A DNA stretch of 56,498 nt, the filler included, from Stramenopiles sp. TOSAG23-3 (lineage: Eukaryota), in assembly GCA_900128585.1 (NCBI GenBank). It is 6 parts of 6 records of this genome, joined end to end, with 100 filler letters (N's around TTAATTAATTAA, not from the genome) between each part and the next. Parts side by side here need not be neighbours in the genome. Positions count along the whole stretch, not along the records: positions 16,924 to 33,744 come from LT642477.1; 5 more parts are not named here. One strand, written 5' to 3'. Position 1 is the stretch's first letter. The number at the start of each line of letters is the position of its first letter. The notes below the pieces were generated by a model that was not told the origin of the DNA, ran no database searches, and saw only the letters and a program-made list of their open reading frames with translations. The translations under genes and the position numbers were made by a program. Positions 1 through 56,498 of the stretch are shown one piece after another.

Positions 1-368
1 AACAACAAACAACGAAAAAAGAGAAGAAAGAAGAAGGCGCGAAATGACATGGACCATTTTAAATAGATAATTAGAATACTTACTATTGTACTTTTGTTTT
101 GTTAAATTTAATATTATTATATATAGAATAAAAGATAAAAGAAGAGAAAAGTCCTCCTCCTCTCCTCTCCAGCTGCTACTTTGGTATTAACGGTGGGGTA
201 CGAAGATTGAATTAGAGAGATATTAATTATACATACATGAGTTTCATTCAAGTATATCTAAATGTATTAATATTGAAAAGTATTACTGTAAGAAATGAAA
301 CTTTCCTTGTTTGTTTTTATTGTTATTGTTTTGTTTATAAAACCGACTAATAGGATAAACCCAACTGT

Positions 369-1247
369 ATGATGATGTTATCGTTTCTCCTTGCGGGGTT
401 GCTGGTTTCAGTGCAAGGGCAACCTCCACCGATGCCAACGCTCACGTTCGGGACTACGATTAGAATTGCCGAGGCCTACCATGATTCGCCCGGTGCAACT
501 GCTGGCGACGGGTGTATTGCAGCGGAAGGACGCCTTCGATCAGGGGGCATAGTAATATCGAAAGTTATTTTTGACGGAATTAAGGGTCGAATGCGACAGA
601 CAAACGCCAGGCTTGAGCGCAAGCCAACGGAAAACGTCACAAATATAGGCAGGTGGGATCGTGCCTCGCCCCGCGAGTGGGACTTGACGACAACCGTGGG
701 GGGTAGTGTAACGTGCGCTAGTGAGCTTTTACCACCCGTGATGTGCCCCAATGGAACTCTTCCTCCCTCGTGCCCTCCCCGTTTTGGATCATGGGGTGGC
801 CTGAACCCGTTTACTTCGATCCTTGGAATGTGGTATCCAAACACGTCAAAGCTTGCATCCTCTTCAACCTACGATTTGTACCAATTCATTGATGTGCAGC
901 GCACGCTGCTCCCAAACGATGGTTGCGGAACTTCTGCATGCACCATGGAACATTGTTCCAAGTGCCGGGGGAAGGATGGCAGCAAATGCACCAAGTGCCC
1001 TTGCGAAAATTGCATCGAAGAGGTTGATGTAACACGGAATTACACCTACAAAGTGGCTAAGGAAACGCAAGCAGATGGCACCCACCAATTGCTTCAATAC
1101 CGATGGACCCAAGGCATGCCTTTTAAGAAGAACGGAGCGACCCCTGGCGTTGGACGGGATTGTTTCATCTTTGATTGGAGTCAAGATTGGACCTCAAAAG
1201 TGGAAGATGGTGACTTTGCTCCACCAAAAGGAATCAAATGTTCATAA
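369..1247 (+). CDS. Secreted Cys-rich protein, possibly ependymin-related/LolA-like fold
   Basis: 292-aa ORF. It has a hydrophobic signal peptide, then PPPMPTLTFGTTI and VIFDGIKGRMR, and ends in DFAPPKGIKC, resembling the FxPPxxC end of ependymin-related proteins. Many Cys. The family call is by motif resemblance only. Confidence 0.6.
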   Translation: MMMLSFLLAGLLVSVQGQPPPMPTLTFGTTIRIAEAYHDSPGATAGDGCIAAEGRLRSGGIVISKVIFDGIKGRMRQTNARLERKPTENVTNIGRWDRASPREWDLTTTVGGSVTCASELLPPVMCPNGTLPPSCPPRFGSWGGLNPFTSILGMWYPNTSKLASSSTYDLYQFIDVQRTLLPNDGCGTSACTMEHCSKCRGKDGSKCTKCPCENCIEEVDVTRNYTYKVAKETQADGTHQLLQYRWTQGMPFKKNGATPGVGRDCFIFDWSQDWTSKVEDGDFAPPKGIKCS

Positions 1248-1251
1248 CTTC

Positions 1252-1276
1252 AAAACAAAATACTGGCTGTTATTTA
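1252..1276 (+). repeat. Dispersed 3'-flank element A, copy 1 (AAAACAAAATACTGGCTGTTATTTA)
   Basis: Shares the TGGCTGTTATTT core and upstream A-run/CAA with 11 other copies. Starts 5 nt after the stop at 1247. Confidence 0.8.
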
Positions 1277-1368
1277 TGTTATTAAAATTTTATCTACTTT
1301 ACCTACTTTAAAATGCTGCCTCCTCCTCCCTGACTAATAATAAAAATATATATTATTATTTAGTGTAG

Positions 1369-1630
1369 TTCTTCTTCTCTTCTTCTTCTTTCTTCTTCTT
1401 CTTTCTTCTTCTTCTTCTTCTTCTTCTCTTCTTCTTCTTCTTCTTCTTCTTCTTCTTCTTCTTCTTCTTCTTCTTCTTCTTTCTTCTTCTTCTTTCTTCT
1501 TTCTTCTTCTTCTTTCTTCTTCTTCTTCTTCTTCTTTCTTCTTCTTCTTCTTTCTTCTTCTTCTTTCTTCATTCTTCTTCTTCTTCTTCGTCTCTTCTTC
1601 TTCTTCTTCTTCTTTCTTCATTCTTCTTTT
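1369..1630. repeat. (TTC)n/(GAA)n polypyrimidine microsatellite
   Basis: About 260 nt of near-continuous TTC/TTTC repeats, read directly. Confidence 0.95.
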
Positions 1631-1988
1631 TTTTTTTATCATTTTATTATTATTTATTATTGATTGTTGTATAATAATATTATATAAAATTATTAAGTCG
1701 TCTTCTAATAATAAAAGAAAAGAACTAAGAAGAATAAGAAGAGAAAGAAAGAAGTAAAAAAAAAAAAAAAACAATTATAAATAATTATAATAGCTATTAG
1801 ATATTATAGTCTAATAAATAATTATTGATTTTTATTATATTTATTATAATAGATACTGTATGATGTGTCTATATATATATATATTTATTTTTTTAAAATT
1901 GTTGTTGTTGTTGTTTTTTTGTTTTGTTGTTGTGTTTTTGATTTTTTTATTGATGATTTTTGAAAAACAATGTTTAAAAAATAGGAAC

Positions 1989-4900
1989 ATGAAAGACATT
2001 GAAATGGGAAAGGGATTTATTGATTTAAATATGCAGGTAAGTGTTCCAGGGGAACGGAAACAAGAGTTCGGCTATTGGGCTATTGAATTGCATTTAATTG
2101 TTTAGGGGCATATATCTGTTTCTTTGAAAGTTGCACCTTTGGTTGCCGAGCCAAGCCCGTCCTTGCACTTCGATCGTGGCCAACAGCGACAACTAGGTTG
2201 GAACATGTCGAACGTCCCATGGCCCACATTCCTGGAATTGGCGTCCCTGAGCGGTAAAGCGCTTGAAGACGGTCTCGAGCGTATATCTGTGAGGCAGCAC
2301 CCGATCGCAGCACGGTTCATCGCGTCGTCTTCAAAATCAAACGAAGAACTCGTCAAGACGCTATCGACGTTTTCGAACAACCTGGTCAACCTTCAGGGAA
2401 GCCCGGAAGAGCTTGGGGTCCGCCTGCTGTACCACGTCTGGAAACAGCTTTGCTTTTGCCGCCGGTATGGGGTTTTGAAGATGGCAAGCAGCATACTCAT
2501 GATTGACACGTTGAAGCACTTGAGGGGGGTGCGGGAGCGGTGCAAGGCCCGGGCAAGCCCCGACCTCGGCGTGTCCTCGGTTGGACCGGACGGGGGAGTC
2601 CTCAAAGTGTCCTTGCTACTTTTGAAGGTCGTCTTGGGGGGCGAGCATCACTCGCCAAAGCTCTTTTTGAACCACGTCCAGGAACTCTTTGATTTTTTGC
2701 AGTGGGCCGATAACGTCGATGCCGAAAGCGGAAAAGAGCTGTCCGGTATTTTGTACCTGTCCCGGCACATCCACGGAGACGTACTGCACCATGTCGACGG
2801 TTTTGATGCGCTGTTTGAATCGTCTGCCGCGCTCGAGCGGCTACGGTCACCGGACGCCGCCGCGCTACAAAAAGAAGCCCGAAGACTGTCGTGGGCAACG
2901 ATCGATACCGATTACGAGAATAGCGTGAACATGTTCGAACCGCCGTCTTGGCCCACGGGAATATTCGGCATGGAGACTGGTATTGACGTCCAGATACATT
3001 CCGTTGCCTCCTGCGTGGGAGTGCCCGTGAAGGCGTCCGTGAGGGAGAAGGAGCCGGGGACGCCGTCGCAATTGAAAGGTTACCTAGTCAATCGGAAAGC
3101 GGCGAAAAGCAGCTTTGCAAAATCTGTCGAAGCGTTCCCGTTCGAAATTATGGGGCGCGTGAAAATGCACCAAAGCAAGGAAGAGGTGAAAGAGAAGAAA
3201 AAAACCGAGTATGAGCAATGGGCATGCCCGGCTTGCACGTACCGAAACAAAGGGGGCGCGGAGACCTGCCAGACCTGTGGCACCAAGTCGCCGCCGAGGA
3301 CAAAATTGGCACAAAAGGGTCGAAACCCGCACGCATTTCATGCATGGATACAAAAGGACGGGAAGACGCTGTTGGGGTGGTTTGGAAACGCTTCGAGGAA
3401 GGAGCAGCGCTGGGTGGGGAAAGTGGTCCAGATAGAGCGCAAAAAGATCGATTTCTTTGTAAGCAAAGACATTGACCGGAAACAGACCTACTCCATCGTT
3501 GACTTTCCAACGTGCCACTCGTCTGGAGGTACGGGGCAGACTGTCGCGCTCGTCGCAGAGGACACCCTGCATTTTTCGGACGGGGATCCGTTCACTTTGC
3601 AATGTTCGATCATGTATGACAGCGCCAAGGCTTCCAATGGTCAAGATCAAGCACTGGTCTCCAATGGGGTGTACGAAATAGGAGTGTCGGGCGACCATCA
3701 GTTGTACGCCCGGTATGGCCCAGACACCATCGCGGCAGAAGCGAATGCCCTCGGCAGTGACAAACACCTCTGGCACCAAGTAACATTTACATGCAACGGG
3801 GCAACATTGTCCTTGTACGTGGATGGGCAGTTGGTAGGGGGCGGAGCTGGCTCTAGTAATCCGAACCAAAGCTGTGTCCCTTCCCAGTTTACCATAGGGT
3901 CGAAACTTGGCCCAGGCAAAATACTCACGAATGCCTACCGTGGCTTAGTGTGCGGGGTGAGAGTGTGGAAGTTGGCCCTGACCTCTGCCCAAGTGTTTGG
4001 TATGGCCTCTGGAAAAATAAACGCAGCGTCCATGAACGGGGTTAATGGGATGATGCTGGCACACTGGCCATTGCTTGACGACGGGACCCGGGCGTCGTTT
4101 CTTTTGGACAGATCAGGCTATGGCCGCCACCTGTCGGCAGCCCAGTCACTGAAGGGCGAAGGCAACGTCGATGCTGGATTTTTTTCACCGTCTATGCGAA
4201 CGGGTGCAGGGTTGAACTTGACCTCGGGAAACCTAGCTCACTTCGTGTCTTCGTGCGGGGAATTCGTCTTAGCGGGTGGTACTGTGGTGGTAGAGAACCG
4301 TAAGATATGTTTGGGCGGCGACAGCAAAGCTGGCGGATTGCACAATCCCGGAGCGATTTGGACTCGGAAAAAGTTACACGTGACAAAAAGCTTAACAGTT
4401 GCCATGTCAATGAAACCGGTCAATACAACGTCTTCCGGAAAACTGGCTGTTTCTATTGCGCTTCAGGCAGGTTCGTGGTGGGATATTGAACCCCTGGTGC
4501 ACGTGGTCAGTCCCATAGGTTTGAAGGTAAACGATACTCCTCCAGTCGCGCCGCAGAACCGATCGCCCCCGTTGCAGCCACCGTCAAATGATCCTCCCCC
4601 CAGCGATGAAGCCATCGCAAATTTTTTGGCATTTTCAGGCGGTGCAGCTTCTCAAAGCGACGCGGTGGCATTTCTGAAGGCCGGGAACAACTCCGTGGAC
4701 CAAGCCATATCGTTGTATTTTGATAAATCCCAGCGGGCACGGATATTGAGCGATTCCGCTGCTGCACAAACGACCAGCATTGCCACACTGACCGCCGCCA
4801 AATCAAATACGCTACCGACGCGACCAGCAACAATTTCAGGCGACCGTGGAAAATTTCGCAGAAAACCCAAAGGACTGTACATCGATGTCATCGAACAAAG

Positions 4901-7900
4901 TTCACACGACAACGGTGGGAAAATAGTCAGAACAATGTCGTTTGTTTTGCGTTTATCGAATTATCAAGGGGAAACAAAACGTGTAGCAGAAGTATCCCGG
5001 GTCTTAAAAAAGGGTTCGTGCCTGAAGATTGCCTACGACTGGGATAGTAAAACCCTGTCCATTCTCCAGTACGCTCGTGAAAACCCAATTGATGTTGTGA
5101 CGTCTTTAAAGATTCATTACGACATTGGAAAAGCGATAGGGGCGGACAACAACCAGCTGTGGGTGGGGATAGGCTCGCCGGGCAACGCCAACGATGGTCC
5201 CCAAAGCGATCCCAGCATCGGCAGCGAGAGCGTTGAGTTGGATTCGTTAGTAATCGATTGCTCTGATACCGAAGTAGGGAACGGTTCGGCCCCTGAGAAT
5301 GCGTTTGACTACACCGATAGCGACAGCGAAGACTACTTTCCAAAAGATAGCGCAGCCGCTAGCGATGGAGAATCGAAAGCCCCGGATGCCACCAAACCCT
5401 CAACGACAGTCAAACCGGTTGGAAATGCAGTCAGCCCAGACGAGGAAGTCAAGTTGAGCAGTTTCATGAGCGTTACCCAAGTCCACGACCGCCAACTGGC
5501 CTTGCGCTGGTTGCGGGGCCACAAAGGCAACAATGACGATGCTGTCATGGCATATTTTACAAACCCGAACAATGTACCGCCTGTTCCGTTGGCTCCACTG
5601 CAAGGTGTGGTAATCGGAGAAACGAAAACGGTCACTCCAACGAGTGCTCAGACGCCTCTGGTGGCAGCACAAGAGGCCGACAACAAACCAAGCAAGGAAA
5701 ATGAAGAGCGCTTAAAACGCCAGGGCGAAACCCTGGATAAAATTCTGGCGCAAAAGATGGCTGAAAGTACCGACAAAACAAGTACTTTGTTGGGCATGAA
5801 TGAGGTGTGGGACACAACGATCGGGGCGCTATCGTTTCGGAAAGGTGCGTTGCAAAACATTGAAATCGTTCAGGGTTTCTCTGCCAAAAATAATTTTAAT
5901 ATATATGCATATAGTACAATGTGGAAGAACGCTGGGCTTGCGGCAGAGCGTCGCTGGTACCTCGAGGGTTGGTGGAGAGACGATCGCTCTAGAAACCGAA
6001 ATCATGTGATGTTCAAGTTTGATGCTGAAACTAAAAACGTCGACGGACTTTTGTTTCGAGGGGACAACATTATCGAATGGAAAGGCACGAGACAGGAAAA
6101 TTCAACACTGTTTCGAAACAGTTGCAAAGATAGCACTGGGTACTGTGGCCTGGTGAATGGAAAAGATAGCCTTACAAACATATGTTTTCAGAATTCTCTG
6201 TTGCAATCTTTGTTCATGGCCCCAAAATTCAGGGTAAAACTACTATCGCTTCCTTTTCAAACGAAAAGCCTGAACGAAGCGGACCAAGTTATTAGTGGTT
6301 TGGCGAAGCTGTATTCCGAATTGCTTGCGGCCGATAAACCGCACGTAGCCTCTCATAATTTCCAACGCGCCCTTCCTTCGTCATCGTTCGGGAGCGGCAG
6401 GCAGCAAGACGTGTCAGAGTTCTGGGACTACCTGGCAAATCAATTTTCCTTGTCAGACCCTTCGTACCAGATCAAGACGGCGGATGGGAACTTGGAAGGC
6501 ATTGCTCAAAATATGTTCGGTTGTTTGACACAGACCAGTATGGAGTGCAAAACGTGTGGCTCGAAGAAGACAGGAAAAGTAGAGCCGTACCTGGGGTTGC
6601 CCCTCTCGTTTCCAACACGCTTCAAAGCGATAACACATTTGAAAGTTGTTAGCGGGAGAGGAACAGATGTCCGGTGCCCCGACGGATACGAGCGTCTTGG
6701 GAACAGCCTCAATAATGGTAGGGAAGACGCTCCCTACATTTTTCTGTGTATAAAACGGGACCCAATGTCCACCGAAGAGCCCATCTCCGACATCACGGTG
6801 TTGCACTGTGCATCGACGGCAATACAGCCGACAATGCTTGGGTGGACCATTCTAGATGGCAATTTAAATGTCGGTGGTCGTTCCACGGCGGATCGCGTAT
6901 ATCTGGCTTACAAGCGGGGAGACGGTTCCCCTATAACAAACATTGATATCCTGTGCGGAAAAGAAACCCATGTAAAGGAAGGGTACAGCAAAATTGAAAA
7001 GGATTTAAACCGGGGAGAGAAGGACCCCGTTTTCCTTTGTTACTTGCAAGACCTTCCCATTCGCGACGTGGTTCTCAGCGACCGTGGACTGTCAGGGTAC
7101 ACATTTATCGACAGACCCCTGAACCCTTCGAGTGAGAAAGACCTATTTTTCCTTCACACGGACCAGGGAAACGATGCCCCTATCACCAGCATCGAACTTG
7201 TAGATAAAGAAGCCTTGGCAGGCTTAAGGGCGGGCGAGCTAAAGGTGCTGTCTGCGGATTTGAACAACAAGGGGAAAGTGCTCATCGCTCGACGTGGGAA
7301 TGGTTGCCCGCTGACAGATATCCACGTATTCCGTGCCCCACATAGCCGCCCTCGCCACGGGTATAATGAATACATTGACCTGATCGAACCGTCAACTGAA
7401 TGGCCTCAACGCTTGAACGGAGAATGGCTATCGCCAAGCACTTCACGCCTGGAGCGAGACCTGGCAAGAAGAAAAATTCAGTTCAAGGCTGGAAGAATGA
7501 TTTCTAACGCTGTACGATTGCAGGGGACTTTCTCTGGAAACGGTGGCGGCGTTATCGAAGGGGCAATGGTATGTTTGCAAGATGGAATCTATCAATCTAT
7601 GTGCACCGTTAAAGGGGTAAATTACAAAGTTGAATCGTTCATAACGGTTCGAACATCTGACAATTTTGAAACCATTGCCGTTGGGGGAGGAATGCTACTC
7701 AATAATATTCCAGGGAAACGGTCCGGGGCAGAACCCTCGCGAAAAGGGTTCATAACCCATGTCATTGCCATAGAAGACAAAGAAAAGGCGCCCGAAGGTT
7801 TTGAAGTGGTAGAATGGTGCGTGAATTCGTCCCTTGATGCCGCGGACTTGAATCGCAACACAGCGGCCAGTAAAAAAGTATTTTTGGCTTTCAAAAGGGA

Positions 7901-9692
7901 TACGGGTGCGCTTCCCATTACTGACATTTCTGTTGTATGGGAGTTTGAAACGATAACCACTGGAAACTTTGAGACTGTGCTCGACTTTGAAGGGAAAAGT
8001 TGCAATTTGAACGAGGGAAGCAGCAGCTCGGCTCTGTTTCTGTGCGTCAAGCGTGCGCCAAGTGTGGGAAACGTAAGTCGCGGTTTGGTCGATATTGCGG
8101 TCTTGCGCGTAGGCGGGGTTTCGTCGGCGAAAGTGCCGGATAAATTCGAAAAGGTGGAGAAATCTGCTGGGAACATGCGGCACACTGCTGACTTAAACGT
8201 TGGTAATAAAGAAGAGCATCGATTGTATTTATGCAAATGCGTAGGTGAAGAACCAGCACAGCCGGTCGATCATGTAGTAAACGGTGTGTACGACACCGAA
8301 GGGGTTTTTGACAGAATAGAGTTAAATGCTATTCTTGTTGCTGATGGGTATCTTGTAAACGGTAAATTTGACATGAACAAGTATGACCAGAACAGGGTGG
8401 AGGGTTCAATGAGAGGGTTTCTTCTTCCAGACGAAAAGCAAAAGACAAGCGATACAAAGCACTTGCGGGACGGGCAGAAAAAATCCGAAACGTGCAAGAA
8501 GTGGGTCCTTGTCGGTTCTTGGAAAGATTCTAGCCACACCACCGATCAACCGTTTGTTCTGAATTTTTTGAACCCATACAGCACTTGCTCGGGGTCGTAC
8601 AGCGATGGCAAAGACACTTACAAGTGGGACTTTGTAAAGGATGACTTTGTTCAAATTGCTTTTAAGCATGACTACAGGTGCAATATGCGGAACGGCGTCG
8701 TAGATTTTGGAAAGCGTTGCTTTCGCCATGATATTTCACAAATGGTCATGGACTTTTTTTCTCCGACGGTAATTCCCGGTCTTGACTGTGAAACATGCGA
8801 GAAGCGCACTACGCATACGAGTCGCCTCCATTGTACAAAAAGCCCAGATCACCTGATGCTCACGGTCAAACGTATGTCCTTTGATTGGCGCACAAACAAG
8901 AACATTAAAAGCCTAATGGATGCGCATTTTAGCATCACCGTTACCATTCCGCGCATCTCTTCCGGGAGCCCAAGTAAATCGATTGCTTCCGAAGACAACA
9001 TGCCCCGTACCTACGGCCTATTCGCGGTGATTGTACATTCGGGAAAAACGTCCAATTCAGGGCACTATTACTGTTACGCCAGGTCTGCGCACGCGGAAGA
9101 TCTGCACAAACCGGACTCCAGCCAGTCTCCATGGATAAAATTTAATGATATGAGGGTAGAATTTGTAGAAGGTGGATTTAATGCTATGAGAAAGACCATC
9201 CGGGAATCCGTGAGTGCCAATGCTTATATACTCTTGTACACTCGTTTACTGGATCCCAAACTGGCCGCAAACTCATCGGCCCTGCCGGGAGAAATACCAG
9301 TGTCGTCCCCAAAAGCCATTAGTGCAGAGCACGTTGCCATAGAAAACGATAGCGATGATGACGAAGAAGCTCTCTTGGCCATGGCGCTTGCGATGTCAAA
9401 TCAAGCTGCATCCCCTGGACCAGGTGCACCAGACGCCGACAACCAGTCGCCGGCGAATGCCGGCGTCGAAACACAGATCGATGATGACGGCAGTGAAGGC
9501 GCGCCACGGTCAGTGGGGCTTGGGCCTTTGCCCGAATGGTATCAGGGCATTGAGAAAGACAATAATATGTTCTGGGCGAATAACGCGTCCAGCACTGACC
9601 AAAGCTGGTCAACCATAATGTCTATGGTTGCCAACTTGGAATGGAGCGAATCAAACGAAAAGGGAAAGGTTCATAGAGTGCATAACGTCTGA
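1989..9692 (+). CDS. Giant ubiquitin-specific protease (peptidase C19): RanBP2-type Zn finger, LamG-like, two UBA-like, USP domain split by MABP repeats, UIM. Predicted exons 1989-2036 and 2106-9692
   Basis: WACPACTYRN...CQTCG (3219-). WHQVTFT...LYVDG LamG-like motif. Two UBA-like segments (AIANFLAFS...AISLYF; KLSSFMSVT...AVMAYF). USP Cys box GLVN...NICFQNSLLQSL (Cys 6183), QQDVSEF, His box VIVHSGKTSNSGHYY (His 9063), WIKFND. UIM DEEALLAMALAMS. Confidence 0.92.
2037..2105 (+). other. Predicted 69-nt phase-0 GT-AG spliceosomal intron
   Basis: CAG|GTAAGT donor and TTGTTTAG|G acceptor. Splicing joins MKDIEMGKGFIDLNMQ in frame to GHISVSLKVAP, giving an ATG to an ORF otherwise called from TTG. 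Confidence 0.75.
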
Positions 9693-9830
9693 ACACTTTA
9701 CAATAGGGGTAAATTACAACCTCTTGTGTTTATAAGATAATTGATAATAATCGACCTTTAAATCCGATCAAGAAAACAAATCAGCAGGCAGTAAGTGGCA
9801 TGTGAAGAAAGTATTAAAAATTTAAAAAAC

Positions 9831-10048
9831 TAATGATATATGGTATGTTTAATATCATAAAAAAAACAACAAGAAAATTGGCTGTATATTTAAGTTAAAT
9901 TTAGCTTCCTCATACCCTAAACCGAAACGAAAAATTGGCTGTTATTTAAGTTGTATCAGTATCTCATAATTAAAAACTTAAAAACAAGAAAATTGGCTGT
10001 TATATTTATAAGTAATTAAATTTAGCTTCCTCATACCCTAATCCTAAA
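9831..10048 (+). repeat. Tandem cluster of three element A copies; two extend into TAAATTTAGCTTCCTCATACCCTAA
   Basis: Copies at ~9868, ~9929 and ~9981, between the convergent USP and kinesin genes. Confidence 0.9.
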
Positions 10049-10192
10049 ATTTGATTAAAACTTTAGTGACAAAAACAAATCACATTGATACAATCAAAAT
10101 ATTTTATTTAAAAAACACAAATATTATTATAGTACATTTTATATTTATTCAAATTGTTTTAAAGTTTTCAGCGTGAGTTACTTCGTTCCGCT

Positions 10193-13100
10193 TCATTGCA
10201 CCAAACAGGATGCGCTTTTCTTCGCATCCTGTAGCTGTTTCTTTAACTCTTCGATTTCATTCACAAGGTCTTCTTTGTCCTTGGACGCCCCCTTACTCTC
10301 CAACTCAGCAAGGCGCGTTTCAGCTTCTTTTCTGACATTTTTCTCTTTTTCTAGCTCTTGGACCAGCTCCTGGGTGGTCATGTTTGAGTATGACTTTTCG
10401 CCGTCTGCAGTGGCACCAACACTGTACATGATTTCATCGGGAGATCCCCACACCTCTATCTCAAACGGTTCGTCCTTGACGTAGCCTATAAATTCCTCGG
10501 TGATTTCCACCTGGACGGTCTCTGTGAAGTTAAAATGCGGCGCCATTGATTTTCCGCTCGATGGGGGTATTTCGATGAGCTTGTTCTCAAAAAAGGAATA
10601 CCGCAGGAAGACACTGTTGCTCAGCTGGTGGGGAATCCCTTTGGCCCCAACCATCCGAATCTCTAATTCAAGCAGCTCACCACCGTACTGCTCTAATTCA
10701 TGTTCTTCGTAATCGTCGACCAATGACTTGTTTCCCACTTTCAATGGGATCATCTCACAGAGCAGCTCGCCTTGCTGCTTTCCTTTGAAGTCAATGACTG
10801 GGGTCCCCTCTTCGATCTCTAACAAGAAGCTGAGGGAATCCATGTAAATCAAGGCCTTCCCGATCAGTTGGGGCTCGGGGGGGTCCCAGAATGGGTCGTT
10901 CTCTGGACTGTAAGCTTCGGCCAAAAGGCTTAATTCGCGACTGTAGACGTCTGCAAACGCGTTGTACATGTCTCGCATAATGTACAAGCGATTGTCGAAT
11001 TTGGCCATTTCCCACACCACGGCCGGCTGCCGATGGTCCGTAAACTCGACGTTGATGCCTATGTTCGAATCGAGTATGCTTACGGAAGATTTCGTTTTGG
11101 ACACGGCGCGGGACTTGTTCGGCGACCCGGTCATGTCGGATGCCAGCAGTTTGATGGAGAACGCAATCGGTTTAGAGAGCTCCTCCGCGATTGCGTTTGC
11201 CTCGTTGATTTTGGGGATCGCCGCAATGAGCTGTTCGTCCAGCTTCTGCCGGTCTCGCCGTTCCTTTTCCTTCGCCCTTTTCTCTTCACCGGTAATTTCA
11301 ATTTGCTTCCTGAGCTTTTCTTCCATCTGCTTTTGCCGTTCTTCGATCTGTCGCTTTTGGCGCTCGTACTCTAGCTTGCTCGCTTTGATTTTATTCCGAA
11401 GCTTTGTATCCTCCTCTTGCAGCTTTTGGCGCTCCTCTTCCGATTTGGACGCTTGGAGAAGCGCCTCTTCGCGCATTGCTAAATCTTCTTCCATTTGCTT
11501 TTGCTGCATTTCGAACAGTTTTCTTTGTTCCTGTTTTTCGCCCGCCATCTTTTCTTTCTCAATCTCCATGCTTCGCTCCAAGCTGGCCATCTTTGCTTCC
11601 ATAGCCTTTGCCTCCCTTTCGGCAGTCTCACGAGCGGCTCGTTCTCCCGCCGTCAAGGTCTCCATTAGCTTTTCGTTCATTTCGCGCATCGCAAACGCGT
11701 AGTCGTACATGGCCGTTTCTTCGTCCACTTTTGATTTTTCCGCCTTGTCGGGGTCTACGAAACGAAAGATGTGGTTGTTTCCTATTACCAACCGGTCGTT
11801 GTGGTTCAGTTCCGAGCTTCCGCTAATGCGATGCCCGTTCACAATGACTTTGGCAGTATCCGTCATCGTCATGATTATGACTTTCCCATCCGTGTTCATC
11901 ACCTTGGCGTGCTCCTTTTCGATCGACAGCCCCGTCAGTACGACGTCCTGTTTTGCCGCGGCGTCCTTTCGGCCGATCAAGGATTGTCCCTGCCTTAGAA
12001 GGTACAGGACTACCCCGCTCATCAGCGGGTCTTCGTTTAAATTTAAAATGTGGGGGCATTTTTCGGCCTCCTTCTTCAGCCGTTCTTTCTCTTGCCCTTG
12101 CACGACCCCGGCCTTTTGCAACTGCTCGATCTGGGCCTGCGCCATTACCTGCGCCTCCTTCAAGCGATCCTCCCAGCTCTGCTCTTGCTCGTTCAAGGCC
12201 TTCATCTTCTCTTGCATTTCCTGACGCAGCTCCTCCATTTCCGCTTTGTGCTTCGTGTCGTATTCCCCCTTGAGTTTTTGTTCTTCCTCTTTCGACATGC
12301 CTTTGGTGATGACGGGGGCCTGGGCTGGTTGCATGGAGCCCCGTCGGTCTCCCCCCTGCTCGGCAAGCATTTTTCGGAGCGCTTCAATCTCTTCCTTCAT
12401 TCCGCGCACAAGCTTCTCCGTCGGGTCTTCGTTCACGATTGCCTTGTTCTTGATCTGCTTCGCACGGTCGGCGTACATCAGCGTGCCCACGGTCTCCTTG
12501 TAGTTCACGTCGGCCGGGCTGATGGCCGCTATCATGATCGTCTTTGAGTTTCCGCCGAGGGAATTCTTCAGCAGCATCGTCAGCGTGGAGTCGCGGTAGG
12601 GCACCTTCACCTTGGACTTTTTCCCGCCCTTTGCCTGCTTGGCCAAGGCGTTGATCACGTTCCCCAGCGCGGACAGGGACTTGTTGATGTTCGCCCCCTC
12701 CTTCAGGCGGTCCCCGGTCGCCCCCGTCGCGCTTGCACGCTCGCTTCCAGCCAGGTCGATGAGATTTATGTTGGCCACCTTTGCGGTTTTTTTCTTCGTG
12801 TCCGGGTTCACTTTGATCTGGCTGAACGTGACGCAGAAGACGGTGTGGGCGCGGGAGCTGGTGGCATTCATGTTCGTCGAGGCGACCGTGCGCGCGGCAC
12901 TCCCCCGCTCCATCCACGCCTCCACTTGCTGGTACGTGCTGACTGCGTTCTCAGACAGGTTCCCAACGTACGTCCCTTTCTTCGGGTGCGTTCGAACCTT
13001 TAGCCCCCCTTTCGGCGGGGGGGTGGAGCTGAACAGGTCTCGGATCTTCTCATTGTAAATCTCCATCATGGACACCTTCACGTGGAACTCGATCCCATCT

Positions 13101-13492
13101 GTGCTATTCCCTTCGATGCGCTGAAACATTTCCGTCATTGCCTTCGGGATGATTCCTTTGTCCTCCCCGTACCCCATCATACTGTAGGACTTCCCCGCCC
13201 CCGTTTGCCCGTACGCAAACAGGCAGCAATTGAACCCGTTCCAGGCGTTCTCCAAGACCCCGCGCCCAAGGTCGTTGTAAACGGTATCGTTGGACGCGTA
13301 GTTACCCGCGTCCTTGTCCACGAAGCTGTTGTAACTGTAATCGAATGTGTAAGGCTTCTTTTTCCCAGTCTCTGGGTCCCTAACAATCGTCTGAGCGCCG
13401 TTCATTTCTACGATGCACTTTGCCCCCCTGTCCTTTTCGTACCCGGCAAAGGGCCGAACCCTGACTGCTACCTTCACGCCCTCGTCTGCCAT
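10193..13492 (-). CDS. Kinesin-3 family motor (KIF28/KLP-6/KIF13-like): motor, FHA, coiled coils, C2-like domain, C-terminal CaaX
   Basis: VKVAVRVRPF, P-loop GQTGAGKS, NATSSRAH, LIDLAGSE, VPYRDS. FHA (LNEDP...IGR...HNDRLVIGNNH). Ends in SCLVQ. The first ATG (MADEG) is at 13492. Confidence 0.96.
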   Translation of the reverse strand: MADEGVKVAVRVRPFAGYEKDRGAKCIVEMNGAQTIVRDPETGKKKPYTFDYSYNSFVDKDAGNYASNDTVYNDLGRGVLENAWNGFNCCLFAYGQTGAGKSYSMMGYGEDKGIIPKAMTEMFQRIEGNSTDGIEFHVKVSMMEIYNEKIRDLFSSTPPPKGGLKVRTHPKKGTYVGNLSENAVSTYQQVEAWMERGSAARTVASTNMNATSSRAHTVFCVTFSQIKVNPDTKKKTAKVANINLIDLAGSERASATGATGDRLKEGANINKSLSALGNVINALAKQAKGGKKSKVKVPYRDSTLTMLLKNSLGGNSKTIMIAAISPADVNYKETVGTLMYADRAKQIKNKAIVNEDPTEKLVRGMKEEIEALRKMLAEQGGDRRGSMQPAQAPVITKGMSKEEEQKLKGEYDTKHKAEMEELRQEMQEKMKALNEQEQSWEDRLKEAQVMAQAQIEQLQKAGVVQGQEKERLKKEAEKCPHILNLNEDPLMSGVVLYLLRQGQSLIGRKDAAAKQDVVLTGLSIEKEHAKVMNTDGKVIIMTMTDTAKVIVNGHRISGSSELNHNDRLVIGNNHIFRFVDPDKAEKSKVDEETAMYDYAFAMREMNEKLMETLTAGERAARETAEREAKAMEAKMASLERSMEIEKEKMAGEKQEQRKLFEMQQKQMEEDLAMREEALLQASKSEEERQKLQEEDTKLRNKIKASKLEYERQKRQIEERQKQMEEKLRKQIEITGEEKRAKEKERRDRQKLDEQLIAAIPKINEANAIAEELSKPIAFSIKLLASDMTGSPNKSRAVSKTKSSVSILDSNIGINVEFTDHRQPAVVWEMAKFDNRLYIMRDMYNAFADVYSRELSLLAEAYSPENDPFWDPPEPQLIGKALIYMDSLSFLLEIEEGTPVIDFKGKQQGELLCEMIPLKVGNKSLVDDYEEHELEQYGGELLELEIRMVGAKGIPHQLSNSVFLRYSFFENKLIEIPPSSGKSMAPHFNFTETVQVEITEEFIGYVKDEPFEIEVWGSPDEIMYSVGATADGEKSYSNMTTQELVQELEKEKNVRKEAETRLAELESKGASKDKEDLVNEIEELKKQLQDAKKSASCLVQ

Positions 13493-13510
13493 CAAAGTCA
13501 ATCAGTGCAA

Positions 13511-13547
13511 ATGGATGGATGGATGGATGGATGGATGGGTGGATGGA
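13511..13547. repeat. (ATGG)n tetranucleotide microsatellite just upstream of the kinesin start
   Basis: ATGGATGGATGG... read directly. Confidence 0.9.
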
Positions 13548-14001
13548 ATACGATATAAACCCTAAATTGCACCGCACTTTAAATGGAGTGAGAATCAAGG
13601 AGAATAACAAAATCCCTGCCGTTGTCCTCTTCGCGTGTTTCTACCAGCCTATACCGGGAAACAAACTACCTCCAACGATATCATAAATTACAAGCACAAC
13701 TACTAGCAATAATCCCCAAATAGTAATTATTATAAAATAATAATATTATTATTTGTGTTGGGGGGAGAGGGGGGGGGATGGATGATGATGATGAAAGAAC
13801 ATAAAAATAACAGCGAAGAAAGAACGACAAAAGAAGTGGATGGGATATATATAGTCTGTATCGACTTACAGAGTCTGATGATATAGCATAGCAATAGAGA
13901 GGTAATATAATTTTTATTTAAAATATATGATACAAACGTTACACTTTTTCACTTCTCGAATTCACTCATCGAAATTAACCCTAATGTTAAATCTAATTAT
14001 T

Positions 14002-14162
14002 AGAAGAGGAAGGAAGAAAAGGAAGGAAGAACAGAAAGAACAGGAAGAAGAAAGAAAAGGAAAGAAGAAAAGGAAGAAAGAAGAAAAGGAAGAAAGAAGA
14101 AAAGGAAGGAAGAGAAGAATGAAGAGAAGAGAACGAAGAAGAAAGAGAAGGAATGAAGGAAT
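14002..14162. repeat. Polypurine GAA/GGAA low-complexity tract
   Basis: Almost entirely A/G over ~160 nt. Confidence 0.9.
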
Positions 14163-15104
14163 GGTATAACTGATACACAATAATTTATATATAGAAATAA
14201 CACAATTAGTAAATGTACATAAATTTATTTATATATTGAGATCCTATTGTAGCTATATCTATTAATACAAAATAAAAGTATAAATTGTATTTAAATTATA
14301 GGCATTTATGATCTATGTTTACTTATAATAATAGTCGTTCTCTCTTTCTATATTTTATTTACTTCTACAGCCAAGCCTTGCCTATTTAGTGTGCGTACAG
14401 TGTACATGGTATATAATTATTATTATGGAAGACTATGTAACGTTTGTTAAAATGTGCAGGAGTTGTAATTATTTATTATTTTAATTATACTTTTTTAAAT
14501 AGAGAAAGAGCTAGACCGACTGTAAAAAAGAAGAAAAAGAAGAAAGAGGATGATTCCATTCTATTCAATGGTTTAATATAAATTACGAATAGAGTTCTTG
14601 GCCACACTTCCTAGTCTCCATACTGTACATAGAGAATGTACAGGAATTAGTACATATATTCGTATACAATAAACTACAATAAACAATATATTCATAGTCA
14701 AAAGGAATCCGTTGCTTATAAAATATTTACAATATAAGAATAATAATATAACATGTATACAGTATGAAGAGATTTCGAGATAATAATAATAATAAATATC
14801 GATGATCTTCCTTTTCTTCTTTCGTTCTTCTTCCTAAAAAATTAATAAAATTACGTATGTGTAATTTAGATGGCACTTGCATTTTGTATATGTCATGATG
14901 AAAAGGAAGATGTATATATCTTTCAACGATTTCCTTGTTGTTCTTCCGTGCATTATCATTGCCGCTTGTGTGCTTGCTATTTTGTGCAACTGGTTCTTTT
15001 GAAGGACTGACGGACGGGGCACAGACTCATTGGGATATATTACGACGCGCGGACGATTGGCTGTATACAGGCAGGTATATACGTACACATATATATATAA
15101 ATAA

Positions 15105-16169
15105 ATGGGTGGGGCGTGCGCTTCGACGTTTGCGCCCAAGGCTGCGAAGGAGGCGACGGCGCAGCAGATTTTAGGGCTCTTTCCAGAAGACAAGCCCGGG
15201 CAGGACAAGGAGGCGGCGGACAAGATTGCGAGGTTGCACCTATCGCTTCGAGATGTGGAGAATCTATTTCAGGTATACAATGTCATAGACGTGGACAGGA
15301 ATTACTTGGTAGACATTGAGGAATTCATCAAATACTTTCATCTAGAAAAATCCAACTTTGTGATCCGGGTGTTCTCCCTCATGGACGAGGACAGCTCCGG
15401 GGAAATCGACTTTGCAGAATTTGCGCTCTGCATATGGAACTACTGCAGCTTTGACATGTCCTCGCTCGCGAGGTTCGCGTTCGACCTCTTCGACGCCGAC
15501 AGCGATGGGGAGCTCAACAACACTGAAATCACGGCAATGATCAAGGAAGTGTACGGGGACGCATACGAGGGGAACCAACAACTGAACAGACTCCTTGAGT
15601 CCTACGTAGGCAACCGGGACGATCGGGATGTCATAGGTTGGCAGACCTTTCTAGGGTGGGCCAGAAAGACCCCGGTAATCCTCTTCCCCGCGTTCAAGAT
15701 GCAACAAATGCTGCGCAAGGGTGTGCTTGGGGAGAAGTTTTGGAAAAAGGAGAACGAGAAGCGCATGAAGTGGGGCATGAGAGTGGGGAAAAGCGTCTCC
15801 ATCTTCGATCTGCTCGATGACAACACCGACGTTGACGCCATGCTCAACGACCAGGACGCATTTGCGAAGCGAATGTCGACCTGGCAGCAAAACATGAACC
15901 CGGACGGGTCCGTTGGGCACACGAAAAAAGACAGGAAGAAGAAACGGGCGACCGTTGCCCTTGTCCCGAAAACGGGGAACTATGCGAACCGATCCCCGAA
16001 CAGTGCCGTTGTCATCAGCGAGAAGAATGCAAAAAAGGAGGAACTTCCTGCCGTGGTAGAAGAGGCCGCACCAATAGCAGAGGACACCAAGCCAGAAGCA
16101 GACCCGGCAAAACCAGAAGAAACTGAAACAGCGGAGAAGGCGGCAGAGGAACCGAAGGAAGAAGAATAA
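15105..16169 (+). CDS. EF-hand Ca2+-binding protein (calcineurin-B/NCS-like) with N-terminal acylation motif
   Basis: Starts MGGACAS. EF loops DVDRNYLVDIEE, DEDSSGEIDFAE, DADSDGELNNTE. Acidic tail. Confidence 0.9.
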   Translation: MGGACASTFAPKAAKEATAQQILGLFPEDKPGQDKEAADKIARLHLSLRDVENLFQVYNVIDVDRNYLVDIEEFIKYFHLEKSNFVIRVFSLMDEDSSGEIDFAEFALCIWNYCSFDMSSLARFAFDLFDADSDGELNNTEITAMIKEVYGDAYEGNQQLNRLLESYVGNRDDRDVIGWQTFLGWARKTPVILFPAFKMQQMLRKGVLGEKFWKKENEKRMKWGMRVGKSVSIFDLLDDNTDVDAMLNDQDAFAKRMSTWQQNMNPDGSVGHTKKDRKKKRATVALVPKTGNYANRSPNSAVVISEKNAKKEELPAVVEEAAPIAEDTKPEADPAKPEETETAEKAAEEPKEEE

Positions 16170-16823
16170 AATATTATTTTTTAATAAAAAATAGAAGATT
16201 TTTCCATCATCATATATCATTCATATAGCTTATTGTATTTATTAATAAATATATATAATTAAAAACATCTCCTTTATATTTAGTATAATAATGTCATTAT
16301 GTAATATTAATAATACAGGCCAATATTATAGTCATCTCTATTTTACATTTAAAATACTGTGTGGTCTGTGGTGGTGCCGCCATGCAATAAAATTCTTGCT
16401 CCTTTTAGGAGGTTAGGAGGGGGAGGGGAGGGGAGGGGCTCTCCTCCCAGCAGATAAAGAAGAAGAAAGAAGAAGAAAGAAGAAAAAAGAAGAAGAAAAT
16501 AATTATAATCTTTAAAACCAGCATAGCATATTATATATAAGTAATTACTGAGAGAGTAAAATTTCCTTGTTATACTCGTAATTTAGAGGTTTATTGATTC
16601 ATTTTTTTTTGCATCTCTTCTTCTTTTTTTCTTCTTCTCGTCTTCTTCTTCTTCTTCTTCTTCTTCTTCTTCTCTTTTCTTCTGGCCAGATTAGGCTTCC
16701 CATAGTTGCCGATATCCTCTTCTTTCTTCCTCTTCTCTCTTCTTTCTTCCTCTTCTTTTTTTTTCATCTCTCTTCTTCTCTTTTTTCTTCTTCTATCTTC
16801 TTCTTCTTATTTATTATTTTTTT

Positions 16824-16923
16824 NNNNNNNNNNNNNNNNNNNNNNNNNNNNNNNNNNNNNNNNNNNNTTAATTAATTAANNNNNNNNNNNNNNNNNNNNN
16901 NNNNNNNNNNNNNNNNNNNNNNN
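16824..16923. other. Artificial assembly gap linker
   Basis: 44 N + TTAATTAATTAA (stops in all six frames) + 44 N, identical at five sites. Confidence 0.98.
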
Positions 16924-17023
16924 GGATGAAAGAAAGAGTGTAAATCTCAAACAAATCAAACAGAGAGATGATGACCAACAACAACAAAAAAAGAACAACA
17001 ACAACAACAACAACGACGAAGAG

Positions 17024-17282
17024 AAAGATAGAAGAAGAAGCAAAATTGATGAAGGAAGAAAGAAGAAAAGAAGAAGAAGAACGAAAACAAAATTGATGAA
17101 GAAAAAAGAAGAAAAGAAGAAAAGAAGAAAAAAAGAAAGAAAAGAAGAAAAGAAGAAAAGAAGAAAAGAAGAAAGAAAGAAAAAAAGAAAAGAAGAAAAG
17201 AAGAAAAGAAGAAAGAAAGAAGAAAGAAAGAAAGAAAAAAAGAAAGAAAAAAAGAAAAGAAGAAAAGAAGAAAAGAAGAAAA

Positions 17283-17323
<41 letters not shown>

Positions 17324-17346
17324 AGAAAGAAGAAGAAGAGGAGAAG
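17024..17346. repeat. Polypurine GAAA/GAA low-complexity tract
   Basis: About 320 nt of GAAA/GAAGAAAA repeats. Confidence 0.95.
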
Positions 17347-17965
17347 TTCTTCCTTCTTCTTCTTCCATCTTCCATCTCATTTCATTTCTCATCCAAATCA
17401 AAAAAAATAATCGAAAAAGGAAGACGAAATAATTATTAAAATCTAAAATGTGATGTGCGTAAATCTAAAATCCCTATTCCTATATAAATAATCCAACAAT
17501 AATATAAATTCAGTGCTAATTCTAATTCTAGATTCTTCGATACACTTCGGAAGAACTCCAACCATATCACATGATTATTATATGAACTAAAAAAACAAGA
17601 TTTTTAAAAATATAGAAGAGTCTTTCTTTCATTCATTCATTGATTCTTCTTCTTTTCCTTTGCTATTGTGCTGTTGTGTTCTTGCCTTGAAGAAGAAAAA
17701 AAGAAGGAAGAAGTAATATATAAGTGTAATCTCCTCCTCCTCCTCTTTCTTCTCTTTTTTTAATAAACAAAAAACAAGCGAATTACGTTTATACATGTAT
17801 ATAATTATACTTTTTCTTTTCCCTTTCTTTCGTTTGCTTCTATGTTTCTTTTTAACACCTGTCTATCACTCTTGCTCTTTTTGTCATTTTTTCTCATCAG
17901 CACTGTGCTGTATTGTTAGGGAAACGGTATAGATTCGATTCCAGATACGAAATACAATATATAAA

Positions 17966-19684
17966 ATGGAAGGTTACGCGAGCCGGTTGTTGAACGGGTT
18001 CGATACTCCGTCTCCAAGTGATAGTGGGGGGGAGGAAGAAGAGTATGATATGGATTCGTTGGCGTCGGGGTCCAGTTTTAGTTCGGGGGACGAGGATAAC
18101 GACGCTAGATTAGGCATACGGTCGAACCCAAGCGACGACGAAGAGGGAGAAGAGAGCATGCCCCACCCGGCGTGGACGGAAGACGGCCAATACGAGGGCG
18201 ACGGCTCGCTTGGGGAGGAGAATACCCCCCTGCCGCCTGGTACCTGCTGCCTCTTCTCCGAATCGATCGAGAACTTTCGGTTCATTTGCACGTTTGGTGG
18301 GCTCAGCGTGCTGATGTTGCTCGTGTCCGCGTTTGCGTTTTTGTTGGTTTCGAAGGAGGAGGAGAGCATAGACATTTCTTACTTTTACGTGTGGCTCCCC
18401 CTGTTGATCTTTGCCTCGATTGTTTGCTGCGGGGCGACCTGCCTTGCCTGCTGTTTGCTTGGGGATTTGGAGGACGAGGACGAGCAGGAGGCCACGCGCC
18501 GGCGCGACAAGGCCAGCGGTGTGTGCGTCGGGATATTTTGTATTGTTGTCCCCTTGTTCATCACCATCCAGTTCGGCATGTCCTTCACCGTTGCGTACCA
18601 AACCCCCGTGCTGCTGTTCATCCCGCAAATCATGTTCCCGGGCCTCGTCTTCCTAGGCGTCACCCTGGTGATGTGTTTCAGTGATTTGGACGGCTTGGAC
18701 CGTTTGATCACCATTGTGCTCTGGCTCTTTACAACTGCTTGGATCTTGACTCTCATGTTCATCCCCTTGAAAATAATGCACGCGTTGCCCTGGAGCTGGT
18801 GGAAAGCGGTGGCCCCGTCATACTTGTTGGACGCGTTCATCTTTCTCGCAACCGTCAGTGGTATGAAAAAGGCGCAGCGGGACGGGAGAGGGCGTCGCTG
18901 TGCCAGCTTTTTGTCCTTGTTCTTGTTTTGGTCGGCCCTGTTTGCTACTAAAATCATCGGCATCACCACGGTGGCCCCGTTGTGGCTGATATACGCGCCC
19001 GTCTCCCTCATCGGCCCCTTCTGCGCAGTGCTTGTCCCGATGTTGTGCCTTGTCCAGCTGTGCTCCAGGCGACGGTTTTACAAGCGATTGAAGACGGAGG
19101 AAAGAAACCGCAGTGCGTGGGAAGAGAGCAAATTGGTCCTCGACCGCGCCGTGCGTAGTATGAAGTTCGACAGCGACGATGACGAGTTTCCTGACGGCGG
19201 TGGCGATACGTACTACGAAAGCCTCGAGGATGGTCGCCAGAACGTAGAAAATGGCAATGCAAAGAGGACGGCAGTGAAGCCGAACAGCTCGGCTTACCTC
19301 GACGCCGGCGGGGAGGGCAGCATGCAACGCCCCCTGCTTCTTCCGGCAGGTACCCCGAAGGTGAAAGTGGTGGACCCCCATGAGGAGTACGATCATGGAA
19401 AGTTGCGGTTTGAAAGCGCGTCGTCGAAAGAAGATTTGGTCAGTGCGATCGTAGACTTGAGGGTTCTGGTTCAGCAGCATGCGAAGACCTTGCGAACGAA
19501 GCGTTACAAACAAGAATTAATATTTGCTGGACAATTGAAAAAGAAAACCTCCCAATCCTGGGACAATTCGGTTGCCAACCAGTTTGGAAAGCTCATCAAT
19601 AGTTTCAGCAAGGTTCATTCTGAGATGGACCATTTGAAGTATTTGGGGAAAGACGCTTGGAGTGCGATGAAAGATTTAGTGTGA
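17966..19684 (+). CDS. Multi-pass membrane protein, TMEM185/TMEM60-like
   Basis: 572-aa ORF with an acidic N-terminus and ~8 hydrophobic helices. Repeated aromatic-x-x-V/I-x-x-P motifs (YFYVWLPL, WSWWKAVAP, LWLIYAP). Confidence 0.65.
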   Translation: MEGYASRLLNGFDTPSPSDSGGEEEEYDMDSLASGSSFSSGDEDNDARLGIRSNPSDDEEGEESMPHPAWTEDGQYEGDGSLGEENTPLPPGTCCLFSESIENFRFICTFGGLSVLMLLVSAFAFLLVSKEEESIDISYFYVWLPLLIFASIVCCGATCLACCLLGDLEDEDEQEATRRRDKASGVCVGIFCIVVPLFITIQFGMSFTVAYQTPVLLFIPQIMFPGLVFLGVTLVMCFSDLDGLDRLITIVLWLFTTAWILTLMFIPLKIMHALPWSWWKAVAPSYLLDAFIFLATVSGMKKAQRDGRGRRCASFLSLFLFWSALFATKIIGITTVAPLWLIYAPVSLIGPFCAVLVPMLCLVQLCSRRRFYKRLKTEERNRSAWEESKLVLDRAVRSMKFDSDDDEFPDGGGDTYYESLEDGRQNVENGNAKRTAVKPNSSAYLDAGGEGSMQRPLLLPAGTPKVKVVDPHEEYDHGKLRFESASSKEDLVSAIVDLRVLVQQHAKTLRTKRYKQELIFAGQLKKKTSQSWDNSVANQFGKLINSFSKVHSEMDHLKYLGKDAWSAMKDLV

Positions 19685-19864
19685 ACGCGTGTATGGCAGG
19701 CGCTCCCTGTATAACCGCGTATGATTTTACGTTTGTGAAAAACGTTTTATTATTATTTGGTTTTAATTAATCTGCAGCGTCGTGGCGTCCTCTGGCCCTT
19801 TCCAATCCCCTCCCTCCATCTCTCTTGCGGAATTCCACCGCTTTAAACGTATCATAACTTAACG

Positions 19865-20983
19865 CTACCATCGGTGCCAGTTTGTGCCTTTCCGTTTTGC
19901 AAGTTGAAACGAGGTTTGTCGCCCGTACCCTGCTTCACTAAGACGCTCATGTTTGAGTTTCTTGTACTTTTCCACCCTCTCTCGAAGTTCCTTCTCCACG
20001 GGGCTTTCTCTTCCGTTTCTACGAGTCGATGCTTCGCGCATGCGGGAAGGCGACTTCCCCGCTGGCTTTATGCACCCGCTGTCGACAGTTTTCTTCATGG
20101 CCGACATGGGCAATGGAATCCTTGCTGCAAGGTCGGGACTAGACAGTTTCCGGGACTCCCTGCTCTCAACGCTGCGGGGCGACTGGCCGCTGTTCACGGA
20201 ACGAGGCTTTCGCTGAACCCCTCGCAGCTCATCCATAAGTTCCAGAAGCTGCTCTATCACCAAAGTTAGGTTCGTCATGATAATGGCCGCGAGCTCGTTG
20301 TCGGGCGACTGCTTCACGCTAGTCTTTAGATTATACGCTAACCCCACCAACCCGATCTCCCGGCGCACCAGCATGTCCACCAGCAACGAATAACTTTCCC
20401 TGACGCGCTTGTAGAACCTGTCGTCATTCGATCGCATCCGTTTGATCGATGTGACCAGGCCATCGTTCTCTACCAACGATTCAATCAGTATTCGCTGTTC
20501 TATTTTAAGCTCCCCCATGACGGCCTCCATGTTGTCGGCCCGCTCGGTTTCCTTCTCCCCAAACGCTTGGCTTTCTTTCAATTTTTGCTCCAGTTCCTTG
20601 ATTCTATTGTCTCTCCTTCGCACTTGAACTTCCAGGTTCGACACGACGTTTGCTAATTTCGGCCCCCTGCGCCTCTTTTCACTCGAGAGGCTGAATGCCT
20701 TGCTTCTTGGGGGCCTGTCCTTTTCAGGGGACACGGAGAAACCGCCTTGCCCAGAACCTCCAAGGTGGTAATAAGCAGTCTCGCTAGGGGCTTCTTGGCG
20801 TTCTCTTCTATGTCCTTTTTCCCTATCGACAACTTCGTTCCACGCAGCTGTGCGACCATTGTGCAAGGGCGTAGTCCTTAAATCTTTCGCGTTATTTACA
20901 AAGTGGTTCTTTCGCTCTGCGGCATTGCTCTGCGTCGGACGCATATACCTAGGCGTCCCGCCTCGGGACCAAGGTTTTTTCAT
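19865..20983 (-). CDS. Coiled-coil protein of unknown function
   Basis: 372-aa ATG ORF in GC-balanced DNA. Heptad-rich centre. N-terminal PRYMRPTQS resembles PxYMxPTxS motifs of microtubule-associated proteins. Confidence 0.75.
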   Translation of the reverse strand: MKKPWSRGGTPRYMRPTQSNAAERKNHFVNNAKDLRTTPLHNGRTAAWNEVVDREKGHRRERQEAPSETAYYHLGGSGQGGFSVSPEKDRPPRSKAFSLSSEKRRRGPKLANVVSNLEVQVRRRDNRIKELEQKLKESQAFGEKETERADNMEAVMGELKIEQRILIESLVENDGLVTSIKRMRSNDDRFYKRVRESYSLLVDMLVRREIGLVGLAYNLKTSVKQSPDNELAAIIMTNLTLVIEQLLELMDELRGVQRKPRSVNSGQSPRSVESRESRKLSSPDLAARIPLPMSAMKKTVDSGCIKPAGKSPSRMREASTRRNGRESPVEKELRERVEKYKKLKHERLSEAGYGRQTSFQLAKRKGTNWHRW

Positions 20984-21954
20984 TTCAGACTTGGAGGGGC
21001 GGGGGGAAGTTTAATAAACGACGGGGAGAGGATAGGAGGTTTCAAAAATCGAAATATATATTCCTAAACGACCGTTCAAATAATGATGCAACTCCAAGAA
21101 GATGAAATAAGAAATGCAGAGATGACCATATGGGAATCAAACACAAACAAACCATCACAATCATCAATAATACCGCCGCCGCCGCCCTCCTCCCCGCCCC
21201 CTTTATATATTATCTTCTTTCTTTTTTAAAGGAGTTTCTTTTCGATTATTATAAAAAAAAGTACAATATTGTTGTATCCTATTATTTTATATAATTAAAA
21301 GATTAAAAGTATACCAATTTGTACTCCTTCATCAATCACGCACACCCCAAGAAGAAGAAGAAGAGGAAGAAAGAAGAAAGAAAGAAGAAGAAGAAGAGAT
21401 CATTTTTTATTAATAATTCTTCTTCTTTTTTTTTTAAATAATTTTTTTTGTTATTTGTTTTTTTGTTGTTGTTGTTGTTGTAGGGAAGCCCATCATCTTC
21501 TTCTTCTCGGCTCAGGAGGAGCACAGTGAGGAGAAACAAATGAGATATTTTATTAAATATAATAATATTTTATTTTTTTTTATTATTATTATTTAATTTA
21601 AAAAATTAATATTAATATGTAAAAAGAAAAGAAAGAAGAAGTAGTAAACAAAAACCAACAATGTAAAAAGAATTAAGATTGAAAGAGAAAACGTTAATAT
21701 GAATTTGTGATATAAACTAACGATATATTGAATAAGTAATTTTATAAATAAAAAACGTTTATTGTTGAATAGTTCTTTTTGCTTACAGAGTTTACATCAA
21801 TTGGTGGTGTACAACAGGTAGACGTGGAACGCAGTGGGTCGGGTGCCGTACTTTTTGTCAACGGTGCACAGGTTGGTTATATTATATAACGGAAGGGTGG
21901 AGAGATAAATAATTTCTTTACACGAATCAACTGGATTGCAAACGGGTAAAAAAG

Positions 21955-24900
21955 ATGTCTGATTCCCCACAGAGAGTAGAAGCAGAGGGCGAGGAAGACG
22001 AAGGAACGACCGGGCAGTTGTTCGATACCCTGCTTGCTTCTGTCCCTGAAGTAGGGATGGAGCTTCAGGAAATGTCTAGAGAAGCAGAGCTGCTAGAATC
22101 ACTCCCCACGGTGACGGAAGAGGACGGTCTTTCCGGGCAACTTTACGCAGACTTGCAGACAAAGTACGATAAACTTGGCTCCTTTATAAGACGGGCCGGG
22201 GACAAAGTGGAATCCTTCGGAGTGAACCAGTTAAGGCTCATGCTGAAAGTAAACGATAAAGTCAGCAACGCGTTGAACTTTCACCGAAAGGTACAAAACA
22301 AGAAAGAATTTGTGGGAAAAGACCATCAAACGCTTCTGGCGATGCTTCGTGAGGAAGACAGAGAAGGCAAATTTAGAGCAGCAACTGAGTTGGGGCGCAT
22401 AGCATTAGAGCCGTCAAAAGCAGCGGGCATCTTAAACGGGGGCGGTCTGCCTCCTCTTGTATATTCTTTTTTGGACGCGTTCGACCGAGGTTGGACTAAT
22501 TTACAAGTTGCCATTGGTCGGACCGTCACCCACTTAGCATTTGTAACGGCCCCCACCCTCCCAGTCTACTCTTCATCATTCGGGTGCGAGGTGGAAGCAG
22601 TCCTTCAGGCTGTTGTATATTTTCAAAACAGCACCCTGGGCCGGGTGGATCAGCAGTGCGTTGTCGCCCAAGCACTCGCAAACTTGTCGTACTGTAACGC
22701 GAGGGGCGGAATGTCTGAGACATCGGCCCGGCACTTCCGGCACGTTGCCACTCCGATTGTATTAAAATTATGCGCCAGGGACTTAACGTCTACCGATGCC
22801 ACCTCGAAAATTGGCAACGTAGTCCAAACGGGGGAGTTGAAAGTAATAGGCGTAGAAGTGGGGGGCCAAACAGATGAAAACGAACAGGAGGAGTCGACGT
22901 ATTTACAGGTGGAAACACGTTGCTGGGCGTACGTTGCGATGGTGTACGTGCTCTTCGGCAATTCATGGGGAGACGTTACAGATAACATTAACTCCATTGT
23001 CCCCCGCCTCTATGAGGGGTTGGAAGATCGGGACGAAGAGGTGGTACGGCATGCTGCGAATTGCACGGCAAACCTGTGCTCGTCAATGTCAAACGAAAAA
23101 GGGGCAAGCGACAAATCCGGGGGGTACTTCAGGGGTTACATGGAAGCAAAAATTGTCTCGTCTGGTATGCTCACAGCGTTAGTTCAATTGGCAACGTCGA
23201 CGGACAGTGCCACGCGGCGACACGTTGCGTCGGCCCTGTCCTCGCTGGCAGAAAACCGGCAGATTCGGCGACAAATAGTCGAGGCCGGAGGGTTGCAAGC
23301 GTTGGCGTCGCTGGCATCCTTGTCTATCCCATCGGACGTGGTCTGGGGCGCGAATGCAGACGTTGCGGCTTCCCCCATTGAGCACAAAAAGATTACGTCT
23401 ATCCGCAGAAACAGCAAGACCCCTTGCACGGTGTGCGGCAAAAACATATGCTCTTGCATAAGAAAGGCCATGAGCGCTGGGAGCGCACGAAGCGACAGCG
23501 GGAGCGACGATATACGAGCGGCGAACTCTGGAACCGCAAAGCTAGGAACTGAATGCGAAGGTTCTGTAGCACTCCCACCGTCCCAGCTGAGGGCGATGCA
23601 AGAGTCGGCCAATTCTACGGCAACGCAATTGTCGGTCGCCATTGCAATGGAATTGTTAGCCAAAGACGAGCTCTACGGTCTAGAAGTTAGGAAGATGATT
23701 GTGTGCACAAGTGCCGTGCATTCGCTGTTAGCCCTGATCAATGTTGCATCCGCAAGCGTAAGGTACCATGCCATGAAAGCCTTGAGCCACTTGAGTGAAA
23801 CCGTCGAAACACACAATACGCTGGTAGACTATCTCGATCGGCTACTTCGAAGCGTTGAAATCAGCAACCAGACCTCCAAAAGTCTCGCAACCATAATTGC
23901 AAACATAGCAACGTCAGGCAATAGTAGCAATGACCCTGCTGTCAAAGCATACAAAGCCCGGATCGTATGCTCAGGAAACATTTTGCCTGTTATTTTGACT
24001 CTTGCGCAGGATGGCATCGATATCAATAAAGCCTCAATCGGCGATGGGGACAATGTCCAGGAGGACAATTATAAGTCTCAGGAAGCCAAAGAACTGCACA
24101 AACAAGCGATTCGCGCTTTGTCTGGTTACCTTGATATCCTTTACGCACGTAATTCAGAGCCAGAAACGACTGCAGATATATTGGCGCCTCCCACGCCTGT
24201 GTTGAAACGGTCCGCCAGTGCCCCGGTGCCCACGAGTTCAGAGAGAGAAACTCGCTTGACACTCGATGCAGTAACGTCACCGGTAAAAGGCCTGACAAAG
24301 CCGGAGTTTTTGGACGTGCTAGACATCCTTATTGTGTCGTTGCAGTCCATCCACAGTGACGTTCGATGTGAGGGATACAGCGCGCTCTCCCATTTGGCCA
24401 AGGAACCCAAACACCATAATAAAATGGTTTCATTAGCCGGGCGCTACCTCATCTCTCCGTTAGGGGCCGACCCGTTGGACCATCGTCTCTCAGAATGCCG
24501 AAAGTACATCGAAGCAACCCTGGTGCACCTGGGGTTTGACCCTTCCTCGGACATACAATTGTGCCAGTTTGACGCTACCCTGCTGGAAAATTGGCACATG
24601 ATTAATAAGCGTATCAAGGTCCAAGACAAACTGGAAGAAAAAATCAGAGCCTTACTGGAAGATGTGTGGCACCATTCTCCGGTTCCGGAGCCCGAATCTG
24701 AAACGCCTCCGGGACAAATGACTGCAAGTGAGCAAGAAAGAAAGGGTTCACCTCTGCAAAAAAGCAACAGCGAGAGGTCCAGTTTCTTCTCCCCGTCCAC
24801 ATCTACAAGTCCGCCACCTCAAGGCAAACAGGCCAACGCGCATCCTAGATCAGAGTCTCTGCTGGATGTGTTGTTTGGAACCGCTTCAAGCGATCTGTTT

Positions 24901-27900
24901 CAGCGCACCCGCCGACGGTCGTCCACCCACGAGACAACATCGTGGAACGATTATCTGCGCTCTAACTTAGCACATGACGGGTCTACCTTGTTGCCTGGCC
25001 TAGAAAAGCGCGCACTGATCGAATTTGTTGGGTATTACCCCTCGCTGCTGCAGCAGCGATTGCTGTTATTCTCTCCCGACCGTGGTCCGTTGGACGATTT
25101 CCCGCACTCACGGTGCATTGTAATGCCAAAACGGGATTACTACACGTTTCGGTATGGGGATATTCTGCAGAAAACAGTCGAGCGATACTATGGCATTGCC
25201 GATATCTGGTCCATCCTATTTACAAGGTGCGACTTTAGCCGAAGGTTTGCGCACCATTTTTGCGAGGCTCTCTACCGGCTCCCGTCTGTCAATTTTTTGA
25301 CATTTTACAACTCCCCAAACACGCCAAAGCCGCAGGCAGGGGAACAATTTGTACAGATTTTAAGCAATCTTCCCCCATTCGTCGGTTGGATAAACTTTGA
25401 CAATGCCCTTCACCCAGAGGACTTGCGGGAAATGATGATTCCTTTGTCGCGGTCTGGAGTTTCAGGGATTGCTATACGAAATTCTAACTTTTCGGCCGTG
25501 GATATGAAGCCACTGTTTGACATACTGAAGCACAATACCGAACGACCGGACGTAATGGCGTCTAGTAAGCCGATCCCGGCACGATCAGGGGGCGGTAGTA
25601 TCCCCGCCCAGCCAGCATCACCTCATAATTCCACTGCCCCGCCTTCCATAATGCAAGTTGGGTCCGACGGAAGCGTATACCCAGTCGAAGCCCCGATTAG
25701 GCCCGGAAATGGGATGTCAGTCGTGACATCAGAAGGGATTGTCAGCGACATGGTCACAAGCACAGCAGTTGCAATTGAGAGAAGGGGGGACACGTCCCCG
25801 CATATGCGCCCAAGAAAACCGAGCGATCCGTCTCCAATATCCCCGTTTGCATCACGGGACCGAAAAACTACGGGTGATGAGGCGAAGGTTACTATGGCGA
25901 CCATTCCGCCCATAATGCTCGAAAACAGTTTCAATCTTTCCGGACAAAACGGTGTGTTGCGTTGGCTGGATGTTTCTGGCAATAACTTAGGTGACAAGGG
26001 TGCCGCCGAGCTCATCGGTATTTTGGCAAAATATCCAAGCATCGTAGCATTAGACATGTCCCGAAACAATATTCGAAATGGTCACGCGTTCACAAAAGCC
26101 CTTTGTGACGATGGGTCCGGTCTTTTTGATGCGAAAACGTCCGTTTTGGAAGCGTTGATTCTGTCCGATAACCAACTAGGTGCACGCACGTGCGAAATCA
26201 TTTTAAAAAAGTTGTGGCACCTTGCCTGCGTTAAAAGCGAGGAAGAACACGGGCTTCTGACGCTTGATCTGTCCATGAACGTTATGCAGCAGGCGTGTCA
26301 CAGTCAAGCAATCAATGACTTGATACTGGCCGATGGAACGCTGCGAGATATCAATTTTGAAGCTTGTAAATTGACAAAATCGTGCATGGAAAAACTGAAA
26401 GTTACGATTACCAGGAATACCACGTTACATTTTCTGCGGCTGGACGGAAATGAATACGACGTAAAGAGCATGGACAACGTGCACCATATTCTGAAAGAGA
26501 ATCGTATGCGATGGGCACAGTCCGTCCATCAATACGATGGCAAAGATGAAATGGAGACCATTCCCAAAGCACGGGCTTTTAGTGGTAACGATGAACCGAC
26601 AGCCGTTGCAACAGATGGTGTTGTACCAGCGAGCACCGGCGATTCGCGCGGTGGGAAGGGGGTGAACGACGAGGCCAGAAAACCGGCAGGAGAGCAACTG
26701 CTTGCTGTTGGTAAAAAGAAAGAAACGGACGTGACAAAAGAAGACGACAACAATACCCTGCCTATTCTTGGTGTCCTCTTCAGCGCCCCATTGGTGTATC
26801 TCGATAGTGTATCTGGTACCATAAAGCCAATGTCCATGCTTGACTTTGACCTGGAAAGAATGGTCGTAGAAAACGTTATCCGCACTAGTCGCCGACGTAT
26901 TGAACTGATGTTTGAGTATGCGTCCACCAAGACGTTGCGAAACATGGTGACGTTGGGTTACCAAGCGTTGCACTTTTCGGGGCACGGTTCTCCCGACTCA
27001 TTGGCGTTCGAAGATGACCGTGGCGGCCTTCATATTGTCCCAAATAGGCAATTGCGATCCCTCTGCTCTGCGGGCTCATCTGCTTCAGGAAAGAAACACA
27101 GGGGGGTAAAGTTTGTGTTTGTCTCAGCGTGTTTTTCTCAAAGTGCTGGCGAGGCCTTTGTAAAAGCTGGTATTCCCCATGTGGTATGCGTAGCCCTTAA
27201 TTCTGACCTCCTCGATCGCGCGGCGCAGACGTTTACCCATGCGTTTTACTTATCTCTCGCAGTCGGTGACACGATTCAAGATGCTTTCGATGTCGGGGTG
27301 GAAGCTGTAAAAGCTGCCCCACGCATGGCAAATCCAGTGAATGAGGGAAACAAATTTCTCTTACTGCCTCCGGGTGGAAATCATGACGTTGCAATATTTT
27401 CACAAGCGCCAAAACGGGCCGTCAAGCCCAAAGGATTATCCAGAACGTACTCTGGCCGCCAACTCACCCGCACCAACTCTGGGAGTTTTGGCGATTATAC
27501 GAAAATGTTACCTTCCGTCCCTGACAATTTTTTGGGGCGCAACGTAGACATGTACATTGTCATGGGGTACGTGAAAGAACGCCGTTTGGTAACAATTCTA
27601 GGGCCATCCGGTACAGGCAAGTCCGCCCTAGCAATTGCCACGGCAAACTATTTGGATGCTCGACAGTACTTTACCGACGGCGTATATTTTGTTCGTTTGG
27701 ACCGCGTGTCTGCCGAAGGGGACCAGCTGGAGTCTGTAATTCTAGAATCGCTTGGGTACGAGTCTACTAAACGGCGGCGTTTGGTGTCTGCTATGAAGAA
27801 GAAGTCTATTCTTTTGGTCTTGGACCAGCTAGACTCGGAGTTGGCACAATCTAAATCTTTTCGTTTCTTGATTCACACCTTAATGGATCAAACACGGACA

Positions 27901-28200
27901 AATATATTGTTTACGAGCGAGAGCAAAATTGGTCTTGGCGGCGAAACCGTGCATTCGTTGGGGCCATTGGCAGAGGAAGACAGTGGTCGTTTGTTTGAAC
28001 TCCGATCAAACTACCAATGTCGTGAATGGCTTTCGCTTCAAAAGATTTCCAAACAGCGGCTAGGCCGGGTTGTCTACGAAAACTGCAAGGGCAACCCCAC
28101 CAAGATTCTGGACTTTGCTCGGGATATTGACGAGGACGGACTGAAATCGAAGTTTTCCTCCACTCCTACGAGCAAACCGGGTAGTGTAAAATTAATTTAA
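21955..28200 (+). CDS. GAT-like + ARM repeats + RI-type LRR + CHAT (caspase-clan) protease + STAND/NB-ARC-like NTPase
   Basis: 2081-aa ORF. LMLKVNDKVSNAL (GAT-like). ARM repeats (IVEAGGLQALASL and others). LRRs (LRWLDVSGNNLGDKGA, LEALILSDNQLG). CHAT LHFSGHG (26968-26988) and VSAC (Cys 27130). FLGR, Walker A GPSGTGKS (27601-27624), Walker B LLVLDQLD (27811-27834), CKGNP. Confidence 0.9.
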   Translation: MSDSPQRVEAEGEEDEGTTGQLFDTLLASVPEVGMELQEMSREAELLESLPTVTEEDGLSGQLYADLQTKYDKLGSFIRRAGDKVESFGVNQLRLMLKVNDKVSNALNFHRKVQNKKEFVGKDHQTLLAMLREEDREGKFRAATELGRIALEPSKAAGILNGGGLPPLVYSFLDAFDRGWTNLQVAIGRTVTHLAFVTAPTLPVYSSSFGCEVEAVLQAVVYFQNSTLGRVDQQCVVAQALANLSYCNARGGMSETSARHFRHVATPIVLKLCARDLTSTDATSKIGNVVQTGELKVIGVEVGGQTDENEQEESTYLQVETRCWAYVAMVYVLFGNSWGDVTDNINSIVPRLYEGLEDRDEEVVRHAANCTANLCSSMSNEKGASDKSGGYFRGYMEAKIVSSGMLTALVQLATSTDSATRRHVASALSSLAENRQIRRQIVEAGGLQALASLASLSIPSDVVWGANADVAASPIEHKKITSIRRNSKTPCTVCGKNICSCIRKAMSAGSARSDSGSDDIRAANSGTAKLGTECEGSVALPPSQLRAMQESANSTATQLSVAIAMELLAKDELYGLEVRKMIVCTSAVHSLLALINVASASVRYHAMKALSHLSETVETHNTLVDYLDRLLRSVEISNQTSKSLATIIANIATSGNSSNDPAVKAYKARIVCSGNILPVILTLAQDGIDINKASIGDGDNVQEDNYKSQEAKELHKQAIRALSGYLDILYARNSEPETTADILAPPTPVLKRSASAPVPTSSERETRLTLDAVTSPVKGLTKPEFLDVLDILIVSLQSIHSDVRCEGYSALSHLAKEPKHHNKMVSLAGRYLISPLGADPLDHRLSECRKYIEATLVHLGFDPSSDIQLCQFDATLLENWHMINKRIKVQDKLEEKIRALLEDVWHHSPVPEPESETPPGQMTASEQERKGSPLQKSNSERSSFFSPSTSTSPPPQGKQANAHPRSESLLDVLFGTASSDLFQRTRRRSSTHETTSWNDYLRSNLAHDGSTLLPGLEKRALIEFVGYYPSLLQQRLLLFSPDRGPLDDFPHSRCIVMPKRDYYTFRYGDILQKTVERYYGIADIWSILFTRCDFSRRFAHHFCEALYRLPSVNFLTFYNSPNTPKPQAGEQFVQILSNLPPFVGWINFDNALHPEDLREMMIPLSRSGVSGIAIRNSNFSAVDMKPLFDILKHNTERPDVMASSKPIPARSGGGSIPAQPASPHNSTAPPSIMQVGSDGSVYPVEAPIRPGNGMSVVTSEGIVSDMVTSTAVAIERRGDTSPHMRPRKPSDPSPISPFASRDRKTTGDEAKVTMATIPPIMLENSFNLSGQNGVLRWLDVSGNNLGDKGAAELIGILAKYPSIVALDMSRNNIRNGHAFTKALCDDGSGLFDAKTSVLEALILSDNQLGARTCEIILKKLWHLACVKSEEEHGLLTLDLSMNVMQQACHSQAINDLILADGTLRDINFEACKLTKSCMEKLKVTITRNTTLHFLRLDGNEYDVKSMDNVHHILKENRMRWAQSVHQYDGKDEMETIPKARAFSGNDEPTAVATDGVVPASTGDSRGGKGVNDEARKPAGEQLLAVGKKKETDVTKEDDNNTLPILGVLFSAPLVYLDSVSGTIKPMSMLDFDLERMVVENVIRTSRRRIELMFEYASTKTLRNMVTLGYQALHFSGHGSPDSLAFEDDRGGLHIVPNRQLRSLCSAGSSASGKKHRGVKFVFVSACFSQSAGEAFVKAGIPHVVCVALNSDLLDRAAQTFTHAFYLSLAVGDTIQDAFDVGVEAVKAAPRMANPVNEGNKFLLLPPGGNHDVAIFSQAPKRAVKPKGLSRTYSGRQLTRTNSGSFGDYTKMLPSVPDNFLGRNVDMYIVMGYVKERRLVTILGPSGTGKSALAIATANYLDARQYFTDGVYFVRLDRVSAEGDQLESVILESLGYESTKRRRLVSAMKKKSILLVLDQLDSELAQSKSFRFLIHTLMDQTRTNILFTSESKIGLGGETVHSLGPLAEEDSGRLFELRSNYQCREWLSLQKISKQRLGRVVYENCKGNPTKILDFARDIDEDGLKSKFSSTPTSKPGSVKLI

Positions 28201-28260
28201 ATCAAACATTTAATCTCAACAACTAGATTCTTATTAAAGTCCTTTTTTAGTTAATGTTTT

Positions 28261-28287
28261 AAAAACAAAATTATGGCTGTTATTTTA
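28261..28287 (+). repeat. Element A copy
   Basis: AAAAACAAAATTATGGCTGTTATTTTA, 60 nt after the stop at 28200. Confidence 0.75.
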
Positions 28288-28309
28288 ATCATATTTAATT
28301 TTAATTTAC

Positions 28310-28790
28310 GTACTTGGAATCTACGACCTGCCGTCGCCACAATCTTTATGTGGACTGTAGCGAGACACTGTCTTAAAGCATCAGCATCGGTACTTTGGCG
28401 GGCCCTGCTGAGGCACTGTTCAAGTTCAGCGCCGCGCCTACTCTCCTCAGCTGCAGCTGCAACATACCAAATTACTATAATCCATAACACACTTTCGGCA
28501 ATAGCGAGTGCCACTCGTGTCTGAGATAACAATCCCAAGTGCCGGCGCCGATCCGAGTATCTCGCCCCATTGGCTCCGCCACTACTTACAGTCGAAGCGC
28601 CGAGCACGTTCTTGGCAAAGGCCAAAGAAATCGTGGAAGAAACGGCTCTGCTGCCGATGTGATTTTGTTTTTTATGCAGTTACATAAGACTGTCTTCTTT
28701 TGTATGTCCGAAGTGGTAGAAGAGGAGACGGGGGGCTTCGGCGGTAGGACGGACGACCTTAACGCTTGCCGTAGTATGGGATACTTGGTA
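28310..28790 (-). pseudogene. Possible degraded gene remnant
   Basis: GC-balanced, coding-like stretch between AT-rich flanks. No long ATG-initiated frame; protein-like pieces are interrupted by stops. Strand uncertain. Confidence 0.3.
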
Positions 28791-29508
28791 CTACTACATA
28801 TTGGTTATTTTTTAATGCTATTTCATGGTTAATGCATCATATTGCCATGTTGTTTACCCTAGGTATAGGAATCATATAATCTAAGTTGTTCCTAACGCTA
28901 GACGACGACGACAACAGTATGGTGTGACCAAACGTGGCGCGTCAATTACGAGGAAATAAGTCTGTATCTTTTCTTATTATTACGGGACATCTTTGGATAG
29001 ATACAACTAAGTCACTATTAGTAACACTATTATTATAATTGTTTTTCTAAAAAAAAAGTCCGATGACGAAAGTAATATTAATATTGAATAGCAGCTACTT
29101 CACTTTTATTTTACAATCTACGCCGATTGAATAGGCGAATTTCGAAAACGATACAATTATCTGTACTTCTTGCGGTTGCAGGAAGGGAACCCGCGAATAA
29201 TAGTTAGACCCAGTGCACACATTTATTGGTAACATACCCTGAATTGATGGATGGTTTCGGTCCAGTGCAAAACTTACTCAGCATAAAACTCATGTTTTTT
29301 CTCAGTGCTTTTCGTTCTGTCAACCTTGTGATAATCTGTAGCAGAGATCATGCTTGAGTCTGAAAATTATGGAGGAGAGTTCTGGGGTCGAAGAGAAGCT
29401 AACAACTCTTTGCCAAGACGGAGAAGGGGAAGTTATTGGAAACGAACTAAGGAAAAAAAGACTGCTCACTGGAAATGGACGAAAACTTTTAATTTTCTAC
29501 TGGAGGAA

Positions 29509-31002
29509 ATGATGATTGCTTCAGAAGGTGAGATTGTTCCACCTGATTCTGTTGTATTTTGGAAAGCTTGCTATGCAACAGTTGTTTTTCTTGTAGGCGC
29601 ACTTGCTCTTGGGGTTGTTGCAGTATTCTTCTTTTGGACAAAGTTGGAAGTTGCAACAGAAACTATTGAAACCCCCACTTACGAGTGGTTCCAGACACGG
29701 GAAGATGTAGGGTTAATTTGTCCTTGTGTAGAAACTCAAATCCAACTGAAATCTTTTGTTTCTATGAAAGTGATTCCGTGGGAATCATGTGCATTGTACT
29801 CACAATTACTCACTGCCGTTGGTCAAGGCCTGCAGGCAAACCTTGAATCGACAGCAGCTTTCCTTCACATTGCAGAAAATTGTAAACAAGCAAAGAACTT
29901 TGCAGAACAAGATATGGTACTGATGAGAAATTCATACATAGATTCTGTCGTTGCACTCACAAGCAAACAGTTAAAAACGCGCGTAGATATATTTGTGAAT
30001 AGGACAAAGAATATTAGAGAGCAAGCATATTCACTTTCGTATCAACAGATTACTAGCAAAACGCTTTTAGATACACAACACGGATTCAAAAATGATGTGA
30101 GACTATTCAATCTTGGGAGAAAGGGTTGCCCAGATTGTACCATTAAATCGCCAAATGGAAACCCAGTTTTGGACGATTCGTTTTTCGTTGAAGGCAGTAA
30201 TTCATCATGCTGTTACAATGATTATAGCTGCATTATTAGTAGACCAAATTGGACAGAAGCTTGTGTTCGTATACTGACAAGGGGTGATACAAGCGTTTTT
30301 GGCGAGCAAGTAAGCAATTTGTTTAAATTCAGTGGATTTTGTACAAGATTAATTGTGCACCCTCGTCGACATTTAGTGGATGTACCATCGCGCTGTTCCG
30401 AATTTTTGTTTTTGCAAGAGTATCCCACAAATGCATTAAACACACTGCTAGAGGTATATCTTCAGAAACCGACAGTCCCTATCAACAGTGAAACATTTGG
30501 CGAGGCCATATCCAAAGGAGAATTGGCCCCTGTTAGTTATACTGTCGCAAATGAAGCATACTATGACACATGCAAACCATTAAAGTGTACGTATTTTGTG
30601 GAGGATTTTACTTCCAGAATGATTCAATCCTTGGCACTGGCGTTCGCTCTTGTCATACCCGTAATGAATGCTATGAAAATCACTGTTGTTAAAGCATTCA
30701 ATGCTATTCCAGACAGTTTTTTCTCTGAAAAAGTGCAAAGGGTCAGATCAAAAACAATCGAATTGGCAACAACCAAAAACCCGTTACAATCGGGCACACA
30801 GAGAAGGAGTACCGGAACAGTGGGAGCTGAAGAAACGGAAAATCCTGTCATAAAAAAGAGTTCAAAATTACAGCGTGCCTCAATTGTAACGCTGGAACAC
30901 ACAGACCAATGGCTAGAGTTAGTTGATGACGAAAGTTCCACGCCGTACTATCATAATGTACAAACTGGTGTGACGCAGTGGGAAAAACCCAAATGTTTTT
31001 GA
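29509..31002 (+). CDS. Two-TM protein with Cys-rich extracellular loop and C-terminal WW domain
   Basis: TM1 (VVFLVGALALGVVAVFFFW), LICPC, YYDTCKPLKCTY, TM2 (LALAFALVIPVM), WW domain WLELVDDESSTPYYHNVQTGVTQWEKP. The frame is open from ATG 29350; 29509 is my preferred start. Confidence 0.8.
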   Translation: MMIASEGEIVPPDSVVFWKACYATVVFLVGALALGVVAVFFFWTKLEVATETIETPTYEWFQTREDVGLICPCVETQIQLKSFVSMKVIPWESCALYSQLLTAVGQGLQANLESTAAFLHIAENCKQAKNFAEQDMVLMRNSYIDSVVALTSKQLKTRVDIFVNRTKNIREQAYSLSYQQITSKTLLDTQHGFKNDVRLFNLGRKGCPDCTIKSPNGNPVLDDSFFVEGSNSSCCYNDYSCIISRPNWTEACVRILTRGDTSVFGEQVSNLFKFSGFCTRLIVHPRRHLVDVPSRCSEFLFLQEYPTNALNTLLEVYLQKPTVPINSETFGEAISKGELAPVSYTVANEAYYDTCKPLKCTYFVEDFTSRMIQSLALAFALVIPVMNAMKITVVKAFNAIPDSFFSEKVQRVRSKTIELATTKNPLQSGTQRRSTGTVGAEETENPVIKKSSKLQRASIVTLEHTDQWLELVDDESSTPYYHNVQTGVTQWEKPKCF

Positions 31003-31277
31003 GCAGAGAATCTTTCCGCCAGAGAAAGAAAACCACCAGAAGTTCATATAATTTCCCACATCATGTCGTTCATTGTTACAAAAACAATGCTGTGGTGATA
31101 TTAATTACTTTGGTGCTATGGGTGTGATACATAATGGTAAACAAATCTTTTAACTACGAGTGAAAATGTAAACTTGTACTAATTTACATACATGATTTGG
31201 CATGCAAGTCGAAGAAGACTTTTTTGGTTAAAAAAATATTAGTTTCTTCGTCATTTTATTTATTATTACCTGTTTAT

Positions 31278-31427
31278 TTACGACCCGCCGCCGCCACGAA
31301 ACCGCAGCAGCCGGCGCCGCTGATTCCCCACTTTCTCGTCCACCTCGTACCCCACAAACTGCCCGTCGCCTTTCAAGGTAAAAGTCCACTCCTTGTACAC
31401 GAATGCCAACGGTTCCACGCGCCTACT
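31278..31427 (-). pseudogene. Orphan C-terminal coding fragment
   Basis: GC-rich island reading SRRVEPLAFVYKEWTFTLKGDGQFVGYEVDEKVGNQRRRLLRFRGGGGS*, preceded by an in-frame TAG. Confidence 0.45.
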
Positions 31428-31518
31428 CTAGCTGAACAACATGGCAAATACACACGGAAGTAAAATATACTTGTTTATACGTAAGTTTATTCTGTAAAAA
31501 TGTTAAGAGTTTTTTAAC

Positions 31519-33009
31519 CTAGAAGACCAATATCATTACTGCTGCTGCGAAAGTAGGCAATAACCAGTATTGTACCGGACGAACGGCCCCGCTTAATAGA
31601 TTGCCCTTTTTCACAGTTGTGTTGGCGTTGGTAGCAGATGTCGTTGAAGTGGAAGCTGCTGTAGTAGTTGAGGTGTTGCCTGCACTGGTGGTCGTGGTGT
31701 TGCCTCCGCTTGTCGTCGTATTAGGAGCTTCAGTCGAGGTCGTGGTGTTGCCTGCACTTGTTGTCGTCGTAATAGGAGTTTCGGTCGTCGTCGTAATAGG
31801 AGCTTCCGTCGTGGTCGTCGTAGTAGGAGCTTCTGTCGTGGTCGTCGTAGTAGTAGCTTCCGTCGTGGTCGTTGTTGGTTCTTGCGTTGTTGTGGCTGTA
31901 AGAAACGGGTTGTAGTAAAAGGTGGCGTAGCCTTCGTCACTATTCCACACTTGGGCACCTACCATAGCTGTATCTTCACTCAACGCTACTGAACCCCCAA
32001 AATTACTGCTTGTTTCTCGACCGTCAAATTCTTCTGTAGCAAACCACCCACTTGCATTACGCTGATAAAAAACTGCATAACCTGTACTAGACGACCAAGT
32101 CCATCCACCAAATAAAATAGTGTTGCCAGAAATTGCTATAGAACCTCCAAATTTACTGGATGTTCTTCCAATTATATGAGCTTTTTCCTGCCACCCACTT
32201 GCATCCCGCTCATAAATTTTAGCGTATCCTTTACTAGAACTCCACCCAATGCAACCAACAGCAACTATATCCCCATGAACTGCAACAGCAAAGCCGAAAT
32301 AGTCCAAGGATGATACTCCCGGCCCAAGAATTTCTGTTTGTTGCCAAACGCTTGAGTTGCGCTCATAAATATAGGCACGACCTTTTCCTGAAGAATATTT
32401 CCAAGCACCTATGACAGCTGTATCTCCATTAATTGCTACTGCATGGCCCAATTCTTCTGTTTCTGTTTGCAATCTGAGAGTCTCAAACCACCCACTGGCG
32501 TTACGCTCATAAAATTTTGCATAACCTTGTCTACCATTCGACGGCCAATGGTTACCACCTGCAACTACAGTATTTCCGTCAACGGCAACAGAGTTTCCAA
32601 ATCTGCTGTCTGATGTTTCCCCGTCAAACCTTGCAGCTTCGCTCCACCCAGAGGTATCACGCTCGTAGATTTTAATGTAACCTTTTTCGGTACTCCACTT
32701 ACGAGCACCAACAACAAGTATGTCGCTGTCGACTGCAACAGAAACACCAAAGTTAACACCCGAGTCCCCTGTTAATTGTGCAGTCTGTGACCAGAGCGTC
32801 AAATTACTGGAATTACGTTCATATATAGTCACTTCACCGTCTCCATAGTATCCGCCTATGGCTGCTGTATTACCATCAATCGCACACCTGCCAAAGTATT
32901 TGTTAGATGAGCCGCCATAAAATGTAGTTTTACTTGTCCATGCTGGTTCACTGCGTTCAATGCAAGAACAGACAACTAGGAAAATTGCTAGAATGGTATT
33001 TGGTTTCAT
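31519..33009 (-). CDS. Cell-surface FG-GAP beta-propeller protein with Thr-rich mucin stalk and probable GPI signal
   Basis: Signal peptide MKPNTILAIFLVVC. Seven repeats of FGxSVAVxGDxxVVGA...GYAKIYER. TTTTEAP repeats. C-terminal LSGA...hydrophobic tail. Confidence 0.9.
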   Translation of the reverse strand: MKPNTILAIFLVVCSCIERSEPAWTSKTTFYGGSSNKYFGRCAIDGNTAAIGGYYGDGEVTIYERNSSNLTLWSQTAQLTGDSGVNFGVSVAVDSDILVVGARKWSTEKGYIKIYERDTSGWSEAARFDGETSDSRFGNSVAVDGNTVVAGGNHWPSNGRQGYAKFYERNASGWFETLRLQTETEELGHAVAINGDTAVIGAWKYSSGKGRAYIYERNSSVWQQTEILGPGVSSLDYFGFAVAVHGDIVAVGCIGWSSSKGYAKIYERDASGWQEKAHIIGRTSSKFGGSIAISGNTILFGGWTWSSSTGYAVFYQRNASGWFATEEFDGRETSSNFGGSVALSEDTAMVGAQVWNSDEGYATFYYNPFLTATTTQEPTTTTTEATTTTTTTEAPTTTTTTEAPITTTTETPITTTTSAGNTTTSTEAPNTTTSGGNTTTTSAGNTSTTTAASTSTTSATNANTTVKKGNLLSGAVRPVQYWLLPTFAAAVMILVF

Positions 33010-33680
33010 TATTGTCGAATGATTCTTCGTTTGGTAAATATCCTTCCACTGGTAGCAAAACCACGTCCGTTTAAACTCTCTTTTTTTGGTTCGCAGGTGT
33101 TTTCTTGTAAACAGATAATGTTTATTATTGTCATTATTATTTAAAACACTGTAAAACAACAGATATTAAGCAACACTTAGGTACGTTTCGCGCCACCTTT
33201 TTTCTTTTCTATATCAATCAGTGCTACCTTTTTCTCTGAATAACCTTGTGTTCCAGAAAATATGTCAGGATCGATTTGCAAAGGAGAAACTGAGAAACTG
33301 GAAACTTGTCGACCCTCCGCCAACACTGTTGCGTCGCTGTTGTTTGCTTTAAAAAAAAAATAGTAATGTAAAAAAAAAATTATCAAAGGACACTATTGCT
33401 TATTATTTCACTGCTGCTGCTGCTCCCCCTAGCCCCTCTTCCATTTTTTTACTTTTATGTTGGCAATATAATTTAGGTGTTTACCGGTACCGGTAGTCGC
33501 TTATACTAAGAGAGAATCCTCCCTTTTATATTTGTATCAAAAACAGACAGAAAATAGTCGTCTTCCTCCTCACTTTTATTATAATAGTATAGTAACAGCA
33601 ATACACAAACTCCTCACAAAAAAAGGAGAAGCCCGTCCATCCCACCACAATCATACAGCATATGATGCTCTGGGGAAGAA

Positions 33681-34897
33681 ATGGAAGAACAAGAAAATCA
33701 CAGCAAGAAATCGACGATGCCCAATTTCGAGAAGATTTACACAGNNNNNNNNNNNNNNNNNNNNNNNNNNNNNNNNNNNNNNNNNNNNTTAATTAATTAA
33801 NNNNNNNNNNNNNNNNNNNNNNNNNNNNNNNNNNNNNNNNNNNNGCAAATGCCTGGAATGAGGACGCAATACGGAGAGTTTTTGAAGTAAAGGGTCGCCC
33901 CCTTTCGAGCCCTCTCATTGTACACGTCCCCTCACCAGAATCAGCACACGATTTACTCGACCTAAGCTCGGTGAGCATGCCTGTTTATAACTTCCTAGCG
34001 AGGACCTTCTGGCCTGGGCCGTTGACCCTAATAGGCCAGGCCCACGAATCGTTGCCGTTGTCCGTTTCTGCGGGAACGGGCATGGTAGGCATTCGTTGTC
34101 CGGACAGCCCCATTGCAAGGCGTTTCCTAGAGCTAGCGAATGTTCCTGTAGCGGCCCCGAGCGCCAACCGTTTTGGCCACGTGAGCCCGACGTCAGCTGA
34201 CCACGTGCTGGAGGATTTAGGGGACCATGACTTGTACATAGTAAACGGCGGCAGCCTGCCGCAACACGGTGCGCGCGACGCGGGGCGGGCAGAAGACAGG
34301 GAGTGCAGGGTAGGGATAGAGTCCACCGTGGCAAAGATAGACGGGGACAACGAAGAGATCGTTTTGCTGCGCCTAGGGGGCGTTGGAAAGGCGCAAATAG
34401 AGGATGCCTTGCGCGGTAGCCCATTTTTCAATTATTCCGTAGTAGTGCGCCAAAAAGGAGAAGACAAGGGCAGCAGCGCCGACAGTTTCGGCGACGAGTC
34501 GCCAGGGCAAACGTTGAAGCACTACGCACCTGACGTTCCCGCGTCGCTTGCGAGGTTTGAAAATAGCCATGCAGCGGACAGTTCGCACGACCCCGTGGAC
34601 TGGGAGAAAAGTGTCGTACTGGACTTTGGTGGAGCATTGAAGGCCTTGGAACCGGAGTGCCTAGCGTACATGGACTTGTCGCCCAGCGGGGACATGGACG
34701 AAGCGGCCAACAAACTCTTCGGCGCATTGCGTTGGTCGGAGAGTGTCCCTGGAGCGGGCCACGTGCTTGTTTCGGACATTTCTGACGAGGACAACGACCA
34801 CGCGCTCCGCGATGCTGTAAAAGACCGTCTCTTCCGGTCGGCGTGCGGTCGTTCCGTGGTGATCAATGCTTTCAAAAGCAAGGCCCAGTTGTCGTAA
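33681..34897 (+). CDS. SUA5: Threonylcarbamoyl-AMP synthase (Sua5/YrdC), interrupted by an assembly gap
   Basis: After the gap: ANAWNEDAIRRVFEVKGRP...PLIVHV, FWPGPLTL, VGIRCP, AAPSANRFG, GIESTV, SPGQTLKHYAP. Putative N-terminus MEEQENHSKKSTMPNFEKIYT at 33681-33744 is an inference. Confidence 0.93.
33745..33844. other. Artificial assembly gap linker
   Basis: 44 N + TTAATTAATTAA + 44 N. Confidence 0.98.
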
Positions 34898-35057
34898 GGG
34901 TAAACGACGCCTTCCGTGGGTATGCCATCTTGCTGTGCTCGGATAATGTCATATAATATATATCAGAGTATTACAGATCGAATTTATGATTTAATAGGAT
35001 AGCACATTTTGGATTTTGTACTTCGTATAAAATTTTATTCTTATAAATTTTATTGAT

Positions 35058-35125
35058 CTCTTAAGGTGTAAAAAAACAAATTATATAGTATGTTTTAAGA
35101 CTCTTAAGGTGTAATATTATTATTT
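35058..35125 (+). repeat. Dispersed 3'-flank element B
   Basis: AAAAAACAAATTATATAGTA...AAGACTCTTAAGGTGTAA, matched at 52508-52578. Confidence 0.75.
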
Positions 35126-35197
35126 ACGAGCCATCGGGTGCCTACCCTGCCGAAGAAACCCATGGACGTTCGGTGAAATGAACTATACCCCTCGACC

Positions 35198-35731
35198 CTA
35201 AACCTTCTCGGTCGCCCAGTTGTCCCTGTTTGTTTTCTGTTGGATTTCCAACTTCGCAGCAAGTGGATCGCTCCATTCTACGTTCTTCTTACTAAAGTCT
35301 ACAAGCCCGCTTTCGTTAGCCGACCGAATGCTTGTGGGTACCTGGTCAATGTTAACCTCGGCCAACGATATCCCCTCCGGAATGCCTTCGGGGTAGACGA
35401 CCGATAGAGGGATGGGTGGGTTCCTCATAAACATAGAACCTCCTGGCATCCATGGCAAAACGTATTGGTCCGGGTGCGTATGGGCCTCCAGCTCTTCTTG
35501 GGCCTCCCGGCAGATTTTAACTGCCTGCGGCGAGTCCGGCGCAAGGTGCCTGTGTTGCTCGAATCTAGCCCTAATTTTATACGCCTCTGCGTTGATAATG
35601 TCTCGTTGGATGGCCCAACTCATCATTAGTTTCAAAGAGTGACGGTACAATCGCTGGACTTTCTGCGTGTGCGTCAAGTCTTCAACGACCGGTTTCATCC
35701 ATCCTACGGCTTCTCTGAATGCTCTGTTCAT
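35198..35731 (-). CDS. NDUFB9: Complex I subunit B22 (LYR family)
   Basis: THTQKVQRLYRHSLK...IRARFE...HPDQYVLPWMPGGSMFMRNPP matches the NDUFB9 signature. Confidence 0.93.
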   Translation of the reverse strand: MNRAFREAVGWMKPVVEDLTHTQKVQRLYRHSLKLMMSWAIQRDIINAEAYKIRARFEQHRHLAPDSPQAVKICREAQEELEAHTHPDQYVLPWMPGGSMFMRNPPIPLSVVYPEGIPEGISLAEVNIDQVPTSIRSANESGLVDFSKKNVEWSDPLAAKLEIQQKTNRDNWATEKV

Positions 35732-35979
35732 GGTTTAAACTATCTCCGTTGTAAGGTAACACAACCGAGGGAAATTCCAGATTAAAAGTAACTACTGCAA
35801 TACTGTCTGCAATGAAACAACATGAATGAAAGGCAACTCTGTTATTCTGCCTTTTTTTCTTTTTCTCTTTCGAACGATCAAACAATTACTTTAATGAATA
35901 ATAATCAATCCAATAAAGTAAACAAAAAAGGTTGTTCCAACAGCACCACAGGACTAACTTTACTACTTCTAATAATAAA

Positions 35980-35981
35980 AA

Positions 35982-36025
<44 letters not shown>
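35980..36025. repeat. (AAAG)n microsatellite
   Basis: About 11 units, read directly. Confidence 0.95.
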
Positions 36026-36466
36026 ATGAATTAATTAATTAATTATAAAATACGAAGTACGTAGCTACATAACTAAATAGATTACTATTAATAATTTTAA
36101 ATATATAAACATAGTATAGGAATAAATTAAAATACTTCTTCATTGTGTCCGTCCGTCAAAATATCAAAATACAATAGGTGGGTGGATGAAAGGAAATTCA
36201 CCGAATAAAAATAAAAAGAAATAAAATCAGAAGAGAAGAAGAAAAGAAAAAAAGAAAAAAAGAAAAAAAGAAAGAAAGAAAGAAGAAAAGAAAAGAAAGA
36301 AAGAAAGAAAGAAAGAAAACGAAAAGTAGTAATAAAATTGGATAATATAACCCTAATAATAACATTATTTATATCTACTTAAAACTTTCTGTATCAATGC
36401 CGCATTTATTTAAGGTATATAATACACGTACATACGATTGTAATAATAATAATAACTAAAAAAACA

Positions 36467-37570
36467 TCAACGAACGACGATTGCAGTGGCAGGTACTTCG
36501 AGGTTCGCCTCGTCTTCCATTTCATAGATGCTAGTCATTCTGCGAACAAGGTTGCTTCTTTCAATCCTATTGTAGCAGAATACACACACACACGCAGACG
36601 GCAACATCCCTTCGCGTTGCAATCTCCGCACATCGACTCGTTTCACCGCGTGCAGTTCATTGTACTTGACGCGAAGAAAACAGTACCACACCGCCAAGTT
36701 GCCTGAGATCAGAACGTACGTAAGGAGAACGATGAGCGGGGAATTCGAGTTCTCCGTCAGGACGCACGTAAAGTTGTGTATGGCATGAATTAAAACTGGC
36801 AGGGCGATGATCTTCCACCACGGCATTTTACCCCCACAAGCGCAGGAGTCGCAACAAACTCGTTGTTGGCCACTTTCTCGATGCACGAATTTTCGTCTCG
36901 AGATGAAAACCCCCATGATCAGTTGGCACACAACGTGTAACGGGAAAGAGAACAGGGCCCTCATCAAGGGGATCGCCCCCGCATAAATGTACATCACGTT
37001 CTCTATCATAGCAAACCCTGCCCCAGAAATCAGCGCCAAGCTGAGTACGGCATCGGGATCGGCGACGTACGACCGGTAGGAAAACACTGCGACGGCAAAG
37101 TACTTGACTATTTCTTCAGGGAGGGCGGACCACGCGACCACTCCCAGCGCGGAAAGAGGGCACAGACACACCGTCTCGTTAAACGTAAGATCGGCGCAGC
37201 AAGAGCTTTCACTCTTTATCTTGTTTGATTCCATCTGCTTCGCCACTTCCCAATCATTTACGAGAAACACAAACACCCACAACCACAGCAACATTAAAAA
37301 TGCAGCAGCGAAGAAGACTATCACAACTTGCCTCCTGTCCAAGGAGTGGGACCCAATGGCTTCGCTGAACCATATCATCCATACTAAAGGCGGAAGAATT
37401 CCACCCAACAGAATACTAAACATCAAACTATGAGGACCGTCCAACACCGACGCGATGAAACCCAGTACCAAAGTGATAACTGTCGCACCAACACATCTCG
37501 CAAAAATGTACGTTGTGCAAAAATATGGTTTTGTCCGCCTCATCGCCTGCTCGGCCTTTCCCCTTTCCAT
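36467..37570 (-). CDS. PrsW-family intramembrane glutamic protease
   Basis: Multi-TM with the four family motifs: PEEIVK, GFAMIEN, PLH and IHAIHN. Start taken at MERGK. Confidence 0.88.
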   Translation of the reverse strand: MERGKAEQAMRRTKPYFCTTYIFARCVGATVITLVLGFIASVLDGPHSLMFSILLGGILPPLVWMIWFSEAIGSHSLDRRQVVIVFFAAAFLMLLWLWVFVFLVNDWEVAKQMESNKIKSESSCCADLTFNETVCLCPLSALGVVAWSALPEEIVKYFAVAVFSYRSYVADPDAVLSLALISGAGFAMIENVMYIYAGAIPLMRALFSFPLHVVCQLIMGVFISRRKFVHRESGQQRVCCDSCACGGKMPWWKIIALPVLIHAIHNFTCVLTENSNSPLIVLLTYVLISGNLAVWYCFLRVKYNELHAVKRVDVRRLQREGMLPSACVCVFCYNRIERSNLVRRMTSIYEMEDEANLEVPATAIVVR

Positions 37571-38127
37571 CGGTTTCAAAATAAACGAACGAACGAACGA
37601 ATGCGCGCGCACTCCGATCTAAACTTAAATCTAAATTGACTTCTAAACTCCTTCCTTTTTCCATTTGCTTTTTGTTTATTTCAATAGCAATACATACATA
37701 TAATATACATTCCATTCTTTTTCAAAAAAACAAACAACAAACCAAAAAAAGACCACCCCGAAGAAACCCAAACGAACCCGATTCGTACTAATAACAACGA
37801 TACCGTACTTAAAATAGTACACTTCCTACTCTATCTAGACTAAGAATTGTTCTAAGTTCTAATCCTCTTTCTTCTTTCTTCTTCTTTCTTCTTCTTCTCG
37901 GCGGAGCTTCGGGCTTCGGAGGACATCTAAAAATGAAACTTCAATGTGAATTCTCCTCATCATAATAATAAGAATGTAAAACAAATAATAAAAGAAACGA
38001 AAGAGAAAGATGAAAAATTACCATGGAATCCTTTATAAAGAGAGGAGTAAGAAAATTAAGCAAGAAGAAAGAGAGACGGACTGTTCTTAGTGTACGTACA
38101 TAAAACGAGACGGACAGGTTTGTTAGG

Positions 38128-40179
38128 ATGTCGGAACTCGCTGCGATTCTCGCGCGTCGCAGGCGAATGTCTGACGCGGTGCCTTTAGTTGTGGGAGGTA
38201 ACCCTACTGTGGTTGCTGAGGCCGAACCCCTTACTATTTGCACAGAAGAGGATAAGGATGAAGGGCAAACTGACCAGGGAGAAAATGCTCTTATAGATAG
38301 GGACGAGCCAGAGGCGTCGGAGAGTGCGATTGAGTGCCAGGCCGAAGCGAGTGCCGAACTTGCGGCGCCGGGGGGGAACGGGGGGGTAGAGAGTAGCGCA
38401 AAGCTGAAAGAAGAGATTAGCCGCCTAAAGTCGCGTTTGCAAGAGATGGAGATAAAGCTGTCGTCGGCGAAAAGCACCATTTCCGACCTAAAGCTCACGG
38501 TGCAACAACGGGACGAGATTATAGAAAGTTTCAACAGCACCGTGCAACGGGAGGTGGGCGGCGCGAGGAGTACACCGACCGCCTTCGGCAACGTTGGGGT
38601 GCTGGGACAGGGCAAGAGCGGAGAAGTTGTTGAGGGCAAAAAATATTTGTCCAGTTTGAAGGATGACGCGCTCTCTGAGGGTTTACCAACGGGAACGGCA
38701 AGCCGGGCATCCATAATTAGCAATGCGACGGACGACTCTATCCCCTCTATCCCCCGTCTCTCCTCCCACGACTTGGACAGCTTGTTTGATTCGCCAGAAG
38801 ATACGTTGGCCGGTGATTTAGACCCATTAGGGGCGACCACGGACGCGAGGGAAATTTCTGAAAAGCCTCTGCTTCGCTCAAACAGGAAACCGAGCCGCAA
38901 GATGGACTTGCCTGGGGGCGAAGACTGGGGCAAGAACCAGAAATACACGCCAGCGCCGAGTGCCAGGCCGCCAGTTGGCCAGGGGGCAAAGCGCCCGTCG
39001 CCGGGAAGAAAGACTACGATGCAGATGATGCTTGGGGAGACGTTCGACCCCGACGCTGGGGCACGCTGGGCGGAGCGGGGGGAGTCAAACGATGCGGGGG
39101 CTGCGAGCACCCCCCCTCCTCAAGAGCGCCGGAACTCTCTGTTTGCAAGTGTGGACAAGGAAGAGGCGAAGAGGAAACGGGCGGAGGAAGAGGCCGCAAA
39201 GCTGTTGGCGTCGGCGGAGCATGTTGACACCACCAGCGACGATGGCGAGTCGGCCAGGGAGGTCTACTCCAGCACATCCACGTTGTTCCACATATCCGAT
39301 TCCGAGCGCAACCGCGGTTATAGAAAATTTTTGGACAGTTTGCGGGATCCCGGCGCGGCGGGCATATTGGGCCACATAAAACGTTTTTTAATGTCCGTGC
39401 TGATGCCCCAGGCCGCCGCCGTGGAAGAAAGCGTATTCCAGAACAGCGATATGGACAACGCCCCCTTGGAGGAGCGGGCAAAGATTTGGTTCGAGTTTAT
39501 GGAAGATCAATTTGACGCGCACCCGCTGTGGCAGGACAAGGGAGAGAAGGCGCTCATAATGGCCAGGGAGGGGTTGGAAAAGTACGTCATGACGAAGCTC
39601 TTTCACGTTGCGTTCAATGAGATATGCTTGCGAGTAGCAGCAGACGACGAGCAGTTTACGCACCGTCGCAAAGTTCTCCAGCGGTTCGTTACGGCCGAGG
39701 ACTTGGAGGTGCACCCCGTATGCCGCAGCCGCATGACGGTCAGTCTCGCAAGCAACGAGCTGAACAAATTGAACTCATTCTGCGCTCCCGCGGACAAGCT
39801 GCAATGCATCGTCCGCTGCTGCAGTTTCCTGTTCAATCAGTTGTCCGTGTCCCGGGATTCCGCCGGCTCAAGGCCTGGGGCCGATGACTTTCTCCCTGTG
39901 CTGATCTACGTAGTCCTAAACTCGAATGTCCCACAAATGCACGCGAACCTTGAGTACATTCAAAATTATCGGAATTCCCAAGATTTAATGTCAAAGGCCG
40001 GCTACTGCTTGGTAAACCTTCAAAGTTCAGTGTCCTTTTTGTCCAACGTGACTGGGGATAGTTTCCCTTCGATGGGGAAAGAAACGTTCGATTCGAAGTT
40101 TACCGCGGAAGAGGAGGCCTTAAGTGAAGGGAAAGAAACGGTTTTGCCATTGGATATGGATGAAAGCATGGATGACTAA
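38128..40179 (+). CDS. VPS9-domain Rab5 guanine-nucleotide exchange factor
   Basis: EGLEKYVMTKL, APADKLQC, GADDFLPVLIYV, GYCLVNLQSSVSF. N-terminal coiled coil and disordered linker. Confidence 0.93.
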   Translation: MSELAAILARRRRMSDAVPLVVGGNPTVVAEAEPLTICTEEDKDEGQTDQGENALIDRDEPEASESAIECQAEASAELAAPGGNGGVESSAKLKEEISRLKSRLQEMEIKLSSAKSTISDLKLTVQQRDEIIESFNSTVQREVGGARSTPTAFGNVGVLGQGKSGEVVEGKKYLSSLKDDALSEGLPTGTASRASIISNATDDSIPSIPRLSSHDLDSLFDSPEDTLAGDLDPLGATTDAREISEKPLLRSNRKPSRKMDLPGGEDWGKNQKYTPAPSARPPVGQGAKRPSPGRKTTMQMMLGETFDPDAGARWAERGESNDAGAASTPPPQERRNSLFASVDKEEAKRKRAEEEAAKLLASAEHVDTTSDDGESAREVYSSTSTLFHISDSERNRGYRKFLDSLRDPGAAGILGHIKRFLMSVLMPQAAAVEESVFQNSDMDNAPLEERAKIWFEFMEDQFDAHPLWQDKGEKALIMAREGLEKYVMTKLFHVAFNEICLRVAADDEQFTHRRKVLQRFVTAEDLEVHPVCRSRMTVSLASNELNKLNSFCAPADKLQCIVRCCSFLFNQLSVSRDSAGSRPGADDFLPVLIYVVLNSNVPQMHANLEYIQNYRNSQDLMSKAGYCLVNLQSSVSFLSNVTGDSFPSMGKETFDSKFTAEEEALSEGKETVLPLDMDESMDD

Positions 40180-40903
40180 TGGTAAAGATTTTAAGTTTAA
40201 GAATTAATAAGATACTGGTGGTGGTGTTATTAATAAAAAAGAAGAGGAGGAGTAACCCTAATAACTCTTCTAATAAAGAAATATATAATAATATTTTTTC
40301 TACTTCTTTCTTCTACATTTTTGTTTTCTATATTTTATAATAATAATAATAATAAAATTCATCATTTTTTTTAAAATTATTTAATAATAACCATCATTAT
40401 TCATTGAAGTATAAATATATTGTATTCTATTCTATTCTCAATGCTCTTCCTATTAAAAAATTTAAAAATCCTCCTGAATCCACAATTCAACAGTGAAGAA
40501 GAACTGTTTTCTTTTTATTTTTTATTTGAATTTTTCTAACGACAAACCAACAACAATATTTCAGAAAATATTAACATAAGAATACCATAGACCTACGATA
40601 CAAAAAAAAATCAACAACAAAAATTCAAACAACACACAGGATCACATCAACTACTAAAAAAATACACAGGAGGAGAACGACCGACGATGATTTTTTTTAA
40701 TTAATTTATTTTACGAAGAAGTATATTTAGTAGTATGATGTATACAATTTTCAATTTGATTCAAGTCAAAGCAAACGTAAAAAAGAAAGAATTTGTGATC
40801 ATGAGGAAGCATTTGGTATTTGGTAACAGTGCATTATTTTATTAATTTACTACAAAAATTGCATTGATTGATTGATTGCTTGACCGATTGAAAGAAATTC
40901 GAG

Positions 40904-41434
40904 ATGCCACCGATTGTACGCAAGTCCAAAGATAGGTTCAAATGCCCACAGTGCTCTGCCATTTTGGCATGGAAGGACAGTTTGACTCGTCACATAAAAC
41001 TGGCGCACGGTACCCGGAAAATCAAAAAGTTCAAGTGCATGTCGCCAGGCTGCAAGGCTAGGTACTACTCTCAGGATAGTCTAAGGCGTCATATAAAAGC
41101 AAAACATCCAAGAGGAAACATATTGGAAATATACAAGCAGAACTTGGCGAAGAAGCGGAAGCCAGTGAAAAAAGGTTTTACCATGGTCAAAGGAAAGGAC
41201 GGCACGATGCACAAGCGCAACCGTCGAACAGAGTGGAACCCTAAAGAGACTGCACTCTTCAAAAATGCACAGGAAAAGTTCGGCAAAGACTGGAAAAAGA
41301 TTGCCGCCTTCGTCAAAACCAAGACTGACGGCCAAGTGCGTACACATTTCTACACGCTACAACGGAAAACGGCCCCTCGCCCTGCGGTGAAGCATGACGT
41401 TGTGTACCACCAGCTGCATTCAGAGACTATTTAA
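40904..41434 (+). CDS. Transcription factor with two C2H2 zinc fingers and a Myb/SANT domain
   Basis: CPQC...LTRHIKLAH; CMSPGC...LRRHIKAKH; WNPKETALF...GKDWKKIAAFVKTKTDGQVRTH. Confidence 0.88.
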   Translation: MPPIVRKSKDRFKCPQCSAILAWKDSLTRHIKLAHGTRKIKKFKCMSPGCKARYYSQDSLRRHIKAKHPRGNILEIYKQNLAKKRKPVKKGFTMVKGKDGTMHKRNRRTEWNPKETALFKNAQEKFGKDWKKIAAFVKTKTDGQVRTHFYTLQRKTAPRPAVKHDVVYHQLHSETI

Positions 41435-41986
41435 AACACCGAAGTTGTAGGAGGAAAAAAGAATCAAAACGTCAGGACAAGTGAGGAAGAAACTCAAGAA
41501 CAAGTGGTTGAGAAGTGGGGAAGGAAGAAAAAGAGTGATACGAATGGTTACGACCTTATATCATTCTCGCTTTCTTTCTTTCTTTTCGACCTTGTTCCAT
41601 TCCGTTCTAGATTCTAGACTTCAGCAGTAGAGGTAAGGTAGGTTGTCCTACTCTTTTAAATTAAATTGTACTTTTATTTAAATTATATTTAACAAATAAA
41701 TAAGCTCTAATTATAATCTATATATTTTATTAGTCGTTCTACAGACGACGACGACGATGTGTTGTTAGTTGTTAGTTGGATTAGTCTACGAGGATATAAT
41801 CCCCATTATATTGTTGATTGATGAAGAAGAAGTTATTATTATTTACCGTACGGTAATACGAAGGATAGACCTCGGTACTACTACCTGTACCGTACGGGGC
41901 AGTTGTATTAATTATTGGAATTATTTGTTTATTTTATTATTATTAATAATAATTAATTGGCGGTGGTGTCTTGTTTTTATGTGGGG

Positions 41987-42003
41987 TACGAGGAGTCCTC
42001 GTA
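41987..42003. promoter_or_regulatory. Inverted-repeat motif TACGAGG-N3-CCTCGTA
   Basis: Same arms at 49072-49090 and 51233-51252. A regulatory role is inferred from the upstream position only. Confidence 0.45.
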
Positions 42004-42203
42004 GTGGTCGAATATGTTAAGCAACAGAAAAGAAGAGTGAGAGACAGAAAACATTAAAGAATACATTTGATTGTATGGAAAGAAAAGTCAGCCATCTAAA
42101 AAACGTTAAACGGTTTTGAATTTATAACGACGGCATAGCGAAGGTTCAACAGCACCGCAAACTTTTGCAAATTGAACACTTCCTCAGTCCACCCGCACTC
42201 GCA

Positions 42204-56498: not shown

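Follow-up and report, generated by a model that had tools for sequence, protein, structure and literature searches.

A CHAT protease and STAND NTPase module at the C-terminal end of an ARM/LRR protein from a marine stramenopile: a putative regulated protease on a permuted NLR-like plan

A long open reading frame (ORF) in the genome of Stramenopiles sp. TOSAG23-3 (GCA_900128585.1) raises the question of whether a protein that carries its repeat arrays in front of a CHAT protease and a STAND NTPase is a genuine gene product, and if so, what such a protein may do. The ORF lies on record LT642477.1, within a window of 56,498 nucleotides (the whole stretch of DNA that was analysed, along which all positions are counted). 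A sequence-only reading had described it as an NLR-like protein of inverted architecture. Here, we examine the gene, its domains and its family, and weigh the functions that can be proposed for it.

Gene and transcripts

21955..28200, + strand: whole gene, an intron-less ORF of 2081 aa plus a TAA stop, in an uninterrupted reading frame

The single 2081-aa ORF of the sequence-only reading stands, and AT-rich spacers flank it on either side. Support from RNA consists of assembled contigs of RNA libraries, which can contain DNA; these contigs come from runs of several studies, are colinear with the ORF and have no joints within it (4 runs). Of 20 runs containing some of the window, 14 are recorded as RNA. 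One contig of 1871 nt matches 26344-28214 without a gap; it bridges the CHAT domain, the NTPase and the stop codon, and terminates past the latter at 28214, which speaks against two separate genes. On the 3' side of the ORF, stops occur throughout the three frames and no downstream exon was found. When 28 tails of canonical or extended relatives were compared with the downstream DNA by tblastn, the best match reached only E 0.04, and no coding similarity was detected. The gene of this uncultured marine stramenopile is real and expressed, and it forms a single colinear unit in RNA libraries.

A spliced gene adjoins the ORF immediately downstream.

N-terminal helical region and leucine-rich repeats

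22123..22344, + strand: N-terminal helical segment, aa 57-130, earlier called GAT-like (assignment unconfirmed)
22360..23364, + strand: ARM/HEAT repeat block 1, aa 136-470, with Pfam Arm at aa 400-432
23635..24159, + strand: ARM-like helical block 2, aa 561-735, following a linker at aa 471-560
24292..24672, + strand: conserved helical segment ahead of the LRR, aa 780-906, all-helical in the AF2 model
25105..25545, + strand: LRR block 1, aa 1051-1197, five beta-strand/alpha-helix units
25546..25953, + strand: disordered Ser/Pro-rich insert that splits the LRR, aa 1198-1333 (pLDDT <50)
25954..26514, + strand: LRR block 2, aa 1334-1520, six RI-type repeats

The first segment had been taken for a GAT-like bundle with a link to endosomes, and this assignment finds nothing above threshold. 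A Pfam scan of the 2081-aa protein at E<=1 gave no GAT match, the orthologue P0003 reaches 20.4 bits for GAT against a cut-off of 31, and a structure search matched no GAT structure. An Atlas search returned unrelated helical families, all under its recognition mark, and the segment is common only to the orthologue cluster.

The ARM and RI-type LRR arrays of the sequence-only reading are better founded. In block 1, Pfam Arm reaches 30.1 bits, well above its gathering score of 20.6; HEAT_2 scores 27.3, and Vac8 matches weakly at aa 125-171. The linker that follows is Cys/Ser-rich and poorly conserved (27% identity with the orthologue). Block 2 is 52% identical to the orthologue and has weak Pfam matches only (TPR_TNPO3_IPO13_3rd at 585-654 and Arm_2 at 592-639). 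The helical segment before the LRR, with a pLDDT of ~70-93 per 10-residue block, is conserved in relatives of the same layout, where W905 is near-invariant, and shares 60% identity with the orthologue. In LRR block 1 (pLDDT ~80-96; 78% identity with the orthologue), F1098 is invariant across 20 relatives, and the insert behind it is 34% identical. LRR_6 at 1335-1352 is sub-threshold in the 2081-aa protein (16.2 vs 23.4), and it is found at E<=1e-3 in 15/20 same-layout relatives. Foldseek matched NLRP2, NLRP9 and ribonuclease inhibitor at E ~1e-6, with alignments that cover both LRR blocks; axonemal proteins are also among the RI-type fold matches (ranks 24, 25, 45, 46 and 50). With 68-78% identity, the LRR is among the parts best conserved between orthologues, and this degree of conservation is unlike that of a fast-evolving pathogen sensor or a diversifying receptor.

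CHAT protease domain

26752..27420, + strand: CHAT caspase-like protease domain, aa 1600-1822 (Pfam, profile and fold)
26983..26985, + strand: codon of the catalytic His1677, in HFSGHG at 1673-1678
27130..27132, + strand: codon of the catalytic Cys1726, in VSAC at 1723-1726

The single-sequence scores of both CHAT and NB-ARC sit at threshold in the 2081-aa protein, and it is the family profile and the fold that give confidence in the two domains. For CHAT, Pfam gives 24.8 bits, just over the gathering score of 24, and the domain also passes in 19/20 same-layout relatives. The family profile matches SAVED-CHAT (PDB 8tl0) at E 2.4e-14. In the structural model, which covers the CHAT-NTPase module (pLDDT 88.6, pTM 0.87), the CHAT half superimposes on 8tl0 with Z 25.5 and an rmsd of 2.0 A over 198 residues, and on gingipain R with Z 14.2. 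His1677 lies just past strand 82-86 of the model and Cys1726 just past strand 131-135. Each of the two is invariant in 20/20 relatives and in 44/44 modules of the same layout, and the domain as a whole is 80% identical to that of the orthologue. The proposed protease with an intact His-Cys dyad is thus borne out.

STAND NTPase domain and C-terminal end

27511..27954, + strand: STAND nucleotide-binding domain (NBD), aa 1853-2000 (Pfam, profile and fold), with FLGR at 1859-1862, Walker A GPSGTGKS at 1883-1890 (nt 27601-27624), Walker B LLVLDQLD at 1953-1960 (nt 27811-27834) and FTSE at 1986-1989 (TSE 1987-1989) in the sensor-1 position
27955..28161, + strand: helical domain HD1/ARC1, with the GxP motif in CKGNP at 2044-2048 (G2046-N-P2048, nt 28090-28098)
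28162..28200, + strand: 12-aa low-confidence tail and stop codon, without winged-helix domain and without repeats

A STAND NTPase follows directly on CHAT, as had been proposed, and all the motifs quoted for the two domains are present in the order given. NB-ARC scores 23.5 against a gathering score of 23.5, and NACHT scores 23.2. The family profile matches AfsR (4.6e-10), Sr35 (1.4e-9) and Apaf-1 (1.7e-4), and also MLA13; both domains thus hold up in profile searches. The top structural matches of model residues 243-485 are Apaf-1, ZAR1 and CED-4, with Z 16.2 for the NTPase half against Apaf-1 residues 108-347, although ORC/Cdc6-type AAA+ proteins score merely 1-2 Z units under the STAND matches. 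HD1 consists of five helices at model positions 418-480 (pLDDT >90), aligned up to the end of the Apaf-1 HD1 at residue 347.

Lys1889, Asp1957, Arg1862 and Gly2046/Pro2048 are all present. FTSE does occupy the sensor-1 position, but it places Glu at 1989, where canonical relatives mostly have Arg (16/26). The protein terminates 33 aa past Pro2048: the NTPase stops at the end of HD1, and a winged-helix domain and C-terminal repeats are absent. The NTPase is therefore atypical, lacking the sensor-1 arginine and the winged helix while keeping the Walker A Lys and the Walker B Asp, and the absence of a C-terminal sensor and the unusual domain order are both upheld.

Family and phylogeny

The protein had been put forward as an undescribed system, and as a singular one it does not hold: the CHAT-NTPase module matches 356 cluster representatives at E<=1e-30. 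Among 154 aligned modules, 44 are module-last (defined as ending 0-130 aa past the end of the 2081-aa protein), 2 are module-last with a longer tail, 26 are module-first and 82 are unclassifiable. The three module-last proteins that are named by source come from Triparma, Mucochytrium and Platysulcus, all stramenopiles, and the same layout occurs in transcriptome ORFs flagged 'type:complete' by their sources. Across 99% of the length, the protein shares 57% identity with an orthologue of 2063 aa.

In the tree, a single branch (99/97), recovered in every one of the 200 bootstrap trees examined, splits module-last proteins from canonical CHAT-STAND-TPR proteins (bacteria, a rhizarian alga). The CHAT-NTPase module of this same-layout clade is sister to that of the canonical proteins of bacteria and other SAR eukaryotes. 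All 44 module-last members keep the dyad, but no more than 20 of them keep the Walker A lysine; among the 41 rows aligned at this position, 21 have another residue (Arg 18, Cys 2, Ser 1). The class as a whole thus tolerates a crippled NTPase while the protease is kept.

Proposed function and alternative explanations

The best reading, to which we give slightly better than an even chance, is that of a regulated, caspase-like cysteine protease (CHAT, clan CD) in which the NLR-like plan is permuted: a helical/ARM array, a split RI-type LRR horseshoe, CHAT, a STAND (NB-ARC-like) NBD with HD1, and then the end. The N-terminal LRR/ARM part would bind a conserved partner or hold the protease in check. 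Nucleotide binding by the C-terminal NBD-HD1 may promote self-association, which would gather CHAT domains and lead to the cleavage of downstream substrates, most plausibly in the service of regulated cell death or immunity. It is solely from the behaviour of related architectures that we infer such a role. In Apaf-1-type switches, the winged-helix domain clamps ADP. Because this domain and the sensor-1 arginine are missing here, control is probably exerted through nucleotide binding and the N-terminal repeats, a classic cycle of ADP/ATP exchange and hydrolysis being the less likely mode. The 'self-contained sensor/oligomeriser' of the sequence-only reading is overstated for a protein whose NTPase lacks both elements.

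A serious, if distinctly less probable, alternative is that NBD-HD1 is a structural or nucleotide-binding remnant of a CHAT-STAND-TPR ancestor and does not drive oligomerisation. The ARM and LRR arrays would then position a partner or substrate and gate CHAT allosterically, as in TPR-CHAT (Csx29, TTC28) or separase-type proteases. The loss of the Walker A Lys in about half of the aligned module-last rows beside a universal dyad is consistent with this, as are the missing sensor-1 Arg and winged helix of the present copy, and LRR and CHAT are the parts most conserved between orthologues. Repeats N-terminal to CHAT are, moreover, a conserved arrangement in metazoan TPR-CHAT proteins and occur in the CRISPR Craspase, according to the portions of the published accounts available. 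However, the 2081-aa protein and its nearest relatives (P0003, P0004, P0007, P0009, P0012 and P0015) have both GxxGxGK[ST] and the Walker B Asp intact, its NBD is 72% identical to that of the orthologue as against 23-34% for linkers, and the alignment of 20 members shows no change at R1862, D1957 and G2046 and hardly any at P2048. Selection on a nucleotide pocket is therefore indicated.

It is unlikely, though conceivable, that the protein is a conserved housekeeping regulator acting in a core process, for instance in the cell cycle, the cytoskeleton, the flagellum or membrane traffic. Its RI-type LRR and ARM arrays would then bind a fixed cellular partner, and its proteolysis would be a processing step and not a death signal. 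The strong LRR conservation, the full-length orthologue and the occurrence of RNA-library contigs in runs of several studies would fit such a protein, and a scan of nine neighbouring ORFs found no gasdermin-like or other death-effector domain. The axonemal LRR matches also point this way, but they concern the generic LRR fold only. Against it, N-terminal additions differ among relatives (of 20, SPRY in 3, kinase in 1, ARM in 4; also PDZ in P0004), which is typical of shuffled conflict-type proteins, and the nearest canonical kin are CHAT-STAND-TPR proteins, a class tied to immunity and cell death in the parts of the literature consulted.

Finally, an artefact of the gene model (two neighbouring genes merged into one reading, or a canonical NLR-like gene cut short by a missed intron or an assembly error) is largely refuted: the draft sequence of the window does contain ten short runs of N, introns can stay hidden in eukaryotic genes and a spliced gene lies next door, but no Ns fall inside or near the gene, the RNA-library contig is unbroken, the downstream DNA lacks coding similarity, and all 44 module-last proteins end alike (as the class is defined), those from independent transcriptomes included, so a layout kept in orthologues and many relatives is not an assembly accident.

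Comparison with known systems

ROCO/LRRK-type proteins have the order ARM-ANK-LRR-Roc-COR-..., and the present protein resembles them in general order only, with ARM and LRR arrays ahead of a regulatory NTPase. Here that NTPase is a STAND/AAA+-type P-loop protein (NB-ARC/NACHT matches) and not a Ras-like Roc GTPase with COR; the Pfam scan at E<=1 found neither Roc nor COR families. Homology to ROCO/LRRK is thus rejected in favour of an analogy of layout.

With the NB-ARC of Apaf-1, CED-4 and plant NLRs, the protein shares the fold of NBD and HD1 (Z 15-16, ~210 aa aligned) and an NTPase that stands beside, or recruits, a caspase-fold protease. It differs in lacking the winged helix, HD2, the C-terminal WD40 or LRR and the sensor-1 Arg, in having the protease fused in cis and not CARD-recruited, and in placing the LRR N-terminal to both protease and NTPase.

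The protease domain finds its best structural and profile match in SAVED-CHAT, although identity to 8tl0 is only 17-20%; the solved active form of SAVED-CHAT is, by the entry title, a filament. In the CRISPR-associated proteases SAVED-CHAT and TPR-CHAT/Csx29 (Craspase) and in metazoan TPR-CHAT (TTC28), as here, a sensor or repeat domain precedes CHAT. Those proteins are without a STAND NTPase, have TPR or SAVED in place of LRR/ARM, and are activated by cyclic oligoadenylate or target RNA.

The 'all-in-one' NLR-like CHAT-STAND(NB-ARC/NACHT)-TPR proteins of bacteria and eukaryotes carry a homologous and colinear module (34-43% identity over ~400 aa among the tabulated canonical relatives), with the His/Cys dyad, hhGR, Walker A and B and GxP common to both. 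They retain the Walker A Lys in 26/26 and the sensor-1 Arg in 16/26, and run on into further domains and TPR (TPR_12 in 13/25), whereas the 2081-aa protein stops at HD1 and bears an ARM and LRR part of ~1600 aa ahead of the module. The published excerpts consulted describe CHAT as an N-terminal domain of bacterial NLRs, and CHAT lies directly N-terminal to the NTPase here as it does there. [quoted passage not shown] The literature searched holds no description of the ARM/LRR-CHAT-STAND order, in agreement with the earlier statement that no characterised protein has it; each half has a precedent of its own, repeats before CHAT in TPR-CHAT and CHAT before NOD in bacterial and fungal NLRs. The protein belongs to an extensive family, as yet unstudied, with a possible part in the control of regulated cell death or immunity.

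The CHAT gene and its surroundings

The CHAT gene is a single unbroken ORF that encodes a protein of 2081 aa and ends in a TAA stop. Non-coding AT-rich DNA borders it on either side, and the CHAT-NTPase module occurs only once within the window.

ORFs and genes around the CHAT gene:
2124-9692 (+): 2522-aa ORF with a concanavalin/Laminin_G_3 domain, two UBA-like domains and a C-terminal USP-type ubiquitin hydrolase; an unusually large deubiquitinase
17966-19684 (+): 572-aa ORF, immediately upstream of the CHAT gene
19865-20983 (-): 372-aa ORF, immediately upstream of the CHAT gene
21955..28200 (+): CHAT gene
28283-28630 (probably -): apparently spliced gene directly after the CHAT gene stop, with ORF 28251..28625 (-)
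31519-33159 (-): 546-aa ORF with four FG-GAP_2 repeat matches

Some of the stretch is present in twenty public sequencing runs, of which 14 are recorded as RNA. Contigs from four RNA-library runs (three studies) are colinear with the CHAT ORF, no joints being reported inside it, and 42 of the 46 RNA-library contigs placed are at least 99% identical to the stretch. This evidence consists of assembled contigs from libraries in which DNA may be present, and transcript ends are not readable from it; parts of the ORF for which a given one of the four runs has no contig are not evidence of absence. One contig of 1871 nt, corresponding to 26344-28214, begins about 400 nt upstream of CHAT, spans both CHAT and the NTPase, and stops 14 nt past the stop codon. 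The sequence-only reading, which had placed a CHAT protease and a STAND NTPase in one gene on a single 2081-aa ORF, is borne out by this contig and by the ORF without joints.

The end of the protein also appears to be real. Numerous stops occur in all three forward frames between the CHAT gene stop and the next gene (15-21 per frame from 28201 to 29349). When 28151-31100 was searched by tblastn for a hidden 3' exon, using the C-terminal tails of 28 canonical or extended relatives, no match was better than E 0.04. An orthologue of 2063 aa is 57% identical to the CHAT protein across 99% of its length, and the same layout recurs in transcriptome ORFs that their sources mark as 'type:complete'.

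At the spliced gene downstream, contigs have loose ends at 28366 and 28587 in three runs and at 28516 in two. Such break-offs are seen in three of the four RNA-library runs, and one contig there has a depth of 24, well above those of the CHAT gene. The source organism therefore has introns, though the 6.2-kb CHAT gene is without any.

Among the neighbouring ORFs, Pfam identifies a USP-type deubiquitinase, a kinesin-3, an EF-hand protein, an FG-GAP_2 protein, a VPS9 protein and a glutathione reductase; the scan of nine neighbouring ORFs found ordinary eukaryotic genes and no gasdermin-like or other death effector beside the CHAT gene. The 572-aa and 372-aa ORFs match no Pfam family over threshold, one weak match to the coiled-coil family DUF4686 being the only one. 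The best named relatives of the glutathione reductase (50-56% identity) are all stramenopiles, namely diatoms, Parmales, pelagophytes, brown algae and oomycetes, and the only closer matches are environmental sequences (64-73%). The source is an uncultured marine stramenopile with intron-poor genes. The N runs of the window form five pairs of 44 bases, with members 12 bases apart (440 N in total), at 16824-16923, 33745-33844, 50622-50721, 52582-52681 and 54541-54640; they were interpreted as masked or withheld sequence or as gaps in the scaffold, and none is near the CHAT gene.

Identification of the CHAT and NTPase domains

A Pfam profile search, a check of the kind proposed in the sequence-only reading, places Arm, CHAT and NB-ARC at or above their gathering scores in the CHAT protein. 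The CHAT family (PF12770; caspase-hemoglobinase fold, clan CD) matches aa 1593-1777 with 24.8 bits against a gathering score of 24, and NB-ARC matches aa 1875-2051 with 23.5 bits, exactly at its threshold of 23.5. Two other NTPase families remain below their cut-offs (NACHT, 23.2 against 26.7; nSTAND1, 22 against 27.1), and the PADLOC and NCBIfam scans of the protein gave generic P-loop matches only, far below cut-offs. Since the CHAT and NB-ARC scores lie at threshold, evidence was built from the family. CHAT is matched at E<=1e-3 in 19 of 20 same-layout relatives. In a family profile of 30 module sequences, the CHAT half matches the SAVED-CHAT protease 8tl0 with E 2.4e-14 (an entry identified as SAVED-CHAT in one preprint), and the NTPase half matches AfsR (4.6e-10), the wheat NLR Sr35 (1.4e-9), MLA13 (9.6e-9) and Apaf-1 (1.7e-4).

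The folds agree with these assignments. An AF2 model of aa 1590-2081, made with the family alignment, has a pLDDT of 88.6 and a pTM of 0.87, and monomer prediction, likewise proposed earlier as a check, recovers both a CHAT and an NB-ARC-like fold. Via this model, the CHAT half has a caspase-like alpha/beta fold that superposes on SAVED-CHAT with Z 25.5 and an rmsd of 2.0 A over 198 residues; further matches are DdvA (Z 15.0; the entry is titled transmembrane anti-sigma factor) and gingipain R (Z 14.2). The NTPase half superposes on residues 108-347 of Apaf-1 (Z 16.2), and ZAR1, CED-4, RPP1 and NRC proteins are further matches of this kind; AAA+ proteins of the ORC/Cdc6 type lie 1-2 Z units below these STAND matches.

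All motifs quoted in the sequence-only reading (HFSGHG, VSAC, FLGR, GPSGTGKS, LLVLDQLD, FTSE, CKGNP) are present in the order stated there. HFSGHG (1673-1678) and VSAC (1723-1726) lie in the CHAT domain, where H1677 of GHG follows model strand 82-86 and C1726 of SAC follows strand 131-135. By what is known of the caspase fold, we take these two residues to be the catalytic pair. The HxxGHG and NAC motifs of 8tl0 align with the H1677 and C1726 regions. Judged by its sequence, the CHAT domain is catalytically equipped and a predicted protease.

In the NTPase, FLGR (1859-1862) precedes the P-loop; an hhGR motif at this place is a hallmark of STAND proteins. Walker A is GPSGTGKS (1883-1890) and Walker B is LLVLD (1953-1957) within LLVLDQLD (1953-1960), with D1957 invariant in 20 of 20 alignment rows. 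The sensor-1 position, which follows strand 4, carries Glu1989 in TSE (FTSE, 1986-1989) in place of the arginine of the 'TSR/TTR' motif. CKGNP (2044-2048) provides the GxP of HD1/ARC1: in a bundle of five helices modelled at pLDDT above 90, G2046-N-P2048 is placed between helices, within the alignment to Apaf-1 that runs to its residue 347. No winged-helix domain (ARC2) follows HD1. The confident model ends with the fifth HD1 helix (model residue 480), after which come 12 low-confidence residues and the stop, and the protein ends 33 residues after Pro2048; beyond HD1, the model leaves no space that a winged helix could occupy.

Family, layouts and conservation

When 1.84 billion cluster representatives were searched exhaustively with aa 1500-2081, 21,174 proteins matched at E<=1e-3; at E<=1e-30 there were 356. 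The majority of family members are marine records. The best 150 matches and the relatives from an earlier search, minus one identical copy and one over-long match, gave 154 aligned modules. Flank length sorts these rows into 44 module-last (a long protein with the module at its C-terminus), 2 module-last with a longer tail, 26 module-first (an N-terminal module followed by at least 300 aa) and 82 unclassifiable rows, which are too short or ambiguous and many of which are fragments. Over the module, identity to the canonical CHAT-STAND-TPR relatives tabulated from the exhaustive search ranges from 34 to 43%. Database names of relatives are automatic only, such as 'NACHT domain-containing protein' and 'B30.2/SPRY domain-containing protein'.

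Table. The two layouts of the CHAT-NTPase module (property; module-last; module-first)
Named sources; Triparma (Bolidophyceae), Mucochytrium quahogii (Labyrinthulomycetes), Platysulcus tardus; Thermoanaerobaculia and Cloacimonetes MAGs, the chlorarachniophyte Amorphochlora
Proteins scanned with Pfam; 20; 25
Pfam tally; CHAT 19, NACHT 16, LRR_6 15, Arm 4, SPRY 3, GAT 2, protein kinase 1; CHAT 22, TPR_12 13, NB-ARC 12, SH2 3
His/Cys dyad kept; 44/44 rows; 25/26 rows
Arg at 1862 (hhGR); 44/44; 26/26
Walker A Lys; 20/44 (Arg 18, Cys 2, Ser 1, 3 gaps); 26/26
Arg at the sensor-1 position (1989); 14/44; 16/26

A tree was calculated with IQ-TREE (LG+C20+F+G4) from 38 full-module rows of unambiguous layout. 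In this unrooted tree, one branch splits the two layouts with support of 99/97 and in 100% of the 200 bootstrap trees examined, and a quick tree of 72 rows agrees on the split (SH-aLRT 92). The midpoint of the careful tree lies inside the module-last group. The trees show one layout change but not its direction. That the canonical form came first is more likely because it is the widespread one, not because of the tree.

The protease and the NTPase differ in what has been kept. The dyad is retained in every module-last row, whereas the Walker A Lys is retained in fewer than half of them, and its replacements concentrate in one module-last sub-clade, with support of 95 in the quick tree and 100/100 in the careful one. 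Members of this sub-clade, in which Lys has become Arg, Cys or Ser and the protease dyad is kept, include P0005, P0026, P0032, P0046, P0048, P0056 and P0058; they form a candidate natural pseudo-NTPase series. The main rival to a working switch, namely that the NTPase is a non-switching remnant, draws its force from the fact that half of the module-last class has lost the Walker A Lys. For the CHAT protein of the window it fits less well: this protein lies outside the sub-clade and, although it has Glu at 1989, keeps Lys1889, Ser1890, Asp1957, Arg1862 and Gly2046/Pro2048; its pocket is intact, and its NBD is well conserved in the orthologue.

Identity between the CHAT protein and its orthologue is 80% in CHAT, 78% in LRR block 1, 72% in the NBD, 68% in LRR block 2 and 58% in HD1, and falls to 52-56% in the ARM blocks and 23-34% in linkers and inserts. 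Protease, LRR and NBD are therefore all constrained, and the LRR does not stand out as fast-evolving. Its conservation is also compatible with a second alternative, in which it is bound to a housekeeping partner.

Repeats and the N-terminal region

The LRR of the CHAT protein is recognized through its relatives and a model. Pfam LRR_6 scores 16.2 bits in the protein itself, below the cut-off of 23.4, and reaches E<=1e-3 in 15 of 20 relatives. A model of aa 780-1520, made with an alignment to 23 same-layout relatives, has a pLDDT of 67.8 overall, with ordered parts mostly at 80-96. It consists of a helical segment (780-906) and eleven beta-alpha units, five at about 1052-1195 and six at about 1335-1520, with a disordered insert of about 135 aa between them. 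In Foldseek, both blocks together match NLRP2, NLRP9 and ribonuclease inhibitor (E 7.5e-7 to 6e-6, about 450-520 columns), and they therefore form one split horseshoe of the RI type. Armadillo repeats are identified directly by a Pfam Arm match at aa 400-432 (30.1 bits against 20.6); of 20 relatives, 3 match ARM_ARMC5 and 4 match Arm.

The N-terminal platforms vary among same-layout relatives. For example, P0004 (3384 aa) combines SPRY, PDZ and ARM, and P0015, from Mucochytrium, has 2466 aa; SPRY occurs in 3 of 20, while a protein kinase domain and an HA (helicase-associated) domain occur in one member each. This variety points to domain shuffling ahead of a constant LRR-CHAT-NTPase core.

A GAT-like N-terminus, which had also been proposed (GAT being the domain of GGA and TOM1), was not confirmed. 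Pfam finds no GAT match in the CHAT protein at E<=1, the orthologue P0003 reaches 20.4 bits where 31 are required, and 2 of 20 relatives match at E<=1e-3 (best E 5.1e-4). Searches of the PDB, the ESM Atlas and the protein database were likewise without GAT: phmmer with aa 1-335 against PDB sequences (E<=10) gave a weak Vac8 match only, and a two-sequence HMM of the N-terminal segment recovered from the whole protein database only the orthologue cluster, the remaining matches having E>=0.2. In the ESM Atlas, aa 40-135 resemble phage small-terminase clusters (0.92), with a recognition of 2040 against a mark of 2300, and this was taken as chance. With GAT unconfirmed, the suggested link to endosomes or phagosomes has no support at present. 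Of the earlier interpretation, then, the architecture stands and the GAT/endosome link is unsupported.

Proposed working and significance

An immune or death role of the CHAT protein is plausible by analogy with the CHAT-bearing bacterial NLRs and fungal gasdermin-controlling proteins described below. Nucleotide binding by the NBD may lead to self-association and thereby to activation of the protease by proximity, as in CHAT-STAND-TPR proteins and Apaf-1/CED-4, while the preceding repeats may bind a partner and gate the active site, as in TPR-CHAT proteases. With neither a winged helix nor a sensor-1 Arg, the protein cannot use an ADP-locked off-state of the classic kind; the N-terminal part and nucleotide binding would be likelier means of control than hydrolysis.

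We tentatively propose that these proteins constitute an undescribed stramenopile class of death or immune proteases, a reading that we hold to be possible but short of probable. A bacterial-type CHAT-STAND module would have lost its winged helix and C-terminal sensor and been re-wired behind an N-terminal LRR/ARM platform (SPRY, PDZ or kinase in relatives). At the C-terminus, the minimal NBD-HD1 would serve the caspase-like protease as a nucleotide-gated handle for oligomerisation. In roughly half of the class members this handle would have decayed to a pseudo-NTPase, the protease staying under strict selection. If true, NLR signalling would here have been solved in a new way, with the sensor first, the switch last and no ADP clamp.

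Little is understood of the molecules behind regulated cell death and innate immunity in marine protists, yet the flow of carbon in the ocean is shaped by the death of phytoplankton and other stramenopiles through viruses and grazers. The CHAT protein is a concrete candidate in which a caspase-fold protease and an NLR-type nucleotide module are permanently joined; it is found in marine RNA libraries and belongs to a family of hundreds. Its layout bears on how STAND switches work because the winged helix, normally the lock of the off-state, is absent, and the loss of the Walker A Lys in the family with strict retention of the dyad is a natural experiment on the need for the NTPase. The clamp-less design and the split in conservation between protease and NTPase are of note for NLR/STAND evolution as well as for protist cell death, and, through its close relationship to CHAT-STAND-TPR proteins of bacteria, the protein supplies a further case in the debate over whether eukaryotic death machinery came from bacteria.

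Comparison with known systems

Like NLRs, the CHAT protein carries an effector directly N-terminal to the NOD: CHAT (1600-1822) is joined by a linker of about 30 aa to the NBD, which starts at 1853. Sensing repeats (LRR, TPR, WD40) C-terminal to the NOD are absent, and the LRR (1051-1520) lies N-terminal to CHAT. The CHAT protein is therefore not an NLR by the tripartite definition, since C-terminal repeats and a winged helix were both looked for and are absent; it is at best NLR-like in working. Membership of the ROCO proteins was rejected, there being no Roc or COR among the 24 Pfam families at E<=1 and the NTPase matching NB-ARC, NACHT and AAA families.

In the literature searched, which consisted of main texts and included few subscription journals, no report of a CHAT domain in stramenopiles was found; in the text searched, Kaur et al. 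(2021, eLife) refer to stramenopiles only in connection with SPRY/NPCBM ubiquitin ligases. Architectures termed LRR-CHAT, CHAT-NACHT or CHAT-NB-ARC were not met with in this literature, mentions in tables being possible. Nor did it describe a combination in which LRR/ARM comes first, CHAT second and a NOD reduced to NBD-HD1 forms the C-terminal end, or a stramenopile clade of module-last proteins.

Both halves of the arrangement have precedents in the literature. CHAT directly before the NOD is known from bacterial and fungal NLR-like proteins: CHAT occurs as an N-terminal domain of bacterial NLRs, and some fungal gasdermin-controlling proteins are described as NLR sensors that carry a CHAT or S8 protease domain. 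[quoted passage not shown] Repeats before CHAT are known from metazoan TPR-CHAT/TTC28 and from Craspase. On the evidence of its sequence, the CHAT protein is a genuine, conserved and uncharacterised architecture, one member of a large family, and its parts are all known.
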